DNA from: Methanoculleus sp.
GTDB taxonomy: Archaea > Halobacteriota > Methanomicrobia > Methanomicrobiales > Methanoculleaceae
Assembly: GCF_020696975.1 (NCBI RefSeq)
Contig: NZ_JAJGBK010000017.1
Span: 4,804 to 68,803, forward strand
Direction of reading: 5' to 3'
Length of the DNA stretch: 64,000 bases
Shown: positions 1 through 64,000 of the stretch, in pieces
How positions within the stretch are numbered: position 1 is the stretch's first letter
Layout: every line of letters begins with the position of its first letter
Program-made: the position numbers and the translations under genes
Notes under the pieces: generated by a model
The model's input: the letters and a program-made list of their open reading frames with translations, nothing else
The model's database searches: none
What the model was told of the DNA's origin: nothing

Positions 1-93
1 ATAAACGTTTCCCAGGTTCGTCGCCTGAAGAGGTCTGCTCTCGCTCGCCGCGAATCCCGCAGGTTTAAGAATCCTTGTAGTTAAAATACTACC

Positions 94-1410
94 ATGCCCG
101 TCGCCACCGATATCGCGATCATCGTCCTCCTGATCCTTGCAAATGGATTCTTCTCGATGGCGGAGTTTGCGCTCGTCTCTGCAAAGACGACACGCCTGCA
201 GAAGAAGGCCGATGAAGGCGATGCCGGGGCTGCCGCCGCCCTCGAACTTGCAAACGAACCGACGCAGTTCCTCTCCACGATCCAGGTCGGCATCACCGTC
301 GTCGGGATCGTGAACGGTGCCTACGGCGGGGCAACGCTTGCGGGCCCTCTTGCGGAAGTCCTCGCAGACATCCCCCTGCTTGCTCCCTACAGCGGCCCGT
401 TGGCAGGCGTTCTCGTCGTCGCCGTCATCACCTACTTGACGCTCGTGATCGGTGAACTGGTGCCGAAACGGTTGGCCATGAACAACGCCGACCGGATTGC
501 CCGCCTTGTCTCGCGCCCGATACGCCTCCTCTCCATAGCCGCCGCGCCCCTCATCCGGGTGCTGAGCATATCGACCGAGGGGGTTCTCATGGCGCTCGGA
601 GTGCGGCAGCCTTCGGGCCCCGAGGTCACCGAGGAGGATGTCCGGGTCCTGATCGGGCAGGCCACCCGGGCAGGCGTCTTTCAGGAGGCGGAACAGGATA
701 TGGTGGAGAGTGTCTTTCGCCTCGGCGACCGGAGGGTCAGCGTGCTGATGACCCCGCGGCCCGACATCGTTGCCGTGGACGTGGAGGACCCTCTCGAAGA
801 GAACTGGCAGAAGATGGTGGAGTCGGGACACATCTACTTCCCTGTCTATCGCGAGCACCTGGACAACCTGCTCGGGGTCGTCTCGGTCCGCAACCTCTGG
901 GCACGGATGATCTCGGGCGAATCCCCTGACCTCTCAAAGGCGATTGAACCCGCTCTCTTCGTGCCCGAGAGCGTCCTCGCTCTCGCCGTCCTTGAGAGGT
1001 TCAAGACCTCCCGAGCACGGATCGCCCTTGTCACCGACGAGTACGGAAGCATTCAGGGGGTAGTCACCATCCACGACATCATGGAGTCGATTGTCGGGGA
1101 TATCCCGTCGACGGAGTACCCGCCTGAGGGCACGGCGATTCACCGTGAAGACGGGTCATGGCTTCTTGACGGATTGCTCCCGGTCGACGAATTTCATGAT
1201 CTCCTTGGCGTGGGCACCCTGCCCGGGGAGGGACGCGGATATTACCAGACGCTCGGAGGGTTCGTGATGATGTACCTGGAGCGCACACCGAACACCGGGG
1301 ATCGGTTCACCTGGAACAATCTCCAGTTTGAGGTTCTTGATATGGACGGTCACCGGGTCGATAAAGTGCTCGTCACCCCGATGCCTGCCGGAGATGTGAA
1401 AAAAGAGTAA
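94..1410 (+). CDS. CNNM/HlyC-type membrane protein (DUF21 + CBS pair + CorC_HlyC), putative divalent-cation transporter
   Basis: 438-aa ORF. It has an N-terminal multi-TM DUF21-like region (IAIIVLLILANGFFSMAEFALVS), two CBS-like segments, and a C-terminal CorC/HlyC-like tail (GDRFTWNNLQFEVLDMDGHRVDKVLV). Confidence 0.85.
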   Translation: MPVATDIAIIVLLILANGFFSMAEFALVSAKTTRLQKKADEGDAGAAAALELANEPTQFLSTIQVGITVVGIVNGAYGGATLAGPLAEVLADIPLLAPYSGPLAGVLVVAVITYLTLVIGELVPKRLAMNNADRIARLVSRPIRLLSIAAAPLIRVLSISTEGVLMALGVRQPSGPEVTEEDVRVLIGQATRAGVFQEAEQDMVESVFRLGDRRVSVLMTPRPDIVAVDVEDPLEENWQKMVESGHIYFPVYREHLDNLLGVVSVRNLWARMISGESPDLSKAIEPALFVPESVLALAVLERFKTSRARIALVTDEYGSIQGVVTIHDIMESIVGDIPSTEYPPEGTAIHREDGSWLLDGLLPVDEFHDLLGVGTLPGEGRGYYQTLGGFVMMYLERTPNTGDRFTWNNLQFEVLDMDGHRVDKVLVTPMPAGDVKKE

Positions 1411-1411
1411 C

Positions 1412-1927
1412 TCACTGGATCTCAACGAGACTGATGACGAATGTGAGGTCTTCGCCCGCAAGGCGATGGTTTGCGTCGAGGGTTACCGCGCCGGGCGAGA
1501 GATTGGTAACCTTTCCGGGGATCACCCGCCCGTCCGGCAGGGTTATCGCAACCTGATCGCCGACAGTCAGGTTCTCCCCACCGGAGATCCCGGCCGGGTC
1601 GGCCACAAAGACGAGTTCCTCCCGGTATGGCCCGTATGCCTGATCGGCAGGGATATGAACGGTCTTTGTCTCGCCTACCCGCATCCCGAGAACACCCGCA
1701 TCGAACCCGGGGATCACCCTGCCGCCACCGACGGTAAACTCGAGCGGTTCGCCCCCACTGGAGGTGTCAAAGACCGTCCCGTTCTCGAAGGTGCCGGTAT
1801 AGTGGACCTTCACGGTATCCCCGGGTTTCACCTGGACTGTTTCGCCTCCGCTTCCCGTGCAGCCCGCACTGAAGACCAGGAGCGCGAGGATGCCCGTGAT
1901 CAGCAGGATGCCCTGCACCCTTCTCAT
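1412..1927 (-). CDS. FKBP-type peptidyl-prolyl cis-trans isomerase, exported or lipid-anchored
   Basis: FKBP signature VKVHYTGTFENGTVFDTS...GRVIPGFDAGVLGMRVGE. The N-terminal signal has a Cys lipobox-like LLVFSAGCTG. The start overlaps the stop of the upstream TPR gene by 4 nt. Confidence 0.85.
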   Translation of the reverse strand: MRRVQGILLITGILALLVFSAGCTGSGGETVQVKPGDTVKVHYTGTFENGTVFDTSSGGEPLEFTVGGGRVIPGFDAGVLGMRVGETKTVHIPADQAYGPYREELVFVADPAGISGGENLTVGDQVAITLPDGRVIPGKVTNLSPGAVTLDANHRLAGEDLTFVISLVEIQ

Positions 1928-4900
1928 GGTTCCCCCTCGCTCTCAAGCGCCTTTCTGAAGCACTCCACCGCTTCGGCAAACTTGCCCTGCCGGTCAAGCG
2001 CTCTCCCTTTCAGGTACCATGCCCGGGCATGGTGAGGATCCGTTGCGAGGACGCTGTCGAAACAGGCGGCTGCCTGGTCGTGTCTGCCCAGGTGGCCAAG
2101 AGCGATTCCTTTGCATAGCCAGGCGTGCGTGTCGGGGTTCCCGAGCCCGATTGCCGTATCGAACGCCCGGACAGCATCGGCATGCCGTCCGAGCGTATCC
2201 ATGAGCACCCCGGTAGTGTTCCAGATGGCCGCGTTCTTCGGGTTGACCGAGAGCGCCTTCTCGTAACTGGTCAGGGCGTCGCCGTACCTGCCCACCTTCT
2301 CAAGCACCGCCCCCCGCATGAAGAGCGCGGCGGGGTTGTCAGCCTGGAGAACGAGGATTCTATCGATCGTTCTGACCGCTTCATCGTAACGGCCGAGGTG
2401 GACGAGGGCCGATGTGCGGGCATGGAGGGTCTCGATGCTCGTCGGCTCCCGGTCGAGCGCCTGCGTGTAGGTGGTAAGAGCATCCTCATACCTGCCGGCC
2501 TTCTCGTACGCCTCCCCGAGTCTTTGCAGGGTGAGGATATCGGTCGGATCGGTCTTGAGCACCTTCTCAAAGCAGTCGACGGCATCGGCGTAGTGGCCTA
2601 CCCACATACAGATCTCCCCACGCCGCTGCCAGGCAGCCTGGTTCTCCGGGTTGGCCTCGATGATGCCGTTGGAGCACTCCAGTGCCTCCTCATACCGCCC
2701 CATGTGAAGAAGGGCGCTCTCGAGGGTGTACCAGGCCTCGATGTCATGCTCATCATGCTCGAGCACCAGCGCATACTGCCGGATTGCATCGTCAAACATG
2801 CCGCCCTTCTCAAGCGCCATCCCGAATGCCATCCGCGCGTCGCGGTCGTTGGGTGAGATCTCCAGGTAATGCTTGTATGCGCTCGCCGCCTCTGCATGCC
2901 TGCCGACGGCTTTGAGCATATCCGCCCGGATCTTTATGACCGCTGCATTCGAGGCGTCGGAGGCGAGCACCCTGTCGCAGGACTCGATCGCCTCCTGGTG
3001 CCTCCCGAGCCGTGCGAGCGCGGCGGCGAGCGCGAATCTGGCACCGGCATCTCCCGGGCGTGCGGCGGTCACTTTTGCATAACACTCCGCTGCATCGGCG
3101 TATTGCTCCATCCTCTCCAGGGCCCGGCCCCGGTTCAGCCATGCAGAGAGGTCACCCGGGTCGGCCTCGATGACCTGCTTGAAGCGCCCGGCCGCCTCCT
3201 CGTATCGCCCGAGTGTGGCGAGAGTGATCCCGAGGTTCAGGAGGTATCCCGCGGCGTCCGGGTCCGCTGCAAGAAGCGCTTCATAGCAGTCGGCAGCCTC
3301 CGCATACCGTCCGAGCCCTTCAAGGATCCGCGCTTTCCGGGCAAGCAGCTCGGTCTCTCCGGGACCCGCCCCCACTACCCGGTTGGCGGACTCGAGCGCC
3401 TCGGCATACCGCCCCAGGCGCTCAAGCGCCGCGCTCCGACCGAGCAGGGCGACCCTGTCGGCCGGGGATGCCTCAAGCGCCCGGTTGAAGCAGGCGAGCG
3501 CCGTTTCGTACTCCCCGAGGCGCATGAGCGCATCTCCCCGGCACTTCGCCGCTTCTGTATCCCCCGGGTTGGTCCCGAGGAGGACCTCGAACGTCTCCGC
3601 GGCCTCCGCATACCGGGAGAGGCGCATCAGGGCCTCCCCCTTCCGGTGCAGGAGATGGGGTTCTTCCCCGCCGGTGTCGAATATCCGGTCAAGGCACGCC
3701 AGCAGATCGCCGTACCTGCCGAGGTTCTCGAGGACGTCCACTTTCATTGAGAGGGCGACTATGTTATGCGGCTCTTTCTCAAGAACCGCATCAAGGCAGC
3801 GGTTGGCCTCGTCGTACCTGCCGAGATGGATGAGTGCGGTGCTGCTCTGCTGCAGTATGGAGATGATTTCGGGATCGAGATCGAGAACCTGCTCGAAGTC
3901 CTTCTGCGCCTCTGCATACCGGCCGAGGTGGAGCAGCGCAATCCCCCGGAAGTTCAGGACGGCCCTGTTCAGGGCATCGGAGATCGACGGCTTCTGTGTC
4001 AGGGGTGCCTCAGTCCCATCTCTCTCAAAGAGAGCAAGGTTGGCACTGCTCCCGATCCATTTCATCCCGGCCATCGCCCGGTTCTCAAGCACACGGTCGA
4101 ACGACCGGACCGCCTCGGCGTACTGGCCGAGGTGGAAGAGGGCCATGCCGCGGGCGTACCACACGTGGACCTGGCCCTGGTCGTGCTTCAGGATATGGTC
4201 GAAGCTCTTGACCGCCCGGTCATACCGGCCGAGCGTGCTGTAGACCAGTCCCATGGAGTAGCGTACCGGAACATGGTCCGGGTCGGCGAGGGCGACCTTA
4301 TCAAAACATTCCATCGCTGCGGGATACTCTCCCGCCCGAAGAAGGAGTGAACCGTGGAGATACCAGACAGGCGTGTTTTCGGGCTGGACGGTGGTGATCT
4401 TGCCGTAGCAGACGGCGGCGTCCTGGAACCGGCCGAGATGCTCAAGCGCCCGGGCTTTGCCGTAGAGAGCATCGAGGTTGTGAGGCTCCGCGTCGAGCAC
4501 CCGGCTGAACGTCTCGACGGCTTCGGGGTAGTCTCCCTGATACAGGAGAGCGCTGCCTTTTTTTGCGAGCGCATCGGTGTTGCCGGGGTCCGAACGGATG
4601 ATCCGCTCAAAACAGCCTGCCGCTTCCCGGTAGTTCCCGGTTCGCTCGAATATCCTTCCGAGTTTTTCCTGGAGGACGGGGTTCTTCGGGTCCCCATCCA
4701 GTGCTCGCCTGTAGGCTGCTGCCGCGTCGGCATACCGGCCGAGCCTCTCAAGCATCTCTCCGTGCCAGTATGAGGCGTTCGTGTCATCAGGTCTTCCTTC
4801 GACGATCGCGGCGAAGCACCCGGCCGCCTCCTCGTAGTTGCCGGCCCGGGCGAGAGTGTGCCCCAGTTCCCGCAGTATCCCGGCATCGCCGGGGGAGGAC

Positions 4901-5127
4901 TCGAGAGCCTTTCTCAGCCACTCTGCGGCTTCAGTATCCCTGCCGAGGCAGGCGAGCGCCTGGCCCATACATAACCATAAAGAGCCGTTTTCCGGATCGA
5001 TCTTGAGCGCTTTCTCGAAACTCTTCACCGCCTCGTTGTAGTTCCCGGCCTCGAACTGAGAGGTTCCCTGCTTTATCGAGGGGTTTGCATTCTTCCCCTG
5101 ACCCAGAATATTACCGAAGAAGTCCAT
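1924..5127 (-). CDS. Large tetratricopeptide (TPR) repeat protein
   Basis: 1067-aa ORF built from about 30 tandem 34-aa units of the type A..W...G.al..lGry.eA...f..al..dP. Confidence 0.85.
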   Translation of the reverse strand: MDFFGNILGQGKNANPSIKQGTSQFEAGNYNEAVKSFEKALKIDPENGSLWLCMGQALACLGRDTEAAEWLRKALESSPGDAGILRELGHTLARAGNYEEAAGCFAAIVEGRPDDTNASYWHGEMLERLGRYADAAAAYRRALDGDPKNPVLQEKLGRIFERTGNYREAAGCFERIIRSDPGNTDALAKKGSALLYQGDYPEAVETFSRVLDAEPHNLDALYGKARALEHLGRFQDAAVCYGKITTVQPENTPVWYLHGSLLLRAGEYPAAMECFDKVALADPDHVPVRYSMGLVYSTLGRYDRAVKSFDHILKHDQGQVHVWYARGMALFHLGQYAEAVRSFDRVLENRAMAGMKWIGSSANLALFERDGTEAPLTQKPSISDALNRAVLNFRGIALLHLGRYAEAQKDFEQVLDLDPEIISILQQSSTALIHLGRYDEANRCLDAVLEKEPHNIVALSMKVDVLENLGRYGDLLACLDRIFDTGGEEPHLLHRKGEALMRLSRYAEAAETFEVLLGTNPGDTEAAKCRGDALMRLGEYETALACFNRALEASPADRVALLGRSAALERLGRYAEALESANRVVGAGPGETELLARKARILEGLGRYAEAADCYEALLAADPDAAGYLLNLGITLATLGRYEEAAGRFKQVIEADPGDLSAWLNRGRALERMEQYADAAECYAKVTAARPGDAGARFALAAALARLGRHQEAIESCDRVLASDASNAAVIKIRADMLKAVGRHAEAASAYKHYLEISPNDRDARMAFGMALEKGGMFDDAIRQYALVLEHDEHDIEAWYTLESALLHMGRYEEALECSNGIIEANPENQAAWQRRGEICMWVGHYADAVDCFEKVLKTDPTDILTLQRLGEAYEKAGRYEDALTTYTQALDREPTSIETLHARTSALVHLGRYDEAVRTIDRILVLQADNPAALFMRGAVLEKVGRYGDALTSYEKALSVNPKNAAIWNTTGVLMDTLGRHADAVRAFDTAIGLGNPDTHAWLCKGIALGHLGRHDQAAACFDSVLATDPHHARAWYLKGRALDRQGKFAEAVECFRKALESEGEP

Positions 5128-5403
5128 TCGATACCATCTGCCGCTGCTCGTTACCTATGAGGTTATTCAGTGTTATATTCTTGCGATCTGTTGCCTCCAG
5201 AGGAGGGAACCGTTGTTTGCTAAGATCGATGCTCAAACCATTATTTGAAAAGACCGGTTTGTGCGGGCAGATGGGTTTTGATGGCAGCAGGTTATCGGAA
5301 TATAAACAGGCGCCGCAAACCCATGCACCATGCCGGGGCATAGGTCGGCATGAAGAGGTATGAAGAGCCCGGAAGAGAGGTGGGTTGAACCACCCTCCAC
5401 CGG

Positions 5404-5805
5404 TCAGACATCCAGGATGGGGTCAAATTGCGACTTGCCGACCGGTCCGTGGAAACTTGTGATCCTCTCGTCCATCCCGCAGACCGGGCAGGTATAGTCC
5501 TCCGGCAGGTCCTCGAACGCAGTGCCTTTCGGGTAGCCCCGGAGCGGTTCGCCGCGCTTTTTGTCATACACGTAGCCGCAGATCTTGCAGACGTACCTTG
5601 TCGGCATCCAGGGCTCGAATCCCCATGCACCGATTGGCCCTTTCCCGGTCGCACCGCAGACCGGGCATATGTAGTCCTCCGGCAGGTCCTCAAACGCGGT
5701 ACCTGCCGGGATGCCGCGGTGCGGCTCTCCCCGCAACGGAGAGTAGATGTAATTGCAGTACTTGCACCGGTATCGCTTCACTTTCTCCATGTGGATCACG
5801 CTCAC
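5404..5805 (-). CDS. Tandem (double-domain) rubredoxin
   Basis: Two copies of CxxC...(G)[15 protein letters not shown] (YRCKYCNY...ICPVCGA and YVCKICGY...TCPVCGM). The start may be GTG at 5805 or ATG at 5790. Confidence 0.85.
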
Positions 5806-5916
5806 TCAGGGGTAGCCACCCTGCACGAAGGTGGTTTCATCTGATAAGGTTTCCCGTGATCCGGTCTGCCGCAGGTGCAGGCTCTCCCGACTGGATTATC
5901 CTCCGCCAGATGCGTC

Positions 5917-6360
5917 CTACGAGTCCTGCCGCCGCCTGCTCCCCGCGGCAACACGGAAGATGAGCGAGAGCATGAGCATGAGGACGATCAGGATGCCGCC
6001 AACGAAGAGGAGGGCGATAACGCCGACCCGGCCCATCCCCGATCTCGGCACCTGTCCCTGCCACGAGAATCCCGGCGCCCAGCTCGTCTGCCCGCCGGGG
6101 CGATACCACTGGAACGGGTCATGCGGCCCTGAGGTGTTACCGCTCTGGAGGGCGAGGTCGTAGCGCGCCCGGGCATCGGGGTCGATCAGTGTCTCGTACG
6201 CCTGCTGGATGGCGATGAACCGCTCGCTTGCGTCCGGGTCGGAGTTGACGTCCGGGTGGTACTGCTTTGCAAGCCTCCGGTATGCCGCCCGTATCTCGTC
6301 AACCGCGGCGTCCGGCGGGACGTCCAGGATATCGTAGTAGGTCTCCACGGTGCTCCTCAC
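5917..6360 (-). CDS. J-domain (DnaJ-like) protein with C-terminal transmembrane anchor
   Basis: J-domain [32 protein letters not shown]. The C-terminal TM is [25 protein letters not shown] 4-nt overlap joins it to the upstream DUF126 gene. Confidence 0.8.
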
Positions 6361-6794
6361 CCGGTCTCGTCGCAGGACACCTCACCCGTGTCCCCGTTCA
6401 CCGTCACCAGGGTACCGGACGGGAGGCGGGAAAACTCCGGCGGGAGGCGGTCGACCATGGGAATCCCGGCGATGATCGCCCCGACCGCGATGATCGGTTC
6501 GGCCTCGGTGTTGATGATCGCCGCGGGGGCGAGACCGTTCTGCTTTAACGCGTAGATGACGTAGGACCCGACCGTCGATCCCTTCCCGTACGGGAAGGCC
6601 AGCACGCGCCCGGCGATGGATTGGCCTTCAAGCGGATGTCCGTGCTCCACGACGGTCCCGGTCTCAGGGTCGACGCCCGAGAGGAACGATATGGGTTCTG
6701 GCGAAATGAGGAGTTCTCCGTTTGCAATACCCTTCGATATGCTTCTGCCTTGCATAATCACTGCCACCACACTATAAAGTGGTTGGAGATCCAA
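6357..6794 (-). CDS. DUF126 / aconitase-X swivel-domain protein (phosphomevalonate dehydratase small-subunit-like)
   Basis: 145 aa. The segment [58 protein letters not shown] is typical of the AcnX small/swivel family. Confidence 0.7.
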
Positions 6795-6798
6795 CTAT

Positions 6799-7971
6799 AT
6801 GAGTAACATGGACGAAACCATTGGCAACACTCCTGGCAGCGAGCACGATATGCTCACCCTCCAGATCCAGGATTTGAAGGCGCAGATCCTGGATTACAAA
6901 CTGAAAAATGAGTTGCTGGAGAAGGAACTCCTGCAGCTCAGAAAAGAGAACGCTCAGTTGAAACGGGTGCCGCTGTTTGTTGCCGCTGTGGTCGATGTGC
7001 TTGAAAACGGCGAAGTGTATCTCCGGCAGCAGGGCAACAATCAGGAATACGTCACCGCGGTCAACGAGAAACTCCACCGCACCCTCAAGCCCGGGATGAA
7101 GGTGGCGGTGAACAACACCCTCTCCATCGTCAAGACGATCGGCAATATATATGATGCAAGGGTCAGGGTCATGGAGCTTGACGAACAGCCGAGCGTGACG
7201 TTCGAGCAGATCGGGGGCCTGAAGGAAGAGATCGAAGAGGTCCGGGAAGCCGTCGAGTACCCGCTCACGAAGCCCGAGATCTACGAGCGCGTGGGCGTCG
7301 AACCGCCGAAGGGCATCCTCCTCTACGGGCCGCCCGGCACGGGGAAGACCCTGATCGCAAAGGCGGTTGCCCGCCAGTCGAAGGCCCGGTTCATCAGGAT
7401 GTCCGGGAGCGAGCTCGTCCACAAGTACATCGGGGAGGGCGCGCAGCTCGTGCGGGAGCTCTTTGTCCTTGCCCGGGAGCGGGCTCCGGCGATCGTCTTC
7501 ATCGATGAGATCGATGCGATCGGGAGCATGCGCACCAACGATGGGACCTCAGGCAGCGCCGAGGTCCAGCGGACGCTGATGCAGCTCCTCGCGGAGATGG
7601 ATGGCTTCGGCAACCGGGGCAATATCCGGATCATGGCGGCGACCAACCGGATCGATATGCTGGACCCGGCTCTCCTCCGCCCCGGCCGGTTCGACCGGAT
7701 CATCCAGGTCCCGCTGCCCGACGACGGAGCACGCCTCGAGATCCTGAAGATCCACACCGCGAAGATGACGCTCTCCGGGAACGTGGACCTTCCCGAACTC
7801 GCGAAACTCGCCGGGAACACCACCGGCGCGGAACTCCAGGCGATCTGCCGGGAGGCCGGTATGATGGCGATCCGGCGGGACGCCGATGCCGTCGACCAGG
7901 AAGATTTCCTTCTCGCGGTCAAAAAGGTGAAGCGCGAGGTGGCGGCGCCCGACAGCCGCATGTATATCTGA
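6799..7971 (+). CDS. pan: Proteasome-activating nucleotidase (PAN) paralog, AAA+ ATPase
   Basis: N-terminal coiled coil, OB region, Walker A GPPGTGKT, Walker B VFIDEID, second region of homology, and C-terminal hydrophobic-Tyr-X tail (MYI). Confidence 0.9.
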   Translation: MSNMDETIGNTPGSEHDMLTLQIQDLKAQILDYKLKNELLEKELLQLRKENAQLKRVPLFVAAVVDVLENGEVYLRQQGNNQEYVTAVNEKLHRTLKPGMKVAVNNTLSIVKTIGNIYDARVRVMELDEQPSVTFEQIGGLKEEIEEVREAVEYPLTKPEIYERVGVEPPKGILLYGPPGTGKTLIAKAVARQSKARFIRMSGSELVHKYIGEGAQLVRELFVLARERAPAIVFIDEIDAIGSMRTNDGTSGSAEVQRTLMQLLAEMDGFGNRGNIRIMAATNRIDMLDPALLRPGRFDRIIQVPLPDDGARLEILKIHTAKMTLSGNVDLPELAKLAGNTTGAELQAICREAGMMAIRRDADAVDQEDFLLAVKKVKREVAAPDSRMYI

Positions 7972-8128
7972 CGGAGATCCCTCCGATTCCTATCTTTTTG
8001 CCGGAACGCATGCCGCAAAGCGCTTTGCCGGATATCCGGCCGACCCTGGCCGATGCGGCTTCCGAGACCTTTCTGTTCGGGATTTTAAGGGGAAACCTTA
8101 TAGATCCCTCCGGCCCACCAGATATACT

Positions 8129-8572
8129 ATGAATGTCCTCCTCATTCAGCCGGAGGGGGTTGACCTCTACGCCACCCTGCTCAAGTCCGAGACCAGCAGA
8201 GGCGTTCTTCGTTTTTATCAGCCTGACCGGCTCCGATACGGCATGCGCATCCGGACGGCATCGCTCGGGAGTGCACTCGCCCTTGTCTCCGAGCTCCGGT
8301 GGTACATCCAGCGATACGTCGAGGAGGTTCTCTTCGAGCCCGAGGAGGGCATATTCTGCTCGTCCGGGCTTGCCCGGCAGATCTACGAGCGGGACGTGAA
8401 GCCGGTGTCGCCGTGGAGATACCGCTGCCTCTACCGGATCGCAGGGGACCACATGCTCGATACTATATGGATGGACGAGGGCACGACGCCGGAGGCATAT
8501 GCCGACCGGACCGAACCCGACGACACACTGCTCGAGGTCTGGTGCACGAAAGAAGAGTATCCGACCGGGTAG
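8129..8572 (+). CDS. Hypothetical protein
   Basis: 147-aa ORF in a coding-like frame between the PAN and GNAT genes. I recognise no motif. Confidence 0.45.
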   Translation: MNVLLIQPEGVDLYATLLKSETSRGVLRFYQPDRLRYGMRIRTASLGSALALVSELRWYIQRYVEEVLFEPEEGIFCSSGLARQIYERDVKPVSPWRYRCLYRIAGDHMLDTIWMDEGTTPEAYADRTEPDDTLLEVWCTKEEYPTG

Positions 8573-8659
8573 GCGGATACACCTGCACTATCCGCCGGGA
8601 CCGCATCTCCTTATTTCGGGACTCCCTTCCTTATATGAGGGGGAATCGAAGACTACTGC

Positions 8660-9301
8660 ATGCAACAGAGTTGGATTGGCGGGGATCTGAGATTCTCCTG
8701 CTGCACCGAGCGTGACCTTCCCGGGATATCCCGGATGCTCGCGAAGGAGTCGGTCTGCAGGTGGCTGTTCTTCGGGCCGAATACCGATGAGGCCACCCGG
8801 TCCTATTTCCTCCCCCTGATCGAGGAGATGCAGGCGGCGCTCGCGGAGGGGAAGACGCCGAAAAATCACATCTTCACAATACGATTGAAGCACTCCGGGG
8901 AGTTCGTCGGGCAGTGCGCACTCCTCCCGGTCGACTTCAGCCCGGGATCCTACCTGATCGGCTACCAGCTCGACGACCCATACTGGGGAAGAGGCTACGG
9001 AACCCTGGCCTGCACCTTCTTAGTCTACATCGCGTTCATCGTGCTCGAGGGTTACCGGCTGAACGGCGACGCCGTTGCCGACAATACGGCATCACGGCGG
9101 GTGATGGAGAAGTGCGGCTTTGTCCTGGAGGGCGTTCAGCGGCACTACTGGCATGCCGGGGGTGAGTATTACGACCGCGTGGTCTTCGGCCTCCTCGCGA
9201 GCGATCTTGCCCCGGAGCGGCTTTCGGCAGTGAGAGAGGCGTTCACGGCAGAGCATCTGACTACGGTTCAACAACCCGGCATTCAGAAAGGGCCTTGTTG
9301 A
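8660..9301 (+). CDS. GNAT family N-acetyltransferase (RimJ/RimL-like)
   Basis: Acetyl-CoA motif region QLDDPYWGRGYGTLAC and C-terminal NTASRRVMEKCGFVLEG. Confidence 0.8.
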   Translation: MQQSWIGGDLRFSCCTERDLPGISRMLAKESVCRWLFFGPNTDEATRSYFLPLIEEMQAALAEGKTPKNHIFTIRLKHSGEFVGQCALLPVDFSPGSYLIGYQLDDPYWGRGYGTLACTFLVYIAFIVLEGYRLNGDAVADNTASRRVMEKCGFVLEGVQRHYWHAGGEYYDRVVFGLLASDLAPERLSAVREAFTAEHLTTVQQPGIQKGPC

Positions 9302-9403
9302 TGCGGGCATACCTGAGAGGACAGGGCCGAGCCAGGCACCAACCCGCCGGGAGGCAGGGGTGAAGACCCGAAAATGGGTTCAGGAGCCAAAAAAAGGCAA
9401 CCT

Positions 9404-10642
9404 TCAGGCGAACATCTCGCCGAAGGTGGTGTGGAAGTGGTGCCGGTCGAAGTCCACCGAGAGTTTGTCGATCGCCTTCAGGAAATCTTCGTGGCTGACC
9501 GTCTCGTGCTCCATCCTGATGGCAAACATCCCCGCTTCCATGCATATCGCCCGGAGGTCGGCACCGTTCTTGCCTTCCGTCAGCCGGGACACCTCTGCAA
9601 GGTTGACATCCTCAGCAAGGCTCATGTGCAGGGTGTGAATCTTCAAGATGGCAAGCCTTCCTTCGTGGTCGGGGAGCGGGATCTCAATCATCCGGTCGAA
9701 CCGGCCCGGGCGGAGGAGGGCGCGGTCGAGGATATCGATCCGGTTCGTTGCAGCGATGATCTTGACGTCCCCGCGGTTGTCAAACCCGTCCATCTCTGCA
9801 AGGAGCTGCATCAGCGTCCGCTGGACTTCACGGTCTCCCGATGTCGTCGAGTCGTTCCGGTGCGCGCCAATCGCATCGATCTCGTCGATGAAGATGATCG
9901 ACGGCGCCCTCTGTTTCGCGAGATCGAAGAGTTCCCTGACCAGGCGTGCCCCTTCGCCGATGTACTTCTGCACCAGTTCTGAACCGACCACGCGGAGGAA
10001 GTGCGCGTTTGTCTGGTGGGCCACTGCCCGTGCGAGGAGCGTCTTCCCCGTGCCGGGCGGCCCGTAGAGGAGCACACCCTTTGGCGGGGCGATACCGACC
10101 TTCTCAAAGAGGTGCGGCTTTGTCAGGGGGAGTTCGACCGCTTCCCTGACCTCCTCGATCTGCGGCTCAAGGCCGCCGATATTCTCATAAGTCTCATCTG
10201 GAGACTCAACCAGTTCCATGCCGTAAATCTGCGCGTCGTAGCTCGTGGGGAGCACATCCACAATGGCGAGAGATTGCTGGTTGAGCGTGCACCGGACCCC
10301 CGGTTTGAGGAGATCGGGGTCGATCAGTTGCGATGTCCGGACTAAAAACCGCGGTCCTGCACTGCTTCGCACAATCACCCGGCTGTTGTCGATCACGTCC
10401 GTAACAGTCCCGATCACGAGAGGAGGGCTTCGGAGCTGTTCGATCTCACTCTTGAGTTTTCGGAGCTCGCGCTCGTAGCGGATCTTCTGGGTTTCAACGT
10501 ATCGTTTCTCGGACTCCATCTGGCGAAATTGTTCGCGTAGCTCCAGGTTTCGGTTTTCGAGGTTCGTAATCCGTTCCAGGAGATACTGGTAGATGTCTTC
10601 ACCGGTATCCTTCTCTGGTGCCTGCCGAGCGATATCTCCCAT
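9404..10642 (-). CDS. pan: Proteasome-activating nucleotidase (PAN), AAA+ ATPase
   Basis: 412 aa with coiled coil, Walker A GPPGTGKT, Walker B IFIDEID and SRH. It is a paralog of 6799-7971. Confidence 0.9.
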
Positions 10643-10699
10643 AGGTCTCCTCGAATAATTATATAGGTTAAAATGAATATAAAGTTGTTTGCGAGACTT

Positions 10700-11188
10700 A
10701 TGCAGTGTGAACTATGCGGCGCTTCTATCCAGGGCCCGTCAAAAATCATCCAGATCGAAGGTGCAGAACTCTGTGTCTGCGTTCGATGTGCAAAACATGG
10801 TACAGAAGTCCAGCAACCACGACGAAAAGGTGTTCAGCAGAAGAAGCCGGGGTTCGCCGCCCCACCGACCCGAAGGAAGCCGCGAGACGTCTTTGATCTG
10901 ATGGAAGGAGATCTCGTCGATGATTACGCCGACCGGATCCGGGTCGCCCGTGAGGAGAAGGAGTGGTCCACGCTCGACCTCGCGCAGGCGATCAAGGAGC
11001 GTGAGATCCTGGTCAAGAAGATCGAGAAGGGAGACCTCATCCCCGAAGACGATGTCCGGCGGAAGCTTGAGAGAGCCCTCAATATCAGACTGATTGATTC
11101 GGGCGAAGACAGCACCTCCACAGGCGGTCCGGGACGGGTGACCATGACCGTCGGCGACGTTATATCCTTCAAGAAAAGCCGGAAGTAA
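10700..11188 (+). CDS. mbf1: Archaeal multiprotein-bridging factor 1 (MBF1): zinc ribbon + XRE-type HTH
   Basis: MQCELCG...CVRCAKHG zinc ribbon followed by a cro/C1-type HTH ([23 protein letters not shown]). A TATA-like TTATATAGG lies ~35 nt upstream. The ORF track starts 9 codons earlier, at 10673. Confidence 0.8.
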
Positions 11189-11264
11189 GTCTTCACCATA
11201 CTTTTTTCCCCGGGGTACTCACCCTGTGTCCCGGATCAATCTCTTGCGCGGCAATCCGGCACGC

Positions 11265-11272
11265 TTTTATAC
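11265..11272 (+). promoter_or_regulatory. Candidate TATA box for the aromatic amino acid operon
   Basis: TTTTATAC in the intergenic region, ~210 nt upstream of the first start codon at 11484. Confidence 0.3.
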
Positions 11273-11483
11273 AAGAAAGCATAACGATATACCCAATGCG
11301 TGGTGAATGTTTTTTCGCCGGTGAACGTTTTTACCTCGGCTAACGAAGTAACCGCCTCCGCAGAAGCAACCTGTCAGTTTTTGACCGCCGCCACCCATGA
11401 TGACGGAGCGGCAGCATTCTATCGCTATTTTACCCCGTTTTGAATCATTCCCGGAGATTGCATCACTGAGATCCGGGAGGACC

Positions 11484-12281
11484 ATGGTTATGAGAGGAAA
11501 AGAGATTCGTCTGGAACGTATTATGGATCGGAATACCGGCAGGACCATCATCGTGCCGCTCGACCACGGCGTGACGCTCGGGCCCATCCCGGGGCTGGTT
11601 GACGTCGGAAAGACCATCGACCTCGTCGCCGAGGGCGGAGCAAACGCGGTGATCGGTCATGTGGGGCTTGCGCTGCACGGACACCGGGGGCATGGGCGGG
11701 ACGTCGGCCTCATCATGCACCTCTCGGCGAGCACCAGCATCGGCCCGGACCCGAACGACAAGGTGCTCGTGAACACCGTCACGAACGCCTTAAAGATGGG
11801 CGCCGATGGCGTCTCGGTGCATATCAACGTCGGTGCAGACTCCGAGGCACGGATGCTTGAAGACCTGGGCAGTGTCGCGGTCGCGTGCATGGAGTGGGGA
11901 ATGCCGCTTCTCGCGATGATGTACCCGCGGGGCAGGAAGGTTATCGACGAGCACGACCTTGAGAGCGTCAAACTCTCGGCACGAGTGGCGGCGGAGCTCG
12001 GCGCCGATATCGTCAAGACCGTCTACACCGGAGACGCGGACTCGTTCCGCGAGGTGACGGAAGGCTGTCCGGTGCCGGTCGTGGTCGCCGGAGGCTCAAA
12101 GACCGACGAGCGGGCGATCCTCGACCTGGTGGAAGGCGCGATGGAGGGGGGTGCCGCCGGTATATCGATCGGGCGAAACGCCTTCCAGCATGCGGCGCCT
12201 GACCGCCTGATCCGTGCCGCCGCGCTGATCATCCATGAAGGGCGGTCGGCAGAGGAAGCAATCGAGATTCTTCGGATGTGA
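11484..12281 (+). CDS. aroA': DhnA-type class I aldolase family: 2-amino-3,7-dideoxy-D-threo-hept-6-ulosonate (ADH) synthase or fructose-bisphosphate aldolase paralog
   Basis: [31 protein letters not shown] and VVVAGG motifs resemble M. jannaschii MJ0400. A GGGAGG RBS precedes the ATG at 11484. It is the first gene of the aro operon. Confidence 0.8.
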
Positions 12282-13072
12282 TGGATGTGATTGGAAAAGA
12301 GATCCGCCTTGAGCGGATAATGGACAGAAACACCGGCCGCGCCGTGATCATCCCTATGGACCACGGGTTCACGATGGGCCAGGTCGAGGGGCTTCGTAAC
12401 ATGACAAAGACCGTCAACGCGGTGAGCGAGGGCGGGGCGAACGCCATCGTCCTCCACAAGGGCATGGTGAAGGGAGGGCACCGGAAGCACGGAAAGGATA
12501 TCGGTCTCATCGTCCACCTCTCCGCGAGCACCTCAATGAACCCGGACCCGAATGATAAGGTGCTCGTCTGCACCGTGGAGGAGGCGGTCGCGCTCGGTGC
12601 CGACGCGGTCTCGATCCACATCAACCTCGGCGCGCCGAACGAATCACGGATGCTCGAATCGGCCGGCGAGGTGGTGCGGGACTGCAACCGCTGGGGGATG
12701 CCGCTCCTGATCATGATCTACCCCCGCGGCAAGGGGATCGATCCCACATCGCCGCAGTCGATCGGGCACTGTGTCCGGGTTGCGGAAGAACTCGGCGCCG
12801 ACCTCATCAAGACAAACTACACCGGTGATCCCGAATCATTCGGCCAGATCACCGCCGCCTGCTCGGTGCCGGTGATGATCGCCGGTGGGGAGAAGGGTGG
12901 GGATATTGAGACCCTCACGACCATCCGGGACGCGATCGGTGCGGGCGCGGCGGGTGTCTGCATGGGGAGGAACGCCTTCCAGCGCGACGACCCGGCCCGG
13001 TTCATCGCCGCGATATCCCGGGTTGTGCACGAGGGAAGAGACCCGGCCGAAGCACTGGAGACGGAGCGATGA
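12278..13072 (+). CDS. Second DhnA-type class I aldolase / ADH synthase paralog
   Basis: Collinear paralog of 11484-12281 ([25 protein letters not shown] ... ADLIKT ... VMIAGG). Its start overlaps the upstream stop. Confidence 0.8.
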
Positions 13073-14055
13073 AGCGGTTCTGGGTCGATCTCAGGCCGTG
13101 GAGGAAGGATCTCGCGACGACCGCGATCGAGAGCGGCGCAGACGCTCTGGTCGTCGATGACGCAGAACGCGTGCGAGAACTCGGGCGGGTGACGACCGTC
13201 GCAGACAACGGCGACCTTGTACCCGGCAAAGACGTCTTTGAAGCCGAGATCGTCGATAAGGCGGCCGAGGAAGAGGCGCTCCGGCTCTCCCGCGAGGGTT
13301 TCGTCATCGTCCGGACACGGGACTGGACGGTCATCCCGCTTGAGAACCTCGTCGCGCAGTCCGACCGGATCATCGCCGCGGTCGAAAGCGCCGAAGAGGC
13401 AAGGGTCGCCCTGACCGTTCTCGAACGCGGGACGGCGGGCATCCTCCTTGCGACCGATGATCCCGCAGAGGTCAGGAAGACGGCGGACGTCATCGCCGGC
13501 GCCGGGGCGCACGTCCCGCTCGTTCCGTTCGAGGTGACCAGGATCGCTCCCATCGGGATGGGCGATAGGGTCTGCGTCGACACCTGCTCCCTCCTCGCCG
13601 ACGGTGAGGGGATGCTCGTCGGCAACACCTCCTCGGCGTTCCTGCTGGTCCACCCCGAGACCCTGGAGAACCCCTACGTGGCGCCGCGACCGTTCCGGGT
13701 GAACGCCGGAGCGGTGCACGCCTACATCCTCCTCCCGGACGGGAAGACCGCATACCTCGCCGACCTCGGAGTCGGGGATAAGGTGCTCGTCGCGGAGCAC
13801 ACCGGCGCGACCCATGATGCGGTCGTCGGGCGGGTGAAGATCGAGCGCCGCCCGCTCCTCCTCGTCGAGGCGAAGGCCGGCGGTGCAACGGTGAGCCTGG
13901 TCCTCCAGAACGCCGAGACGATCCGGCTCGTCAGGCCCGACGGCTCGGCCGTATCGGTCGCCAGCCTCGCGGTCGGCGATACGGTGCTCGGGAGCGTCGC
14001 GGAGGGCGGACGGCACTTCGGGGTCGCCGTCGCCGAGACGATCCGGGAGAAGTGA
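13069..14055 (+). CDS. aroB': 3-dehydroquinate synthase II (archaeal type)
   Basis: 328 aa beginning [11 protein letters not shown]...AIESGADALVV, MJ1249-like. ATGA overlap with the upstream gene. Confidence 0.85.
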   Translation: MKRFWVDLRPWRKDLATTAIESGADALVVDDAERVRELGRVTTVADNGDLVPGKDVFEAEIVDKAAEEEALRLSREGFVIVRTRDWTVIPLENLVAQSDRIIAAVESAEEARVALTVLERGTAGILLATDDPAEVRKTADVIAGAGAHVPLVPFEVTRIAPIGMGDRVCVDTCSLLADGEGMLVGNTSSAFLLVHPETLENPYVAPRPFRVNAGAVHAYILLPDGKTAYLADLGVGDKVLVAEHTGATHDAVVGRVKIERRPLLLVEAKAGGATVSLVLQNAETIRLVRPDGSAVSVASLAVGDTVLGSVAEGGRHFGVAVAETIREK

Positions 14056-14885
14056 CACGAATGCTTGCAGGCATCATCGGCGGCACAGGGCAGATGGGAC
14101 GGTTCTTTGCAGAGGTCTTCCGTGCGGCCGGGTGGGAGGTGATCGTCTCCGGGACGAAGACGTCTCTTTCCAACCGTGACGTTGCGGAGATGGCGGATCT
14201 TGTGGTGGTCTCGGTCCCGATCCGCGCCACTGTCGGGGTGATCCATGAGGTCGCAGGGCTCCTCTCGGAGGAGCAGGTCTTCTGCGACCTCACCTCCCTC
14301 AAGACCGAACCGGTCCGGGCGATGCTCGCCTCGCGTGCGGAGGTGATCGGGCTCCACCCGATGTTCGGGCCCAACAGCGCGTCGCTCCGGGGCCAGACGA
14401 TCGTCGCAACGCCGGCCCGGTGCAGCCCCGAGACCCTTGATGGGCTCCTCTCCGTCTTTCGCGACCAGGGGGCGGCGATCACCATCTCGACACCGGAAGA
14501 GCATGACCGGATGATGGCGGTTATCCAGGGGCTGACCCACTTCGTGACGCTCGCAAAAGCAGAGGCGATCCGCCGGACCGGTGCAGACGTCGCAGAGACC
14601 CTTACCTACACGAGCCCTGTCTACCGGATCGAGATGGGGTTCATCGGGCGTCTCCTCGCCCAGGACGCCGGGCTCTACGGCGACATCCTCCAGATGAACC
14701 CGGCCGTCCCGGAGGTGCTCGGCGAGTTTGAGGAGGCTGTCCGGATGCTCCGGGAGATCGCCGAGTCCGGGGATAGTGAGCAATTTGAGGCGTTTTTTGC
14801 CCAAAATGCCGGACATTACGCCTCGTTCCTCCGCGCCGCGACGGAAGAGACGGACGACCTCATCAACCATGTGGTGAGCCGATGA
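14052..14885 (+). CDS. tyrA: Prephenate dehydrogenase
   Basis: Rossmann motif IIGGTGQMGRFF and the HPMFGP motif. GTGA overlap with aroB'; an alternative ATG lies at 14061. Confidence 0.85.
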   Translation: MTRMLAGIIGGTGQMGRFFAEVFRAAGWEVIVSGTKTSLSNRDVAEMADLVVVSVPIRATVGVIHEVAGLLSEEQVFCDLTSLKTEPVRAMLASRAEVIGLHPMFGPNSASLRGQTIVATPARCSPETLDGLLSVFRDQGAAITISTPEEHDRMMAVIQGLTHFVTLAKAEAIRRTGADVAETLTYTSPVYRIEMGFIGRLLAQDAGLYGDILQMNPAVPEVLGEFEEAVRMLREIAESGDSEQFEAFFAQNAGHYASFLRAATEETDDLINHVVSR

Positions 14886-15676
14886 CCGTCGCAACACTCG
14901 GGCCGGCCGGGACGTTCAGCCACGAACTCGCCGTACGCCTTTACGGTGACGACATCGAACTCCTGCCGACGATCCACGCCATCATCGAGCGCGTGGCGGC
15001 CGGTGCAGCGAAAGGGCTCGTCCCGATCGAGAACTCGGAGGCCGGCGGTGTGGGAGAGACGCTCCAGGGGCTCGCGGAGTTCGATGTCTCGATCACCGCA
15101 GAAGCGTACATGCCCATCCGGCACCATCTCGCGGCCCGGAAAGAGCCTTCGGACCTCTCGGTCATCTACGCCCACCCACAGACGCACGAGCAGTGCTCCG
15201 TCCTCTTCGATCGTCTCGGCGCCGAGGTCGTGCACACGAGCAGCAACGCCGCGAGTGCGGTCGCGATGCAGAGAGACGAGAACGCCGGTGCGGTCGTCTC
15301 GGAGATGGCGGCGGCGATCTACGGCCTCCCGATAGCCGTCCGCGATCTCCAGAACTGCAGCACGAACACCACCCGGTTCGTGGAGATATCCGCCGTTCCT
15401 CGTGATGTTACCGGGTGCACGAAGTGCAGCCTCCTTGTGGACCCACCGATCGACCGGGTCGGACTCCTCGCCGACCTGCTCGGGGTCTTCGCCCGGCGCC
15501 GGGTCAACCTGACCCGGATCGAGTCGCGGCCGTCCCGGCGGGGCATCGGGAGGTACATATTCTTTATCGATATCGAGGTCTCCGATGGCTGGCGGGAGGC
15601 AAAGGAGGAACTCAAAGGGATGACCACCGTCAGGGAACTCGGGTGCTACGCCCGCATGGAGGTGCCGGGATTATGA
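14882..15676 (+). CDS. pheA: Prephenate dehydratase with C-terminal ACT domain
   Basis: Motifs TLGPAGTFSH, TRF and ESRP (RIESRPSRR). ATGA overlaps at both ends. Confidence 0.85.
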   Translation: MTVATLGPAGTFSHELAVRLYGDDIELLPTIHAIIERVAAGAAKGLVPIENSEAGGVGETLQGLAEFDVSITAEAYMPIRHHLAARKEPSDLSVIYAHPQTHEQCSVLFDRLGAEVVHTSSNAASAVAMQRDENAGAVVSEMAAAIYGLPIAVRDLQNCSTNTTRFVEISAVPRDVTGCTKCSLLVDPPIDRVGLLADLLGVFARRRVNLTRIESRPSRRGIGRYIFFIDIEVSDGWREAKEELKGMTTVRELGCYARMEVPGL

Positions 15677-16941
15677 TCGTCAGGGTATCGCAGACCGGTC
15701 CGGTCGATGCGACGTTTTCGGCCCCTCCCTCGAAGAGCTACACGCACCGGGCCCTGATTGCAGGAGCGCTTGCGGCGGGCAGATCAAGGATTTCAGGGCC
15801 GCTCCGGGCGGTTGATACCGAACTGACCGCCCGGGGGCTCGAAGCCCTCGGGGTGCCGATCGAGTGGCTGCCGGGGGAGATCACCATCACCGGATGCGAC
15901 GGCACCTTCCCGGCGGCAGGAGAGGTCACCATCGACTGCAAAAACTCCGGGACGACTCTGCGGCTCCTCACCTCAGCGGCGCTCCTTGCCCGGCACCCGG
16001 TGGTGCTGATGGGGAGCCCGAGGATGCTCGAGCGGCCGGTCGGCCCGCTGGCCGGAGCGCTCCGCACACTCGGGGGGGAGATCGCGTTCACCGGACGGGA
16101 AGGTTACCCGCCCATCCGGGTCTCCGGCAGACTCCGGGGCGGCAGGACGACGATCGACGGGAGCATCAGCAGCCAGTTTATCTCGTCCATCCTGATGGCG
16201 GCGCCCTACGCGGAGGAGGACGTTGAACTCACGCTCCCGGAAACCCCGGCATCCCGGTCCTACCTCGACGTGACAGCGGACGTTATGCTCCGGTTCGGGG
16301 CCAGGCTTGAACGGCGGGGCTACGACTGGTTCAGGGTGAAGAGCGACGTAGCCTACCGGGGGAGGAACTACCGGGTCGAGGGGGATTACTCCTCGGCATC
16401 CTACCTCTTCGCGATAGCGGCCGTCTGCGGCGGGCGTGTCACGGTCACGGGCTTAAACCCGGCATCGGTCCAGGGTGACCGCCGGTTCCTCGACGCCCTC
16501 GAGGCGATGGGGTGTCGCGTCACCTCCAGCACCGACGCGGTGACGGTGGAGCGGACAGGCGGTCTTGCCGGTATCGAGATGGATATGTCCTCGTCCCCCG
16601 ATACCGTCCAGACGCTCGCGGCTGTTGCGGCGATGGCAGCCTCACCGACGACGATCACGGGGACGGGGCACCTGCAGTACAAGGAGAGCGACCGCGTGGG
16701 GGTGACGGCGGATACCCTCCGGCGGATGGGTGCGGGTGTTACGGTCACGGAGGACTCGCTCACGATCACCCCCGGCCTCCTCCACGGCGTCGCCGTCGAC
16801 CCGCACGACGACCACCGGACGGCGATGGCGTTCGCCGTCCTCGGGCTCGCGGTCGGGGGAATGGCAATTCGTGACCCCGAATGTGTGGAGAAGTCTTTTC
16901 CTGGTTTCTGGGAGGCGCTTTATGGGGAGGGGCTGCTGTGA
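15673..16941 (+). CDS. aroA: 3-phosphoshikimate 1-carboxyvinyltransferase (EPSP synthase)
   Basis: PPSKSYTHRALIAGALA, NSGTTLRLL, DHRTAMAFAVLG. The ATG at 15673 overlaps the pheA stop; the longer ORF-track start at 15415 lies inside pheA. Confidence 0.9.
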   Translation: MIVRVSQTGPVDATFSAPPSKSYTHRALIAGALAAGRSRISGPLRAVDTELTARGLEALGVPIEWLPGEITITGCDGTFPAAGEVTIDCKNSGTTLRLLTSAALLARHPVVLMGSPRMLERPVGPLAGALRTLGGEIAFTGREGYPPIRVSGRLRGGRTTIDGSISSQFISSILMAAPYAEEDVELTLPETPASRSYLDVTADVMLRFGARLERRGYDWFRVKSDVAYRGRNYRVEGDYSSASYLFAIAAVCGGRVTVTGLNPASVQGDRRFLDALEAMGCRVTSSTDAVTVERTGGLAGIEMDMSSSPDTVQTLAAVAAMAASPTTITGTGHLQYKESDRVGVTADTLRRMGAGVTVTEDSLTITPGLLHGVAVDPHDDHRTAMAFAVLGLAVGGMAIRDPECVEKSFPGFWEALYGEGLL

Positions 16942-18302
16942 AGATCGTCCTCACCGGCTTTCGGGGAACCGGAAAGACCACGGTTGGTCGGATTCTCGCG
17001 GATCGGCTCGGGATGCCGTTCTACGATACCGATCTGATTGTCGAGCAGCGGGCGGGAATGCCAATCCCGGAGATCTTCCACCGGGCCGGGGAGGCGCACT
17101 TCCGGACCCTTGAACGGGAGACGATCGCGTCGCTCAGAGATGTGGAGGGGGTGATCGCCACCGGCGGGGGGGCGGTATGCGACCCGGCAAACGTCGCGAA
17201 TCTCCGGTGGCACGGCACGGTCTATCTCCTCTCGGTCGCTCCTGACATCTGTCACGAGCGGATCGCCGGGAGCGATCGGCCGGGGCTGACGGGGCTTTCT
17301 CCCGCAGAAGAGGTGCGCACGCTTCTCGCCAGGAGAAGGGATGCCTACCTCGGCGCGGCCGACATCTGCATCGATACCGGGAAGCGCACTCCCCGGGAGG
17401 TCGCGGAGATGATCGTCGGCCAGATCGGCAAAGAGATCGGCATCCCCCCTGGTGACGCACGCGAACGCGACGCCCTCCTTGAGCGGTTCGGCCTTCCCGC
17501 CCTCGGGGATATGGTTGACCGTGACCCGGGTCTTCGGGTATGCGCCATCGCCGGGAACCCCTGCGCCCACAGCAAGAGCCCGCTCCTCTACAACCGGTTC
17601 TTTGCACACTTCGGGATGAACTACCACTACACCCGCTTTGAATGGCCGGATGCCGGAACCATCATCCGTCTCGCAAACCTCCTCCCCCTGAAGGGCTTAT
17701 CCGTCACCATCCCGTTCAAGACCGACGTGATGCGCCACCTTGACGAGGTGGACGGTCACGCTTCGGCGATCGGGGCGGTGAACACCGTCGTTAGTTGCGG
17801 TGGAAAGTTATACGGCCATAACACCGACTGGCTGGGGGTCCGGACCCCGCTCATCCACCGCCGGGGCGGCCGGGCGGTTGTCCTCGGCGCCGGGGGTGCG
17901 GCGGCTGCGGCGGTCTACGCACTTCGCTCGCTCGATATGGACGTCACGGTGCTTGCCCGGAAGGCGGCTTTCGCGCAGAGGCTTGCGGAGCGCTTCAACT
18001 GCCGGTGGGGCGGTCTCGAAGAGTTCAAGGGGAGCGATGCCGATGTGGTTGTACACGCAACCCCGATCGGGATGGAGCCCGACACCCGAAGCCTGCTTGC
18101 CGCTTGCGACCTTGAGCGAGAGACGACCGTCTTTGACCTTGTTTATACGCCGCCGGAGACGCCCCTTATTCGAGCGGCAAGAGAGGCCGGGTGCGAGGCG
18201 ATACCCGGTACGGAGATGTTCGTCCACCAGGCGGTGGAGCAGTTCCGGCTGATCACCGGGATCGCGGTCACGCCAAAGATGGTGCGGGAGATGCTGGCAT
18301 GA
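16938..18302 (+). CDS. aroKE: Bifunctional P-loop (AroK-type) shikimate kinase / shikimate 5-dehydrogenase fusion
   Basis: N-terminal half: [29 protein letters not shown] (Walker A, AroK-like). C-terminal half: [15 protein letters not shown]...GLSVTIPFK...NTD...GAGGAAAA (AroE). The GTG at 16938 overlaps the aroA stop. Confidence 0.8.
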
Positions 18303-19300
18303 ACACGTTCGGGAGAAACTTCAGGTGCACGACGTTCGGAGAGAGCCACGGGTTGGCCGTGGGCGTGATCGTCGACGGCTGCCCGCCCAATATCCCCCTC
18401 ACGGAGGTGGATATCCAGCCCTACCTTGATAGGAGGCGGCCGGGAAAGAGCCCGCTCGAGTCCGGGAGGCAGGAGCCCGACCGGGTGGAGATCCTCTCGG
18501 GGGTCTTTGAAGGGAGGACGACCGGCGCCCCGATAGCGCTTGTCGTCAGGAACCGGGACGTCCGGTCCGAGGACTACGACGCACTCCGGGACGTATTCCG
18601 CCCGGGACACGCGGACTACACCTGGCAGGCGAAGTACGGGCTCCGGGACCACCGCGGCGGCGGGCGGAGTTCGGGCCGGGAGACTCTTGCCCGGGTCGCG
18701 GCAGGCGCCGTCGCGATGCGCTGCCTTGCGCCCTACGGCATAGCGATCCGGGGGAGGATCATCGAGGTGCACGCCGCGACGGATCCAGCGGCGATGGAGG
18801 CGGAGATCCGTGCCGCCCGGGATGCGGGCGACTCCGTGGGCGGGATCGTCGAGGTGACGGCGGCCGGGTGCCCGGCGGGCCTCGGTGACCCGGTATTCGG
18901 GAAGCTCGACGCCGCCATCGCCGGGGCGATGATGGGCATCGGTGCGGTGAAGGGCGTTGAACTTGGCGAGGGGTTCGGTGCCGCACGGCTCTTCGGGAGT
19001 GAGATGAACGATCCCATCACCGGAACCGGGTTTGCAAGCAACCACGCGGGCGGCGTCCTCGGCGGGATCAGCACCGGGCAGGATATCGTCGTCCGGCTTG
19101 CCGTCAAGCCGACGCCCTCGATACGCCGGGTGCAGCAGACCGTCGATACTGCCGGGAAAGAGCGGGAGATATCAGTCGAAGGGCGGCACGACCCCTGCAT
19201 CGCACCGCGGGTTGTACCGGTCGCCGAGTGCATGATGGCGCTTGTTATTATCGATGCGATGCTTGAGCAGGCGAAGTACCGGGTATTTGCCGGGGAGTGA
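18299..19300 (+). CDS. aroC: Chorismate synthase
   Basis: [39 protein letters not shown] overlap with the upstream gene. Confidence 0.9.
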
Positions 19301-19491
19301 AGGGGGGGGACCGTCCTGCCTCACCCCCCTGTGAGGCTCATGCACCTCCGGGCGCTTGACTTATCGGTTGGTACTGTACCCAGTGTGATCAGCTCGTGGA
19401 TGATTAGACTGAAGGACGGTAAGAATCTACGAGGATGTGAATCAGGACTTTCAACATTACGTTTTTCACCAATTCGGTGTATAACATTGCT

Positions 19492-20070
19492 ATGAGCCCA
19501 TCTCCCAAATGCCCCTGCCCTGGTTGCGAAGATATCGATATGATAAGGGCATTCATTCATGACATGGATGAAGAGGGCAAGCCAGTTGAGGTTCCAATTG
19601 GTTGGTGGTGCCCCTGCTGCGGGTGGTTGGTTAACGATATTACCCCCGAGAAGATAATCGCAATTCATGACACCCTGATCGCGTTGCACAATAGATCGGA
19701 AGATCAGGGTTGGGAAGGCATAAAAACACAAGGCGAGGTTGAAACCTGGGTTTATTTATGGGAAAACTATTGGAATCACCGTGAGAACATTTACGCAAAG
19801 GCCGCGTGGTTCCTTGAAAAGATTGCCAATGGACATGCCTTTTGGCAGGGTAACAAAAGAACTGCTTACACAGTTACAGATGTCCTCATACTGCGTGCCA
19901 ATGGATTGGCATTTGATGTTGACGGTGACGAGGCGGATCGGTTTATAACAACTCTTGCGAGTTTGGATGCAGAGTACAATGCTACGTATACTCCGGAAGA
20001 AATCGAAGAATGGATCCGCACAAATACAAAAAGATTGGATGTTTTTTCAGTGCCGACTGAGGAGATCTAA
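19492..20070 (+). CDS. Doc/Fic-family (death-on-curing-like) protein with N-terminal CPxC zinc ribbon
   Basis: Fic/Doc core motif HAFWQGNKRTAY (H-x-F-x-x-G-N-K-R) at 19834-19860. N-terminal CPCPGC...x26...CPCCG. Lies in a low-GC islet. Confidence 0.65.
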   Translation: MSPSPKCPCPGCEDIDMIRAFIHDMDEEGKPVEVPIGWWCPCCGWLVNDITPEKIIAIHDTLIALHNRSEDQGWEGIKTQGEVETWVYLWENYWNHRENIYAKAAWFLEKIANGHAFWQGNKRTAYTVTDVLILRANGLAFDVDGDEADRFITTLASLDAEYNATYTPEEIEEWIRTNTKRLDVFSVPTEEI

Positions 20071-20421
20071 TGCCTTCTGATTCTTTTTTATGGAGGCTTC
20101 TAGAGATCGTCTTTCCATGTATGTTAGTCCCATGCGAATAGATCCTTTTGTCCGGGCACTCCGACATGAGTTGTTGGTTGCATGAGCTTCTACCATAGGT
20201 ATCCCGCCTCCTATTAACGTAACATATAGTATATTGTAGCATTTTATTAAAGTATCGAGAAACTTAGCCAATCGATCATTAACTAGGAGTTTGTCCCAGA
20301 GCACCTTTCCTGGGAGGGGACACCCACTGGAAACTCTTCGAGTAACATGTCCCCGCCGTTTTGCCGGACCCAACTAGGAGCCTGGTCTCCAGAGACCCGG
20401 CAGGGCCCCCCAACCCCCCCC

Positions 20422-21051
20422 TCATTTCAGCAGATTCGCAATCTGGCGCATCTCCCGGATATGGTACTGCCCTTCGGCCGTCGGAGTCCCGGCATGGCAG
20501 AACGTGAACTCCGACCCGAAGAGGGGGAGGATTGCACGGGCGTAGCGGAACTCGGCGCCCATAATGCTCGTGCAGATGGGCTTCTGGGCGCGGTGAGTGA
20601 ACGTGATGAGGTCAAAGAGGTCGTCCCTGGTACGGGGTTTCACGACAATCTTCGGGATGTCGCCGTATGACCTGAGCATCCCCTCGATCTTCCCGAGCTC
20701 CGGGAGGGTGGGCATCTCGCTCGTGTGGAGGGATGCGAGGATCTGGACCCCTTCACCCTTGATGAACGGCGCGTGGTCCCGGTAGCGGGCCTCTACGTCC
20801 ACGAAATCGACGTATCGCGCGATCGGCCCGATGATCCGGACCCAGAGGTCGGCATCGCCGACAAACCTGCCTCCTTCCTCCCTGCTTCTGAGCGTGGCTA
20901 TAAGGGGGATGGCGGTCTTCTCCCGGATAGTGCGAACCTGCTCCAGCAGGTCCCCCTCCATCCGGTCGAGCCTGATCTCGATGAATGTCGGGTTATACTC
21001 CACTACCTCGTCGATAACGCCGGCATTCTCCACGGAGACGACGATCTTCAT
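20422..21051 (-). CDS. aroD: 3-dehydroquinate dehydratase, type I
   Basis: 209 aa, MKIVVSV...FIEIRLD...IATLR...KIVVKP, which is the type I DHQase layout. Convergent with aroC. Confidence 0.8.
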
Positions 21052-21103
21052 ATTTACCCGAGGTATAACCCCTTATCACTTAAAAGTCTGCCCGCTTCCT
21101 TCG

Positions 21104-21904
21104 TCACTTCCCTACCGTCTCGCAGCGTTCCAGCATGGAGACGACTGCCTCATCAAAGACACCCGGCAGTTGTTCGCGGAGTCTTCGCACCCCGACCTCT
21201 GTGACACCGCCTCCGGTCGCAACCTCTCCGATCACGTCCCCGGGCGCCCTGCCCGTCTCCCGGAGGTAGGCAGCCGTGGCGGCAGCCATCTCCGTTGCGA
21301 GCACGACCGCCCTTTCCTTCGGGAGACCGCTTGCACGGGATGCTGACCTGGCGAGTTCCTCGATGATGGCGGCAAGCAGTCCCGGCCCGCAGCTCGAGAG
21401 AAGCGTGGCCGCCGGGAGTTCCCCCTCATCGACGAGCATCACATGCCCGATCGACGAGAAGAGCCCCTCCACCCGGAGAGCCCCATGCATCCCCACCTGC
21501 CGGCCATGGCAGACCAGGGTCGTCCCCTGCCCGACCGTGGAGGTGACCGTGGGTACGGCCCTGGTGACCGATCCGGTAAAGAGTTCTTCGATATCCCCGA
21601 GGCTGATACCGGCGGCGAGCGAGACGATATGCTCGTCCCCGTCCATCACCGGGACGATCTCACTGAGGACGCCCTTCGTCTCCTGCGGCCTGACGGCGAT
21701 GATAATGAGACGGCACTGCCGTGCGAGTTCCGTGTTCGTTTCGGCGATACTGATTCCGGGCCACACCGCGGCGCACGCGTCCCTGCTCTCCTGGCTTTTT
21801 GACGCAACCACGACCTCGCCGGCCAGGAGGGCCCCGGACGTGAGAAACCCCTTCACCAGCATGCTGCCCATGTGTCCGTATCCGATGATCCCTACGCGGT
21901 CCAT
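21104..21904 (-). CDS. proC: Pyrroline-5-carboxylate reductase
   Basis: Internal start MDRVGIIGYGHMGSMLVKGF (Rossmann), C-terminal ATGGGVTEVGVRRL. The 63 upstream ORF codons overlap the divergent U32 gene and were discarded. Confidence 0.85.
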   Translation of the reverse strand: MDRVGIIGYGHMGSMLVKGFLTSGALLAGEVVVASKSQESRDACAAVWPGISIAETNTELARQCRLIIIAVRPQETKGVLSEIVPVMDGDEHIVSLAAGISLGDIEELFTGSVTRAVPTVTSTVGQGTTLVCHGRQVGMHGALRVEGLFSSIGHVMLVDEGELPAATLLSSCGPGLLAAIIEELARSASRASGLPKERAVVLATEMAAATAAYLRETGRAPGDVIGEVATGGGVTEVGVRRLREQLPGVFDEAVVSMLERCETVGK

Positions 21905-21989
21905 ACCCAAGGCCCCTCTCCACATCGTTCTCGTGCCCCAAAAGGATACCTGCCAGGTATATAGGCCGGCGGGGTGACTGTACTGGGAT

Positions 21990-24521
21990 ATGCCGCACAA
22001 CCACCCCCGGGTATCCAGATCCCCGGAACTGCTTGCACCGGCGGGGTCGCCGGAGGCCCTGGCCGCAGCAGTCGCCGCCGGCGCCGATGCCATCTACCTT
22101 GCCGGGAGGCGTTTCGGGGCCCGGCACTACGCGGCGAACTTCTCCGATGATGAACTCCGCTCTGCTGTCGATTACGCGCACCTCCGCGGCGTCAGGGTCT
22201 ATGTCACCGTAAACATCCTCATCCGGGACGACGAGCTCCCCGACGTGGCCCGCTATCTCCTCTGGCTCTACGAGATCGGGGCCGATGCCGTCCTGGTGCA
22301 GGACACCGGGGTGGCCTCGCTCGCCCGGGAGGTCGTTCCGGACCTCCCCCTCCACGCCTCGACCCAGATGACGGTCCACAACCGTGAAGGTGTGGTCTGG
22401 GCAGCGCGGGAAGGATTCTCTCGCGTGGTGCTCGCCAGGGAACTCACTCTCGCCGAGATCGAGGGGATGGCGGAGGATGCCGAGGCGCGGGGAGTGGGCA
22501 TCGAGGTCTTTGCCCACGGTGCGCTCTGCTACTGTTACTCGGGCCAATGCCTCCTCTCCTCGGTCATCGGGGGGCGGAGCGGCAACCGGGGGATGTGCGC
22601 TCAGCCGTGCCGGAAGCCCTACCGGCTTGTCATCGGAGAGATGGATGATTTCGGGCGCCCAAAAGACCTCCGGGCTGTGCCCGCAAAGGATCATTATCTG
22701 CTCTCGACACGCGATCTGGCGATCTACCCATACCTCGACCGGATCGTGCATGCACCGGTGGCATCGCTCAAGGTCGAGGGGAGGATGCGCTCGGCAGAGT
22801 ATGTCGCCACGGTGGTGAGCATCTACCGGCGGGCCCTCGACGCAATCGCCGCCGGGGAGGCCTGGTCCCCCTCGCGGCAGGATATCCGGGCTCTCGCCCT
22901 CGCATTCAACCGGGAGTTCACGGAGGGCTACATCCTCGGCGCTCCCGATATCATGGCCCGCGACCGGCCCGGGAACCGGGGCATCCTGCTCGGCACGGTC
23001 GTCGGCTACGACCCCCGGAGGCGGGAGGCAACCGTGCGCCTCATCGGCGATCTCGCGCCCCGTTCCGGCGATGGGCTGGCCTTCTGCACGGACGATCCCG
23101 ATCATGATGTGGGAGCGGTCGTCCGCGGCACCCCCGCTGTCCGGCGCGGCACGGCACGTCTCTCGGTCCCCGAACCCGTGGGAGAGGGCACCCGGGTCTT
23201 CCTGACCCGGAGCGCGGACCTCGAAGAGCGGGCACAACGGGTCATGGAAAAGCCCCTGCAGCAACTGCCGCTCGACGTCACGGTCACCTGGGATGACGGA
23301 ACGCCCTGTCTGGAGGCGACGGTTCTCGCACACGACGACGAGCCGCTCCGGGTGCGCTACCGGTCAGACCTCGTGATGGAGCCGGCACGGAGCCGGCCGC
23401 TTACCACAGAACAGATCGCGGAGCAGTTTGGAAAGACCGGGGGAACGCCGTTTATGATCCGGCATATGGATCTCCGGTACCCGGGCGGGCTCTTTGCCCC
23501 GCTCGGGGAATTAAACAGGGTCAGGCGTTCATTCTTTGAGAGGGTCGAGGCGGCCGTCCTCGCTGCATGGCGCCCGGGACAGAATGCGGTGGATGCCGCG
23601 CGGGAACGGGTTAAGAAAGCGATTGCCGGGATGGTGCGACCGCCTTCACCGCACCCGGAGCCCCGGGTCCCGTCGGTCTCGGTCTACACCGATACCCTCG
23701 AGGGTGCAGCGGCCGCTGCCCGATGCGGTGCAAAGGTTGTCTACCTCGAACCCTCTACCCCCGCCATCCTCAAAGAGGCCGCCGCCGTCTGCCGGGAAGG
23801 GGGTGCAGACCTCGTCTGGAAGTGGCCGTCGATCACCCGGCGTAACTTCCTTGACGCGGCGGCTCCACTCCTCCCGTCGCTCTACGAGGCGGGCATCCAT
23901 GGTGTCATGGTGAGCGGGATGGGGGCGGCGGATGCGGTGCGGCGGGCCGAGCCCCGCATGCCCCTCTATGGCGCCGCCGGGCTGAACGTCTGGAACCACC
24001 GCACCGCCGGAGAGCTGGCGGGTCACTTCCTGCGGTGCACGGCATCCCCCGAACTCCCGGCCGCTGATCTGGCCCGGCTCGCGGAATCGGCCGGGGGCGT
24101 CCTTGAGCTTGAGGTGCTTGTTCAGGGCAACATTGAAGCGCTGGTGACCGAGGACCGGCTGGTGGCGGCGGTTGCCGGGGAGCATCCGGCCGGCCGTTTC
24201 ATGGGCATCGAGGACCGGCGGAACCGTGTCTTCCCGCTCCGTTCCGATGGTGAGGGGCGGACCTGCATAGCGAACGCCGTCGAGACCTGCCTCATAGACC
24301 ACCTCCCGCGGATCGCCGGGATGGGTGTCGATGCCGTCGCGATCGACGCACGAGGGCGCGGTCCCCATTACGCCGCCGATATGGCCCGGATCTACCGGGA
24401 GGGGATCGACGCCGTGGCCCGACGAGACCACGGTATGCTCTCCGTGCTTAAGGACGAGGTGAAACGGCGGGCCCTCGGCGGCATAACCGGCGGGCATTTT
24501 GTTAGAGGAATCGAGGAGTGA
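21990..24521 (+). CDS. Peptidase U32 family protein (two-module, Fe-S Cys motif)
   Basis: [26 protein letters not shown], then YVTVN. Cys motif C-x6-C-x15-C-x3-C ([10 protein letters not shown]...GMCAQPC) at 22527-22610. A second TIM-like module starts near [25 protein letters not shown]. Confidence 0.85.
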
Positions 24522-24606
24522 GAGAGCGCCCCCGGCGGCCGCCGTCGGTTCCCTGCGCCCGGCATCAGAGTTAATATCAGGAGGAGCAACCTATCAGGCA
24601 GACGTG

Positions 24607-25281
24607 ATGGATATGGTTTCACCGTTCATTCTGGTCAATCTCAAGACCTATCAGGAGGGTATGGGCCACAACGCCCACCGGATCGCCGCTGCGGCCGAGA
24701 CCGTGGCAAGAGAGAGCGGTGCCGTCATCGGGATCGCCCCGGCCTTCACCGAGCTTCACCCAATGAGTCACCACTACGCGATCCCGGTCTACGCCCAGCA
24801 TATCGATGCAATCACCCCCGGCGCCCATACCGGTCATATCCTCCCTGAGGCCGTCAGGGCGGCGGGCGCACGCGGCACTCTGATCAACCACTCCGAACGG
24901 CGTCTCACCCTGGCCGATATCGGCGCCTGTGTTGAGGCAGCACGAAGGCTTCACCTCGAATCGGTCGTCTGCACGAACAACGACGCAACAAGCGCCGCCG
25001 CCGCAGCCCTTGGGCCCGGTTACGTGGCGATCGAGCCTCCGGAGTTGATCGGGAGCGGTGTCTCGGTCTCAAAGGCCGACCCCGGGATCATCGAGCGGTC
25101 CGTCAATGCCGTCAGGTCGGTGAACCCTGACGTGAAGGTTCTGACCGGGGCGGGCATCCAGTCGGGTGAATGCGTGAAGATCGCCGTCGACCTCGGAACC
25201 AGCGGCGTCCTCCTCGCGTCGAGCGTCGTCAAGGCCGACGATCCTGAAGCTGTCCTTCGGGACCTGGTCTCCATGCTTTAA
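24607..25281 (+). CDS. tpiA: Triosephosphate isomerase (archaeal type)
   Basis: [29 protein letters not shown]. About 224 aa from the ATG at 24607; the ORF-track start at 24499 overlaps the U32 gene. Confidence 0.9.
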
Positions 25282-25288
25282 AAACGGG

Positions 25289-25843
25289 TTATGTTATCAG
25301 GGATATCAGGTCATGCTTGGTGATGACACCCTGGACTTCCCCCTTCTCAAGTACGATGACCGCGTGGCTGTGATGCAGGAGGTGGACGACCGTATCGATG
25401 GGCGCCGTCGGAGGAACCGTTGGAAAACCCGGTTCCATATAGTCCCGCACCAGTCTCCGGTGCGTCTGATGGAGGCCCCCTTCTTCCATGGCATTCATGA
25501 TCGCGGACTCGGATATGCATCCGACGGGCACCCCCTCTTCGAGCACCGGCAGCTGGGAGATGCCGTTCTGGCCCATGATCTCAACCGCATGGCTGACAGG
25601 ATCGCCCGGGGCAATGGAGCGGACAGGTGCGCTCATCACGTCGGCCGCCGTGATTGCTGAGTGTTCCGCCGCCTGAAGGACCTCCACGATCCTTGCAAGC
25701 GTGCTCACCCTCGGGTCCACACTGCCTGCCTCGATCCGCGCGACCATGGACTGGCTGATTCCAGCCATACGGGCTACATCTGCCTGCTTTAAGCCCATAC
25801 GGATCCGTTTTGCGCGCAGCTCGGCCGGGGTGGGTATCTCCAT
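25289..25843 (-). CDS. XRE-type HTH + CBS-pair transcriptional regulator
   Basis: The N-terminus LRAKRIRMGLKQADVARMAGISQSMVARIEAG is followed by two CBS-like repeats. Confidence 0.8.
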   Translation of the reverse strand: MEIPTPAELRAKRIRMGLKQADVARMAGISQSMVARIEAGSVDPRVSTLARIVEVLQAAEHSAITAADVMSAPVRSIAPGDPVSHAVEIMGQNGISQLPVLEEGVPVGCISESAIMNAMEEGGLHQTHRRLVRDYMEPGFPTVPPTAPIDTVVHLLHHSHAVIVLEKGEVQGVITKHDLISLIT

Positions 25844-25919
25844 ATTATTACTATAGGTAATTTTTTTATTTATACATTTGTCTGGAGAGGTTAATATACC
25901 ACAGAGTGCATGAGAGGGT

Positions 25920-26177
25920 ATGGCCGTGAAGGAGGAGGAGCAGCAGAACGTCCTCGAGAAGGTCAGGGATATACTCTCGACCTACTACACCCGGGATGCC
26001 GTCCGGAACGAACTGAAATCCCTGGGATTCGATGTTAAAGCAGAGCACGGGGAGGTCATATCTATGGAGAATACGCCTGCCGAGATCTTCGTCCAGCTCT
26101 TCGTGAACGACCAGGGCGATGTCTTCGACTCGCATGTGGTGACATTTGAGGAGATCGAACTCAAACCGCGGCGATAA
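25920..26177 (+). CDS. Small acidic hypothetical protein
   Basis: 85-aa ORF with AT-rich promoter-like sequence upstream (TTTTTTATTTATAC). No recognisable motif. Confidence 0.4.
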   Translation: MAVKEEEQQNVLEKVRDILSTYYTRDAVRNELKSLGFDVKAEHGEVISMENTPAEIFVQLFVNDQGDVFDSHVVTFEEIELKPRR

Positions 26178-26215
26178 TAACGTTCTATAAACGCTGATAA
26201 GAAGAGTTGCAATTA

Positions 26216-26567
26216 GCAAGGAGTGGGAGGAGTAAGCCTCCTTCTGTTCTGTGCGGCATTCAGCTACGCGCCATACCTGGGCGGATACCAGACGATCCGT
26301 ATGCCCTATTCTGGCTTGCACCCGCAGGGGTTCACCGTTTCACCGTATCCCACCGCTACGTTCAACGAGTTATCGCGCGAAAGTTCGCGCTTCTCGCCTC
26401 CTTTACGGAGGCTCGGTCGTTTCATCACTGACGATGGGCCGTGTCGTTTCTGTGTCATTGCCGTGACTCTCGCCACCCGCACTTGCATGCGGCTGCGTGT
26501 CTGGCCGGTGGGAGGACTTTCCTCAGCAGCACAGGATGTGCCACCGTCGGCCGCACTCTCCCTCTCC
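26216..26567 (-). ncRNA. rnpB: RNase P RNA (archaeal type A)
   Basis: The minus strand carries universal motifs: GAGGAAAGUCC (CR-I; + strand ggactttcctc near 26513-26523), GGUGAAACGGUGAACC, GCAAGCC and ACAGAACAGAAGGAGGCUUAC (CR-IV/V; + strand gtaagcctccttctgttctgt near 26232-26252). The 5' GGAGAGGGAG and 3' CUCCUCCCACUCC ends can form P1. The end coordinates are approximate. Confidence 0.85.
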
Positions 26568-26588
26568 CATATAATATTTCGTAGTAAG

Positions 26589-26596
26589 AATATAAA
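26589..26596 (-). promoter_or_regulatory. Candidate TATA box for RNase P RNA
   Basis: Minus-strand TTTATATT about 25 nt upstream of the inferred RNA 5' end. Confidence 0.4.
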
Positions 26597-26732
26597 GCCG
26601 TACGGGTACCTTGCCTAACCCTTCCTCAACCTTCAGGCATCTCGGACCGCTCCGTGAAGCCTTTCAGACCGGCCGCGCATACCCGCGCCATGGGATAAAT
26701 ATATATACCTGGGTCTTACCATTGGCGTTACC

Positions 26733-27281
26733 ATGGGGGAGCGTGAGACCTGCACACACCTGGAACTTGCGGCAGTCTTTGCAGCGTTCGTTGTCGTCAC
26801 CACACTCTTCTCGCTCGTCTCACTTGGTGCAAGCGCCATGGGCGGTGGTCCCGCATCTAATTTAGGCGCATACCCGGTCCTGACTGCTGGTGAACCGCAT
26901 CTTGCGCCGGTCGGGGACGTCATCGGTTCATCATCGGTCCCGGAGTTTTCCGGCACCTCCGTTGACACCCTCACCTTCCGCATCGCCCATACCGGGGATA
27001 GCGGGGCCGTCGACCTCTCCCGGGCCACTGTGACGGTCATGGCAGGGGATTACCTTGAGATCCTCACGCGGTCAAAAGACCTCCTCCCGGGACCCGGGAT
27101 GTGGACGGCGATACCGCCCGGGGGCGGCACGCTTCTGCACGCCGGAGAGAAGTGCACGATCCGCCTTCACCTTGACCGTTTCATTTCTGCCGATGAGATC
27201 CTGACCATCCAGGTGCGCCCCGAGGGCAGCGGACCCTGCTTGATCACCGGGCCGGTGAATACAGGCTCTTCCCTCTTCTGA
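26733..27281 (+). CDS. Hypothetical exported protein with archaellin/type IV pilin-like N-terminal hydrophobic segment
   Basis: The N-terminus THLELAAVFAAFVVVTTLFSLVSLG resembles the archaellin/pilin class III signal region (GLEAAIVLIAFVVVAAVF type). TATA-like ATAAATATATATA lies ~30 nt upstream, so the mRNA may be leaderless. Confidence 0.45.
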   Translation: MGERETCTHLELAAVFAAFVVVTTLFSLVSLGASAMGGGPASNLGAYPVLTAGEPHLAPVGDVIGSSSVPEFSGTSVDTLTFRIAHTGDSGAVDLSRATVTVMAGDYLEILTRSKDLLPGPGMWTAIPPGGGTLLHAGEKCTIRLHLDRFISADEILTIQVRPEGSGPCLITGPVNTGSSLF

Positions 27282-27320
27282 GAAAGACTAAAAGTATTCA
27301 ATATCATACGACCCATTCTG

Positions 27321-27887
27321 ATGGAAATGCTGACCCCGGAAGAAGGCAGGACGGCAGTTTGTCTGGCACGGAACGCCATCGAGAAAGCCGTCGGCGGTGA
27401 ACGGATGGTGCTGCCCGCTCTTCCCCCGGTCTTCGGGGAGAAGCGCGGCGTCTTTGTTACGATCAAGCGGCAGGGATGTCTCCGCGGATGCATCGGCCTC
27501 CCGTACCCGATAAAATCGCTCGGCGACGCGATCCTCGAAGCGGCCGGATCGGCTGCTCTTGAGGATCCCCGATTCCCACCGGTATCGCGGCCGGAACTTG
27601 CCGATCTCGATCTCGAGGTGACGGTGCTCACACAGCCCCGGCCGCTCGAGTGCCCGCCGGAGGAGCGCCCCGATTGCGTTGAGGTCGGAAAGCACGGCCT
27701 GATCGTCAGCGGCCTCGGGACCGGGGGCCTCCTCCTCCCGCAGGTCCCGACCGAGTGCGGCTGGACCAGCAGGGAGTTCCTCGACCAGACCTGTGTCAAG
27801 GCCGGGTTCCGGCCCGGGTGCTGGAGGCGCAGTGACGTTGCCGTGCTGACTTTCGAGGGGCAGATATTCAATGAAAAGGCGGTCTAA
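27321..27887 (+). CDS. AMMECR1 domain protein
   Basis: [21 protein letters not shown] and LEDPRFPPV motifs. Confidence 0.85.
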
Positions 27888-27892
27888 CCCGA

Positions 27893-29344
27893 ATGGCAAT
27901 TACTTTTGAGGTCATACACAAAGATATCGCAGGAAGGGTCGGGAGACTCAGGGTGAACGACAAGATTGTTCGGACACCCGCGCTCCTCCCCGTCGTCAAC
28001 CCCCACCTCCCCCTGGTCACCCCCCGCGAGATGCAGGAGATGGGTGTCGAGGCCCTGATCACGAACGCCTACATCTTCAGGCGGAGCACGGAGTACCACG
28101 ACCGGGCGCTTGCGGAGGGGCTTCACCAGGTTCTCGACTTCGACGGCGTCATCATGACCGACTCCGGCTCGTTCCAGCTCTCCGTCTACGGGGAGGTCGA
28201 GGTGAGTAACCAGGATACGCTCGAGTTCCAGCAGGCGATAGGAAGCGAGATCGTCGTCCCCCTGGACATCCCCACCCCGCCGGACGCAGGGCACGAGAGG
28301 GCGGCACGGGAACTCGCGATCACGATGGACCGTATCCGCGAGGCACAGGAACTCTTCCCTGACGCGAACCTGGCAGGACCGGTGCAGGGCGGCATCTTCA
28401 CCGATCTCCGCGAGGAGGCCGGGCGAGCCGTCCGGGACCTCGACTTCGCCTTCGCCCCGATCGGCGCCGTGGTGCCGCTGATGGAGAGTTACCGCTACAA
28501 AGACCTCGTGCAGGTCGTCCTTGCGGCCAAGCGCGGGCTCTCCCCGGCGACCGCTATCCACCTCTTCGGTGCGGGCCACCCGTCGATGTTCGCTCTTGCA
28601 GTCGCGATGGGCTGCGACCTCTTCGACTCGGCCGCATATGCCCTCTTTGCCCGGGAAGGGCGCTACATCACCCCGCACGGGAGCCTCAAGATCGATGAGC
28701 TCGCAGAACTCCCCTGCCCCTGCCGGGTCTGCCGCTCGATGACCGCCGACGAACTCCGAAAGTCCGAGGATCGGGAGCGGCTGCTTGCCCTCCACAACCT
28801 GCATGTCACTCTTGCCGAGATCGCCCGCATCCGGCAGGCGATCCAGGACGGGACTCTCTGGGAACTGGTCGACGAGCGGTGCCGGAGCCACCCGCGCCTG
28901 CTCGATGGCTACCGGGAACTCCTCGCCCACGCGGCTGAACTCGAGCGCGATGATCCCGTCTCCAAGCGCCGGTTCTTCTACCGGGGCTCAGAGACCTGCC
29001 GGCGCACAGAAGTGCTCCGGTATCAGGAGGTCATCCCCCGCATCCCGCTCGGTGAGCGGGTGCTCGTCTCGTTTGACGGGCGTGAAGTTCCCGGGTTTGA
29101 CACGGTGCTGAACTTCAAACCGCCTTTCGGACCCTACCCTACGGAACTTGCGGAGACCTTCCCGGTCGGCCAGAGCGAGGTCCCGGAGTGGGACGATGAT
29201 ATGGTCCGGTCGGGATGCGCCGGTATCCGGGCCCTGATGGAGGCGCACCCGGAGAAGCGGTTCGCTGTCCGGTGCGATGATGCGTGGGTCAGCCTCGTCC
29301 TCGAAGAGGTCCCCGATGTGGAGGTGTACCGTGAGCAGGTATGA
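27893..29344 (+). CDS. tgtA: tRNA-guanine(15) transglycosylase (archaeosine TGT)
   Basis: [17 protein letters not shown]...[18 protein letters not shown], zinc site CPCRVC. Confidence 0.9.
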
Positions 29345-30968
29345 GGCGGGAAGACGTGACGGTCTCGCGCGGATAGGAATGTATGAAGAAGGCGGGGAGA
29401 GCGTATCCCTCCCTGCCGCTCTCGATACGGATACCCTCTTCCCGGCGCTCCGTGAGCGCCCCGCATCAAACGTCCCGCTCTCTGCAGAGGAGGCGTTTGT
29501 CCGGGACTACTTCTCACCGGGAGAGGGGCAGCCGGTGGCTGTCCACCCGCTCGCCCCGCAGGCAGCGGAGTCCGGCGACTGTGTCCTGGTTGCAAACTGG
29601 CACACAGCGCTTAAAAACCCCCGGAATTACGCGGGGTGGCTTGCAGCCTTAAAGGAGAGCCTCCCGCCGGACACCGCGTGGTATGCCCCGGCTGCGGCGC
29701 TCCCCTCGACCGCCTGCCTCCTCGTCTACTCGGGCTTTGACCTCTTCGATTACCGGGCTGTCGACCTCGCCTCCGCGCAGAAGAGGTTCTGCCTCGCCGA
29801 AGGCGAGTTCCCCGCTTCGCTCATGGAGACCGGAATCTGTGGGTGCGAAGGGTGCCGGGACGGCGATCTCGTGCGGCACAACCGTCTCGCGCTCGACCGT
29901 GAACTCGCTCTCGTACGGCACTACATCGAGGCAGGAAAACTCAGGGAACTGATGGAGTCCCGGTGCCGTGCGGACGCCGCACAGGTCGGCATCCTCCGGT
30001 TCCTCGACCGGGACTACGCGTTGATGGAGCGCTTCCTCCCTGTGGTGCGGGCAGTGCCGATGCATGCAAATACCGCCGAGTCGCAGAACCGGGCCGAGAT
30101 CCGGCGGTTCGCCGACCGGGTGATCGAGCGGTTCATCCCGACCCGGACCGACGTCGCGGTCCTCCTCCCCTGCTCGGCGAGGAAGCCCTACTCGCTCTCC
30201 CGGAGCCACCGGCTCTTTACCAACACCGTGGACCGGCGGGCGCACGAACTGATCGTCACCTCGCCGCTCGGCCTCGTGCCCCGGGAACTCGAGCGGGTCT
30301 ACCCGGCAGGCCACTACGACGTGCCGGTGACGGGCTACTGGGACCGCGAGGAGTGCGCATTCATCGCCGATATCCTCGCGCGCTACTTCGCCGCGCACCC
30401 CTACCGCCGGGTTATCGCCCACCTCGAGGGCGGGGCACTCACGGTTGCCGAGATGGCAGCGGAGGCCTCCGGGATCGACCTCGAGGTGACCTGCCAGGGG
30501 CACCCGACGGCACCGGGGTCTCTCCGGGCATTAAACGCCGCCCTCGAGGGCGAGCGCCGGATGCAGACCGACACCATCCGGGGCACGGTCTCCTGGCAGT
30601 TCGCGACTGATATCAATACGAAGGGACTCCAGATCCGGGGCAGGAGCATGCAGATGGCGGTCCTCCGCGGGAAGGAGCAACTCTTCAGCATCGACCCCGG
30701 GACCGGGCTCTTCCGCCCGACGTTTGCAGGATGGGGCCTGATACCGGAGGGCTACCGGGTCAGGATTGATGCGTTCGTCCCGCAGGGCGACGTCCTTGCT
30801 CCCGGGATCACGGACTGCGATCCCCGGATACGGGAGGGTGACGAGGTGCTGGTCGAAGGCCCGCTTGCGATCGCCACCGGCCGGGCGATGATGGGAGCGG
30901 ACGAGATGCTCCGGTCAAAGCGCGGGGTCGCGGTGAGGGTGAGGAAGGTGAAGAAGATCGGGGAGTGA
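29331..30968 (+). CDS. arcS: Archaeosine synthase (ArcS / TgtA2-like) with C-terminal PUA domain
   Basis: The TGT-C1/DUF5591-like core ([16 protein letters not shown]) and a C-terminal PUA-like segment ([18 protein letters not shown]) follow tgtA directly. The start is uncertain: GTG 29331, ATG 29316 or 29277. Confidence 0.8.
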
Positions 30969-31455
30969 GTGAGCCCTGGGGGGTTTCGCTTCCCCCTGGG
31001 GCCCATGTTTTGTGGCGCTCAAATTTAGAATCGTCAAGGGCGTCGCTTTTCGTGTCTGTGATTTTCAAACGCCCGCCAGTCCATATGCAGGGTAAGCGAC
31101 TGTTGGAACAGTCGACGAGGATAGAGCCCGGTGCAGTGGACCGTGGTGGCTATCGCCCCGCGGGGGCGGGGCTGACGGGGAGTGCGAGCGCAGCGAGCTT
31201 GAGCACCGATAGGTGCGAGGGGGGCATGCCCCCTCCCCTGTCTCCAATTCGCAAAGATCCGCACTTCTTGTCACCCCCACCCCGCCCGGCCTCCGGCCTC
31301 CTCCCCCACCCCCTGGAGGGGGTGGGGGCAGTGCGTGGCGATACTCAGTGGAAATCCGGGCGAGGGTCTACACAAATAACCCCATGGTCATTGCACCTAC
31401 CGGGGACCATACGCCTTGCCGATACTGCGGCCTTAAACCCGTATTGTAAATGTAA

Positions 31456-31484
31456 CCAAAAAAAGAAAGGCAGGACCCCCTGCC
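31456..31484 (-). terminator. Hairpin plus U-tract terminator-like element downstream of ybjQ-like gene
   Basis: Minus strand reads GGCAGG-GGGU-CCUGCC followed by UUUCUUUUUUU, about 10 nt after the stop codon. Confidence 0.5.
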
Positions 31485-31493
31485 CCTAAACCC

Positions 31494-31817
31494 CTACTTC
31501 TTCGGGACGAGCTTCACCGCTGTCCCGTAGGCGAGGAGCTCTGCCGCCGTCGCCATCGTCTGGGATGTCGTAAAGCGGATGTTCACCACTGCGTCCGCCC
31601 CAAGGTCGCGCGCGGCGTTGACCATCCGGTTGTATGATTCTGTCCGGGCGTCGGCGAGCATGTCGGTATACTCATCGAGTTCTCCGCCGACAAGGCTCTT
31701 TAGCCCGGCCAGGACATCCTTTCCTACGTTCTTTGTCCGTACCGTGTTCCCAAAGACCACGCCGAGGATCTCCCCTACGGCGTAGCCTGGAACCTCTGCA
31801 GTCGTCGTCAGTATCAT
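31494..31817 (-). CDS. YbjQ/UPF0145 family protein
   Basis: MILTTTAEVPGYAVGEILGVVFG...DAVVNIRF is typical UPF0145. Confidence 0.85.
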   Translation of the reverse strand: MILTTTAEVPGYAVGEILGVVFGNTVRTKNVGKDVLAGLKSLVGGELDEYTDMLADARTESYNRMVNAARDLGADAVVNIRFTTSQTMATAAELLAYGTAVKLVPKK

Positions 31818-31823
31818 CTTCGT

Positions 31824-32039
31824 TCACTCTCTTATCGCTTCGATTGTCTCCTCGCGCCCCCGCCAGATGATCAGCGCAAGACCGATCACGATGAGCGGGA
31901 CGCCGTATATGAGGGGGAACGGGAGCACCAAGATCGCTACGGCTGTGATCACCGCGCCGATGGCGGTCAGGGCAATCCCCCAACGTGCCGGACTCCGCAT
32001 ACCTATCCCTGAGACGGGTGGGGGGATAACCATTCGCAT
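31824..32039 (-). CDS. Small two-TM membrane protein
   Basis: 71 aa with two hydrophobic helices. Lies 6 nt upstream of the ybjQ-like gene on the same strand. Confidence 0.5.
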   Translation of the reverse strand: MRMVIPPPVSGIGMRSPARWGIALTAIGAVITAVAILVLPFPLIYGVPLIVIGLALIIWRGREETIEAIRE

Positions 32040-32202
32040 TCTTCCCCCGGATCATGACTTATCCTCCGGATCTCTGGAGGATCTCTATGGCACCGATCGC
32101 CAGCGGCCCATCCGGGATAGCTGAAGTAAAGAGGCTGGAGTCACAATATGTACGAAAAGTTCGGATGCGTCTCGATGATACGATCGACCAGCACCGTCAG
32201 GA

Positions 32203-33063
32203 GTGAAGCAGTTGTATAAGATAGAAGCGGCGACCAAACTCGCCGACCGGGTTTATGAATACTGGATACGCGCGCCGCAGGTGGCGCAGCACGCGCGGGC
32301 AGGCCAGTTTGTCATCCTGCGCCTGCACGAGGCGGGCGAGCGCATACCCCTCACCATCTCCGCCGTCAGGGGAGACGCCGTTCGGGTGATCTTTATGACC
32401 GTCGGCAAGACGACCGAGGAGCTTGCGACGCTCCGTGCGGGCGACAGCATCAAGGATGTCGTGGGACCGCTCGGGAAACCGAGCGAGATTGAGAACTACG
32501 GCACCTGCTGCGTCATCGGCGGCGGTGTGGGGATCGCGAGCACGCCCCTCATCGCGAGGGAACTGAAAGAAGCCGGAAATCACGTTATCGGGATCATCGG
32601 GGCGCGCAGCGCCGATCTTCTCATCCTTGAGGACGAGATGAAGGAGATCTGTGACGACCTCTACATCACGACCGACGACGGGAGCAAGGGCGTTCACGGG
32701 TTTGCGGCCGACGTCCTGAAGAAACTGCTCGGCGAGCAAAAGATCGACCGGGTCTGGATCATCGGCCCTGCCATCATGATGAAGGTTACCTCCGGCGTGA
32801 CGGTGCCCTACGGTGTGAAGACTTACGTCAGCCTCAACCCGATCATGGTCGACGGGACGGGGATGTGCGGCTCCTGCCGGGTGACCGTCGCCGGGGAGAC
32901 GAAGTTCGCCTGCGTCGACGGTCCCGAATTCGACGCCCACCAGGTCGATTTTGTCGAACTGATGCAACGGCAGCGGATCTACACCGGGCAGGAGAAGGTC
33001 TCGCTTGAGCGGTTTGCGGAGCACCGGTGCCGGTGCGGCGAAGGGGGCCACCACCATGAGTGA
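32203..33063 (+). CDS. nfnA: NfnA/SudB-like FAD/[2Fe-2S] subunit (ferredoxin:NADP oxidoreductase / sulfide dehydrogenase small subunit)
   Basis: GQFVILRLHEAGERIPLTI and the C-terminal cluster motif GTGMCGSCRV...FACVDGPEF. GTG start. Confidence 0.85.
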   Translation: MKQLYKIEAATKLADRVYEYWIRAPQVAQHARAGQFVILRLHEAGERIPLTISAVRGDAVRVIFMTVGKTTEELATLRAGDSIKDVVGPLGKPSEIENYGTCCVIGGGVGIASTPLIARELKEAGNHVIGIIGARSADLLILEDEMKEICDDLYITTDDGSKGVHGFAADVLKKLLGEQKIDRVWIIGPAIMMKVTSGVTVPYGVKTYVSLNPIMVDGTGMCGSCRVTVAGETKFACVDGPEFDAHQVDFVELMQRQRIYTGQEKVSLERFAEHRCRCGEGGHHHE

Positions 33064-34402
33064 CCGGCCGGCTGACATCCGGGTCAAGGACTTCAGGGAG
33101 GTCGACTGCGGCCTCTCCGCCGACGAGGCTATCGCCGAAGCGGAGCGCTGCCTCCAGTGCAAGAAACCGCTCTGCGTCAGGGGCTGCCCGGTCGGCATCG
33201 ATATTCCCGCGTTTGTCCGCGAGGTTGCGGAGGGCAACTTCCCGGCAGCCGCACGGGCGCTCAAGGAACAGAACATGCTCCCCGCCATATGCGGGCGTGT
33301 CTGCCCGCAGGAGACCCAGTGCGAGGGCGTCTGCATCCTCGGCAACAAGGAGACCTCGATCCGGATCGGCGCGATCGAGCGGTTCGTGGCTGACTGGGAG
33401 CGGGGGAACGGCCCTGAGCTCCCTGAGGTGGCGAAGCCGACCGGGAAGCGTGTGGCGGTCGTGGGGTCCGGCCCGGCCGGGCTGACGGCCGCGGCCGAGC
33501 TCGCCCGTGCCGGCCACGCTGTCACGATCTTTGAGTCGCTCCACGAGGCCGGCGGTGTCCTGACCTACGGCATCCCTGCGTTCAGGCTCCCGAAGGATGT
33601 CGTCAGGGCGGAACTCGACCAGGTGCTCGCCCTCGGCGTCCGCTTAAAGAAGAACCATCTCGTGGGAAGGAGCGTCAGCGTGGACGAACTCCTCGGCTAC
33701 GACGCGGTCTTCCTCGCGACCGGCGCAGGGCTTCCCGCGTTCATGGGCATCCCCGGGGAGAACTTAAACGGTGTCTACTCAGCAAACGAATTCCTCACGA
33801 GGGTGAACCTGATGCACGCCGAGGCGTTCCCTGAGTTCGACACCCCGGTCCTGCATGGGGCGCGCGTCGCGGTGATCGGCGGCGGCAACGTCGCGATGGA
33901 CTCAGCCCGGGTGGCACGCCGCCTGGGTGCGAAGGTCTCGTTGATCTACCGGCGGGGTGAGGAAGAGATGCCGGCACGGAGGGCCGAGGTCGGGCACGCG
34001 AAGGAGGAGGGAATCGAGTTTTACACCTGCACGAACCCTACCCGGATCCTCGGCGAGCAGTGCTGCGTCACCGGTATCGAGTGCGTGAAGATGTCCCTCT
34101 GCGGCGTCGACGCGAGCGGCCGCCGGTCCCCGGAGCCGATCGAGGGGAGCGAGTTCATCCTCGACGTGGACATGGTCATCCAGGCGATCGGCACGAGCCC
34201 GAACCCGCTCCTCGTCTCCCTGATCCCGGGCCTCGAGCGCGGCCGGAGAGGCAACGTCGCCGTCGACAAGAACGGTCGGACGTCCATCCCCCACGTCTAC
34301 GCCGGCGGGGACATCGCCACCGGCGCCGCGACGGTGATCGAGGCGATGGGCTCGGCAAAACGCGCGGCGGCGGCGATCGGCGCGATGCTGAAAGAAGAGT
34401 AA
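33056..34402 (+). CDS. nfnB: NfnB/SudA/GltD-like NADPH-dependent oxidoreductase large subunit
   Basis: CLQCKKPLCVRGCPVGIDIP, ICGRVCPQETQCEGVC, VAVVGSGPAGLTAA, GGDIATGAATVI. The ATG at 33056 overlaps the nfnA stop. Confidence 0.9.
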   Translation: MSDRPADIRVKDFREVDCGLSADEAIAEAERCLQCKKPLCVRGCPVGIDIPAFVREVAEGNFPAAARALKEQNMLPAICGRVCPQETQCEGVCILGNKETSIRIGAIERFVADWERGNGPELPEVAKPTGKRVAVVGSGPAGLTAAAELARAGHAVTIFESLHEAGGVLTYGIPAFRLPKDVVRAELDQVLALGVRLKKNHLVGRSVSVDELLGYDAVFLATGAGLPAFMGIPGENLNGVYSANEFLTRVNLMHAEAFPEFDTPVLHGARVAVIGGGNVAMDSARVARRLGAKVSLIYRRGEEEMPARRAEVGHAKEEGIEFYTCTNPTRILGEQCCVTGIECVKMSLCGVDASGRRSPEPIEGSEFILDVDMVIQAIGTSPNPLLVSLIPGLERGRRGNVAVDKNGRTSIPHVYAGGDIATGAATVIEAMGSAKRAAAAIGAMLKEE

Positions 34403-34455
34403 ACTCATTTTTAGGGCGGGCCCGGAAGTTCTGCCCCGACAGAATCGGGTCCAGC
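34261..34455 (+). repeat. Direct repeat copy 1: 3' end of nfnB plus ~50 nt downstream
   Basis: Aligns collinearly with 37091-37275, by eye ~85% identical over the last 47 codons and stop. Similarity weakens after the stop. Confidence 0.75.
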
Positions 34456-34568
34456 CTATTCCCTACCTCGATGGTACGGGAAGTGCAGACCGGTCTCCTG
34501 CCTTCGGGCAGTCGCGCGGTGATTTTAACCGGCTTTTTGCAGGCACTGTGTGAAGGCAGGGGACCGGA

Positions 34569-35147
34569 TCAGTCGTCCTCCCTGCACCGGATCGCAATCG
34601 CGAGGAGGTTAAACCCGATCAGTGGCAATCCGACTGCCCAGTAGAGAGTGATGAGCCCGCTCCAGGGATGAAGTGTAGGCGAAGGCGAGAGAACGGTATC
34701 CTTCACGACACAGGCAAAGATGATGGCGGCAAAGATTACGATGCCCGCGATCGCCCGAAGAGGGACGAACGCCTTCGCCTTCAGGCGTTCCGGGAGAAGA
34801 TGGACGAAGGCCAGGGACGCCGGAGATAGCGCTGCAAGCAGGCCGATCCAGACGACCTCGATCTCGCTCACCGGGTCCGAAAGGAACGAGCTCCCATCGG
34901 GATAGATCAGGAAACTCACGACACCAAGGGCCGAGACGGTGCCCGGGAGCAGCAGGTCGAAGTACCGTGGTCTGGTCTCCTCCCGTGCCACCGGGATGAA
35001 CAAGAGGAGCCCGATAAGGGAGAGCCCGCTCAATACGGACGTTACTGCAGAGAACAGAGGGGTAAGCCCGGTGAACGGGGCGACCCAGAAGAAAAAGAAG
35101 ATGGTTGAAGCACACGCAAGCGATACGCTACAGAAGGGCGTTTTCAT
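34569..35147 (-). CDS. Polytopic membrane protein (about 6 TM), hypothetical
   Basis: Hydrophobic helices throughout. The start is taken at MKTPFCSVSL (35147) so it does not overlap the upstream hydrolase gene. Lower GC than the core. Confidence 0.5.
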   Translation of the reverse strand: MKTPFCSVSLACASTIFFFFWVAPFTGLTPLFSAVTSVLSGLSLIGLLLFIPVAREETRPRYFDLLLPGTVSALGVVSFLIYPDGSSFLSDPVSEIEVVWIGLLAALSPASLAFVHLLPERLKAKAFVPLRAIAGIVIFAAIIFACVVKDTVLSPSPTLHPWSGLITLYWAVGLPLIGFNLLAIAIRCREDD

Positions 35148-35172
35148 CGCATGGCCTCGAGGTTCCAGCGGT

Positions 35173-36624
35173 TCATCCGATATAGAGCGCAAACTCGCTG
35201 ATCTCACCTTCATCTCCTTCATATGTATCCACAACTCTCAGTTGCCAATCGTGAATAGCTGCAAAACTTTCTGCTCGAACACTGAGTATCAGGTGATCTG
35301 CACTTCCACCCTGATTGTCCCAGATCTGATATTCAGCGTACTCGTCCCACGCCTCTTCCTTCCACCCAAGCCAGATATCCAGATCGGCTATGTAGGTATG
35401 GTCGATCAGGATTGTGAACAACATACTGTCGGAACAGGCAACGCCATTAATATGAGCATACGATGTCTGATAATCGGTTATCGGAACCGAACTTGACCCG
35501 GCTGTATCAGGAGATTCGGCCTTCGTCGAGTAAATGACCATTCCCATGGTCATCTTTTCCGTTTCTGATACGAGTATCCGTGTATAGTTGATGAGATTGG
35601 TATTTGTCCTCCAATTGAGATCGTAGTTCATAATCGTACAGATCGGCTCCAAATACTGATGAGACCATGCTGCAAAAGTTTTTGCATCTTCTGAGGGGTC
35701 GGTGATGATGTAGTAGGTATCAACGTCGGTTGCATCTTCAAACAAATCTCCCCAATTTGATCCCACCCATTCTTCGTAGTCCAGATGGTGTGCCTGTCCC
35801 ACTACACTCGACGTGTGGAACGGGCAGCCGAGATCCTCAATATAGTGTAGTCCTTTGCCAAGATTGATGTATGCAGAGTCAGAGTCATAGTTTGCGAAGT
35901 CGCTTTTTGCTGCATCTATATAGTACTCGCAGGAGTATGGTCCTAAATTGTCACCCGGTAGCGGGAAATCCCAGATATAAACCCAGGAGTGACGATTAAG
36001 CGTTCCAGGGGGTACAATCCCAATAGGCTCCTCGCGATGAACATCAGCCCAGCCGCTGTAATTCCGGAGTGTATCAGTATGTACAGAGGAGGTATACCCC
36101 AAATTCTCCCCGGCTGTCCCTGAAAAGTGCCAATGGCCCGGAGAGCCTGCCCATTTCGGACCGATGAACTCTCCTTCCGTCGCTTCGACCATAAGGTACG
36201 ATAGTTGCAGGAGAATCTCTTTCTCTTCTTCCTCAGAAAGCGATGATTCACCTTCAAAGATGCTTCGCACCGTATTTTCAAATTGTTTCCTATCATCCGG
36301 AAGACCCCGGAGGAGCTCCCTGACGAACGCCCAATCCTCTTCAGTCGGCTTTAGTTGCTTTGCTGGGATTTCTTTCCAATCTGAAGGGATCGCAATCCCG
36401 TGCAGCAATTTTTTGTCGGCCTCCACAATCGGAGAAACCGTAACAGAGTCTGGTTGTATCAATTCAAGTGACAGTTCCTGATCTAGGGTGCAGCCGTCGT
36501 TTGCGCCCGTTTTACCCGGAGAGTTTTTCACACAATTTGCACTCACAGCCGGCACCATCGTTCCGCTCACCAGCAGTGCAACGAGGAGCATGGAAAGTGC
36601 CCGCATTCCAATGGTTTCTTTCAT
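35173..36624 (-). CDS. Secreted zinc phospholipase C / P1-nuclease-superfamily-like hydrolase with C-terminal proprotein-convertase P-domain
   Basis: Sec signal MKETIGMRALSMLLVALLVSGTMVPAVSA. Zinc-ligand spacing H-x3-D-x5-H (HYIEDLGCPFH), then HH-x3-E, at 35773-35847. C-terminal P-domain-like DHTYIADLDIWL...WQLRVVD...GEISEFALYI. Confidence 0.7.
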   Translation of the reverse strand: MKETIGMRALSMLLVALLVSGTMVPAVSANCVKNSPGKTGANDGCTLDQELSLELIQPDSVTVSPIVEADKKLLHGIAIPSDWKEIPAKQLKPTEEDWAFVRELLRGLPDDRKQFENTVRSIFEGESSLSEEEEKEILLQLSYLMVEATEGEFIGPKWAGSPGHWHFSGTAGENLGYTSSVHTDTLRNYSGWADVHREEPIGIVPPGTLNRHSWVYIWDFPLPGDNLGPYSCEYYIDAAKSDFANYDSDSAYINLGKGLHYIEDLGCPFHTSSVVGQAHHLDYEEWVGSNWGDLFEDATDVDTYYIITDPSEDAKTFAAWSHQYLEPICTIMNYDLNWRTNTNLINYTRILVSETEKMTMGMVIYSTKAESPDTAGSSSVPITDYQTSYAHINGVACSDSMLFTILIDHTYIADLDIWLGWKEEAWDEYAEYQIWDNQGGSADHLILSVRAESFAAIHDWQLRVVDTYEGDEGEISEFALYIG

Positions 36625-36918
36625 CTGTTTGCCTCCTCTAACGTCCCCGGAGGCAAAGAGGCACAACCTTAATGTACATGGAATGCGAACCACTCTTTCG
36701 CCTTCGGGCAGCGGGGGGCTCATCCGGCCTTGGACGGATAGGGTGAGCCTCCACGGTTTTGCGAACGCTGTTTTGAGCATCCGCATAAGGGGATAGACCC
36801 GGGCCTATATAGCATTTCTCTCACAATCATCTACATGTCCTTTGGCTGTTCGTGAAAATGAGACGATCGATCCTGCGACGGGGAGCACGGACACAGGAGG
36901 ATGGCTGTTCTCGCGGCG
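36538..36918 (-). repeat. Cassette copy A: shared upstream region + TATA + ~155-nt 5' leader + signal-peptide codons
   Basis: Near-identical to 39499-39879 and 43243-43622 by direct alignment. Confidence 0.85.
36803..36840 (-). promoter_or_regulatory. Promoter A: TATA (CTATATAG) plus degenerate upstream box ACATGTAGA
   Basis: Position is equivalent to promoters B, C and D. It is the most diverged copy of the ACGTGTAAA box. Confidence 0.4.
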
Positions 36919-37061
36919 AGGAAAATCATGCGGTCTGCGTCGCGGAAGCTACGCAATGGATCAGGAGTAGAAGTTCGAGCAGCCGTCGGGCTCTGCTGTG
37001 CGGCTTCTCCGCAGGGAAAGGAGTCGAAACGCCGAAAGGGTGACGTGCGACGATTCGTGAG

Positions 37062-37232
37062 TGCGACGAATGGAACGTCCGGGACATCGTCATCGACAAG
37101 GACGGTCGGACGTCCATCCCCCGCGTCTACACCGGCGGGGACATCGCCACCGGCGCGGCGACAGTGATCGAGGCGATGGGTTCGGCGAAGAAGGCGGCCG
37201 CGGCGATCGACGCGATGCTCCGGGAAGAATAA
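37062..37232 (+). pseudogene. Orphan 3' fragment of an nfnB/gltD-like gene (last ~55 codons plus stop)
   Basis: Translates to ...IDKDGRTSIPRVYTGGDIATGAATVIEAMGSAKKAAAAIDAMLREE*, compared with nfnB VDKNGRTSIPHVYAGGDIATGAATVIEAMGSAKRAAAAIGAMLKEE*. There is no upstream coding continuation. Confidence 0.75.
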
Positions 37233-37275
37233 ATTTTTTTCGGATCGGCCCGGGGACAAGGCCGGGTCCAACCCG
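37091..37275 (+). repeat. Direct repeat copy 2 of the nfnB 3' end
   Basis: See 34261-34455. Confidence 0.75.
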
Positions 37276-37410
37276 TTCTTCAGGTGTGCCGCCTGGAGGG
37301 GCGATGTTTCACCAAAGCGGAGTTCGAGCGGGATGCCCCCTCATGCCCGGATGGGCAGGCGCGCATGCCGGACAGGAGCGTTTGCAAAGGGCGTATCCGC
37401 CGCCCCGACC

Positions 37411-38271
37411 CTATCTCCGCTTCCGGTACAGGACGAAACTCATCCCTACGCCAAAAGCCGCGAGGATCGTTCCGAACCCCGGCGTCGTCGTCCGGAGCGA
37501 CTGCCCGGGCGCCAGGTCCGAGGGGATCTGCACGACGTCCGTCTCCCGACCGGCCCGAACGGTGATCTCCCAGACTATCCGGTCGCTGTCGTAGACTTTC
37601 AGCACGACGTTCTCGACGCAGGCGCCCGGAGACTGCCCGGAGAGGACCTGCGCCTCCGCTTCGGCTCTCCCGACCGTGAGGTTCTCTTCCGAGATGTAGG
37701 TGGTGGAGACGATCTCTCCTCCCGAGAGGTCGACGATGTACTCCGTGAACACGCCGGTATCGTTGATGAAGTAGACCTGCGCCCGAGAAGGTTTGGACGT
37801 GATCTCCTCATAGCGGTTGGGGGATTGATTCTCGACGTACGACCGCACCCCGCCGTCGTTGCTGAGCGCCGGGTACTTCGCAAAAATCTTCGGGAAGGTG
37901 AGTTCCGCGGCCAGGGGCAGCGCCTCATCGCAGCCGATAATCCAGATTTGCCCGATGGACTGTTCGCCGCCGTGTTCATCGGCTCTAATCTTGTTTAAAT
38001 AGACGAGCTGTTCTTCGCAGGCGTTCGCCGGCACGATGTACACGTACTCATGCGTGTGGTTGTACGTGCTCTCATGCCACCAGATCTCCCCATGTTCAGC
38101 GATGAATGCGGTGATCGTCTCGTTGGTCTTCGCGTTCGGGTGAACCCCAAACAGAATTCCCGTCTGGTTTCCCTGCCCAGGGAGAGGCGTCACGACCGCA
38201 TCTGCGGGTATGCTGCAGACAAGCACCGCAAGGATGAGACCGAGCATCAGAAGGACAACGCTTTTCGACAT
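37411..38271 (-). CDS. Exported surface protein with PGF-CTERM archaeal sorting signal (possible PepSY-like module)
   Basis: N-terminal signal MSKSVVLLMLGLILAVLVCSIPADA. C-terminal TTPGFGTILAAFGVGMSFVLYRKRR (PGF + TM + basic tail). The segment RAEAEAQVL...VENVVLKVYDSDRIVWEITV looks PepSY-like by eye. Lies 10 nt downstream of the transglutaminase-like gene. Confidence 0.7.
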   Translation of the reverse strand: MSKSVVLLMLGLILAVLVCSIPADAVVTPLPGQGNQTGILFGVHPNAKTNETITAFIAEHGEIWWHESTYNHTHEYVYIVPANACEEQLVYLNKIRADEHGGEQSIGQIWIIGCDEALPLAAELTFPKIFAKYPALSNDGGVRSYVENQSPNRYEEITSKPSRAQVYFINDTGVFTEYIVDLSGGEIVSTTYISEENLTVGRAEAEAQVLSGQSPGACVENVVLKVYDSDRIVWEITVRAGRETDVVQIPSDLAPGQSLRTTTPGFGTILAAFGVGMSFVLYRKRR

Positions 38272-38280
38272 AAAAAAGGG

Positions 38281-39585
38281 TTAGTTATACCTCGGAACCT
38301 CTCCGAGGAGAATCTGCGTTCTGAAATCTTCGTACCTGAGAATGCCATCGCCGGTTGGGTCGTTCGGGTCCTGCGTGTAATAGGAGTCATCGGCGTCACC
38401 GTAGATGGTGATGTTGATGTGGTTGTTTCCCGCTGCCCTGTAAACCTGGGGATTGTCAAATACATCCCATGTTGGATCCGAGTGGATCCAGGCATTTCCA
38501 TTCCATGATTCTGCAATAGCATGCCCTGTTATATTACCGGAAGGCAGTTCCATGGTGAACGATAGGAATCGCGTCGGGATGCCCAGTGCGCGGGTGAAGG
38601 CGGTATACAGGGTCCCATACTCATCGCAGACCCCTTGATATTTTCCGTTTATGGGAGACGGATGGTCTAGGGTATACAGATCAGAAAATATATACTCAAC
38701 GTACATTGTTTCGTTATTATATTCCATCATATCATGAACCCGTTGCATTATTTCGTAGGCAGACTGATACGGCTCTGTCGTACCATCAGCTGCCTGCGCT
38801 GCTTCGAGTAACACCCTATATCCCTCACTGAATGGGAAATGATATAGATCACTTGTCTCGAGGTTTTCTCCGCCGTCAGGATCGAAGAGATGCGCCGCAT
38901 CGTTGTTATACTTTTCTATGGCATCGATCGGCATTCTTGCCATCCACGACGTAAGGCCGGTCGGATCAACTCTGATCTCGACTGCCATCGGTTTTATTCC
39001 GATGGAACTGTGCTGTGGGAGAACCTCGAATGGAACCGTCACAGTGAGGTCCGCTCCCGCTGCAAGATCCGAGAAGGGTACACCACACCCATACCCATCC
39101 TTAAGCGACCAGAGGATGACCATCCCGCTCGCTGCAGAAGAAGCATAGTTATGAATCGTGATCTCGTGGTAGACAAATGTGTCCTGTGTCCAGTACCAGG
39201 AGATAGTTCCCTGGGTCATCCTCACGTCCGGCATTAAATCCCTGGTGCCGAGGTCACTGCTCTCGGTTTGCAGCGTCAATGATACTTTACCGGGAGAGGT
39301 TGGAACTATGTCTGCATCGATTACCGGGAATTCTGATTCTCTCTTCGGATCTAGAATGATTACTCCGGGGTGCTGCCGTGCGATCTCCTCAGTGATCGGA
39401 ACCCTCTGCGGGGTTTCAATGACCGGAGTATACTTCGACATATCCCTTGGCTCAACCCACTGGTCGAACGTATCGAGCCAGCCCCTTGATTCATTCTCTG
39501 CACTCACCGCCGGCACCATCGTTCCGCTCACCAGCAATGCAGCGAGAAGCATGGAAAGTGCCCGCGGTCCAATTGTTTCTTTCAT
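38281..39585 (-). CDS. Secreted transglutaminase-like cysteine protease superfamily protein
   Basis: Signal MKETIGPRALSMLLAALLVSGTMVPAVSA. Core Cys-His-Asp motif GVCDEYGTLYTAFTRALGIPTRFL...GHAIAESW...WIHSDPTWD. Confidence 0.75.
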   Translation of the reverse strand: MKETIGPRALSMLLAALLVSGTMVPAVSAENESRGWLDTFDQWVEPRDMSKYTPVIETPQRVPITEEIARQHPGVIILDPKRESEFPVIDADIVPTSPGKVSLTLQTESSDLGTRDLMPDVRMTQGTISWYWTQDTFVYHEITIHNYASSAASGMVILWSLKDGYGCGVPFSDLAAGADLTVTVPFEVLPQHSSIGIKPMAVEIRVDPTGLTSWMARMPIDAIEKYNNDAAHLFDPDGGENLETSDLYHFPFSEGYRVLLEAAQAADGTTEPYQSAYEIMQRVHDMMEYNNETMYVEYIFSDLYTLDHPSPINGKYQGVCDEYGTLYTAFTRALGIPTRFLSFTMELPSGNITGHAIAESWNGNAWIHSDPTWDVFDNPQVYRAAGNNHINITIYGDADDSYYTQDPNDPTGDGILRYEDFRTQILLGEVPRYN

Positions 39586-39879
39586 CTGTTTGCCTCCTCT
39601 AACGTCCCCGGAGGCAAAGAGGCACAGTTCTTAAGTACAGGGAGTGCAAATCTATCTCTTGCCTTCGGGCAGTGGGGGGGCTCATCCGGTCTTGGACGGA
39701 TAGGGTGAGCCTCCACGGTTTTGCGAACGCTGTTTTGAGCATCCGCACAAGGAGATAGGCATCAAGCCATTTATGTTTTCTGTCCTTTTTCTTTACACGT
39801 CCATCGGCTGTTTGCGAAAATGAGGCATTCGGTCTCATCCTGAAGGATGCAGGTGCAGGAGAACGAATATTCTCGCGGC
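39499..39879 (-). repeat. Cassette copy B: shared upstream region + TATA + 5' leader + signal-peptide codons
   Basis: Direct alignment with copies A and C. Confidence 0.85.
39765..39802 (-). promoter_or_regulatory. Promoter B: GGACGTGTAAAGAAAAAGGACAGAAAACATAAATGG (box + TATA)
   Basis: The ACGTGTAAA box and GACAGAA half-site sit immediately upstream of a TATA-like element. The arrangement is shared with C and D. Confidence 0.45.
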
Positions 39880-39946
39880 AAGGAAGGTCGTGCAAGGTAC
39901 GCCAGTCGATCCGGGCGGACGGGCATCACCGGATCCGGCGCTCCAT

Positions 39947-40969
39947 CTATCCCCAGAAGAGCATCCAGACCCCGAATCCTATCAACAGGATCCCGCTTCC
40001 CGCTCGAATAACATCCCTGTACTCCCGTATCCTGCTTGACGAGGCATATCCCCCGAGGACTCCGACGCCGAAAAACGGCGTGAGCACCCCGGCTCCGAAG
40101 ACCAGCAGGAGCGATAGATCCTGCACAGTGCCGCCGATCAGGATTTTGTTCAACAGAATGAGGAGCATCGGTGCGGCACACGGAGCCTTGACGATCGAGA
40201 ACACCATGCCCAGAACGAACAACCCGGCAAGGGTGGTCGCGTGCTTCTGTATGGATGACTTAACGTAGTCGTCGGTGGAGATCGGGAGCCGTATCAACCC
40301 GAGCAGGTTCACCCCGGCGAGTATCGTGATCAGTCCCGCCGCGACGGTGAGGTACGGACCGAAGCCGCCGAGGGACATCCCCGCCAGCAGGAAGCAGCAT
40401 CCCATGACGATATACGCAGCGACCAGCCCCAGGCCGAATATCAACGAGTTCAGGAGACTGCTCCTCAGCCCGTTGCCCGACCCGGTGACGTAGGCCAGTA
40501 TGAATCCAAGGATTGCCATCAGGCAGGGCGAGAACCCGGAAAAAAGACCCAGGGAGTATGCAAGCGGAATGTCCCAGTTTATCGGCGGCGAGTTCTCCTG
40601 CAGCTCAGCGCCGGCAAGAGACCGCTCGATCGCCGCCCTGAGGTTCTCTTCGGTGATCTCCTCTTTGGGAATTGTGACGGTGCCGTCCACGACCACGGCC
40701 GGGATTTCGAGAAATTCGTATGCGTTCCATCGCTCCCACCCGTCTGGTGTATTGACGTCAATTTCTTCCACGTTCAAGGTGGAACCATAGGCCCCCTTCA
40801 GGTCGGCAATAATCGGATAGGTTAATTCGCACTCAGAACAGCGAGATGTATGAAAATATTCTACGTGAATAACAGATGCACCGGCGAGGGGGATTAACCC
40901 GATGAGGACCATCGCAACCGCGACGGCAACTATGTTATTCGTTAACCGGTGAATCATGAAATCAGCCAT
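39947..40969 (-). CDS. Thioredoxin-like (CxxC) domain fused to CcdA/DsbD-family thiol-disulfide membrane transporter
   Basis: N-terminal TM, then HTSRCSECELTYPII (CxxC). The CcdA core has conserved Cys in GFSPCLMAIL and VKAPCAAPML. Confidence 0.8.
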   Translation of the reverse strand: MADFMIHRLTNNIVAVAVAMVLIGLIPLAGASVIHVEYFHTSRCSECELTYPIIADLKGAYGSTLNVEEIDVNTPDGWERWNAYEFLEIPAVVVDGTVTIPKEEITEENLRAAIERSLAGAELQENSPPINWDIPLAYSLGLFSGFSPCLMAILGFILAYVTGSGNGLRSSLLNSLIFGLGLVAAYIVMGCCFLLAGMSLGGFGPYLTVAAGLITILAGVNLLGLIRLPISTDDYVKSSIQKHATTLAGLFVLGMVFSIVKAPCAAPMLLILLNKILIGGTVQDLSLLLVFGAGVLTPFFGVGVLGGYASSSRIREYRDVIRAGSGILLIGFGVWMLFWG

Positions 40970-41273
40970 TTGTTCGTGAATTCCCACCGGGGAAATACAC
41001 TCGAATCAGTATCTTCATGCCCGACGTATGCATCCGATTCCTTCAGAGAAGGTTCAATCGCAATGAAAATCACCCTTTAGGTGGTCATGGGAATTTTTTG
41101 GGGCGAAATAATGAATTGCCTGCTTGTCTGTTTTCGTACGTTTTCGCTGTGCTCATCGACAAACCAAGAGGTATAATCCGTCGATTACTATGTCTTGGTT
41201 CTCGTCCATGGCAGGAAATGAAGATAATCGACGATGCTTCCGTACCTTACACAGGAAAAAGGCACATGCGATT

Positions 41274-42011
41274 TCACGTTTTCTTGCCCCGGAGGACCAG
41301 CAATGCTCCTAATACCCCAATGATACCAGTATGAAGACCGAATCCCGGAACTTCCTGGCCTGACGGTTCCAATTCCAGGTCAAGTTCGTTCGTCAGATTT
41401 CCAAAGACAATCTTGCGCTGGAGGGGCTGGTAGCCCTCTTTCTGAACGATGATGGTCTGATCGTACCCGATCGCGTTTTCGATCAGATACCTGCCATCTC
41501 TTCCGGTTGTGTTTGTCACCGAGAAGATTTCATCATCCAGCGCAAATCTCATCTCAAATCTCACAGATGCATTGGGAATCGGGTTGCCTTCAGGGTCTGT
41601 CACCCTGCCCGAAACGGTGATCGCCGGCGGCGGAGGGATTCCAGTGTGCCTGGTCACGTTCAGAGTTTTTTCCGCTCGGTTTCCGAGGTTATCGGTCGCT
41701 ATGACCGTGATTCTGTTCTTCCCCGTAGAGACCGGCACGGAGCATGCGAACTTCGTCTCGTTCCCGCATGAAACCTCCCCTACCCCGCTTTGAACAACCA
41801 CGCTCCGTATGCCGGAAGGGGCATCGGCCTCGCCGATAACCACAACGTGAGGCGGAACGACATCGATCCAAACTTCATCACCGTCATTCGGGGAGATGAT
41901 TGTAAGATTTATCGGTTCCCCGATGGAAGCCGTATTTTCAGATGGAAGGCCCGAGCAGACTGCAGGATACGCGATAATCGCTAGTATGGCAACAATCAAA
42001 GATATGCGCAT
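41274..42011 (-). CDS. Exported Ig-like + carboxypeptidase-regulatory-like domain protein with PGF-CTERM anchor
   Basis: Signal MRISLIVAILAIIAYPAVCSG. ITVSGRVTDPEGNPIPNASV (CarboxypepD_reg-like). C-terminal EVPGFGLHTGIIGVLGALLVLRGKKT. Lies 19 nt downstream of the metalloprotease gene. Confidence 0.7.
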   Translation of the reverse strand: MRISLIVAILAIIAYPAVCSGLPSENTASIGEPINLTIISPNDGDEVWIDVVPPHVVVIGEADAPSGIRSVVVQSGVGEVSCGNETKFACSVPVSTGKNRITVIATDNLGNRAEKTLNVTRHTGIPPPPAITVSGRVTDPEGNPIPNASVRFEMRFALDDEIFSVTNTTGRDGRYLIENAIGYDQTIIVQKEGYQPLQRKIVFGNLTNELDLELEPSGQEVPGFGLHTGIIGVLGALLVLRGKKT

Positions 42012-42030
42012 TACCAATCCCGTCCAAAAA

Positions 42031-43329
42031 TTAGGCTGAGGGGCCCCACGGCGTGCCGTCGAGCGGGTCGAGAATTCCATCATTGTCATAATCGCCCCAA
42101 CCGATGAACCGCCTGCTGGATGTGCTTATCGTCGATGTTTTGTAAGGATCCCTCATAACACTGTTGGTTGACGAAGGGCACGAAACATGATTTGTATTTG
42201 TATACATATCGTGCATCGGGCTGACAGCAAGAATACTGGACTGTCCGCAGGAACTTGCTCCAGCATATTCGTCAAGGGCACCGTAGAGGTGCAATGATTC
42301 GTGTTCATAACTGCCAGGCTGCGAAGCGAATCTTCCGGATGATGATCTACCCCAGTATGAAATCGCAGTTTTATCTGCATAACCTTGGTCAGGACCCACC
42401 GCATAACCGCCCATGTCGTCATGTGTTAGGTAGAGAAGTATGACGGTATCTGCTCCGGACCAACTTTTTGCCGATCTCGCCATGTCATCTGTTGTTCTTC
42501 CATCGCCATTGCTGTCAGAGTAGCCAAGATTTCTTGCTGCTTCTTCCATCCATCCATTTACACCCCAGGCATGGATGTTATCGCCAGTATTTGCTCCAGA
42601 AACGGTTACAGTATAATAACCGCCATCGTTGACAGCGTTGGCACCCGAAGGCGCTTGTTGGCGAATTGCATTTGTTCCGGAATATGCATCACTCAATGCA
42701 TCATCTCGATCCGCCACGGTCCATGCTCCATCGCTGCTTTGGGTTTGGAAGTTAGTGATTAAATACAAATAGTACATTTTTCCATGTGCATAGGGTGCTG
42801 ACTGAGTGCCGGGAGGAATATAGTCCTGAATCCGGTTATCTGGCGCAAAGGTCCCGCCATGATAATTTTGATGATCTTTCACAAGCTGCTCTCTGTGTGA
42901 TCGGATAAATCGATCCGTCTCATCGGCATCAAACCCTAAAACGAGCCCTAGATCTTTCCCAAATTTGTCCAGGTCTGATATGTAATAGTAACGATGATCT
43001 ACATCATAATACCTGATCAACACCTGCTTTTCAAGAATTTGTGAGTATTCCTTGATCTCCTCTTCAGATATACCCCAATTCAACTTTTCATTCCAATAAC
43101 TCAGATAGACTACCGTATTATCGATGATCACTCCATCATCATGTTCCATGAGATGCAATGATTCCGCATCCGGCGGTACAAGCTGCTCCGGTACAGGCAC
43201 ATCAATGCCAATGATGTTTGTGTTTTCACTTTTTCCTTCGCTCGCACTCACTGCCGGCACAACACCCGCGCTCACCAGCAGTACGGCGAGGAGCGCGGAG
43301 AGTGCTCGCATTCCAATGGTTCCATTCAT
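42031..43329 (-). CDS. Secreted zinc metalloprotease (metzincin-like, HExxHxxGxxD)
   Basis: Signal MNGTIGMRALSALLAVLLVSAGVVPAVSA. HESLHLYGALD at 42271-42303. Downstream SVMRDPY is a Met-turn candidate. C-terminal DYDNDGILDPLD is a Ca-binding-like repeat. Confidence 0.7.
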   Translation of the reverse strand: MNGTIGMRALSALLAVLLVSAGVVPAVSASEGKSENTNIIGIDVPVPEQLVPPDAESLHLMEHDDGVIIDNTVVYLSYWNEKLNWGISEEEIKEYSQILEKQVLIRYYDVDHRYYYISDLDKFGKDLGLVLGFDADETDRFIRSHREQLVKDHQNYHGGTFAPDNRIQDYIPPGTQSAPYAHGKMYYLYLITNFQTQSSDGAWTVADRDDALSDAYSGTNAIRQQAPSGANAVNDGGYYTVTVSGANTGDNIHAWGVNGWMEEAARNLGYSDSNGDGRTTDDMARSAKSWSGADTVILLYLTHDDMGGYAVGPDQGYADKTAISYWGRSSSGRFASQPGSYEHESLHLYGALDEYAGASSCGQSSILAVSPMHDMYTNTNHVSCPSSTNSVMRDPYKTSTISTSSRRFIGWGDYDNDGILDPLDGTPWGPSA

Positions 43330-43622
43330 TTGTTTTTCCTCCTGTAATGTTCCCGGAGGCAGAAGAGGCACACCCTTAAGTACATGGAATGCGAACCACT
43401 CTTTCGCCTTCGGGCAGTAGGGGGTTCACCCGGCCTTGCACGGATGGGGTGAGCCTCCGCGGTTTTGCGAACGCTATTCCAAGCATCCACACAAGGACAT
43501 GGGCGTCGATCTATTTAGAAATTCTGTCAGATTCATTTACACGTTCGCGGATATTTGCCGAAAGTGAACGGAGAGAACCCTCCCCGGAAGACGAGGGCAC
43601 AGGAGAGAACCTATTCTCACGG
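43243..43622 (-). repeat. Cassette copy C: shared upstream region + TATA + 5' leader + signal-peptide codons
   Basis: Direct alignment with copies A and B. Confidence 0.85.
43510..43546 (-). promoter_or_regulatory. Promoter C: GAACGTGTAAATGAATCTGACAGAATTTCTAAATAG (box + TATA)
   Basis: Same box/half-site/TATA layout as B and D. Confidence 0.45.
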
Positions 43623-43816
43623 TGGTATATGCCGCATAGGACGCAGCACCCTCTGACCGCCGCACTTGCGCGCGCCCTGCACCCGAAGTACTGGGTTCTG
43701 TCGATGGACAGGCAGGCCTGCCGGCCGATTGCATAAACTGTATCAGCCATGAGTGACAGTACCTTCAACCTGTACAAAAACCCGTCGAAACCAGAACGCT
43801 CCTGTCCTGAGGTCCC

Positions 43817-44509
43817 ATGAAAAAGAGCCAGATTGTCATCTGGAGCATCCTCATCGCTCTCGTCTTCGTGCATTATTTCTACATGCCCGAGCAGCCCGAG
43901 ATCACCAAGGGAGAGATGCATATCTCTTTTGACTCCCGGGAGTGCCGACCCGACCTGGTTGACCTCTGGAATACGCTTGTACAGGAGCAGGCGTTTTCGA
44001 ACGAGTCGGCCGTGCTCATCCAGCTGAACCAGCATATCAACAAAGACGGAACAGTGCAGTGCACCGAACTCCACTGGATCGGCTACGTAGACGGGGAGGA
44101 GCACGCGTACGAGGTATATGTCCACCAGAGCGGCAACATATATTATAACGACCAGATATTTGACTTCCCCATACAGGGGGTACATCCCCTCGCCATATTA
44201 CGCGAGGTCGACAGGATCGAGTTTGACGATCTTATTCACGGAGAATACAACATAACGCTCACGACGTTCAAACACGACGGTCCAATGACCTACAACAGAA
44301 CCAACGGCGACCTGTACGCCTTCGCGGACGGATCACTCCGTTCCCTGAGGGAGGCCACGTTCTCTTCCGAAGCATCCCGGCATATGATCGAGATCTTCCC
44401 GGAGATCGGGCAGTCGGGCGAGATTACGACCGCAGAGAGCATATCGGATCGCATCATCCTCTTCCCCGAACAGGAGATCGCCCGGGCCGACTCCGTCGTC
44501 CACGCATGA
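43817..44509 (+). CDS. N-terminally membrane-anchored hypothetical protein
   Basis: 230 aa with TM IVIWSILIALVFVHYFY. Protein-like composition, unlike the antisense ORF 43511-44185. The segment VDGEEHAYEVYVHQSGNIYYND is faintly PepSY-like. Confidence 0.5.
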   Translation: MKKSQIVIWSILIALVFVHYFYMPEQPEITKGEMHISFDSRECRPDLVDLWNTLVQEQAFSNESAVLIQLNQHINKDGTVQCTELHWIGYVDGEEHAYEVYVHQSGNIYYNDQIFDFPIQGVHPLAILREVDRIEFDDLIHGEYNITLTTFKHDGPMTYNRTNGDLYAFADGSLRSLREATFSSEASRHMIEIFPEIGQSGEITTAESISDRIILFPEQEIARADSVVHA

Positions 44510-44613
44510 CGTGCAGGCGGCGCCCGGAGACTCTGAACGCATCCTCGATAAGCCACAGGGTGATCCGGGAAAAAGGGCAAACGGTGTAGTTATGGAGAAC
44601 TGCCGAACGGCAA

Positions 44614-45387
44614 TCAGATACCGGTACCGGACACACGCCCCCCGGGGATCGCAGGCTTCCACGATCCGTGGGCTTGTACATACTCTTTCGCATCGGCGCA
44701 GAGATAGTAGCGTACGAACCGTCCTTTCTTCTCGTCTCTGACAATACTGTCCCGGAGCAGCGGTTTCATATGCCAGGTGACGTTCGCGCCCGACATCATG
44801 AGCCGGGACGCGATCTCTTTTCTCGTGCTTCCCGGATGTTGCAAAACGATATTGAGTATCCGACTCTTTGACTGCTCGTTGAGATATCCCGCCACCTTTC
44901 GTTCCAGATCGGGACAGGCGCCCGTGTCGGCGTAATATCTCATACCACTGCAGTTCGGCTCGGGGACGACCGTTCCCATCCTGCATAACATCTCTACGTG
45001 GTAGCGGAGGGTTCCGATATTCATCTCGAGCAACCGGGAGAGAGATCTTGTATTTATCCCCGGATTATCGCGTATGCACAGGTACGCTGCATTCCGGGTT
45101 TCGTTCTCAAGGACGTTATTTTGCAGGACCCTCTTATGGCCGAAATGCAGCCATGCGAGTAGCGAGAATACAAGCTGCATCGGGACAAAGAGCACCGGAA
45201 CGAATATGGATACGAGTCCGAGAATAACAATATCCAGGGGGATATTCCAGACGTACACCGGCATCGGATCCAAAGGCACCCTCTCCGGATATGCGTCCTG
45301 AACGATAGTAGCACATGCGGCAGACGGCAGCAGTGCGAGGCAGAGGATGGCCAGAGCGATTCCGGCAATCCGCACTCGCACGACCAT
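44614..45387 (-). CDS. Membrane-tethered transcriptional regulator with two winged-helix (ArsR/MarR-like) domains
   Basis: Signal/TM MVVRVRIAGIALAILCLALL plus a second TM VILGLVSIFVPVLFVPMQLVF. Then two wHTH-like units: NAAYLCIRDNPGINTRSLSRLLEMNIGTLRYHVEML and RILNIVLQHPGSTRKEIASRLMMSGANVTWHMKPL. TTTTTATT ~27 nt upstream of the ATG suggests a leaderless mRNA. Confidence 0.7.
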   Translation of the reverse strand: MVVRVRIAGIALAILCLALLPSAACATIVQDAYPERVPLDPMPVYVWNIPLDIVILGLVSIFVPVLFVPMQLVFSLLAWLHFGHKRVLQNNVLENETRNAAYLCIRDNPGINTRSLSRLLEMNIGTLRYHVEMLCRMGTVVPEPNCSGMRYYADTGACPDLERKVAGYLNEQSKSRILNIVLQHPGSTRKEIASRLMMSGANVTWHMKPLLRDSIVRDEKKGRFVRYYLCADAKEYVQAHGSWKPAIPGGRVSGTGI

Positions 45388-45470
45388 GGATTTATATAAA
45401 ATCGGTGTCAATAAAAAGATTTGGTTTGGTAGGTGTTCGGCTTTGTTGAAAGCGTGTGAGAGGTAATCAT

Positions 45471-46037
45471 TTAAGCATAAGCATTGCAATTCAAAATATA
45501 CGGAATGGTTTCTGTCACACTCTCTCCATACACTTCAATTCTCCAGGTACCTGATGCAGGGCTGCTTATATCTACGCGGATCCGTCCATCCAGACGTCCG
45601 CCATAATTGTCATGGTACGAACCATACAGGCCCCCATCCGGTCTGTAGATCTCCAATTCCAGGGAGTGGTCCGGGGTAAACCAGTTTAAGTCGACATTCA
45701 GTAAGGACATACCGGCTGGTACATTGAGCAGATGAGTATCAGTCTCCCCCTGTGTGATCGTAAAATACTCACGGGTTCCGTACCCGTCCGCCTGCGAGAG
45801 AAGTCCCGCGACTCCGTCATTTTCGTTTCCGATACCTGTAGCTGAAACCACCGGCACGATGAAGGCGACGACGGCCAGAAGCCTATAATGCGACTGATCT
45901 TCATCAGAATCTACCGATGAGACATCAGTAGACCTCCGTATAAAAATTCTGTCCAATTTCTTTACACGTTTTATATACGCAAGCATTACGTCGATCTCGG
46001 CGCGTGAAAGATCGCCCGAGCGTCTCCGGAATAGCAC
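45471..46037 (-). CDS. Membrane-anchored or secreted protein with pre-peptidase C-terminal (PPC)-like domain
   Basis: Hydrophobic segment YRLLAVVAFIVPVVSATG. PPC-like GETDTHLLNVPAGMSLLNVDLNW...LELEIYRPDG...GTWRIEVYG. The start is uncertain because cassette-type promoter D lies inside the 5' part of the ORF. Confidence 0.5.
   Translation of the reverse strand: MLFRRRSGDLSRAEIDVMLAYIKRVKKLDRIFIRRSTDVSSVDSDEDQSHYRLLAVVAFIVPVVSATGIGNENDGVAGLLSQADGYGTREYFTITQGETDTHLLNVPAGMSLLNVDLNWFTPDHSLELEIYRPDGGLYGSYHDNYGGRLDGRIRVDISSPASGTWRIEVYGESVTETIPYILNCNAYA
45937..45971 (-). promoter_or_regulatory. Promoter-like element D: AAACGTGTAAAGAAATTGGACAGAATTTTTATAC
   Basis: Best match to the B/C box + half-site + TATA layout, but located within ORF 45471-46037. 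Confidence 0.35.
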
Positions 46038-46380
46038 GCAGGATCACGGGCATTCCGCCGAGAACCGTCCACTTCTCACCTTTCTGACGAACAAGCGCAG
46101 TGCGGGAGAGGTGTTGCGCGGAATATTAAACCCCACCTCAAGGGGTTTTTCCGAAAAATAACCGTTGAAGCAAGAGATTACTCACGACGGAACCAGGGCT
46201 CTTTCTCCAATAAAACCCAGACGTGTAAATAATTTGCATATGTTATCAGTTAGTGTAAAAGAGTACCACTGGCTAACCCGCTCCTCTCCCCTTCATTGTT
46301 CTCTCCCGGGCAGGTTCCTGCCCGGCACCGTACCCCCATCAGGTGATCCGGCATCATCCTGACCACCCTGCACTCAGTGC

Positions 46381-47700
46381 GTGGTCACCCCGTTCATGGG
46401 CTCGGCGGTGAACATCGCGCTCCCGTCCATCGCCGCAGAGTTTGCCCTCGACGCCGTATCGCTCAGTCTCGTGGCCTCCTCGTACCTCATCGCGACCGCG
46501 ATCTTCCTCGTCCCGCTCGGGCGGTGCGCCGACATCTACGGGCGCAAACGGGTCTTCACCCTCGGGATCGCGGTCTTCACTGCATCGGCCCTGCTCTCCG
46601 CGCTCGCGACGTCGGGCCCCATGCTCATCGTCTTCCGGTTCCTCGAGGGCATAGGAAGCGCCATGATCTACGGCACCGGGGTCGCCATGATCACGTCGGT
46701 CTTCCCTCCCGAGGAGCGGGGGCGGGTGCTCGGGATCAACGTCACCGCCGTCTACGTCGGCCTCTCTATCGGGCCGCTCCTCGGCGGCTACCTCACCGAG
46801 TTCCTCACCTGGCGAAGCATCTTCTTAACAAACATCCCCCTCGGCATCTACATCATCTATCAGGTCCGCCGCCACCTTGCCGGGGAGTGGGCCGACGCCT
46901 GCGGAGAACGGCTGGACATCGTCGGTTCGGTCTTCTACGGCGCGATGCTTCTTCTCGTGATATACGGATTCTCGCTCCTTCCGGGGCAGGCCGGCGTCGC
47001 GGCAATCGTCGCCGGCGTGGCGTTCTTTGCGGTCTTCTACGCATGGGAGACGAGAGTGGAGAGTCCGGTTCTCAACATCGGCCTCCTCGCATCGAACCGG
47101 GCATTCGCCTTCTCAAACCTCGCCGCCCTGATCAACTACGGCGCAACGTTTGCCGTCGGGTTCCTCCTCTCCATCTACCTCCAGGTGGTCCGGGGGCTCG
47201 ACCCCGGTCTCGCGGGTCTCGTCCTGATCACCCAGCCGGTCGTCCAGGCGCTCTTTGCCGCACCGGCCGGAAGGCTCTCCGACCGGGTCGAGCCCCGGTA
47301 CGTCGCCTCGGCCGGGATGGCACTCACCGCCGCCGGCCTCGCCCTCCTCACGCTTCTCTCCCCGACCACCCCAATGGCCTGGATTGTCGCAAGCCTCGTC
47401 CTCCTCGGGTTCGGGTTCGCCCTCTTCTCCTCCCCGAACACGAACGCCGTCATGAGTTCGGTCGACCGGTCCCTCTACGGACTCGCCTCGGGGATGCTCG
47501 CCACCATGCGGACGACCGGGATGATGTTCTCGCTCGCCATCGCCACCGTTACGTTTGCCCTCTTCATCGGCAGCACCCAGATCGGGCCGGAGGTTCAGGA
47601 GCCGTTCATGACGAGCCTCCGGGTGGCGTTCTCTATCTTCGCCGTCCTCTGCACCGCAGGCATCTTCGCCACCCTCGCCCGCGGCAGGGTGTGGGAGTGA
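46381..47700 (+). CDS. MFS transporter (DHA2/EmrB-like), probably lacking the first TM helix
   Basis: Motifs NIALPSI and GRCADIYGRKRV, and multiple TMs. The ORF opens only at 46363 and starts at a GTG in the middle of what should be TM1. Confidence 0.75.
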   Translation: MVTPFMGSAVNIALPSIAAEFALDAVSLSLVASSYLIATAIFLVPLGRCADIYGRKRVFTLGIAVFTASALLSALATSGPMLIVFRFLEGIGSAMIYGTGVAMITSVFPPEERGRVLGINVTAVYVGLSIGPLLGGYLTEFLTWRSIFLTNIPLGIYIIYQVRRHLAGEWADACGERLDIVGSVFYGAMLLLVIYGFSLLPGQAGVAAIVAGVAFFAVFYAWETRVESPVLNIGLLASNRAFAFSNLAALINYGATFAVGFLLSIYLQVVRGLDPGLAGLVLITQPVVQALFAAPAGRLSDRVEPRYVASAGMALTAAGLALLTLLSPTTPMAWIVASLVLLGFGFALFSSPNTNAVMSSVDRSLYGLASGMLATMRTTGMMFSLAIATVTFALFIGSTQIGPEVQEPFMTSLRVAFSIFAVLCTAGIFATLARGRVWE

Positions 47701-47706
47701 CGCCGG

Positions 47707-49986
47707 TCACTCCCGTACGCAGTAGACGTAGTAGACCCGGCGCCCATCCCTCGCCACGACATCCACCCCGTGCACCTCGTTCTCGAACCCGGGGAAGAGG
47801 GTATCGAACTCCTGCGACGCCGTGAGGTAATCGACGATCGCCCGCGTAGCCGGGGTGCACCGCTCCCCCGGCATGATGACCGGGATCCCGGGCGGGTAGG
47901 GGACGACCATCGCCGCGACTGTCTTCCCCTCGATGTCGCTCGCGGGCACCGGCGCCACCTCCCCGCGCACCAGGCGGCGGTATGCCTCCGCCGGGGTTAT
48001 GGCCGGCTCAGGCAGCGTCGCGTAGACGTTCCTGAGCGTGTCGGCGATCGACTTGTCACGCAGGTAGCCGTGCATCTCCTGGCAGAGGTCGCGGAGTCCA
48101 CGCCCGGCATACCGGGCGGGGTGCTGGCGCACGAGATCGGGGAAGACCTCCTCGATGGGGCTGTTCCCGTCGTAAAGGGCCTTGAACCGGAAGAGCTCTG
48201 CGAGCAGCGTCCCGGACTTGCCCTTGGTGATCCCGAGCGTGAAGAGGATCAGGAACGAGTAGTATCCGGTCTTCTCGACGACGATCCCGCTCTCCCTGAG
48301 ATACTTCGTGACGATGCTCGCCGGTATCCCCCGGTCCTCCATGCTCCCGCCCGGCCGGATCCCCGGAGTGAGGATCGTCACCTTAATCGGGTCGAGCATG
48401 GCGTAACCCTCCTCGATGCCGTCAAAGCCGTGCCAGGTATCGTGGGGATTTAAGAGCCAGCAGCCTGCCTCCTCCCGGAGGAGCCTGTCATCCGCCTCCT
48501 GGTCCATGATGCAGTCGGGCTGCCAGACGGTGAACCACCAGTAGTCCTCCTCAGGAAAGGGACCCCGCTGGATCTCTTCGGCCACCGTCACCATCTTCTT
48601 TCTAAAGACGATCGCCTCCTCGATCGCCTCTTCGACAAGGAACTTTCCTGAGTGCCCGGCCATCATCTTGGTGGCGACGTCAAGCGACGCTATGATGGTG
48701 TACTGGGGTGAGGTGGAGGTGAGCATCATGAACGCCTCGTTGAACCGCGGGTGGTCGACCGATCCCCGGCCCTGCTTGAAATGGAGCATCGAGCCCTGCG
48801 AGAAGGCGGCGAGGACCTTATGGGTCGACTGGGTGGCAAAGACTGTCGGCCCAACCCTATCCGCTGTATGCATCCCAAAGCGCCCCGCATAGAGGGGGTG
48901 GAACCGCGCGTAGCCGAACCATGCCTCGTCGAATTGGAGGTACGGGACCACATCCCAGAGATGCTCCTCGATCCTCTCTGCGTTGTAGCAGATCCCATCG
49001 TACGTGGAGTTCGTGATCACGGCCATCCTGATCGCCTGCGACGCGGGGTCCTCGATGAGCGGGCAGTCCCGGACCTTCGCCGCGATGACCGCAGGAAGGA
49101 ACTCGCGGCTGTGTATGGGTCCGATGATCCCGTACTCGTTTCGGGCCGGTATGAGGTAGACGGGGACGGCACCGGTCATGATGATAGCGTGCATCACGGA
49201 TGCATGACAGTTCCGGTCGACGAGGACGACGTCGCCGGGGGTGACGGTCGCAAGCCAGACGATCTTGTTTGCGGCCGATGTCCCGCCAGTGACGAAGTAG
49301 GTCCGGTCGGCCCCGAAGACCTCTGCGGCTCTCCGTTCTGCCTCGCCGACGACGCCCGAGTGATCAAGAAGCGAACCGAGTTCCGGCACCGAGGCCGAGA
49401 GGTCGGCCCTGAGAGCGTTCTCGCCAAAGAAGTTGTAGAATATCCGGCCTGCGGCGCTCTTGAGGAACGCGACGCCTCCCATATGCCCCGGGGTATGCCA
49501 CGAGTAGCGGTACTCCTCGACGTAGTCCATCAGCCCCTGGAAGAACGGGGGGAGGATGTCGGTGAGATAGTTCGTTGCCGCTCGTTTGATGTGGCCGGCG
49601 ATGAAGCCGGGCGTGTCCTCAAGCTTCCAGATGTAGCCGTCGATCCGGGATATGACGGAGAGTGGAATGGCGGAGATCGCCAGTTTCTCGGTATTCAAGA
49701 ATATCGGGACCTTCGGGTTCCTCTCCCTGATGAGGGTGATGACGTCCGCAGCGGTAAGCGTGCCGTCCGCGGCCTCCGGGGTGAGTTCCCAGTCGATGAT
49801 GATGCAGCTTGCGTGAGGGTGCGAGAGGAAGGCGTGGACCCCGTCGCGGGCGGTCAGGGCCTCAATGACGGAGAAGTTGTCACTCTTTAGTTCTTTTACA
49901 ATCTCCCGCGACGCACGGCCTTCAGCGGTATCCGAGTGCAGTTCGTCGTCGATGATGAGAACGGGAAACTCCTCCAGGTAGTCCAT
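47707..49986 (-). CDS. Fold-type I PLP-dependent Orn/Lys/Arg decarboxylase with N-terminal receiver-like wing domain
   Basis: 759 aa. Wing domain VLIIDDEL...; YSWHTPGHMGG; PLP-lysine motif STHKVLAAFSQGSMLH. The layout matches the LdcI/AdiA/SpeF family. Confidence 0.9.
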   Translation of the reverse strand: MDYLEEFPVLIIDDELHSDTAEGRASREIVKELKSDNFSVIEALTARDGVHAFLSHPHASCIIIDWELTPEAADGTLTAADVITLIRERNPKVPIFLNTEKLAISAIPLSVISRIDGYIWKLEDTPGFIAGHIKRAATNYLTDILPPFFQGLMDYVEEYRYSWHTPGHMGGVAFLKSAAGRIFYNFFGENALRADLSASVPELGSLLDHSGVVGEAERRAAEVFGADRTYFVTGGTSAANKIVWLATVTPGDVVLVDRNCHASVMHAIIMTGAVPVYLIPARNEYGIIGPIHSREFLPAVIAAKVRDCPLIEDPASQAIRMAVITNSTYDGICYNAERIEEHLWDVVPYLQFDEAWFGYARFHPLYAGRFGMHTADRVGPTVFATQSTHKVLAAFSQGSMLHFKQGRGSVDHPRFNEAFMMLTSTSPQYTIIASLDVATKMMAGHSGKFLVEEAIEEAIVFRKKMVTVAEEIQRGPFPEEDYWWFTVWQPDCIMDQEADDRLLREEAGCWLLNPHDTWHGFDGIEEGYAMLDPIKVTILTPGIRPGGSMEDRGIPASIVTKYLRESGIVVEKTGYYSFLILFTLGITKGKSGTLLAELFRFKALYDGNSPIEEVFPDLVRQHPARYAGRGLRDLCQEMHGYLRDKSIADTLRNVYATLPEPAITPAEAYRRLVRGEVAPVPASDIEGKTVAAMVVPYPPGIPVIMPGERCTPATRAIVDYLTASQEFDTLFPGFENEVHGVDVVARDGRRVYYVYCVRE

Positions 49987-50055
49987 GCGGCCACATCCTG
50001 GAGAATGATCGGGGGACGTCTCTTTAGAATGTTGCGGTCCGGCAGGAGAAGGCGG

Positions 50056-50904
50056 TCACCCGAGTTCGAACGACGTCACGCCGAAGATCTCGTCCATAGG
50101 GAGGTCGGGGATCGCTTTCGTGTAGATCCGTGCCGTCTCAAAGACGGGGACCATCCCGTGCCGGCGGGCAAGCGCCACGGCGGCGGCGTTCGGCTCCGGC
50201 GTGTCGAGGTAGACCGGCTCCCCCGGCGCCTCTGCCGAGAGCGAAAGAAAGATCTCCTCCGCGATGGCCGGAGTATCCGCAAAGAGCGGCCCGATCTTAT
50301 GGCCGTGGCGGCATCTCCGGATGACGCCGTATCCTGTGATCTCTCCGTCGTCCGCGAGAACGGCCCGGCCCCGGGTTCCTTCCTGCCAGATCCAGGCTTC
50401 GAGGAACCTGGGGCGCGGTGCCGGGAAGTGCCGGGTATCGTATGCGGCGAGCTGGTCGAATGCTACCTCGCCGAGGTCAACCGGCCCCTCCGGTTCGCTC
50501 TCGTCTCCGGTGCCCTCGAATCTGATGTTTCTGTAGGCAAGAGTGAACCCGGACCGCGTCCGGTACTTCTCCTGCATCGCGACGACACCGTCGCCCCCGA
50601 TGTTCCTGCCGGAGGCATGGTTCATCCCGGCGGCGAACAGTCTGCTCCCGTAGCCCCTGTTCCGGTATTCGGGCTTCATGATATACAGGCCGGCGAAGGC
50701 AAAGGCTTCAGTGTAGTTGACGACCGAGACCGAACCTATCGGCTCGCCGTCGAGTTCGGCGATGAAGAACCCTTCAGGATCGGCGGCATAGAAGGCCTCC
50801 GCATCGTAAACTCCCGGGTTCCACCCCTCCTGCTCCGCCCAGCCGACGGCGACCGCGACCTCCTCCCGGCTCATCGTCCTTATGACAAACCCTTCTCTGC
50901 TCAC
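50056..50904 (-). CDS. GNAT family N-acetyltransferase (YitH-like two-domain)
   Basis: VIRTMSREEVAVAVGWAEQEGWNPG and MKPEYRNRGYGSRLF. Start uncertain: GTG 50904 or ATG 50874. Lies ~70 nt upstream of the decarboxylase on the same strand. Confidence 0.75.
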   Translation of the reverse strand: MSREGFVIRTMSREEVAVAVGWAEQEGWNPGVYDAEAFYAADPEGFFIAELDGEPIGSVSVVNYTEAFAFAGLYIMKPEYRNRGYGSRLFAAGMNHASGRNIGGDGVVAMQEKYRTRSGFTLAYRNIRFEGTGDESEPEGPVDLGEVAFDQLAAYDTRHFPAPRPRFLEAWIWQEGTRGRAVLADDGEITGYGVIRRCRHGHKIGPLFADTPAIAEEIFLSLSAEAPGEPVYLDTPEPNAAAVALARRHGMVPVFETARIYTKAIPDLPMDEIFGVTSFELG

Positions 50905-51114
50905 GCTGTTCCTCGTTATGCGGTAGGTGCTCCTCCCATTTGATGATATCCGGGATAAAGTGGGGAGGATCTTGTATCCGGAGAAGTAACCCTGGATTTG
51001 CCTCAAAGGCGGCATTCATCGCCCTTCAGGTTATCGGGGCCTGGAAGAAGGCAAAAGCTCGGGAGATAATCCGGGCTGACGACATTTATATACGGAAACC
51101 GCCATCTACCACCG

Positions 51115-52566
51115 ATGACGGGCGAGGGCTTAAATCCACCGAAGGCCTGTCTGGGATTTGATATTCATTATCCCTGCTATCTCAATCCCGGGTTTCAGCC
51201 TGACGTGGTAAAGGGGAAGAGGAACGCGAAAGAGAGTTACTTTAACCCGAACGCGAAGGAGGACCTGGGCAGGGTCATTGACCGCTCCTTTCGGCCGACG
51301 ACGGAACTCCTTCTCGAACTTCTCGATGACGGGTTTACGTGCGCTTTTGCTATCTCCGGAACGGTGGTTGAGCACCTCGGGCAGTGGTACCCGGAGATGC
51401 TCGAACTCTTCTCCCGGGCGGCAACCCACCGAAACGCCGAACTCCTCGCCCAGACCTACTACCACAGCGTCGCCGGGCAGTTTGCCGATCTGCAAGAGTT
51501 TGCAGACGAGATCCTCATGCACCGTGACCTCATGAAGGAGCAGTTCTCGGCCGCGCCGACAACGTTTGCGCATACCGACTACCCCATCACCCCAGCCACC
51601 GCAGAGGCGCTTACCAGAGCCGGGATCCGGGCGGCCATCATCGAGGGGGGAGAGGGGCCTGCTCTCGAGAAGGACCCGAACCATACCTACACCTATCAGG
51701 GTCTCTCTGTCCTCGTCACCCACTGCGACCTCTCTGATGACATTGCCGTGCGGTTTCCGTGGCGGGGATGGGACAAGTGGCCGCTCATGGCCGACCAGTA
51801 CGCCGGGTGGCTCTCCGTATCCCCTGGCGACTGCATCACGCTCTTCCTCGACTACCGCATATTCGGAGACGTCATCGGCCAGGAGACCGGCATCCTCGAG
51901 TTCCTGCGTGCCCTCCCCTCTGCCCTCGCCGCGGAGGGGATCGAGACCGTACGCCCGTCGGAGGCTGCCCGGCTTCCACCGCGCGGGGATATCGGGGAGA
52001 CCCCCGGGCCAGGTCCGGAGAGCCTGCAGAGGACCATCCTGCAGCAGTCAGCCCTTGAGGCGCTCGAGGAGGCCGAAAACCTGGTTGCCGACGGAGGAGT
52101 CTGGCGCTGCCTCCTCGATACCGATCACATCCGGCGGATGGCCATGCGCTCAACCTCGTGCGGACGACCCCTCCACGCCGTCAGCCACCAGGCGACTTAC
52201 GACTACTTCGCCTCATTCATGAGGGTTCTCTCCCACGCAGAGGAGCGGTCTGCGGCCAGTGCACGGTCGCCGAAAGCCGCGCTCTCGCTCCGGTGCGTCC
52301 CTCCCGATAAAGCATTCTACTTCTCGTCGTACGACAGGCCTGCCGGATACGCCGCCCACAGCCTGCAGGAACTCGCAAACATGCTCGAGTTTGCACCAGA
52401 CGACGTCATCCGCTATCACGTGGAGCGGGAGGACTTTTACCGCTGGATCGACCAGGCTATCGGTGATACCAGACTGGCGGAGAAGATCCGGGACCGCTCC
52501 GACCGCGCCGAACTCCGATCAACAATTCAGAAGAGGATCGACAAACTATGGAAGCGCTTAAGATAG
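51115..52566 (+). CDS. GH57-family-like protein (divergent)
   Basis: N-terminal LGFDIHYPCYLNP is an HQP-region variant, and the overall GH57 N-domain layout is present. First gene of the glycogen cluster. Confidence 0.65.
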   Translation: MTGEGLNPPKACLGFDIHYPCYLNPGFQPDVVKGKRNAKESYFNPNAKEDLGRVIDRSFRPTTELLLELLDDGFTCAFAISGTVVEHLGQWYPEMLELFSRAATHRNAELLAQTYYHSVAGQFADLQEFADEILMHRDLMKEQFSAAPTTFAHTDYPITPATAEALTRAGIRAAIIEGGEGPALEKDPNHTYTYQGLSVLVTHCDLSDDIAVRFPWRGWDKWPLMADQYAGWLSVSPGDCITLFLDYRIFGDVIGQETGILEFLRALPSALAAEGIETVRPSEAARLPPRGDIGETPGPGPESLQRTILQQSALEALEEAENLVADGGVWRCLLDTDHIRRMAMRSTSCGRPLHAVSHQATYDYFASFMRVLSHAEERSAASARSPKAALSLRCVPPDKAFYFSSYDRPAGYAAHSLQELANMLEFAPDDVIRYHVEREDFYRWIDQAIGDTRLAEKIRDRSDRAELRSTIQKRIDKLWKRLR

Positions 52567-53702
52567 CGTTCTTCTGCTGGGAGTCGCTCCACTCCACGTT
52601 CAAGGTGGGCGGCCTTGCGCCAGCGGCGACTCACCTTGCCGAGCACCTTGCCCGGAGAGGGCACGAGGTCCACTTCTTCACGCGGGGAGAGCCCGGGGAC
52701 GCGGTGATCGAGAACGTCCACTACCATTACTGCCTGCCGTTCGGCGACAACATCCTCGAGTACTGCAGGACCATGAGCAGCATGCTCGTGGACGCCTTCC
52801 GCGCTTACGATACCCCGCCGTTTGAGATTCTTCACTTCCACGACTGGCACCTCGTCGAGGCTATGCACACCCTCCGCGACCGAAACACCGTCCTCTCCTT
52901 CCACTCAACCGAATACGGGCGGCACGGGGGGAATTTCGGCGGCTGGTGGGAGTTTCAGGAGATCTCGGGCAAGGAGTGGTACGGGGCCTACATCGCAACG
53001 GCGGTCACGACTGTCTCGAACTCGACGAAGACCGAGGCGATGTGGCTCTACAACGTCCCGGAGTGGAAGATCACCGTCATCCCGAACGGGGTTGACCCCG
53101 ATGCCTTCTGTATCCGGCTCGACCCTGGCGAGGTGAAGAAACGCTACGGCATCCATCCCCTTGCGCCTGTAGTCCTCTTCGTCGGGCGTCTCACCTACCA
53201 GAAGGGGCCCGACCTCCTGGTCCAGGCCATACCCCAGATCCTGGCCAAGCGCTGGGACGTCCAGTTCCTCTTTGCCGGCACCGGGGATATGCGCGGCTAC
53301 CTGGAGGGGATGGCACACGGTCTTCCCGTGCAGTTCCTCGGCTACGTCTCCGACGCGGATCACCTCCAGCTCCTGAACGCCTGCGACCTTGTCGTCATAC
53401 CGAGCAGGAACGAACCCTTCGGGCTTGTCCTCACGGAGGCCTGGAGTGCAGAGCGCTGCGTCGTCGCGACAGATGTCGGGGGGCTTGCCGAGAATATTGA
53501 TAACTTCGCAAACGGCATCAAGGTCCCTGTCCGCCCGGACTCGATCGCCTGGGGGGTATGCCATCTCATCGACGACCCGGCCTACATGCAGAGGCTCGGG
53601 AGGGCCGGGCGCAGGAAGGTGATGGAGAGGTTCAGGTGGGATGTCGTCACGGAGAGGATGCTCGGGGTCTACCGGAACGTTCTCTCCGGCGTCCTGCGAT
53701 AG
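52548..53702 (+). CDS. glgA: Glycogen synthase-like glycosyltransferase (GT-B)
   Basis: KIAFFCWESLHSTFKVGGLA at the N-terminus and C-terminal PSRNEPFGLVLTEAW (E-x7-E region). Confidence 0.8.
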   Translation: MEALKIAFFCWESLHSTFKVGGLAPAATHLAEHLARRGHEVHFFTRGEPGDAVIENVHYHYCLPFGDNILEYCRTMSSMLVDAFRAYDTPPFEILHFHDWHLVEAMHTLRDRNTVLSFHSTEYGRHGGNFGGWWEFQEISGKEWYGAYIATAVTTVSNSTKTEAMWLYNVPEWKITVIPNGVDPDAFCIRLDPGEVKKRYGIHPLAPVVLFVGRLTYQKGPDLLVQAIPQILAKRWDVQFLFAGTGDMRGYLEGMAHGLPVQFLGYVSDADHLQLLNACDLVVIPSRNEPFGLVLTEAWSAERCVVATDVGGLAENIDNFANGIKVPVRPDSIAWGVCHLIDDPAYMQRLGRAGRRKVMERFRWDVVTERMLGVYRNVLSGVLR

Positions 53703-53723
53703 ACCTATCAGGAGGATACCGCC

Positions 53724-55655
53724 ATGCAGCAGGTGTTACCGGAGATCACAAAGACCGGGAGCCTCATCACCGACTACGACGTCTACCTCTTCCGGCAGGG
53801 GAACCACTCCCGCCTGTACGAGAAGCTGGGATCGCACCCCGCCGTCGCTAACGGTGTACAGGGGACGTTCTTTTCGGTCTGGGCGCCGAATGCGGCGGAG
53901 GTCTCGGTCATCGGGGATTTTAACCGCTGGAAGGCCGGCCGGCATCCGCTCTCGATCCGGAACGACGACTCTGGCATATGGGAAGGGTTCATCCCCGATA
54001 TCGGCCACGGAGCGCTCTACAAATACCACATCAAGAGCCGGTACAACAACTACCAGGTGGAGAAGGGCGACCCGTTCGCGTATTTCTGGGAGGTTCCGCC
54101 AAAGACCGCATCCATCGTCTGGGATCTTGACTACACCTGGCGCGACCGGGCGTGGATGCGGTGCCGCGAGGAGGATAACACCCCGAACTCCCCCATATCC
54201 ATCTACGAGGTGCATCCCGGTTCATGGCGGAAGGTGCCCGAAGAGGAGAACCGGTCCTTAAACTACCGGGAACTCGCGACCGGGCTTGCCGAGTATCTCC
54301 TTGAGACCGGATTTACCCACGTCGAGTTCCTCCCCGTCATGGAGCACCCGTTCTACGCCTCCTGGGGCTACCAGACGCTCGGTTACTTCGCGCCCACCAG
54401 CAGGTACGGCACCCCGGAGGACTTCATGCACCTTGTCGACTACCTGCACCAGCGCGGGATCGGGGTGTTCCTCGACTGGGTGCCGTCCCATTTCCCCGCC
54501 GACGGCTACGGCCTCTCCTATTTCGACGGCACGCACCTCTACGAGCATGCCCTCCCCGGCCAGCGCTACCACCCGGAGTGGAAGAGTTACATCTTCAACC
54601 TCGGAAGAAACGAGGTTCGGTCGTTCCTTATGAGCAGCGCCGTATTCTGGCTGGAACGCTACCACGCGGACGGTCTGCGGGTGGACGCGGTCTCCTCGAT
54701 GCTCTACCTGGACTACGCGCGGAGTGCCGGAGAATGGATACCGAACGTCTACGGCGGGAGGGAGAACCTCGAGGCGATAGCCTTCCTCCGGAAGGTGAAC
54801 GATACGGTCCACGCTAAATTCCCGGATGTGCTCGTCATCGCCGAGGAAGCGACCTCCTGGCCGGGAGTGACCGCCCCGACCGCGACGGGGGGGCTCGGGT
54901 TCGACCTGAAATGGAATATGGGCTGGATGCACGATACCCTGGACTACTTCGTGCTTGACCCGGTTTTCCGGAAATACCGGCCCGATCTTATCACGTTCAG
55001 CATATGGTACGCGTTCCGGGAGCGTTACATCCTTCCCCTCTCGCACGACGAGGTCGTCCACGAGAAGAGTTCGCTCGCCGGAAAGATGCCCGGCGATGAG
55101 TGGCGGAAACGGGCGAACCTCCGTCTCCTGTATGGATATATGTTCACGCATCCGGGGAAGAAACTCCTTTTTATGGGCGGGGAGTTCGGGCAGTGGTCGG
55201 AGTGGAGCCACGACGCCGGGCTTTCATGGGATCTCCTGCAGTATCCGCCCCACCAGGGGATCCGCCGGTGGGTCACTGACTTAAATCACCTCTACCGGCG
55301 GGAGCCCGCTCTCCACGAGCGGGACGCCGACCCGGGAGGATTTGAGTGGGTCGACTTCTCGGACGTCGAGAAGAGCATCGTCAATTACCTGCGTCGGGGG
55401 CTCTCGGCCGAAGAGGTTGCCCTCGTCGTCTGCAACTGCACCCCGGTACCGCGCTACGGCTACCGGGTCGGCGTCCCGTTCGGCGGGTTCTGGAAGGAGG
55501 TGCTCAACAGCGATGCAGTCGAGTACGGGGGGAGCGGTGTCGGGAACCTCGGGGGGGTGAAGGCGGAGCAGGACCCGGCGCACGGCCGGCCATGGTCCCT
55601 CCCGCTCACCCTGCCGCCGCTTGGCGTTGTCATCTTTCTTCCCGAGGGGGCATGA
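53724..55655 (+). CDS. glgB: 1,4-alpha-glucan branching enzyme (GH13)
   Basis: [55 protein letters not shown]. Confidence 0.9.
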
Positions 55656-58048
55656 CGATGGACCGCGCTGTCTGTATCCACGGCCACTTCTACCAGCCTT
55701 CAAGGGAGAACCCCTGGCTCGGGGAGGTCGAGGTCCAGCGGTCCGCCGCACCGCACCACGACTGGAACGAGCGGGTGACCACGGAGTGTTACGCCCCGAA
55801 CACCGCCGCACGCATCCTTGACGCGGACGGTATGATCGAGGAGACCGTGAACACCTACTCACGGATCAGTTTCACGGCCGCCCCGACCATCCTTGCCTGG
55901 CTCGCGCGGCACCGGCCGGCGGTCTACGGCGCGATCATCGAGGCCGACCGGGAGAGCCGGGAGCGCTACGCCAACCACGGCTCCGCGATCGCCTGCTGCT
56001 ACAACCACATCATCATGCCGCTCGCGACCCGGCGGGATAAGCAGGCCCAGGTCGCGTGGGGTGTCCGCGACTTTGTATCCCGGTTCGACCGGGAGCCCGA
56101 AGGGATGTGGCTCCCGGAGACGGCGGTCGATCTCGAGTCCCTGGATATCATGGCGGGGGCGGGGATCCGGTTCACGGTCCTTGCTCCTCACCAGGCGGGA
56201 ATGGTGCGCCCGATCGGGTCGGATGTCTGGACAGACGTCTCGGGCGGTCGGGCCGAGACAAGGATGCCCTACCTCTGCCGCCTCCCTTCCGGGCGGAGCA
56301 TCACGATCTTCTTCTACGACGGAGGCATCGCCCGCGACGTTGCGTTCGGCGACCTGCTCTCCGACGGGCGGCGGTTTGCCGGGCGGCTGCTCGGCGCGTT
56401 CTCCCGAAACCCTGACCGTCCGGAGCTCGTGCATATCGCGACCGATGGAGAGACCTACGGTCACCACCGCGAGTTCGGGGAGATGGCCCTCGCCTACTGC
56501 CTCAAGACCATCGAGGCCCGGCATGAGGCACGCCTTACGGTCTACGGCGAGTATCTTGCCGCTCACCCGCCCACGCACGAGGTCACCGTCCGGGAGGGGA
56601 CGTCGTGGAGCTGCATCCACGGTCTCGAACGCTGGCGGGGAGAGTGCGGATGCAACTGCGGGACGCATCCAGAGTGGTCGCAGGCATGGCGCGGGCCGCT
56701 CAGGGAGGCGGTCATCATGGTCCGGGACGCCCTCGCCCCCCGGGCCGCGGAAGCGCTTGCGCTCCTCGTCCGCGATCCGGCGGAGGCCCGCGACGACGCT
56801 GTCGCCCTCGCCCTCGGCCGGTGGTCCGACGAGGCCGCGGCGGCGTTCTTCGCACGGCATGCGCTCCGCGCCCTCTCTCCCCACGAGCAGCGGCGGGTGC
56901 TCACGCTCCTTGAGATGGAGCGGCAGACGATGCTGATGCAGACGAGCTGCGGCTGGTTCTTCGACGACATCACGGAGCCGGGGAGCGTCCAGGTGATGCG
57001 GCACGCAGGCCGGGCAATGGACCTTGCCCGACAGGCCCTCGACCTCGACCTCGAGCCGGGGTTCATCGGTATCCTCCGCCGCGCTCCGACAAACGATCCG
57101 GGGTATGCGACCGGCGCCGCGGTCTACGAGGCCGAGGTCAGGCCGCGAGCATTCGACCTCGTCCGGCTCGGGGCAGGGGCGGCCCTCTATACCCTCTTCG
57201 ACATCGAGCACCCTGCGACCGCGCCGGGGATGTACGCCTTCCGGGGGGCCTGGCGTTACCGTTCAAACGTCGGGGGTTGCCGCCGCATCCTCGGGACCGT
57301 CCGGGTCCGGTCCCGGGCGACGGGCGAGGAGACGCTCCTTGATGCGGCCGCGTTCTTCTCCGGGATGGACCGGATCGTCTTCGGCGTCCGCGAGTCCGGT
57401 GGTGAGGAGGCGCTCCGGCCGGTATGGGTGGGGTTGATGGGCCCGGATCCCGCCGGGACAATCTCCGGAACCTTTGACCGGGTCTACACAGCGTCCGACC
57501 TCTCCGATGAGGAACGGTGGGCGATCGCCCGCCGGACCGCTCCCGGGCTCGGGCAGGCGATCTGCACGGTCTACCGTGACGCGGCGGCTTTGATTCGAGC
57601 GATCGAGGATCTCGGGATCCCTCTGCCGGGAGCAGCCGCCCATCTTCTGGCGCATGCGAAGACCACGCGGCTCCTCGCGATGCTCAATGATGGGTGCCCC
57701 GACCCTGACCGGTTCTTCGCGCTCGCGGAAGAGATGAGAGCCCGGAACCTTGCGCCCGACCTCGCGGCCCTCGGGGAGGCGGCGAGCAGGCGGATCACGC
57801 TCTCTCTCCGGGCGGCGGAGGACCGCCCGGAGGATCCGGCTCCCTTTGAGGATATCGTCCGTGTCTTTGGGTGCGCAAACGTTTTTGGGCTCTCGTTCAC
57901 CTTATGGGAGAGCCAGAACATCTTTATCGGGCTGCGCGGGTGCTACGCGGATATGGAGCAGCGTGCCGCCCGGGGCGACGGGGGTGCAGAACGGTGGGCA
58001 GGGGCCTTCAGGAGGGCGGCGGCATGCCTCGGGGTGAGGGTTGCGTGA
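55652..58048 (+). CDS. GH57 glycoside hydrolase with DUF3536-like C-terminal extension
   Basis: Internal start [22 protein letters not shown] overlaps the glgB stop. GMWLPETAV is the nucleophile region and [11 protein letters not shown] is the acid/base region. Confidence 0.85.
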
Positions 58049-58061
58049 GGAGGATCGGGGC

Positions 58062-59558
58062 ATGAACCGGCGGGGGAGCGGGGTTCTCCTCCACATCACA
58101 TCCCTGCCGTCGGCGTACGGGATCGGCGATCTCGGACCCGCAGCGCACCGGTTCGTAGACCTCCTGACCGGCGCCGGGCAGCGCTACTGGCAGATCCTTC
58201 CCCTCAACCCGACATGCCCGACGTTTGCCAACTCGCCCTACCAGAGCACCTCGGCGTTTGCCGGGAACACCTGGCTTATCAGCCCCGAAGAGATGGTCGC
58301 GGACGGCCTCCTCGCCCCGGAGGATATCAGGGACCCGCCTGGATTCCCTGTGGACCGGGTGGACTACCTGATGGTCCTGGACTACAAGAACGGCCTCTTT
58401 GATAGGGCGTTTGCGCGGTTCAAAGAGCGCGGTCCGGACTTCCGTTACGAGGAGTTTGCCGCCGAGAACGCCTCCTGGCTCAACGATTACGCCATCTTTG
58501 TCGCCCTCAAGGACCTCTTTGACGGAAAGGCCTGGGGCGACTGGCCGGCCGGGATCCGGGACCGGCACGAGGAGGCGCTCAGGAAGCACGGCACCGAGCT
58601 TGCCGACCGGATCGTCCGCGAGAAGTTCCTCCAGTACGTCTTCGACCGTCAGTGGAAGGCGCTCAAGAACCATTGCCGCGAGCGCCATCTCCAGATCATC
58701 GGGGACATCCCGATCTACCTCACCTACGACAGCGTCGACCTCTGGGCGAACCCTGGCCTCTTCAAACTGGACGGCCTGAAGAAACCGGCTGCCGTCGCGG
58801 GGGTGCCTCCCGATATGTACAGCGCGACCGGGCAACTCTGGGGAAACCCGGTCTACAACTGGGATGCGCACCGGGAGCAGGGATTTTCCTGGTGGAAGAG
58901 CCGGATCGACCGCACCCTCGCCCTTGTTGACCGGCTGCGCCTCGATCACTTCCGGGGGTTCGTGCAGTTCTGGGAGGTGCCGGCCGGGAGCGCGACCGCG
59001 GAGAACGGGCGCTGGGTCGATGCGCCCGGACGGGACCTCTTCACCCTGCTCGCACGGAGCAGGCCGTGCCTCCCTATCATCGCAGAAGACCTCGGCTACA
59101 TTACCTCCGACGTCCACGGGATGATGACCCATTTCGGGTTCCCGGGAATGAAGATCCTGACTTTCGGCTTCTCCGGCGACGTCGCGCGGAACCCGCACGC
59201 GCCCCACAACATCACAAAGGGCTGCGTTGCCTACACCGGAACGCACGACAACAACACCGTCCGGGGCTGGTTCGAGCACGAGGTGCCGGACGACCAGAAG
59301 GACATCATATTCCGCTACATCGGGGGCCCGGTGAGCGCCGATCAGGTGCACCGGATCCTCATCCGTCTTGCGATGCTCTCCCCGGCCGATACCGTCATCG
59401 TCCCGATGCAGGACATTCTCGGCCTCGGGGAGGAGGCGCGGATGAACCGACCGGGAACGACGGAGGGGAACTGGGAGTGGCGGCTCCGGCCGGAGCAGAT
59501 GGGGGAGGAGATCCTCCGGGAGTTTCGGGAGGTGACGGGGATCTACGGGAGGGGGTAG
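58062..59558 (+). CDS. malQ: 4-alpha-glucanotransferase (amylomaltase, GH77)
   Basis: RGSGVLLHITSLPS.YGIGDLG, LRLDHFRGF, IIAEDLG, YTGTHDN. Confidence 0.9.
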   Translation: MNRRGSGVLLHITSLPSAYGIGDLGPAAHRFVDLLTGAGQRYWQILPLNPTCPTFANSPYQSTSAFAGNTWLISPEEMVADGLLAPEDIRDPPGFPVDRVDYLMVLDYKNGLFDRAFARFKERGPDFRYEEFAAENASWLNDYAIFVALKDLFDGKAWGDWPAGIRDRHEEALRKHGTELADRIVREKFLQYVFDRQWKALKNHCRERHLQIIGDIPIYLTYDSVDLWANPGLFKLDGLKKPAAVAGVPPDMYSATGQLWGNPVYNWDAHREQGFSWWKSRIDRTLALVDRLRLDHFRGFVQFWEVPAGSATAENGRWVDAPGRDLFTLLARSRPCLPIIAEDLGYITSDVHGMMTHFGFPGMKILTFGFSGDVARNPHAPHNITKGCVAYTGTHDNNTVRGWFEHEVPDDQKDIIFRYIGGPVSADQVHRILIRLAMLSPADTVIVPMQDILGLGEEARMNRPGTTEGNWEWRLRPEQMGEEILREFREVTGIYGRG

Positions 59559-59676
59559 GGGTCACGGCAGGACATGCTTGAGCAACTTTTGTGCCCGGGC
59601 CCCACACCACTCGCTTCCGGGCACTCCATATGCCCTGGCAACTTCACCGGCCCTCGCCCCGCATAAAGACCTCATC

Positions 59677-59700
59677 GTTTTTTATTTTTTCTGTTTTCTC
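59677..59700 (+). terminator. Oligo-T tract (candidate archaeal terminator) after malQ
   Basis: GTTTTTTATTTTTTCTGTTTTCTC in the malQ-glgP spacer. Confidence 0.35.
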
Positions 59701-59774
59701 AACAATTTACCAAAATAAACAAACATATATAATAATAAATATGGAAAGTACATCCTCAAAAGGGGACAGAATTC

Positions 59775-62009
59775 ATGGATAATCCCATACACGATCCGTT
59801 TGCCCACGTCCCGGAACGGCTCTCCGGGCTCGTCGACCTCGCGTACAACCTCTGGTGGAGCTGGAATCCGGAGGCCCGGATCCTCTTCAAGCAGGTGAAC
59901 CAGCAGGCCTGGAAAGCAAGCGGCCACAACCCGGTTCGGATGCTCCGCGAGATCCCGGCCGGGTTCCTGAACCGTGCGGCGGAGACCCCTGCCTACTGCA
60001 ACCGCTACGACATCATCATGCGCCGGTTCCAGAAGTACATGAGCGCCACCGGAACCTGGTTCACCGAGGAGTATTCCGGCAATCCTTCGCTCCCTATTGC
60101 TTACTTCTCGGCAGAATACGGGCTTCACCACTCGCTCCCCATCTACGCGGGCGGGCTTGGATTCCTCGCCGGCGACCACTTAAAGGAGGCGAGCGACCTC
60201 GGTCTCCCGATGGTCGCCGTCGGGTTCCTGTACTCGCAGGGTTATCTCCACCAGCAGATCAGCCCCGACGGCTGGCAGGAGGACGTCACCGAACCGTTCG
60301 ACCGCGACGCGGCGCCCGTCACCCGGGTGCTGGATGCGAACGGTGACGACCTGGTGGTCCGCGTCCCCCAGATCGACCCGCCCATCTACGTCGCCGTCTG
60401 GAAGGTCCAGGTCGGCAGGATCCCGCTCTACCTTCTCGATACCGACCTCCCCTGCAACGACCCTAAAAATCGGGGCATATCATCACGGCTGTACGCGGGC
60501 GACCAGGAGCAGCGCCTCCGGCAGGAGATCGTCCTCGGGATCGGCGGCAGAAAAGTCCTCCACGCGCTCGGGATCGAGTATGCGGCGGTACACTTAAACG
60601 AAGGCCACCCGGCGTTCGCACTGCTCGAACGGATCCGGGAACGAGTCGAGCGGGGGATGACGTTTGAGGAAGCGCTCGCAGAGGTGCAGGCGACATCCGT
60701 CTTCACGACACATACCCCCGTCCCGGCAGGGCATGACGTCTTCCCCGTCGACCTCATCGACCGCTACTTCAAGACCTACTACCCGGCGCTCGGCATCGAC
60801 CGGACGAGGTTCCTGCAGCTCGGGGTCCACCCGCAGAGCCCCGGCTCGGGCTTCAACATGACCGCATTCGCCCTGCGTGCGTCGACGCACCACAACGGTG
60901 TCTCACGCACGAACGGGACCGTCACCCGTGACATGTGGCGGTGCCTGTGGCCGGGGTCTTTGGAGGCGACGGTGCCGATCGACTATGTCACGAACGGCGT
61001 CCATGTCTCGACCTGGCTGAACCCCAGGATGAAGAAACTCTACGACCGGCATATCGGGCCGACATCTCCCGAGTGGCTCTCGACTCACGACGACCCGACG
61101 GTATGGGAGCTCATCGACGAGATCCCGGATGCCGAACTCTGGCACCTCCACCTCTGGCTGAAGGCGAAACTCCTCAACCGGATCCGGGAGCAGGAGCGGA
61201 TAAAGTGGGCGACGCACCACGGCGGGGCGCTCAACCCTGCGGCCGAGGGAGCGTTCCTCAACCCCTCTGTCCTGACGATCGGGTTTGCCCGGCGGTTCTC
61301 GACCTACAAGAGGGCGCACCTCATTTTTGAGGACCGGGAGCGGTTGAAACGCATCTTAAACAACCCCTGGTATCCTGTCCAGATCATCTTCGCCGGCAAG
61401 GCCCACCCGGCCGATAACGAGGGTAAACGGCTGCTTCAGCAGATCTACCGCTACACGCAGCAGCCTGAGTTCGGAGGACGGATCGCGTTCATCGAGGACT
61501 ACAACGACCAGGTGGCCCGATACCTGGTGCACGGCGTCGACGTCTGGTTGAACAACCCGCTGCCCCCGATGGAAGCAAGCGGCACGAGCGGCATGAAGGC
61601 TTCGCTGAATGGGGTGCTGAACCTCTCTATCCTGGACGGCTGGTGGACCGAAGGTTACAACGGCAGAAACGGCTGGGCGTTCGGGGACGAGACGGTTGCC
61701 TGCGAAGGGAGGAATTCCGCCGACGCTTCGGCAATCTACGATCTCCTTGAGAAAGAAGTCGTGCCGCTCTATTACAACCGCTCCATCGACGATATCCCCC
61801 ATGGCTGGGTGAAGATGATGAAGGAGTCGATCAAGAGCAACGGTCCCCGGTTCTCGTCCCGCAGGATGGTGAAGGAGTATGTTGCCCGGTATTACCCGTC
61901 TCTCCTGAAGGGGGCCGGGATGGAGTCGTGCCAGACCCCGGCGGTGAAACTCCGGGCGCCTGCCTGGGGACCGCGGGTGCGGCGGAAGGCCGGGGAAGAG
62001 GGCGAGTAG
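59775..62009 (+). CDS. glgP: Alpha-glucan (maltodextrin/glycogen) phosphorylase, GT35
   Basis: YNLWWSWNPEA, YFSAEYG, AGGLGFLAGDHLK, PLP-Lys region EASGTSGMKASLNG. Confidence 0.9.
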   Translation: MDNPIHDPFAHVPERLSGLVDLAYNLWWSWNPEARILFKQVNQQAWKASGHNPVRMLREIPAGFLNRAAETPAYCNRYDIIMRRFQKYMSATGTWFTEEYSGNPSLPIAYFSAEYGLHHSLPIYAGGLGFLAGDHLKEASDLGLPMVAVGFLYSQGYLHQQISPDGWQEDVTEPFDRDAAPVTRVLDANGDDLVVRVPQIDPPIYVAVWKVQVGRIPLYLLDTDLPCNDPKNRGISSRLYAGDQEQRLRQEIVLGIGGRKVLHALGIEYAAVHLNEGHPAFALLERIRERVERGMTFEEALAEVQATSVFTTHTPVPAGHDVFPVDLIDRYFKTYYPALGIDRTRFLQLGVHPQSPGSGFNMTAFALRASTHHNGVSRTNGTVTRDMWRCLWPGSLEATVPIDYVTNGVHVSTWLNPRMKKLYDRHIGPTSPEWLSTHDDPTVWELIDEIPDAELWHLHLWLKAKLLNRIREQERIKWATHHGGALNPAAEGAFLNPSVLTIGFARRFSTYKRAHLIFEDRERLKRILNNPWYPVQIIFAGKAHPADNEGKRLLQQIYRYTQQPEFGGRIAFIEDYNDQVARYLVHGVDVWLNNPLPPMEASGTSGMKASLNGVLNLSILDGWWTEGYNGRNGWAFGDETVACEGRNSADASAIYDLLEKEVVPLYYNRSIDDIPHGWVKMMKESIKSNGPRFSSRRMVKEYVARYYPSLLKGAGMESCQTPAVKLRAPAWGPRVRRKAGEEGE

Positions 62010-62065
62010 ACCCCACCTCCCTTCGCCAGTTGCAACAAAGGAGGAGTGAGGCCGGGATCCGCGGC

Positions 62066-62407
62066 CTACGCCGAGCGCTTTACACCTGCTGAAGCCTGCC
62101 GGCTTTTTCGCGAGACTCGCCGCCGGGTCGTCCTGGATCCCGCCTGAAGCCCCCGCTCTTTGTGCGGGGACCTTCCGCCGGCCTGCGCCACACGCTTCCG
62201 GGTCTCGTGGGAAGCGGCCTGGAGGCCTCTCGCTGCATGCGGGGCCTTGCCCCCGGCTTTTCCGACCCGCCGCCGTGTCTCGTGGGAAGCGGCCTGGAGA
62301 CCTCGTGCAGTGTGCGGCGCCATTCCACCAATTCTTGCGACACGTTTCCGGGTCGCTTCGTCTGCGGATGCGAGACCGCGTTTGGTCTTTTTCTTCTCGC
62401 CAGTCAT
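62066..62407 (-). CDS. KGG-repeat (YciG-like) general stress protein
   Basis: A 25-aa unit RGLQAASHETR+RV..AGG+APH.. is repeated about 3.7 times. Start taken at MTGEKKKTKRGLASADE. Confidence 0.65.
   Translation of the reverse strand: MTGEKKKTKRGLASADEATRKRVARIGGMAPHTARGLQAASHETRRRVGKAGGKAPHAARGLQAASHETRKRVAQAGGRSPHKERGLQAGSRTTRRRVSRKSRQASAGVKRSA
62102..62380 (-). repeat. In-frame 75-nt tandem repeat (about 3.7 units) inside the KGG-repeat gene
   Basis: Repeats are visible at both DNA and protein level. Confidence 0.7.
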
Positions 62408-62850
62408 TCTATCGCCCCCGGGGGAGATCGTTTGCATACGTTGCAGGATGGTTTCCCTTCGTGCGATTGGTCCGGTCACCCGTGTTCCGGGGAGGGGTGA
62501 TACCACCGGAATGCTGCCGGACCTCTATGCCTGCACTCACGTTCTGTTTCGTCACATCAGTCAACCCCCGTGATACCGCGCGCATGGCATGGCTATTATA
62601 AAAACATTGTTATAATTATGGTGAACTTCCCTGTCCGCGGTTCATTCTGATCATTCCAGGAACACCGGGGCTGGACAGCGACATAGTTGCTGGACGCAAC
62701 GGCTCTGTCCATATCCTGCCAGGAACGGACTGTACTCTTCAGGGTGGATAGGTGGCCTGCTCCAGTGGAGCATCAACAGATTGATACAGGGTGCGGGTGA
62801 GTGGGGTGAGCGCACCATCCCGCTCCATGCCGGGGTTGGAGGTTCACCAA

Positions 62851-63429
62851 ATGACGCTCGTGATTGCATTCATTGGAAAACAGGGCGCTGTTATGGCGGG
62901 GGATATGCGGGAGATCGCATTCCAGGGGGACGACTCCTGTATTGAAGAACTGGAACGCGAGCTTTACAGCGGTTCGATCGCGTCCGATAATGACTTACAG
63001 GCCCGGGCTGACGAGGTCGGGGTGACAATCCGGGTCCGGAACGACAAGGCCAAGATCTCGCAGCAGGACGGGGTTCTTATCGGCGAGGTGACCGAGACCG
63101 AAGGGCCGGTGGTCCGCCGAAAGAGGCTGTACGCTACGGCAGGAAATTATGCGATTGCCGAGATCATTGATTCACGACCACGGATAGTACAGAAGGGCAG
63201 GGCAAGCAACTTTGTGGTGCTGGGAAATGAGATCACAAAGCAGATTGCCAATCAATGCATCCGGGGAGGCTGGGAGGGAGGAACAGTCCCGGATGCCATG
63301 CGACTCATCATGCTCACCATGCAGATAGCGGCGAGCATGACGGCATCGGTGAGCAGAACATTTGTACTGGTGCATACCGATATCGCAGGCAACCTGGCTG
63401 ACGCCGTTGACCGGGGTCTCCGGGTATAA
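62851..63429 (+). CDS. Conserved archaeal hypothetical protein (possibly DUF2121-like)
   Basis: MTLVIAFIGKQGAVMAGDMREIAF... with a GGAGGT RBS 7 nt upstream of the ATG at 62851. The family assignment is from memory only. Confidence 0.55.
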   Translation: MTLVIAFIGKQGAVMAGDMREIAFQGDDSCIEELERELYSGSIASDNDLQARADEVGVTIRVRNDKAKISQQDGVLIGEVTETEGPVVRRKRLYATAGNYAIAEIIDSRPRIVQKGRASNFVVLGNEITKQIANQCIRGGWEGGTVPDAMRLIMLTMQIAASMTASVSRTFVLVHTDIAGNLADAVDRGLRV

Positions 63430-63527
63430 CCATCACCGGGAGAAAAATCCCGGGTAATCCCCACCTCCGCCCCGGGGCAGGGCCCTGCCCGGGTCGGTAT
63501 ATCAGTTGTGGCGCAAAATCACGAGGA

Positions 63528-63845
63528 TTATTGGCTGAGATAGTTGTGCTTCTTGAGCCAGTCAACCTGGGGTTTGATGTAGCGGTAGATGATATCGCAC
63601 TTCTCGTCCTGGAAACTCCAGGGAACAACGATCAGGAGATCGCCTTCGCGTATCCAGAGCCGCTTCTTGATCTTGCCCTTGATTCGCCCGGTGCGCGTGA
63701 CGCCGTCCTCGCAACGAACACGTATGTGGTTTGCCCCGAGCATCAGGTCGGCCCGGCCAAATATTTCCCGATTCCGCTTCTTTGGTAACCGTACTCGTAC
63801 AATCTCTTCGCTTCCGGTGTTTTGTGATCCTCGTGTATTCGTCAG
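63528..63845 (-). CDS. eif1a: Translation initiation factor aIF-1A
   Basis: OB-fold core LGANHIRVRCEDG.TRTGRI.GK.KKR.WIREGD..IV.PW. Homologous N-terminal sequence (VRVRLPKKRNREIFGRADL) continues upstream of the only ATG (63743) to a CTG at 63845, which is preceded by GGAG. The minimal ATG ORF is 63528-63743. Confidence 0.7.
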   Translation of the reverse strand: MTNTRGSQNTGSEEIVRVRLPKKRNREIFGRADLMLGANHIRVRCEDGVTRTGRIKGKIKKRLWIREGDLLIVVPWSFQDEKCDIIYRYIKPQVDWLKKHNYLSQ

Positions 63846-64000
63846 TTAATCAACTCCGTAACAGGCGGTGACGCAGACTCCGCCTGCATCGTTCCTGGAG
63901 GTGTATACCAATGACCCGAGCCACCATTAAAGTATCTATCCCGGGATCACGTCTACAACCCGGGTCTGGTGAAAGGGATCCTGCCGTATGAGAGACCAGC

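Follow-up and report, generated by a model that had tools for sequence, protein, structure and literature searches.

In bacterial polymorphic toxin loci (the T6SS Tle lipase–Tli and Tae amidase–Tai pairs, and CdiA-CT/CdiI with its orphan modules), the gene for a hydrolase is followed by that for a small cognate envelope protein. The lipase–Lif pair of Pseudomonas and Burkholderia, staphopain–staphostatin and streptopain–Spi are two-gene operons as well, each composed of a dangerous secreted hydrolase and its specific, co-expressed non-catalytic controller. Integron-like cassette arrays, meanwhile, consist of tandem modules split by a repeated element. Here, we compare with these systems a locus found in a 64,000-nt stretch of Methanoculleus sp. 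DNA (the window).

The locus consists of three self-contained operons in an array that varies between strains, and in each operon the gene for a Sec-secreted hydrolase is followed by the gene for a cognate, non-catalytic protein of the producer's own envelope. All six open reading frames are present on the minus strand where the initial annotation had placed them. Enzyme stop and partner start are separated by 25 nt (35173 to 35147) in the phospholipase pair, by 9 nt (38281 to 38271) in the transglutaminase pair and by 19 nt (42031 to 42011) in the metalloprotease pair, which agrees within 1 nt with the 10–26 nt given there. In other genomes, from several methanogen orders, the same adjacency was seen at 23 of 25 distinct phospholipase loci, 26 of 28 transglutaminase loci and 7 of 9 metalloprotease loci, with most gaps between −44 and +81 nt. 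The catalytic residues are kept in all three enzymes, whose active sites are intact. Conserved while enzyme identity spans roughly 35–50%, the pairs are, as judged by sequence comparison, real functional units. A merely coincidental adjacency is most improbable. The general tendency of genes for secreted and membrane proteins to cluster is all that speaks for it, and it is effectively refuted by the conservation data, as each enzyme family has the same partner family in these fractions of loci from different orders and the link between the protease and its partner outlasts an inversion of gene order.

Like the polymorphic toxin loci, the array has a conserved 5'/N-terminal part and a varying payload, swaps modules between strains by recombination, leaves displaced enzyme remnants beside intact partners and is tied to variable regions and conflict genes. 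The differences are a plain Sec signal peptide with no dedicated injection or contact system, a common element made of a 5' UTR and signal peptide instead of a large delivery domain, pro-domains on the phospholipase and the metalloprotease, and gene-wide purifying selection. Moreover, the host is a methanogenic archaeon, and the system is known from sequence, toxicity and immunity being putative. As for the controllers, the Lif foldase combines a single TM segment with a large domain in the periplasm, and staphostatins and Spi are cytoplasmic, whereas our partners are extracytoplasmic and either PGF-anchored or 6-TM. The Pfam, NCBIfam and PDB searches gave no sequence relationship between the partners and the Lif, staphostatin or Spi families.

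Three secreted enzymes and their envelope partners

The secreted zinc phospholipase C (35173..36624, minus strand) begins with a signal peptide (residues 1–29) and a folded pro-region (30–157). The catalytic domain runs from Trp158 and is followed by a P-domain/CBM-like beta-sandwich at the C-terminus. The Pfam search gave no match, including to Zn_dep_PLPC, and the best PDB sequence match (E 0.068) was confined to the LHYxxDxxxPxH motif. The AlphaFold model (pLDDT 83) matched the C. perfringens alpha-toxin with an E value of 1.5e-8 and the PC-PLCs of B. cereus and Listeria with TM scores of 0.56–0.62, and nine out of nine zinc ligands are conserved across the family. The fold match and the ligands confirm the phospholipase-C-like character noted earlier. 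The alpha-toxin, B. cereus PC-PLC and Listeria PlcB share this helical tri-zinc fold with nine ligands, although identity in structural alignments is only about 10–17%; the C-terminal beta-sandwich is placed as in the alpha-toxin but is P-domain/CBM-like, not PLAT. In both groups, an N-terminal pro-peptide precedes the Trp destined to be residue 1, and by analogy with B. cereus PLC this Trp needs to be freed as the N-terminus for zinc binding. The pro-region is far longer here (128 aa) and folded, and in the model it ends in a low-confidence linker directly before Trp158.

Its partner (34569..35147, minus strand) is a 192-aa membrane protein, and its hydrophobic segments agree with the approximately six TM segments initially predicted; they are joined by short loops. 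A comparison of homologues revealed no conserved catalytic-type residues, the conserved ones being structural only. Homologues with 5–6 TM segments follow the phospholipase gene at 23 of 25 metagenome loci and at loci L001–L004. To our knowledge, bacterial PLCs are not paired with a 6-TM protein.

The second enzyme (38281..39585, minus strand; 434 aa, secreted) was rightly described as transglutaminase-like: Pfam assigned Transglut_core with an E value of 7.6e-12, and the triad Cys320, His355 and Asp370 is invariant. Its 286-aa partner (37411..38271, minus strand) has a signal peptide and a conserved N-terminal module of ~100 aa, followed by a C-terminal segment that is variable. Its PGF-CTERM anchor scored above the Pfam cut-off, as expected of the surface protein it had been called. 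The PepSY-like segment also ascribed to it did not hold up. The window protein had no PepSY match in Pfam even at E ≤ 5, just 2 of 11 orthologues reached E 0.011, and short forms of the partner lack the segment. The argument that this partner is a PepSY inhibitor of its enzyme therefore fails.

The third enzyme (42031..43329, minus strand) belongs to a divergent metzincin-like family and is secreted as a pro-metalloprotease. Nothing was matched in the Pfam or PDB sequence searches. The HExxHxxGAxDEY motif is invariant across the family and the best fold matches, weak as they are, are consistently metzincins, which supports the original assignment. A folded N-terminal pro-domain is followed by a low-confidence linker just before the catalytic domain, and the C-terminus bears a calcium-loop-like motif, GWGDYDxDGxxDP. 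The partner (41274..42011, minus strand) has a signal peptide, an Ig-like Glucodextran_B/Big_1 domain, a CarboxypepD_reg domain and a PGF-type C-terminal anchor; the Ig/CarboxypepD_reg part of its earlier description stands, while the PGF motif is visible but stays under the NCBIfam cut-off. The CarboxypepD_reg partner lies downstream of the metalloprotease at L006, L007/L008, L035 and L066 and upstream at L069 and on the P0073 contig, so that the pairing survives an inverted order. In Methanoculleus and Methanofollis, some loci contain a third gene of this module, which in the window encodes a thioredoxin-like and DsbD_2 membrane protein (39947..40987, minus strand). The gene order at L006 is identical (metalloprotease, partner, DsbD), and the DsbD-like gene also adjoins the leader at L010 and L037.

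These architectures bear on another explanation, which had also been named at the outset, namely that the pairs are cell-surface exoenzyme kits. The partner would serve as anchor, scaffold or maturation factor, keeping the secreted enzyme on the producer's surface or assisting its folding and maturation much like lipase-specific foldases or scaffold proteins, and the enzymes would be used not for antagonism but for nutrient or phosphate scavenging or for remodelling the cell's own envelope. We consider this a strong rival, a little less probable than the reading preferred below. None of the enzymes carries an anchor itself, while PGF-CTERM anchors are present in partners 2 and 3. In the homologue P0095, the protease is fused to a CarboxypepD_reg-like domain and a C-terminal membrane anchor, and a separate partner is missing, an arrangement that fits anchoring better than immunity. 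Among the relatives of the protease's catalytic domain are many giant surface proteins with multiple domains. The calcium-loop motif could serve as a docking site, and the DsbD-like gene suggests a need for extracytoplasmic maturation. Against this, partner 1, with its six TM segments and very short loops, is a poor docking platform, and the proteases extended by PKD and FG-GAP domains still retain a separate CarboxypepD_reg partner.

The pro-domains call for a revision of the zymogen/inhibitor alternative proposed earlier. The phospholipase and the metalloprotease have their own folded N-terminal pro-domains, so that their latency does not depend on a separate inhibitor. A related and rather unlikely explanation is an activation cascade, in which the metalloprotease would free the phospholipase and the transglutaminase-like enzyme of their pro-peptides and the partners would act as inhibitors or timers. 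The 128-aa folded pro-region with its linker just before Trp158, the pro-domain of the metalloprotease itself and the single leader common to the three enzymes, which are probably co-expressed, are consistent with it, and the activation of pro-PC-PLC (PlcB) by Mpl in Listeria is a precedent (PMC2132530, PMC10576769). A metalloprotease is encoded nearby in both cases, but here it is metzincin-like, not thermolysin-like, and inconsistently co-present: the modules occur independently (L024, L005 and L037), and the phospholipase pairs at L001, L002 and L004 lack a metalloprotease of this kind in their vicinity. In addition, the tight partner of each enzyme is a non-protease.

Shared leader cassette and exchange of modules

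A cassette of ~300 nt, composed of a promoter/5' UTR leader and near-identical signal-peptide codons, heads all three operons. The leader copies (36625..36852, 39586..39815 and 43330..43558, all minus strand) are repeats; the first was delineated by a TATA-like box and a ~155-nt structured 5' UTR, and the other two hold the two boundaries of the metalloprotease-module indel. A partial fourth copy of the leader core (34472..34536, minus strand; repeat D5; nhmmer E 1e-4, HMM positions 124–183 only) includes the UGCC-CGAA-GGCA hairpin and is probably a recombination scar. The leader is probably a structured 5' UTR. Its P1 hairpin has compensatory changes at 4 of 7 pairs, with many G-U pairs, and 96% of cells are paired overall compared with 35–57% in slid controls. 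The CCUCC of the leader has two alternative pairing partners, the Shine-Dalgarno GGAGG and another GGAGG further upstream. Among non-redundant leaders, 26 of 28 sit before a signal-peptide ORF, and an anchored partner comes next at 23 of the 25 evaluable loci. At least eight families of secreted proteins are headed by the leader, nearly all followed by an anchored partner; among them are a second type of phospholipase C, a reprolysin-like M12 peptidase and several uncharacterised ones. A subtilase gene follows a partial copy.

The phospholipase module is bounded by the 157-nt direct repeat D4, one copy of which is the 3' end of a gltD-like oxidoreductase gene (34254..34410, plus strand). This gene (33005–34402) has Fer4_20 and Pyr_redox_2 domains. 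The second copy, a duplicated remnant at 37084..37240, is 85% identical and is an insertion or recombination scar; L009 has the same junction upstream of its transglutaminase gene (gltD remnant, ~230 nt, leader). Among related strains, the number of modules at this site ranges from one to three. L024 corresponds to the window without 34462–37080, the DNA between the two D4 copies, and without 39801–43243, so that only the transglutaminase pair remains; the breakpoints are located in the gltD repeat and in the leader cassette. At L037 a phospholipase module takes the place of the transglutaminase, at L011 this leader drives another gene, and at L005 the transglutaminase pair occupies another chromosomal site without the other two modules. 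In these alignments, pairs are added, removed and replaced by recombination at the leader/signal-peptide cassette and the duplicated gltD 3' end. As in integron arrays, whole modules are gained, lost and replaced at one chromosomal site. Here, the position of the breakpoints, in the ~300-nt homologous leader/signal-peptide repeat and the duplicated gene end, is indicative of homologous recombination. Every module comes with a promoter and leader of its own, and no integrase or attC sites were found in the region examined.

The array is flanked by a gene for a 230-aa membrane-anchored protein (43817..44509, plus strand), one of a trio recurring beside modules, whose L002 homologue has an AF_1575 Pfam match. 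Next to it lies the gene for a membrane-anchored double winged-helix protein (44614..45489, minus strand; HVO_0163-type HTH and HTH_24), a candidate regulator of the modules; its homologues adjoin modules at L002/L003, L011, L018, L024, L026, L029, L030 and L067. The stop codon of a gene for a secreted PPC-domain protein (45471..46037, minus strand) overlaps the regulator start, so the two are presumably co-transcribed.

Orphan partners, selection and the possible role of the pairs

At five loci, partner 2 is intact while the transglutaminase gene is truncated, broken or replaced; the converse was found at none. Comparisons among four of these orphans, all from Methanoculleus, give dN/dS values of 0.24–0.33, the same as paired copies, and these orphans still look selected. 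As an anchor or chaperone is useless without its client, the orphans count against the exoenzyme kits. As a sign of immunity they are ambiguous, since recent enzyme loss alone may be their cause. It is also unexpected for envelope maintenance that the modules are accessory and strain-variable, not core, and to hydrogenotrophic methanogens the bulk breakdown of protein or lipid is of little obvious benefit. Gene-wide dN/dS values are 0.07–0.33 for enzymes and partners alike. Such purifying selection is in line with exoenzyme kits and contrasts with the diversifying selection common in arms-race loci. The dS values of enzyme and partner are unequal within the same strain pair, so the two genes are not strictly inherited together, a point against the effector/immunity reading. 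Partner genes are tandemly duplicated or fused at L031 and L001, which is an immunity-like sign.

The reading we prefer, tentatively and at a little under an even chance, is a Sec-dependent arsenal resembling polymorphic effector/immunity systems, in which each partner binds its own enzyme and shields the producer while the enzymes hit neighbours. This had been suggested at the outset, and the strain polymorphism, the replacement of modules by cassette exchange and the five intact partners beside lost enzymes give it circumstantial support; the purifying selection goes against it. The toxin-antitoxin and defence genes near homologous modules at L005, L066 and L067 favour it circumstantially. 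The six TM segments, short loops and lack of catalytic residues in partner 1 are an immunity-like sign, but such a protein is hard to fit as a whole-membrane shield against a soluble lipase. The Ig/CarboxypepD_reg architecture of partner 3, of a kind usual in stalk or adhesion proteins of the cell surface, also counts against immunity, as does the latency that the pro-domains already confer on two of the enzymes.

The shared cassette gives the three operons common regulation, probably with the adjacent membrane-bound HTH regulator, and the choice between the CCUCC–GGAGG pairings may add regulation at the RNA level. The cassette is also the homologous recombination site at which modules are inserted, deleted or swapped. 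The phospholipase C and the metalloprotease are made as latent pro-enzymes, the DsbD-like protein being the putative reductant exporter of the metalloprotease module. In the proposed arsenal, each partner would bind its own enzyme on the producer surface and protect the producer, and the released enzymes would act against membranes or surface proteins of cells nearby; archaeal ether lipids and S-layers are purely hypothetical substrates, which weakens this reading. To us, the array resembles a kit not yet described in archaea, made up either of weapons and shields or of enzymes and their holders.

Three enzyme–partner gene pairs

The best protein matches of the window were 91-100% identical to proteins of Methanoculleus genomes and MAGs, and this, together with an archaeal RNase P RNA gene (26221-26566, minus strand; RF00373, 209 bits), indicates that the DNA is archaeal. 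The G+C content, ~62% overall and 62-66% outside the array, drops to 50-58% between ~34.4 and ~46.2 kb. This low-GC stretch is flanked by housekeeping genes, on one side a gltD-like Fer4_20/Pyr_redox_2 oxidoreductase assigned by domain matches (33005-34402) and on the other an Orn/Lys/Arg decarboxylase (47707-49986). Within it, the transglutaminase pair and a regulator trio are syntenic in several Methanoculleus species.

The initial annotation had placed here three cassette-driven hydrolases, each followed closely by a cell-bound protein. All six ORFs were recovered on the minus strand at the coordinates given there, the measured enzyme–partner gaps were 25, 9 and 19 nt, and a ~300-nt repeat precedes each enzyme gene. 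The observation is confirmed, and the recurrence of the adjacency in other genomes, given below for each pair, shows that the pairs are genuine units. The signal peptides of the three enzymes are nearly identical (MKETIGMRALSMLLxALLVSGTMVPAVSA). Searches of Pfam and NCBIfam with the phospholipase, the metalloprotease and partners 1 and 2 gave no matches or trivial ones. Judged by their conserved residues, all three enzymes look catalytically competent.

The catalytic domain of the putative zinc phospholipase C (35173-36624) was not matched in Pfam even at E ≤ 5, and its best PDB sequence match (E 0.068) covered the LHYxxDxxxPxH motif only. Its family is small, with 38 clusters from Methanomicrobiales, Methanosarcina and ANME-1, none of which is annotated. 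Residues H164, D194, H212, H260, D264, H270, H280 and E284 are invariant in 22 sequences of the family, and W158 is kept in 19 of the 22. We take these nine residues to be the tri-zinc site of Bacillus cereus PLC, presumably W1, H14, D55, H69, H118, D122, H128, H142 and E146 in its numbering, the mapping of the first four ligands above all being our assumption. The ligand spacing agrees with that of the B. cereus enzyme, and the H118-E146 segment aligns to 1AH7. A Foldseek search with the AlphaFold model (pLDDT 83) returned the Clostridium perfringens alpha-toxin (E 1.5e-8, probability 1.0) and the B. cereus and Listeria PC-PLC (TM 0.56-0.62); the top structural matches were all phospholipases, not P1/S1 nucleases, and the C-terminal domain resembled furin P-domains and CBM16. 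Because Pfam was blank in spite of the ligands and the fold, the enzyme as modelled is a divergent branch, which we file as PLC-fold and not as a member of a Pfam family.

Residues 30-157 of the phospholipase form an extra, confidently folded domain in the model, closed by a low-confidence linker (153-157) directly before W158. In the zinc PLC fold, the alpha-amino group of this Trp binds zinc, so the phospholipase must be a pro-enzyme. A precedent for this is the pro-PlcB of Listeria (PMC2132530, PMC10576769).

Partner 1, a 6-TM protein (34569-35147), has a multi-TM homologue directly after the phospholipase in a Methanosarcina locus with two fused copies (L001), in a Methanomicrobiales MAG (L002/L003) and in L004. 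In 23 of 25 evaluable metagenome loci, a protein of 176-228 aa with 5-6 TM segments lies downstream of the phospholipase, starting -35 to +42 nt from its stop codon. The conserved residues of partner 1 are structural only (RWYLxxPL, LLxPxS, YWxxxMPxIG), with no conserved His, Asp, Glu or Cys suggestive of catalysis. The phospholipase was not matched in the plasmid collection by tblastn.

The second enzyme (38281-39585) carries Transglut_core (PF01841, E 7.6e-12, above the Pfam cut-off), and the triad C320, H355 and D370 is invariant in 20 sequences. It may act as a protease, an amidase or a cross-linker. Among solved structures its closest relative is 3ISR (E 6e-6), itself a putative cysteine protease of the transglutaminase-like kind; a faint similarity to PNGase was also seen. 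The downstream DNA was readable in 26 of 28 genome loci, which span Methanoculleus, Methanoregula, Methanolobus, Methanohalophilus, Methanosarcinaceae and Methanocellaceae with enzyme identities down to ~30-45%, and each of the 26 continues with a gene whose product has a signal peptide and is anchored at its C-terminus. The transglutaminase was not matched in the phage collection by tblastn. A pair 92% and 85% identical to the Methanoculleus pair is found in L016 (CAYYEN010000160.1), binned as 'uncultured Spirochaetaceae bacterium', which is probably a mis-binned archaeal contig.

The core of partner 2 (37411-38271) is a conserved ~100-aa N-terminal module that has no assigned family and is duplicated in some lineages; the protein also carries PGF-CTERM (PF18204, 21.7 bits vs a cut-off of 18.8). 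The PepSY-like segment previously noted in it did not hold up, the window protein having no PF03413 match at E ≤ 5. Such a segment is confined to the long forms of partner 2 and missing from the short ones, and in the orthologues the PF03413 matches were sub-threshold (best E 0.011, 2 of 11). PepSY as the defining feature of partner 2 is thus ruled out by the window protein and the 11 orthologues. The PDB profile search of partner 2 gave only spurious transmembrane matches to cytochrome c1.

For the metalloprotease (42031-43329), neither a Pfam match (E ≤ 5) nor a PDB sequence match was found. The motif Y-x-H-E-x-x-H-x-x-G-A-x-D-E-Y, which contains HExxHxxGxx(H/D), the zinc-binding HExxH extended to a third ligand, is invariant in 20 sequences, and a GWGDYDxDGxxDP motif lies at the C-terminus. 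In the model (pLDDT 72), a helical pro-domain is joined to the catalytic domain by a disordered linker (158-179). The Foldseek matches were weak (best E 1.3e-2, TM 0.2-0.3); the top 20 entries were (pro-)fragilysin, ADAM/TACE (ADAM17), snake-venom metalloprotease, astacin and pappalysin, and the model is in these terms metzincin-like. A profile search retrieved 1,098 cluster representatives at E ≤ 1e-3, many of them giant PKD/DUF3821 surface proteins, and one distant relative had sub-threshold Reprolysin_5/4 over the matched region. The pro-domain region (profile ~5-180) also matched many stand-alone proteins of 120-230 aa (e.g. P0205, P0207, P0214, P0220 and P0222), which could be free pro-domain-like proteins or gene fragments.

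Partner 3 (41274-42011) is an Ig/CarboxypepD_reg protein with a visible PGF motif that scores below the cut-off of TIGR04126 (14 bits vs 24.5). A CarboxypepD_reg protein also lies downstream of the metalloprotease in a Methanofollis-like contig (L006), Methanolacinia (L007/L008), L035 and Methanoregula formicica (L066), and a DsbD_2 gene is third in L006, as in the window (39947-40987). In the FG-GAP- and PKD-extended metalloprotease variants, the CarboxypepD_reg gene is immediately upstream; the adjacency is thus kept through an inversion of gene order, which is strong evidence that metalloprotease and partner are coupled. Two exceptions were seen. Different small genes follow the metalloprotease in L067 (34% identity), and in P0095 the metalloprotease is fused to a weak CarboxypepD_reg-like domain and a C-terminal anchor, with no separate partner. 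Another apparent fusion, P0091 (a C-terminal protease fragment with a full partner), is likely a gene-call or pseudogene artefact and was given no weight.

Where several of these enzyme–partner modules occur in one locus, a protease-driven activation cascade is possible. The independent distribution of the modules means that such a cascade cannot explain the pairs.

The leader cassette and the genes linked to it

The ~300-nt cassette ahead of the enzymes lies at 36538-36838, 39499-39800 and 43244-43544. It includes the signal-peptide codons and a ~170-nt leader, a candidate structured 5' UTR (36625-36790, 39586-39751 and 43330-43495, minus strand). The leader was also found in L002, L005, L006, L011, L013-L015, L017, L024, L030, L031 and L033.

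An alignment of 24 copies of ~170 nt was analysed using RNAalifold and pair counting. Compensatory changes were seen in four of the seven pairs of the 5' hairpin P1 (one of them is GC in 12 sequences and AU in 11), and the many G-U pairs in P1 favour an RNA over a DNA palindrome. The hairpin UGCC-CGRA-GGCA is invariant among the copies. Two GGAGG sequences are alternative pairing sites for the CCUCC of the leader, one being the Shine-Dalgarno 8-12 nt before the ATG and the other lying upstream. In total, 96% of the cells were paired, as compared with 35-57% in slid-partner controls; the anti-SD/SD and the alternative long-range helices are almost invariant, which is compatible with structure and uninformative for covariation. 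The position of a TATA-like box ~185 nt upstream of the ATG would give a 5' UTR of ~155 nt. By its predicted pairing, the leader looks like a riboregulator-like expression platform. Rfam had no match to it, the region giving no matches at the gathering threshold and two chance snoRNA-type matches at E ≤ 1. A hammerhead-like reading of 'GAUGAG...GAAAG' was dropped, having no Rfam support and the wrong stem geometry.

With an HMM of the 230-nt leader, numerous copies were detected in Methanoculleus loci, a single locus having as many as four, and the 3' core of the leader was also present upstream of the metalloprotease in L006 and of the phospholipase genes in L002-L004. A signal-peptide ORF follows 26 of 28 non-redundant complete copies, and for 23 of the 25 copies that could be evaluated the next gene, within -44 to +81 nt, encodes a protein with hydrophobic anchor segments. 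Among the leader-linked enzyme families are several unknowns, a reprolysin-like M12 peptidase and another phospholipase C type, which is shorter and has a 6-TM partner of its own; a subtilase stands behind a partial copy. Their partners are small, mostly lipobox- or TM-anchored, and have no known domains. The transglutaminase query also matched 18 clusters (P0154-P0171; mostly 249-295 aa, one of 498 aa, several named Methanoculleus) over its N-terminal 10-20% only, indicating that the signal-peptide cassette is widely reused.

Beside the array (43817-46037) lies a trio of genes encoding a double-wHTH regulator, a secreted PPC-domain protein and a 230-aa anchored protein, the L002 homologue of which has a Pfam match to AF_1575. 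The regulator is membrane-anchored and of the HVO_0163 type; the PPC-domain gene is upstream of it, overlapping, and presumably co-transcribed with it. As the trio recurs beside modules in distant genomes (L002/L003, L011, L018, L024, L026, L029, L030 and L067), it may be a dedicated sensor/regulator set.

In M. formicica L066, two more pairs of an enzyme with a smaller downstream protein flank the metalloprotease pair at 1515-3418 and 8702-10654 (377 and 260 aa; a Peptidase_C39_2 protein of 401 aa and one of 239 aa), so the pair architecture extends beyond the leader-bearing genes of Methanoculleus.

Gain, loss and replacement of modules

The nucleotide comparison with a related locus, L024, showed that it equals the window minus 34462-37080 and minus 39801-43243. 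The first of these segments is the phospholipase module, bounded by the 3' end of gltD (34254-34410) and a gltD remnant (37084-37240), so that the last 157 nt of gltD are duplicated, with 85% identity, on both sides of it. The second is the metalloprotease/partner/DsbD module, with a copy of the leader/signal-peptide cassette as its exact boundary on either side. In L009, where the transglutaminase is 100% identical, the transglutaminase pair sits between gltD and the gltD remnant. The remnant therefore flanks different modules in the window and in L009, indicating that the gltD end is a recurrent point of recombination or insertion. A partial fourth copy of the leader core (34472-34536, minus strand), situated between the stop codon of gltD and the 3' end of the 6-TM gene, has no gene behind it and is probably a recombination scar.

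Other loci differ further. The order in L010 is gltD, partner 2 with the transglutaminase, and DsbD. The leader beside the 230-aa gene in L011 drives an unrelated 264-aa protein and not the metalloprotease, and the transglutaminase pair of L005 is found at another chromosomal site, beside HEPN/nucleotidyltransferase genes. In L037, DsbD and a leader are followed by the phospholipase, its 6-TM partner and then directly by partner 2, with no transglutaminase, indicating that the phospholipase module replaced it. Only the 3' third of the transglutaminase gene is left in L030, L031 and L035, and in L033 the copy is broken; the partner gene is intact in each of them.

The modules are mobile by recombination. 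An integrative element with a tRNA target was considered and rejected: the window contains no tRNA genes, no integrase was seen in the region examined, and the repeats instead indicate homologous recombination. Enzyme and partner dS are discordant, which indicates that the genes are mosaic and not strictly co-inherited.

Roles considered for the partners

The modules share with polymorphic effector-immunity systems the conserved pair of an enzyme and a neighbouring small cognate protein, strain polymorphism, module replacement and orphan partners. They are unlike such systems in that their gene-wide selection is purifying, not diversifying. The effector/immunity interpretation of the initial annotation is supported in part. 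Gene-wide dN/dS was 0.07-0.17 for the enzyme and 0.23-0.33 for the partner; among four Methanoculleus orphan partners it was 0.24-0.33, the same as in the paired copies. As purifying selection prevails throughout, dN/dS gives no positive evidence of an arms race. Five intact partner-2 genes were found beside lost enzymes and zero cases of the reverse, the numbers being small and the losses possibly recent.

An immunity-like role is favoured by the strain polymorphism and cassette replacement, by the intact partner-2 genes beside lost enzymes and their dN/dS equal to that of paired copies, by the duplicated or fused partners, by the 6-TM, loop-poor build of partner 1, which would make a poor anchor, and by the toxin-antitoxin and defence genes around the modules of L005, L066 and L067. 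The toxin-antitoxin pairs seen around homologous modules elsewhere are HEPN/nucleotidyltransferase and HicAB, and the defence-type genes are SIR2_2, AAA_15/21 ATPases and a KAP NTPase; the sites are L005 8465-9455, L066 261-921, 3632-4274 and 7445-8145, L067 1-2608 and 9014-11287, and the P0073 contig. We put the chance that the partners are effector/immunity-like at slightly under even.

The same data can be read with the partners as anchoring or maturation factors, an explanation that is plausible and, in our estimate, has clearly less than an even chance. The purifying selection, the discordant dS and the P0095 fusion all fit it, as do the stalk-like architecture of partner 3 and the pro-domains of the phospholipase and the metalloprotease, through which these enzymes would already be latent. 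If the enzymes beside orphan partners were lost recently, the orphans also agree with it.

Returning to the effector/immunity reading, its widest form is that Methanomicrobiales and their relatives have an undescribed Sec-dependent polymorphic exo-effector/immunity system, in which at least eight families of secreted hydrolases, each with a cognate envelope-anchored immunity protein, would mediate archaeal and bacterial antagonism in anaerobic communities. Strains would exchange the modules via the shared leader/signal-peptide cassette, and joint induction would come from a membrane-bound HTH sensor together with a new riboregulator, the structured 5' UTR. The families counted are phospholipases C, the transglutaminase-fold enzymes, two metalloprotease types, the subtilase and unknowns. 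Taken as a whole, this proposal is rather unlikely.

The ways in which archaea compete or otherwise interact with their neighbours are very poorly understood, especially for methanogens. Halocins and sulfolobicins are documented archaeal weapons. A contractile injection system of haloarchaea and, more recently, peptidoglycan hydrolases have been added to the list (PMC11566945, PMC12352652). The literature searched on archaeal polymorphic toxins, the Methanoculleus transglutaminase and HVO_0163 held nothing describing these modules, and to our knowledge the modular system is undescribed in the libraries and literature searched.

Even on a conservative reading, the array holds several items for which no annotation or literature was found in the searches made: the archaeal zinc phospholipase C, which forms a divergent branch and comes with a 6-TM protein; the metzincin-like family of about 1,100 cluster representatives; two partner families that are new; the leader, a candidate RNA structure common to many secreted-protein genes; and a clear natural case of module shuffling via a shared leader/signal-peptide sequence. 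Culturable strains of Methanoculleus, Methanosarcina or Methanolacinia make these points directly testable; M. methanifontis FWC-SCC3 and M. sediminis S3Fa are examples of Methanoculleus strains with modules. If the pairs are indeed effectors with their immunity proteins, methanogens would have their first known arsenal of this kind, secreted through the ordinary Sec pathway, with possible effects on the dynamics of strains in anaerobic digesters, sediments and guts.

Follow-up and report, generated by a model that had tools for sequence, protein, structure and literature searches.

A common head on unrelated secreted-protein genes of Methanoculleus points to a recombining, co-regulated locus with an RNA leader

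Three genes for secreted proteins, here called A, B and C, lie on the minus strand of the window, the 64-kb stretch of Methanoculleus DNA analysed in this study. The mature part, or body, of A (35173..36537) is a zinc phospholipase C (PLC)/alpha-toxin-like protein with a C-terminal P-domain-like beta sandwich. It has no Pfam match, and phmmer aligns it with Bacillus cereus PLC at E 0.07; by Foldseek, its AF2 model (pLDDT 84) matches Clostridium alpha-toxin (1olp, E 8e-10) and B. cereus PLC (1ah7, TM about 0.54-0.55), and for the beta domain at its C-terminus the match is the furin/Kex2 P-domain (E 3e-4). Body B (38281..39498) is a secreted protein with a transglutaminase (TGase) core of Cys-protease-like type (Pfam PF01841, E 7.6e-12). 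Body C (42031..43242) is a metalloprotease with the motif HExxHxxGAxDE, in which H343, E344, H347, G350, A351 and E354 do not vary among 32 homologues and D353 hardly does; its AF2 model (pLDDT 84) has weak fold matches to fragilysin and ADAM17 (E 5e-3). A previous sequence-only reading of this DNA had named the same three enzyme types, and these assignments are borne out by the domain, motif and fold matches.

Each body is accompanied by other minus-strand genes. In unit A, an ORF of hydrophobic sequence encodes a 221-aa polytopic membrane protein (34569..35234) and is kept alongside the PLC gene in contig L003 at 92% DNA identity. Unit B contains a gene for a PGF-CTERM secreted or anchored protein (37411..38271, Pfam PF18204), which in related contigs always comes after the TGase gene. 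The accessory genes of unit C (39947..42089), recognized by Pfam and NCBIfam, are two: 41274-42089 encodes a PGF-CTERM/CarboxypepD_reg protein, and 39947-40987 a DsbD/CcdA-like thiol-disulfide membrane protein whose N-terminus carries a glutaredoxin-like domain (Pfam Glrx-like, under its cut-off). The three-gene order of unit C is also present in the Methanofollis-type contig L072, and the DsbD-like gene occurs once per unit in related arrays.

Upstream of these unrelated bodies, the three genes begin with nearly the same DNA, hereafter the head. Blastn against the whole window aligns copies A and B at 85.7% identity over 328 nt (36538-36862 / 39499-39824, E 5e-102), A and C at 81.5% over 302 nt (36539-36838 / 43244-43544, E 4e-78), and B and C at 77.2% over 338 nt (39490-39823 / 43233-43567, E 1e-64), and the repeat search agrees that all three are on the minus strand. 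The similarity includes leader and promoter as well as signal-peptide codons, and on its 3' side it ends in all copies exactly with the last signal-peptide codon (29 aa, ...VSA); the sequence-only reading had placed this stop at the predicted signal-peptidase site. Past residues 1-29, blastp finds no similarity among the mature proteins, and the genes are not full-length paralogues. Upstream of the matched segments, fainter similarity among the three copies continues; because conservation in the family alignment extends ~140-150 nt 5' of the TATA box, the head measures ~430 nt, not ~380 nt beginning ~130 nt 5' of that box as first described.

The anatomy of the head is best followed in copy A, on the minus strand before the PLC/alpha-toxin-like gene. 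Its promoter and conserved upstream region (36788..36940), delimited by reading the sequence and by an alignment of 51 upstream regions, holds a GC-rich hairpin of variable sequence, a T-tract, a GGACRTGTA motif, the palindrome CTCGCCGCGAG, and a TATA-like CTATATAGG (36812-36804) preceded by a purine-rich BRE-like GAGAGAAA. Judged by the archaeal TATA/BRE consensus, this is the putative promoter, and the position of the TATA-like box ~24 nt upstream of hairpin P1a suggests that transcription would start near the 5' end of P1a and include the leader. The structured 5' leader, of type I and ~163 nt (36625..36787; covariance model 87.7 bits, E 2e-25; MFE -60.8 kcal/mol, z -2.15), is composed of P1a (36785-36776 / 36769-36760), helix P2 (36754-36744 / 36722-36711) enclosing P3 (36738-36735 / 36726-36723), the P4 segment UGCCCGAAGGCGAAAGAG (36710-36693), the CCUC-rich anti-SD UUUGCCUCC (36657-36649) and the SD GGAGG (36636-36632). 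The ATG (36624-36622) opens a Sec-type signal peptide of 29 codons (MKETIGMRALSMLLVALLVSGTMVPAVSA, 36538..36624).

Copies B and C repeat this plan on the same strand. In copy B, before the transglutaminase-like gene, the signal peptide (MKETIGPRALSMLLAALLVSGTMVPAVSA, 39499..39585) follows a type I leader (39586..39749; 81.1 bits, E 2e-23; MFE -57.0 kcal/mol, z -2.73) and a putative promoter (TAAATGG at about 39767-39773) with conserved upstream region (39750..39900), which adjoins the DsbD-like gene at its stop codon (39947). In copy C, before the metalloprotease gene, the corresponding parts are the signal peptide (MNGTIGMRALSALLAVLLVSAGVVPAVSA, 43243..43329), a type I leader (43330..43493; 102.7 bits, E 6e-30; MFE -65.7 kcal/mol, z -2.80) and a putative promoter (TAAATAG at about 43511-43517) with conserved upstream region (43494..43650), beyond which lies the divergent orf230 (43817-44509, plus strand). 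The covariance-model search finds no further full head in the window; it misses a relic of a fourth leader at about 34474-34549 on the minus strand (61-76 nt; nhmmer E 5e-5 and 7e-5; repeat family D5), which comprises only the 3' side of P3, P4 and P5 and has no gene behind it. Conservation had been ascribed to the nucleic-acid level throughout, and this stands for the leader, where indels separate the window copies and no upstream ORF is common to all three (an in-frame AUG at 36786 is confined to copy A). It does not stand for the signal peptide, in which the entropy over 40 distinct copies is 0.49 at the first, 0.42 at the second and 0.79 at the third codon position, a third-position excess that implies selection on the protein; purely nucleic-acid-level conservation is thus a property of the leader only.

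The head is not confined to the window. A covariance model built solely on type II leaders detects 94 copies in Methanoculleus genomes and metagenomes, among them the three type I copies of the window (E 1e-22 to 1e-29), and diverged versions occur on three additional contigs. Strains with the head include M. formosensis Afa-1 and M. sediminis S3Fa. The genome scan gave nine archaeal-type loci, eight of them titled Methanoculleus or Methanobacteriota and the other, L003, from a record titled Spirochaetaceae that was judged mis-binned; its two Peribacillus matches were dismissed as chance. The metagenome scan gave 60 loci and nhmmer 96 hits. The ORFs behind the heads form about 20 (19-20) unrelated families, including TGase-like, alpha-toxin/PLC-like, metzincin-like, subtilase, M12 and possibly halocin-C8-like proteins, with Pfam/NCBIfam matches to TGase, Reprolysin_5, Peptidase_S8, DUF6345 and DUF4367 and a sub-threshold one to halocin_C8. 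In further genera, among them Methanosarcina and Methanoregula, orthologues of the bodies have signal peptides unrelated to that of the head. A modular head on unrelated secreted bodies, the portable head of the sequence-only reading, is therefore well supported. Moreover, four copies (L005, L011, L038:6985 and L002:6111) keep the leader in front of a lipobox-containing or other type of signal peptide, so that conservation of the ~165-nt leader is independent of the peptide that follows it. A diverged leader (E 1e-11) also lies 5' of the metalloprotease orthologue on L072, a protein listed by NCBI for Methanofollis sp. W23.

Wherever the flank is sufficient, head copies lie in one hypervariable array, bounded by gltD on one side and orf230/HTH/MFS on the other, with content that differs between contigs, and each is correctly placed before an ORF. 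This island has a GC content of 48-57%, whereas most of the background lies at 60-68%. In the copies with sufficient flank, the head is not a generic repeat scattered over many unrelated loci. That it is a mobile repeat, whether a MITE, an IS fragment or of viral origin, inserted 5' of genes by chance, would fit its many copies per genome region and the existence of orphan fragments, and yet is extremely improbable: the head is always in frame and orientation with the downstream ORF and supplies its start codon and signal peptide, it is restricted within the window to one array, its ends are non-discrete and differ between copies, no transposase is found nearby, and 2.9 million viral contigs contain no match.

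The structure of the array bears the marks of recombination. A 770-nt version of the head (36538-37291 in the window), in which signal peptide, leader, promoter, spacer and a gltD 3'-end fossil are contiguous, precedes four different bodies at 88-90% identity, namely PLC in the window, TGase in L009, the metalloprotease in L038 and a fourth family in L002. The fossil (37084..37240, plus strand; repeat family D4) is 85% identical to the real gltD end at 34254-34410 and forms the junction of unit A with an L009/L019-like block. The window array is chimeric: identity to L009 is 98.0% over 37084-39834, which includes the fossil, a piece that in L009 is the real gltD end, but 88% over the gltD region proper to the window (31475-34425). 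On a finer scale, L022 and L028 share upstream region (0.95), P1a (1.00) and signal peptide (0.91), with 0.44 in the core; L022 and L032:2976 share the core (1.00), with 0.39 in P5 and 0.34 in the signal peptide. Leader type, signal-peptide type and body family combine freely across copies, and orphan or truncated heads are present in L001, L016, L031 and L034. Such mosaic sub-blocks imply recombination, in agreement with the homogenization by gene conversion proposed earlier, and much of the sequence conservation could stem from recent recombinational spread rather than selection.

The leader fold is supported by covariation. In an alignment made with the covariance model, and so biased to the model structure, 86.6% of cells are paired, compared with 39-48% with slid partners, and 20 of 42 pairs have changed on both sides. 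The observed paired cells, both-side changes and covariation score were matched by none of 500 shuffles and the value for further pair types by one of 500, counts that are not probabilities because the sequences are related. The leader matches no Rfam family. It consists of the 5'-terminal hairpin P1a, the long helix P2 capped by the small hairpin P3, and an almost invariant P4 segment, UGCCCGRAGGCRAA. P2 is preserved by compensatory variants (GGGGUUCA/UGAACCCC in L075, GGGGUUCU/AGAACCCC in L079, GUGUGGGGC/GCCCCGCAU in type II, CAGGG/CCCUG in L059), P1a is swapped for unrelated hairpins in L001/L038:3814, L075 and L079, and the SD hairpin of L051 is formed by CUGUUUCC/GGAAACAG. Two unpaired stretches, CAAAA and AAAGRG, are conserved; the Methanofollis-type leader lacks P1a and has P4, anti-SD and SD.

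It might be argued that head conservation is functionless, with an incidental leader fold and with copies that are alike only because they duplicated recently and still undergo gene conversion in a tandem array, as the strong mosaicism with near-identical sub-blocks among paralogues, the high identity of copies and the orphan heads would allow. This is very improbable, given that variants diverged beyond recognition still form P1a, P2, P3 and the SD hairpin through compensatory changes, that the signal-peptide codons show the third-position excess, and that the leader is kept where the signal peptide is replaced and on the Methanofollis-type contig; conversion alone also leaves unexplained the fixed position and orientation before every ORF.

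The leader also offers two mutually exclusive pairings. P4 forms either a small local hairpin or a helix of 9-14 bp with the downstream CCUC-rich segment (UUUGCCUCCGGG), which can alternatively pair with the SD (GGAGG). The helix between P4 segment and anti-SD is 87% paired; many copies, as well as all three distant variants, have it in their MFE structure. In copies A and B the two states differ by merely 2-3 kcal/mol (ON -58.0 versus OFF -60.8 and ON -55.1 versus OFF -57.0 kcal/mol, respectively). The SD is sequestered in the predicted folds of all three window copies and free in the MFE of most copies; the canonical anti-SD:SD helix exceeds 0.5 in just 10 of 67 leaders, and SD pairing is not enriched family-wide (paired probability 0.53 versus 0.69 with upstream sequence shuffled). 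Covariation is essentially nil in the P4 segment:anti-SD helix and the core GGAGGC:GCCUCC because both strands are nearly invariant, and something other than pairing, for instance a bound protein or standby binding of the ribosome, could account for their conservation. P4, anti-SD and SD may constitute a three-part switch.

The leader may instead be a constitutive high-expression and stability element, in which P1a shields the mRNA from 5'-end-dependent decay and the remainder is a structured spacer or standby ribosome site, with nothing sensed and with sharing that gives strong expression and export. We regard this as unlikely, if worth serious attention. In its favour, P1a would be the first element of the transcript and stays a hairpin even where its sequence is unrelated, the SD is free in most copies and sequestered no more than in shuffles, and the switch helices are without covariation; however, the Methanofollis-type leader retains P4, anti-SD and SD yet not P1a, a near-invariant P4 segment of 14-18 nt exactly complementary to the anti-SD across lineages goes beyond the needs of a stabilizer, and the 9-bp SD-sequestering helix of the window copies is nearly isoenergetic with its alternative.

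The explanation that we consider probable is a recombining head with a cis-regulatory leader RNA that serves a variable secreted-protein locus, drawn from the repeat and its distribution, the unrelated bodies, the mosaicism, the array structure and the covariation-supported helices. Each unit is headed by the ~430-nt block of hairpin/T-tract region, putative TATA/BRE promoter, ~165-nt leader and, usually, 29-aa Sec signal peptide, which would confer the same transcription start, leader-mediated translation control and export route on unrelated bodies, such that head-bearing genes may act as a single regulon. Pairing of P4 segment and anti-SD would leave the ribosome site free (ON), local P4 with anti-SD:SD pairing would hide it (OFF), and the balance might be set by temperature, a protein or a small ligand acting on the P1a-P4 domain. 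The common promoter has a candidate trans-factor in the membrane-anchored double winged-helix regulator (HTH_24 / HVO_0163-type; 44614..45489, minus strand; Pfam plus NCBIfam ArsR/SdpR-like) at the array's far flank, which accompanies the array in L021, L025, L035 and L052. With one such long repeat in every unit, homologous recombination from head to head and at the gltD 3' end would shuffle, add and remove units, homogenize sub-blocks and pass the head to newly acquired low-GC bodies. Fold and domain resemblance, in which the halocin match falls below its cut-off, is circumstantial evidence that the locus may have an antagonistic role.

As a special case of the cis-regulatory leader, a new class of small-molecule riboswitch would have P1a-P2-P3-P4 as aptamer and P4 segment/anti-SD/SD as expression platform. 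A conserved multi-helix domain with covariation, the conserved unpaired CAAAA and AAAGRG, mutually exclusive helices, the absence of an Rfam match and the use of one leader before many genes of a single functional theme in several lineages agree with it. It is nevertheless rather doubtful: P2/P3 sequence and loop differ strongly among types I, II and distant variants, the ~44% identity of P2/P3 between types I and II is unlike a single conserved ligand pocket, the genes lack a metabolic link suggesting a ligand, and riboswitches are rare in archaea.

The layout of the locus has a counterpart in Mycoplasma, where vsp/vpma loci hold variable bodies in an array under a conserved 5' UTR and signal peptide (PMC3365025). 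By analogy, the repeated heads could be recombination substrates that switch the expressed body through phase or antigenic variation or cassette exchange, and the array content that is different in every contig and the truncated heads accord with this as does the vsp/vpma-like layout (PMC3365025). We consider it very improbable, since TATA, leader and ATG are intact in each individual head, a 10-kb surrounding contains no recombinase, and heads point the same way in the window and in all related arrays examined, so that recombination would delete rather than invert. The head array resembles the vsp/vpma loci in placing a conserved 5' UTR and signal peptide on variable bodies (PMC3365025), but its bodies are enzymes, unlike the repetitive surface lipoproteins of Mycoplasma-style variation systems.

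Three secreted-protein genes on the minus strand of the window begin with nearly the same DNA, as the sequence-only reading had proposed, and a repeat search of 33-46 kb recovers three-copy repeat families where that reading had placed them. The copies, designated A (36538-36862), B (39499-39824) and C (43244-43567), were compared by blastn, with each copy plus 140 nt of flank on either side as query against the whole window, and the identities range from 77.2% to 85.7%: 85.7% over 328 nt for A and B, across just these intervals (E 5e-102), 81.5% over 302 nt for A and C (E 4e-78), and 77.2% over 338 nt for B and C (E 1e-64). Further upstream, the alignment of the three copies shows patchy similarity. 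The downstream edge of similarity is the last codon of a 29-residue signal peptide, and blastp between the three products matches residues 1-29 only, which bears out both the abrupt stop and the unrelated mature parts claimed earlier. The shared block of about 430 nt, referred to as the head, is composed of an upstream region, a predicted TATA/BRE promoter, a leader of about 165 nt and, usually, the signal peptide of 29 aa. Codon entropy in the signal-peptide part is 0.79 at the third position vs 0.49 and 0.42 at the first two, and this part is under peptide-level selection.

The bodies behind the three heads are as different as had been predicted, and the calls made for them, a phospholipase C (PLC)-like enzyme with a P-domain, a transglutaminase-like protein and a metalloprotease, hold. 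Body B (38281-39498) has a transglutaminase core (Pfam E 8e-12), and bodies A and C have no Pfam match. The AlphaFold model of body A (35173-36537; pLDDT 84) matches Clostridium alpha-toxin in a fold search (1olp, E 8e-10) and Bacillus cereus phospholipase C with TM 0.54-0.56 over about 225 residues, and the beta domain at the C-terminus of the model resembles the P-domain of furin/Kex2 (E 3e-4). Among 25 homologues, many His, Asp, Glu and Trp residues are invariant, including H164, H212, D225, H260, E263, D264, H270, H280 and E284, with putative zinc ligands among them; by its modelled PLC fold and conserved His/Asp/Glu residues, body A is thus assigned to the zinc phospholipases C of the alpha-toxin type. 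In body C (42031-43242), an HExxHxxGAxDE motif is invariant and D353 nearly so across 32 homologues, and the fold gives weak matches to fragilysin/ADAM17 (E 5e-3, TM 0.25-0.36), so that body C is a candidate zinc protease of the metzincin/adamalysin type, whose signature is HExxHxxGxx(H/D). The array that holds these genes (35000-46000) has a G+C content of 48-57% vs mostly 60-68% in the background, and within it the gene bodies are lowest and the heads lie at 54-57%, a compositional pattern consistent with foreign bodies fitted with a native head.

The head is not confined to this genome. None of the 4227 families of Rfam 15 matches the leader, and a permissive Rfam scan of 34000-44500 returned chance snoRNA and miRNA matches only, well below gathering scores; the sole Rfam match in the window is an archaeal RNase P RNA at 26221-26566 (-), with 209 bits. 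In a scan of one genome per species, a 20-base leader motif matched nine archaeal-type loci, eight of them titled Methanoculleus or Methanobacteriota and the ninth titled Spirochaetaceae; two further matches in Peribacillus were set aside as chance. The ninth locus (L003, CAYYEN010000387.1, titled as an uncultured Spirochaetaceae MAG) carries a head, is 92% identical to the PLC unit of the window, and is probably a mis-binned Methanoculleus contig. Cultured strains with the head are M. formosensis Afa-1, M. sediminis S3Fa and M. methanifontis FWC-SCC3 (loci L002, L011 and L007). A looser three-block pattern matched 60 metagenomic contigs, a profile search found 96 copies, and a covariance model found 94. 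This model was built from divergent leaders of one type (type II) only, and it recovers the three window copies, which are of type I, with E 1e-22 to 1e-29, finding no further copy in the 64 kb and none outside the array. No leader match was found in viral contigs.

When the reading frames that start behind the copies are translated, the mature proteins fall into 19-20 unrelated families, which supports the earlier interpretation of a portable head. Most of these families are without a Pfam domain, and the others are transglutaminase-like, Reprolysin_5 (M12), subtilase S8, DUF6345 or DUF4367. In other genera, orthologues of the PLC-like protein and the metalloprotease carry unrelated signal peptides, which indicates that the head is lineage-specific and the bodies widespread; the region upstream of the orthologue in Methanolacinia petrolearia is without the leader, and contig L077 reached only E 0.31 in the leader search. 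In related loci (L019:7503-7698, L028, L040 and others), though not in the window, two of the bodies most often found behind the head, about 245-255 aa long, end in a Cys-rich hydrophobic segment of about 70 residues. The halocin C8 model TIGR04449 aligns with one body family (F4) over all of its profile positions, 1-69 of 69, at E 6e-4 and 20.7 bits, below the cut-off of 24, and another family (F1) has no TIGR04449 match.

The leader is found apart from the signal peptide as well as with it. In several copies, the promoter and leader are kept with other signal peptides, such as lipobox peptides (...LLSSGC, ...LLTAGC) or one beginning MKLERTG, and the leader is conserved independently of the signal peptide. 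There are two main leader types, I and II, with AAAACCGYGGAGGCUCACC in the first and AAAAGGUGUGGGGCUGCC in the second. The helices annotated on the type II alignment are P1a, a hairpin at the predicted 5' end of the leader; P2, capped by P3; P4 (UGCC-CGRA-GGCR); a variable helix P5; and a hairpin joining a CCUCC segment to the Shine-Dalgarno (SD) sequence GGAGG. In the 94-copy alignment, which is fitted to the model and made of related sequences, so that the pair figures overstate independence, 86.6% of cells in 42 model pairs are standard pairs vs 39-48% with partners slid by 1-3 columns, changes on both sides occur in 20 of the 42 pairs, and none of 500 shuffles reaches the observed paired cells, both-side changes or covariation score. 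A conserved multi-helix domain with covariation support, as is looked for in a riboswitch, was therefore found within an alignment fitted to the model.

More telling than these statistics are the distant variants, in which helices are kept in unrelated sequence. P2 is formed by GUGUGGGGC/GCCCCGCAU in type II, GGGGUUCA/UGAACCCC in L075, GGGGUUCU/AGAACCCC in L079 and CAGGG/CCCUG in L059; P1a is replaced by a different hairpin in L001/L038:3814, L075 and L079; and L051 has CUGUUUCC/GGAAACAG instead of CCUCC/GGAGG. On the contig L072, a diverged leader (covariance model E 1e-11) lies upstream of a metalloprotease orthologue, a protein listed by NCBI for Methanofollis sp. W23, and keeps P4, AAAGGGAA, the CCUC segment and the SD, without P1a. 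At 4352-6347 of the same contig, a pair of BlaR1-like Peptidase_M56 and BlaI-like Penicillinase_R genes lies beside the operon of metalloprotease, PGF-CTERM and DsbD genes. When the three window leaders are folded singly, their z-scores lie between -2.2 and -2.8. Types I and II are unlike each other in P2/P3 sequence, which argues against one conserved ligand pocket. A closing helix RUGCG/CGCAY (A5 columns 28-32 / 143-147), which showed the most pair types in a crude all-against-all scan, was dropped as a competitor of P1a that in type II is weak and rich in G-U pairs, and a K-turn/L7Ae site suspected by eye at the invariant GGRUGA was rejected because the opposite strand is without tandem G.A. 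In copy A only, an AUG at 36786 (-) inside P1a opens an in-phase frame into the PLC gene, giving a 537-aa ORF (35173-36786); this AUG is unlikely to be used, as the other copies have GUG or UGU at the same place.

The array occupies a fixed site and varies in content. Wherever a contig includes enough flanking sequence, its head-bearing units are bounded by gltD on one side and, on the other, by a flank of orf230, an HTH regulator, a PPC-domain gene and an MFS gene, and their number, order and content vary from contig to contig. The typical unit runs from the head through the secreted protein and a PGF-CTERM or membrane protein to a DsbD-like gene, which in the window (39947-40987, minus strand) encodes a membrane protein of DsbD/CcdA type whose N-terminal domain resembles glutaredoxin (Pfam Glrx-like, below cut-off). 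This gene recurs about once per unit in related arrays (L019, L021, L025), with four tblastn matches in L019, two of which are adjacent pieces of one gene, and its product may serve disulfide formation in Cys-rich secreted products. Some genomes carry an orphan leader alone (L001, L016), and truncated heads also occur. In the window, a 46-nt match at 34474-34519, considered as a fourth copy, was rejected as a relic: the partial leader of 61-76 nt (34474-34549, minus strand; nhmmer E 5e-5 and 7e-5), not found by the covariance model, retains the 3' side of P3, P4 and P5 with no gene behind it. Its position is immediately past the gltD stop codon and past the end of the gene for a 221-aa membrane protein.

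Recombination among copies, which had been raised as homogenisation, is visible in copy pairs that are near-identical in one sub-block and unrelated in the next. Between the contigs L022 and L028, identity is 0.95 in the upstream region, 1.00 in P1a, 0.44 in the core and 0.91 in the signal peptide, and between L022 and the copy at L032:2976 it is 1.00 in the core, 0.39 in P5 and 0.34 in the signal peptide; moreover, one body family is found with different leader types and signal-peptide variants. Four genomes have a 770-nt block in front of four different bodies at 88-90% identity; in the window (36538-37291) it runs from the signal peptide through leader, promoter and spacer to a fossil gltD 3' end. 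The fossil, 157 nt at 37084-37240 (+) between units A and B, with its counterpart at 34254-34410 (+), also lies upstream of heads in L002, L009, L033, L036, L038 and L061. The window stretch 37084-39834, spanning the fossil, a PGF-CTERM gene, the transglutaminase gene and head B, is 98% identical to L009, where the gltD piece is the real gene end, whereas the functional gltD region of the window is only 88% identical to that contig; the window array is chimeric. The fossils and this 98% vs 88% pattern suggest that units are added beside gltD by homologous recombination, in which case each addition at the gltD-proximal end would leave an old gltD end behind. An ORF scan from about 21 to 56 kb shows no recombinase, integrase or transposase within 10 kb. 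A mobile repeat, such as a MITE or an IS remnant, with discrete ends, terminal inverted repeats, target duplications and copies scattered over many unrelated loci, does not fit three copies in 64 kb that are all in the array; the copies are in phase with the ORF start, and their upstream end differs from copy to copy. The three heads of the window are repeated in the same direction, and every one has a TATA box of its own.

The most invariant stretch of the leader, the P4 segment UGCCCGRAGGCRAA, is complementary over 9-14 bp to a downstream UUUGCCUCCGGG and mimics the SD region (GGAGGCAAA), so that the CCUC segment can pair with either the P4 segment or the SD. In the proposed switch, whose strands are the P4 segment CCCGAAGGC and the anti-SD GCCUCCGGG, the CCUC segment on P4 would leave the SD free, and on the SD would sequester it. 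Across the family, the P4 segment and anti-SD are 87% paired, also in the distant variants, with no covariation because both strands barely vary, and in the 94-copy alignment the anti-SD and SD are 95.7% paired. Pairing of the P4 segment with the anti-SD is the minimum-energy fold in many copies and in all three distant variants; the three window copies fold with the SD sequestered, by a 9-bp helix in A and B, where the gap between the SD-free and SD-hidden folds is predicted at 2-3 kcal/mol. An earlier candidate for the anti-anti-SD, the P2 5' strand GGAGGC with GCCUCC, is 92.7% paired in the alignment but was given up in favour of the P4 segment, a better partner, because the probability of the P2 pairing is about 0 when single leaders are folded by partition function. 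Predicted SD pairing is 0.53 family-wide vs 0.69 with shuffled upstream sequence, not above control, which speaks against a regulated switch, and the first anti-anti-SD proved negligible in folds; such a switch is plausible but unproven. Its main rival is a leader that acts as a stabiliser or a standby site.

The regulated switch can be extended to a broader proposal, which we consider rather unlikely: that the leader is a new class of archaeal regulatory RNA, riboswitch-like or protein-responsive and built on the triad of SD mimic, anti-SD and SD, that gates a secreted anti-competitor arsenal, with the head as a recombination handle. The strain-specific secreted effectors whose translation the leader would then co-ordinately gate would include proteases, halocin-C8-like peptides and an alpha-toxin-like phospholipase C, potentially active on the ester lipids of bacteria, and the head of about 430 nt would plug newly acquired low-GC effector genes into the array beside gltD. 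If true, the locus would correspond, in an archaeon and with no recombinase, to integron or polymorphic-toxin loci.

Upstream of the promoter, the heads share the motifs GGACRTGTA/CTCGCCGCGAG. Some 60-110 nt before the TATA box, most also have a GC-rich hairpin and, after it, a T-rich tract; the window examples are at 36850-36940, 39810-39900 and 43560-43650, all on the minus strand. The hairpin sequence varies by copy (e.g., CAUCCU/AGGAUG, CCUGCG/CGCAGG, CCCUC/GAGGG), RNAalifold on this region gives no consensus structure, the hairpin being visible copy by copy only, and it may serve to terminate or insulate the unit that precedes it. Beyond head C, a conserved 230-aa membrane or secreted ORF (43817-44509, plus strand, divergent from the head), a membrane-anchored double winged-helix regulator (HTH291; 44614-45489, minus strand) and a PPC-domain protein (45471-46037, minus strand) make up the far side of the array, unchanged in several contigs; of the three, the regulator is a candidate to act in trans on the shared promoter.

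To our knowledge, very few cis-regulatory RNAs are known in archaea and none is tied to protein secretion, and the leader, with at least 90 members, is a candidate regulatory RNA family whose fold can be tested and for which a concrete mechanism is proposed. It is not described in the literature searched on Methanoculleus, a search that did not cover the 2019 mBio survey of archaeal conflict systems. The original observation is confirmed and its interpretation supported; the new points are how large and widespread the family is, that its leader is independently conserved and folded, that the hypervariable array is fixed in place, and that recombination has left fossils. Promoter, leader and signal peptide are able to evolve together, as a single portable piece, on unrelated bodies, which are probably horizontally acquired and fitted to the head by plain homologous recombination, a possible route by which a lineage gives foreign genes native expression and export. 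The alpha-toxin-like PLC, the proteases, the possible halocin-C8-like precursors, the DsbD-like gene of each unit and the strain variability make the array a candidate locus for archaeal antagonism against bacteria or other archaea, a field with little experimental data. Methanoculleus is among the dominant methanogens in biogas reactors, and the head is an expression and secretion cassette to try in methanogen engineering.

Several known systems resemble parts of this arrangement. Bacterial translational riboswitches and RNA thermometers use platforms of SD, anti-SD and anti-anti-SD, and here likewise a CCUCC-type segment can pair with the SD or an upstream SD-like segment; unlike them, this leader is archaeal, has no Rfam match and no covariation in its switch helices, and stands before a regulon of secreted proteins, not of a metabolic pathway. 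Polymorphic toxin and archaeocin loci, such as those of halocin C8 precursors, combine a conserved N-terminal trafficking part with a variable C-terminal toxin. The present loci are similarly hypervariable, with a conserved export part and variable payloads, and related arrays hold Cys-rich precursors with a halocin-C8-like C-terminus (below cut-off) and a DsbD-like gene per unit; however, the conserved part is a cleaved signal peptide plus non-coding DNA with no protein domain, no immunity genes were identified, and toxin function is putative. As in integrons, variable units form a polarised array at a fixed chromosomal site, with new units seemingly added at the gltD-proximal end, leaving gltD fossils, but integrase, attI and attC are all absent, every unit brings its own promoter, and units are delimited by the head of about 430 nt, not by attC-like imperfect palindromes.

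In the variable surface protein systems of Mycoplasma, DNA inversion moves the promoter. The vsp (M. bovis) and vpma (M. agalactiae) families share a conserved 70-bp 5' non-coding region and a 31-aa lipoprotein signal peptide, with divergent mature parts, strain-variable content and an adjacent Xer recombinase (PMC3365025). Clustered genes with a shared 5' UTR and signal peptide before divergent mature parts are found here as well, but an adjacent recombinase with promoter-moving inversions is not: no recombinase occurs within 10 kb, the heads examined are direct repeats with their own promoters, the shared non-coding part is about 340 nt including the 165-nt structured leader, and the bodies are unrelated enzyme folds in an archaeal host, not repetitive lipoproteins. 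In the S. aureus lpl cluster, each tandem gene has a conserved repeat at which homologous recombination occurs, and the variable regions beside it are thereby shuffled from strain to strain (PMC2568036). Both arrays have one conserved recombining sequence per gene, which in lpl is a mid-ORF region of paralogues and here is a promoter, leader and signal peptide before bodies that are not paralogues. Units here appear to be exchanged by ordinary homologous recombination, and the Mycoplasma vsp/vpma families, together with the S. aureus lpl cluster, are the closest analogues.

What the first reader, a model, noticed from the sequence alone, without database searches (positions are those of the whole stretch)
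39586..39745. Conserved ~155-nt 5' leader with an SD-sequestering hairpin and a covarying stem: candidate cis-regulatory RNA
The leader is found at 36625-36781 (A), 39586-39744 (B) and 43330-43488 (C). It is much longer than typical archaeal 5' UTRs and is more conserved than the flanking sequence.

In copies A and B, the last 30 nt before the AUG form a perfect 9-bp hairpin, UUUGCCUCC-N12-GGAGGCAAA (36628-36657 and 39589-39618). Its 3' arm contains the GGAGG Shine-Dalgarno sequence 7 nt from the AUG. Copy C keeps only a weakened version.

A second stem shows a compensatory change. A and C have GCGAA-N7-UUCGC (36685-36701 in A). B has GCAAG-N7-UUUGC (39646-39662). The third pair switches from G:C to A:U and the fifth from A:U to G.U.

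Together these suggest a structured leader controlling translation or stability of the secreted hydrolases. It could be a riboswitch-like, thermosensor-like or protein-bound element. I cannot match it to an RNA family from memory.
Basis: partly seen in the sequence, partly recalled or inferred. Interest (0 to 1): 0.7.

Follow-up and report, generated by a model that had tools for sequence, protein, structure and literature searches.

The report
Structured mRNA leader for secreted proteins
Three secreted-protein genes in this Methanoculleus window share a folded mRNA leader of about 160 bases whose last hairpin hides the ribosome-binding site; it belongs to a promoter, leader and signal-peptide cassette found in front of about 15 unrelated secreted proteins in this genus, and it is a plausible but unproven translational control element.

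Summary
Three copies of a ~161-nt leader lie on the minus strand (A 36625-36784, B 39586-39746, C 43330-43490) and are 77-90% identical.

It runs from about 170 bp of promoter region through the leader to a 29-codon signal peptide. The signal-peptide coding region is as conserved as the leader. The mature proteins are unrelated.

I recovered 55 copies, all from Methanoculleus or unassigned metagenome contigs. They sit in arrays in front of about 15 unrelated secreted or lipoprotein families. No Rfam family matches.

Two 5' hairpins (P1 at the predicted transcript start, and P2) carry a few compensatory changes. The anti-SD/SD core is almost invariant. The anti-SD can also pair with an internal SD mimic (CCCGRAGGC), and the two states are predicted to be close in energy.

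Between orthologues the leader is less conserved than the coding sequence, and it is mosaic. Recombination therefore explains much of the similarity.

Verdict: a new family of a known kind, an SD-masking structured 5' UTR. The trigger is unknown and no transcript data exist. It is not a convincing riboswitch or thermometer.

The parts
39586..39746 (-). Leader copy B, the predicted 5' UTR of about 161 nt. The transcript start is predicted at G39746.
   Evidence: The start is inferred from the TATA-like box 22-25 nt upstream. It has not been mapped.
36625..36784 (-). Leader copy A.
   Evidence: covariance-model hit 36622-36785, 179.5 bits.
43330..43490 (-). Leader copy C.
   Evidence: covariance-model hit 43328-43491, 180.9 bits.
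39769..39776 (-). TATA-like box of copy B (ACATAAAT). The equivalents are about 36806-36813 in A and about 43511-43518 in C.
   Evidence: Read from the sequence. The spacing to P1 is conserved in related loci.
39793..39812 (-). Conserved upstream DNA box AACAGCC-N4-5-GGACRTGTA, a possible transcription-factor site. It lies at 36831-36850 in A and 43537-43556 in C.
   Evidence: Alignment A1. The box also occurs in divergent loci L045 and L047. That it binds a factor is inferred.
39722..39747 (-). P1, a 10-bp hairpin at the predicted 5' end (UGCGGAUGCU-CAAAAC-AGCGUUCGCA). A: 36760-36785. C: 43466-43491.
   Evidence: -13.2 kcal/mol, z -4.5. 5 of its 10 pairs show changes on both sides. L047 has a different hairpin sequence at the same positions.
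39679..39711 (-). P2, an irregular hairpin (GGCUCACCC ... GGAUGAGCC). A: 36717-36749. C: 43423-43455.
   Evidence: -15.7 kcal/mol. The outer pairs covary, for example C-G 17, U-A 7, U-G 3. The inner register is ambiguous.
39660..39671 (-). P3 hairpin UGCC-CGAA-GGCA. It contains the internal SD mimic CCCGAAGGC (X). A: 36699-36710. C: 43405-43416.
   Evidence: This is the most invariant block of the family. -4.7 kcal/mol. It is complementary to the anti-SD in 89.6% of cells, with no covariation.
39646..39662 (-). A: 36685-36701. C: 43391-43407.
   Evidence: 88% of cells paired. Third pair: A-U 19, G-C 17, G-U 3, broken 13. -2.2 kcal/mol, and it overlaps P3.
39623..39639 (-). P4b, a short hairpin UGUA-CUUAAGAAC-UGUG with a conserved CUUAAG loop.
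   Evidence: 94% of cells paired. Mostly wobble pairs that become Watson-Crick pairs in some copies.
39589..39618 (-). Alpha, the SD-sequestering hairpin UUUGCCUCC-N12-GGAGGCAAA. The SD is at 39593-39597. A: 36628-36657, with the SD at 36632-36636.
   Evidence: -15.7 kcal/mol. The SD is paired with probability 0.97-1.0 in A and B.
43338..43359 (-). Weaker alpha hairpin of copy C. Anti-SD CCUCC at 43355-43359, SD GGAGG at 43338-43342.
   Evidence: -8.9 kcal/mol.
39499..39585 (-). Signal-peptide coding part of the shared cassette (MKETIG.RALSMLL.ALLVSGTMVPAVSA). A: 36538-36624. C: 43243-43329.
   Evidence: (repeat family D3).
34474..34543 (-). Relic of the middle of a fourth leader (…CUGCCCGAAGGCAGGAG…CCCGUAC). 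No SD or ORF follows it.
   Evidence: nhmmer E = 8.8e-5. Repeat family D5. Sequence.

Best explanation
The element is the 5' untranslated region of a modular expression cassette. The cassette consists of an archaeal promoter with an upstream box, a ~161-nt structured leader and a Sec signal peptide. Methanoculleus has recombined this cassette onto many unrelated secreted-protein genes.

The RNA has two parts.
- A 5' domain with hairpin P1 at the first nucleotides of the transcript and the irregular hairpin P2. Its most likely role is to protect the mRNA from 5'-end-dependent decay, or to serve as a binding platform (inferred).
- A 3' expression platform in which the anti-SD UUUGCCUCCGGG pairs either with the true SD (hairpin alpha, ribosome-binding site masked) or with an internal SD mimic, CCCGRAGGCRA (helix gamma, ribosome-binding site free). 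The mimic is otherwise held in the small hairpin P3.

On this reading, translation depends on which partner captures the anti-SD. The signal that sets the balance is unknown. I consider a trans-acting protein or RNA, or co-transcriptional folding kinetics, more likely than a small ligand or temperature.

Shown: the repeats, their distribution, their pairing potential, limited covariation, and the alternative pairings. Inferred: the transcription start, the stabilising role and the switching.
For: - Three copies in the window and 55 copies in 34 loci, all Methanoculleus or unassigned metagenome contigs.
- Every intact downstream ORF starts with a signal peptide or lipobox. About 15 unrelated mature families follow.
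- The TATA-like box sits at constant spacing, so P1 begins at about +1 in all classes.
- Structure: 92% of cells paired against about 45% when slid. 12 pairs with double changes against 6.2+-1.4 in shuffles (0 of 500 shuffles reach it) on the fitted alignment. 8 against 5.4+-1.3 (20 of 500) on the MAFFT alignment.
- P1 is replaced position by position by another hairpin sequence in L047, and P2 pairs change C-G to U-A and A-U to G-C.
- The anti-SD and SD core are retained in about 50 of 52 copies. Changes in the anti-SD are wobble-compatible. Subtypes extend alpha in different directions: outward as UUUGC/GCAAA, inward as CCUCCGG/CUGGAGG or CCUCCG/CGGAGG.
- X is 89.6% complementary to the anti-SD.
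- In partition functions the anti-SD pairs with the SD in about half of the copies and with X in the other half. It never pairs with the upstream GGAGG.
- E(alpha) minus E(gamma) averages 0.0 with sd 5.9 kcal/mol when 30 nt of coding sequence are included.
- In the window, alpha dominates: A 0.99, B 0.76, C 0.96.
- Long 5' UTRs with predicted masking of the ribosome-binding site are documented in another methanogen (PMC5378194).
Against: - No transcript data exist. The transcription start and the 5' UTR itself are inferred.
- Between orthologues the leader (80-92% identity) is less conserved than the coding sequence (91-97%), and it is mosaic. Much of the similarity therefore reflects recombination rather than purifying selection.
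- Covariation rests on few, phylogenetically clustered changes, and it is only marginal on the unfitted alignment.
- Alpha and gamma show no covariation, because both strands are nearly invariant. SD conservation needs no structural explanation.
- With the leader alone, gamma (SD free) is favoured in 26 of 43 copies. SD masking is therefore not a uniform ground state.
- One natural copy (L020) lacks the anti-SD altogether, yet an ORF follows it.
Confidence: 0.45

Rival explanations
1. Passive cassette. The ~420-bp block (promoter, leader, signal peptide) is kept similar mainly by duplication, gene conversion and recombination among fast-evolving secreted-protein genes. The leader is at most a constitutive stabiliser or expression enhancer, and the SD hairpin has no switching role.
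For: - The leader and promoter are mosaic between orthologues. The coding sequence is 97% identical while the leader is 81% and the promoter 57%.
- The promoter type is swapped between strains that carry an identical B protein.
- Copies occur in arrays, together with relics, deletions and many truncated ORFs that keep only the signal peptide.
- The signal-peptide coding region is as conserved as the leader.
- Cassette A sits in a rearranged insertion that other strains lack.
Against: - Divergent classes about 65% identical (L045, L047, L049, and the L024/L038 type) keep hairpins at the same places with different sequences and some compensatory pairs.
- The anti-SD and the SD mimic are the most invariant non-SD blocks of the leader. 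A neutral spacer would not be expected to keep them.
Confidence: 0.27
2. Metabolite or ion riboswitch. P1, P2 and P3 form an aptamer, and ligand binding decides between alpha and gamma.
For: - The architecture is bipartite, with mutually exclusive pairings close in energy.
- Unpaired stretches are conserved: AAAACCG, ACUGCCCG and CUUAAG.
Against: - The P2 apical loop and internal loops, and the P1 sequence, differ between classes.
- No conserved multi-helix junction is evident.
- The regulated genes are heterogeneous secreted proteins with no shared metabolic or transport theme.
- No Rfam family matches.
- The distribution appears limited to one genus.
Confidence: 0.08
3. RNA thermometer. Hairpin alpha melts as temperature rises and frees the SD.
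For: An SD-masking hairpin is the defining feature of RNA thermometers. Methanoculleus species span mesophilic to thermophilic growth (own knowledge).
Against: - Predicted SD pairing stays at or above 0.96 from 25 to 65 C in all three window copies.
- The A and B hairpin is a perfect 9-bp GC-rich helix of -15.7 kcal/mol. Known thermometers use labile, mismatched helices.
Confidence: 0.05
4. DNA-level element. The conserved stretch downstream of the TATA box acts as an operator for a transcription factor, or as a recombination site, rather than as RNA.
For: - A double winged-helix regulator lies next to leader-bearing genes in three independent loci.
- A conserved DNA box lies upstream of the promoter.
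- Recombination breakpoints fall in or near P1.
Against: - Compensatory and wobble-type (G-U) changes are strand-specific and fit RNA pairing.
- The element always has the same orientation and a fixed distance to the start codon.
Confidence: 0.05

Closest known systems
Long 5' UTRs with predicted stem-loop masking of the ribosome-binding site in methanogens (Methanolobus psychrophilus dRNA-seq, PMC5378194; 5'-UTR processing that activates translation, PMC5499594)
   Same: Archaeal methanogen mRNAs with 5' UTRs above 150 nt. A stem-loop covers the SD. Stability and translation are proposed to be set post-transcriptionally.
   Different: Those are gene-specific UTRs defined by mapped 5' ends. 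This one is a single sequence family reused in front of about 15 unrelated genes within one genus, and its 5' end has not been mapped. No processing site is known here.
Bacterial SD-sequestering expression platforms (translational riboswitches, with a sequestor and an anti-sequestor helix)
   Same: The anti-SD pairs either with the SD or with an upstream competitor. The two states are mutually exclusive and close in predicted energy.
   Different: No conserved aptamer core, no ligand and no coherent regulon were found. The organism is an archaeon. The competitor is itself an SD mimic.
5'-terminal stabiliser hairpins of highly expressed envelope or secreted-protein mRNAs (E. coli ompA, B. subtilis aprE, S-layer gene leaders). 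From my own knowledge, not tested here.
   Same: A stable hairpin at or near +1 of a long leader in front of a gene for an exported protein.
   Different: The role here is inferred from position only. The archaeal decay enzymes differ (RNase J and aCPSF-type 5'-3' exonucleases).
Conserved 5' cassettes of variable surface-protein gene families (Mycoplasma vsp/vlp, Campylobacter fetus sap). From my own knowledge.
   Same: Several clustered genes share a highly similar 5' non-coding region and signal peptide, followed by unrelated or variable mature parts. Recombination between copies is evident.
   Different: Every copy here has its own promoter. No invertase or site-specific recombination site was seen. 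The mature proteins are unrelated families rather than variants of one protein.

Membership tests
Any Rfam 15 family | A covariance-model score at or above the family's gathering threshold | tested here: not met
   The whole window at gathering thresholds gives only RNaseP_arch at 26221-26566. A permissive scan of 36500-36900 gives only Fibro-purF at 15.4 bits against a threshold of 60, E = 0.62.
SD-masking structured 5' UTR (cis-regulatory leader) | A helix that pairs the SD with an upstream anti-SD, retained across homologues | tested here: met
   CCUCC/GGAGG is paired in 45-50 of 52 distinct copies, and the anti-SD variants are wobble-compatible. Pairing is predicted to dominate in the window copies but only in about half of the family.
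SD-masking structured 5' UTR (cis-regulatory leader) | The region is transcribed as part of the mRNA | not testable with these tools
   Only a TATA-like box 22-25 nt upstream of P1 supports this. No RNA-seq or 5'-end data were available.
Riboswitch | A conserved ligand-binding aptamer, with covarying stems around an invariant unpaired core | tested here: not met
   The loops of P2 and the sequence of P1 differ between classes, and no conserved junction is seen. Stem covariation is limited.
Riboswitch | Association with genes of one metabolic or transport pathway | tested here: not met
   The downstream genes include a transglutaminase-like protein, a subtilase, a DUF4367 lipoprotein, Cys-rich proteins and many proteins with no family. 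They share only export signals.
Riboswitch | An expression platform with mutually exclusive helices | tested here: met
   Alpha and gamma share the anti-SD, and their predicted energies are close across the family.
RNA thermometer | An SD helix that opens within the physiological temperature range | tested here: not met
   In silico the SD is paired with probability at or above 0.96 from 25 to 65 C in A, B and C. This was not tested experimentally.
5'-terminal mRNA stabiliser hairpin | A stable hairpin within a few nucleotides of the 5' end | tested here: inconclusive
   P1 (-13.2 kcal/mol, z -4.5) starts at the predicted +1 in all classes. The transcription start is inferred, not mapped.
Variable surface-protein 5' cassette (vsp/vlp/sap type) | Clustered genes that share the 5' non-coding region and signal peptide but have divergent mature parts | tested here: met
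   There are 2-3 copies per 8-14 kb in several loci.
Variable surface-protein 5' cassette (vsp/vlp/sap type) | A site-specific recombinase, or promoter inversion, that switches which copy is expressed | not tested
   Every copy has its own promoter-like region. I did not search for a recombinase. DDE transposases lie near some copies.

The most novel reading that the evidence does not exclude
The leader is a true bistable riboregulator dedicated to the Methanoculleus secretome. A cellular signal, such as a secretion or envelope-stress factor, a regulatory protein or an sRNA, stabilises P3 and the 5' domain, or instead helix gamma. This sets whether the SD of a whole set of exported proteins is exposed. 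It would be the first regulon-wide, secretion-linked translational RNA switch described in Archaea.
Probability: 0.15. Interest if true: 0.75.

Novelty: new member of a known kind. Interest (0 to 1): 0.5.

Why it matters
Curated cis-regulatory RNA families from Archaea are few. This one has about 55 examples, a definable structure and a clear gene association: exported proteins only. That makes it a ready candidate for an Rfam entry and for experiments on translational control in methanogens.

The cassette also shows how one genus spreads a ready-made expression and secretion module across unrelated genes. It could serve as a secretion and expression tool for methanogen engineering.

If the alpha/gamma alternative is a real switch, it would link post-transcriptional control to the archaeal secretome.

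Tried and rejected
- Upstream ORF or leader peptide. The frame is open into the coding sequence only in copy A. Stops fall at different places in B and C. Copies differ by 1-2-nt indels, and the GGAUGC AUG is absent from the GCGGAGGC and GCGGAAGC variants. Rejected.
- Long-range pairing of the upstream CCGYGGAGGC with the anti-SD (beta). RNAalifold proposed it on 22 close copies, but its partition-function probability is about 0 in all copies. That upstream segment was also fixed by my search pattern.
- Alternative middle hairpin GAGUG/CAUUC (P4ii). 75% of cells paired, no better than shuffles. Unsupported.
- Leader-to-coding-sequence pairing (CGCAUUCC with codons 5-8, GGAAUGCG). It is predicted in only about half of the copies, at varying positions. 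Not pursued.
- Signal-peptide profile search. It returned only short ORFs of 30-75 aa. These were useful as entry points to divergent loci, but they are not a census of the regulon.
- Function of proteins A and C. No match in Pfam, NCBIfam or PDB sequences.
- Literature. Four full-text searches found no description of this element in Methanoculleus.
- CCTCC-N4-20-GGAGG count in the window. 16 matches against 4.5 expected, but most lie elsewhere, so the count says little about this leader.

Full report
**1. The observation**

On the minus strand three genes start at 36624 (A, 483 aa), 39585 (B, 434 aa) and 43329 (C, 432 aa). The ~300 nt around each start align well, with 85% mean column identity.

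A 29-nt core of the leader occurs exactly three times in the window, against 0 expected. A covariance model later found only these three copies.

Pairwise identities:

| Region | A/B | A/C | B/C |
|---|---|---|---|
| Leader | 90% | 82% | 77% |
| First 87 nt of coding sequence | 92% | 79% | 75% |
| Upstream -170..-1 | 57% | 52% | 54% |

There is no similarity further upstream or in the mature proteins.

The three proteins share only the signal peptide MKETIG(M/P)RALSMLL.ALLVSGTMVPAVSA, or MNGTIGMRALSALLAVLLVSAGVVPAVSA in C.

The conserved block is promoter region plus leader plus signal peptide, and the leader is not more conserved than the signal-peptide coding part.

**2. Transcript start**

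A TATA-like box (ACATAAAT in B at 39769-39776, CTATATA in A, CTAAATA in C) lies 22-25 nt upstream of the first G of a strong hairpin, P1. The same spacing recurs in divergent relatives.

From the usual archaeal geometry (own knowledge: TATA centred near -26/-27), the transcript should start at about G36784, G39746 and G43490. That gives a 5' UTR of about 161 nt. This is inference, because no RNA data were available.

A UTR of this length is not exceptional for methanogens. In Methanolobus psychrophilus 24% of 5' UTRs exceed 150 nt, and stem-loops masking ribosome-binding sites were predicted there (PMC5378194).

**3. Distribution**

A 19-base pattern from the leader found 7 loci in species-representative genomes. 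Six are named Methanoculleus (M. formosensis, M. methanifontis, M. sediminis and three MAGs) and one is a 'Methanobacteriota archaeon' MAG. There were also 3 hits in bacterial records, of which two are chance matches and L009 is a true leader copy on a short contig binned as Spirochaetaceae. The same pattern found 22 metagenome stretches, about 18 of them true.

A profile of the signal peptide led to more divergent loci, including Candidatus M. thermohydrogenotrophicum.

nhmmer and a covariance model then found 55 copies in 34 held loci, often 2-3 per 8-14 kb.

Every intact downstream ORF begins with a signal peptide or a lipobox. The mature parts fall into about 15 unrelated groups. These include a transglutaminase-like protein (B), a subtilase, a DUF4367 lipoprotein and 243-254-aa proteins with Cys-rich C-termini. 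Most match no family. Several copies are followed by truncated ORFs.

No Rfam family matches. Four literature searches found no prior description.

**4. Conservation against recombination**

For orthologous genes in different genomes, the coding sequence is 91-97% identical. The leader is only 80-92% identical and the promoter 52-92%. Nothing aligns beyond -110.

Strains that encode an identical B protein carry different promoter types or a replaced 5' arm of P1.

The 5' domain class, the middle segment type and the 3' end type occur in many combinations.

In the window, cassette A lies in a segment that other strains lack. It is flanked by a 157-nt duplicate of the 3' end of a neighbouring gene, and there is a leader relic at 34474-34543.

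The cassette is therefore spread and homogenised by recombination. High similarity alone is not evidence of RNA function.

**5. Structure**

Single-sequence folds give z-scores of -2.0, -3.0 and -3.6 for A, B and C.

Local hairpin energies:

| Element | Energy (kcal/mol) |
|---|---|
| P1 | -13.2 |
| P2 | -15.7 |
| P3 | -4.7 |
| Alpha in B | -15.7 |
| Alpha in C | -8.9 |

On the model-fitted alignment of 52 distinct copies, my structure (P1, P2, P3, P4b, alpha) is 92.3% paired, against 43-52% when the 3' partners are slid. It has 12 pairs with changes on both sides. Shuffles give 6.2+-1.4 (0 of 500 reach 12) and slid versions give 2-6.

On a plain MAFFT alignment of 29 copies the figures are 92.1% paired and 8 pairs with changes on both sides, against 5.4+-1.3 in shuffles (20 of 500 reach 8).

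The informative changes are these:
- P1 in L047 is GGAUACCG-GGAC-CGGUAUCC, matching position for position with two double changes.
- L045 and L049 carry another hairpin at that site.
- P2 position 3 is C-G, C.A or U-A.
- P2 position 6 changes from A-U to G-C in L039.

The inner register of P2 is ambiguous, with two alternatives at 87% and 94% paired.

I read this as real but modest covariation support for P1 and the outer part of P2.

**6.

The SD hairpin core, CCUCC/GGAGG, is nearly invariant, so it carries no covariation signal. The fourth pair, which makes the perfect 9-bp helix of A and B, is G-C in only 10 of 52 copies.

Other subtypes lengthen the hairpin differently, as CCUCCGG/CUGGAGG, CCUCCG/CGGAGG or UUU/AAA. 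I take this as soft support that masking is selected.

The second stem is 88% paired. Its third pair is A-U in 19, G-C in 17, G-U in 3 and broken in 13. It is weak, and it shares nucleotides with P3.

**7. An alternative partner for the anti-SD**

The most invariant block outside the SD region is CUGCCCGRAGGC. It can form P3. It is also complementary to UUUGCCUCCGGG over 12 positions, forming helix gamma: 89.6% of cells pair, and there is no covariation because both sides are fixed.

In partition functions the anti-SD pairs with the SD in about half of the copies and with this SD mimic in the other half. It never pairs with the upstream GGAGG.

E(alpha) minus E(gamma) averages 0.0+-5.9 kcal/mol with 30 nt of coding sequence and +3.4+-5.4 without it.

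In the window alpha wins: A 0.99, B 0.76, C 0.96. It stays formed from 25 to 65 C.

The topology is therefore that of a sequestor/anti-sequestor platform. Whether it switches, and in response to what, is unknown.

**8. What I conclude**

The best-supported reading is a structured 5' UTR that is part of a recombining expression and secretion cassette. It has a 5'-terminal hairpin domain (stability or a binding platform, inferred) and an SD-masking platform with an internal competitor (translation gating, inferred).

A purely passive cassette remains a serious rival.

A riboswitch is unlikely. The 5' domain varies and the regulon is heterogeneous.

A thermometer is unlikely, because the helix is predicted to be stable.

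Transcriptional control is probably layered on top. A conserved DNA box lies 45-65 bp upstream of the predicted start. A double winged-helix regulator with a PPC-domain neighbour sits next to leader-bearing genes in the window, and the regulator recurs in two divergent loci, with the PPC-domain neighbour in one of them.

**9. Novelty**

The kind is known: a long structured leader that masks the SD, as in bacteria and as predicted in methanogens. The family is not catalogued. Its reuse in front of many unrelated exported proteins within one genus is unusual. I rate it a new member of a known kind, of moderate interest.

Noticed in passing
window 26221-26566 (-): Archaeal RNase P RNA (RF00373, 209 bits). 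It was the only Rfam match in the window at gathering threshold.
   Followed up: no
window 34474-34543 (-): Relic of the middle part of a fourth leader (CUGCCCGAAGGCAGGAG…CCCGUAC). It lies downstream of a 221-aa membrane-protein ORF, and no SD or ORF follows it.
   Followed up: partly
window 34254-34410 and 37084-37240: A 157-nt direct duplication at 85% identity. The 3' end of the Fer4_20/Pyr_redox gene is copied next to cassette A. Strains L002-L006 go straight from the gene after B to that oxidoreductase, so cassette A and its neighbours are an insertion or rearrangement.
   Followed up: partly
window 44614-45489 (-) and 45471-46037 (-); L045 2330-3638; L047 1259-1954: A double winged-helix regulator (HTH_HVO_0163_N + HTH_24, apparently with N-terminal membrane segments) and a small PPC-domain protein lie just upstream of cassette C. 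The regulator recurs next to divergent leader-bearing genes in L045 and L047, and the PPC-domain protein recurs in L045. It is a candidate regulator of the cassette promoters.
   Followed up: partly
window 36831-36850, 39793-39812, 43537-43556 (-): A conserved DNA box, AACAGCC-N4-5-GGACRTGTA, lies about 45-65 bp upstream of the predicted transcription start. It is also present in the divergent loci L045 and L047, and it may be a transcription-factor site.
   Followed up: no
window 37411-38271 (-) and 41274-42089 (-): The genes immediately downstream of B and C overlap or abut them, so they are probably in operons. The one after B has a PGF-CTERM match. The one after C is a CarboxypepD_reg/Big_1 protein with a similar PGF-type C-terminus. 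This points to archaeosortase-processed surface proteins. A DsbD-like membrane protein follows at 39947-40987.
   Followed up: partly
L022 11021-11186, L024 7815-7983, L025 2387-2552, L031 3854-4019, L038 4766-4933 (leader positions; the proteins lie downstream): Leader-driven proteins of 243-254 aa whose last ~75 residues are hydrophobic and very Cys-rich. They match no Pfam family. Their build (a long N-terminal part followed by a Cys-rich tail) recalls secreted peptide-toxin precursors, but I did not test this.
   Followed up: no
P0003, P0005, P0008, P0014; L018 4301, L021, L031 570, L042-L049: Many cassettes are followed by ORFs that end soon after the signal peptide. Often a longer ORF follows in another frame. 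Some of these truncated ORFs recur on tens to more than 100 contigs, so they are real pseudogenes or frameshifted genes, not sequencing errors.
   Followed up: partly
L020 2549-2679; L042 3853-4004; L005 2841-3003: Three natural leader variants. L020 lacks P4b and the anti-SD, so the SD directly follows CUUAAG. L042 lost the 3' arm of P1 through a deletion between CAAAACGGC repeats. L005 has the 5' arm of P1 replaced. They could serve as natural mutants for expression tests.
   Followed up: no
window 36680-36690 with 36601-36612 (copy A), and equivalents: The leader segment CGCAUUCC is complementary to codons 5-8 of the shared signal peptide (GGAAUGCG). The minimum-free-energy fold of copy A uses this pairing. 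Across the family it is predicted in only about half of the copies, at varying positions.
   Followed up: partly
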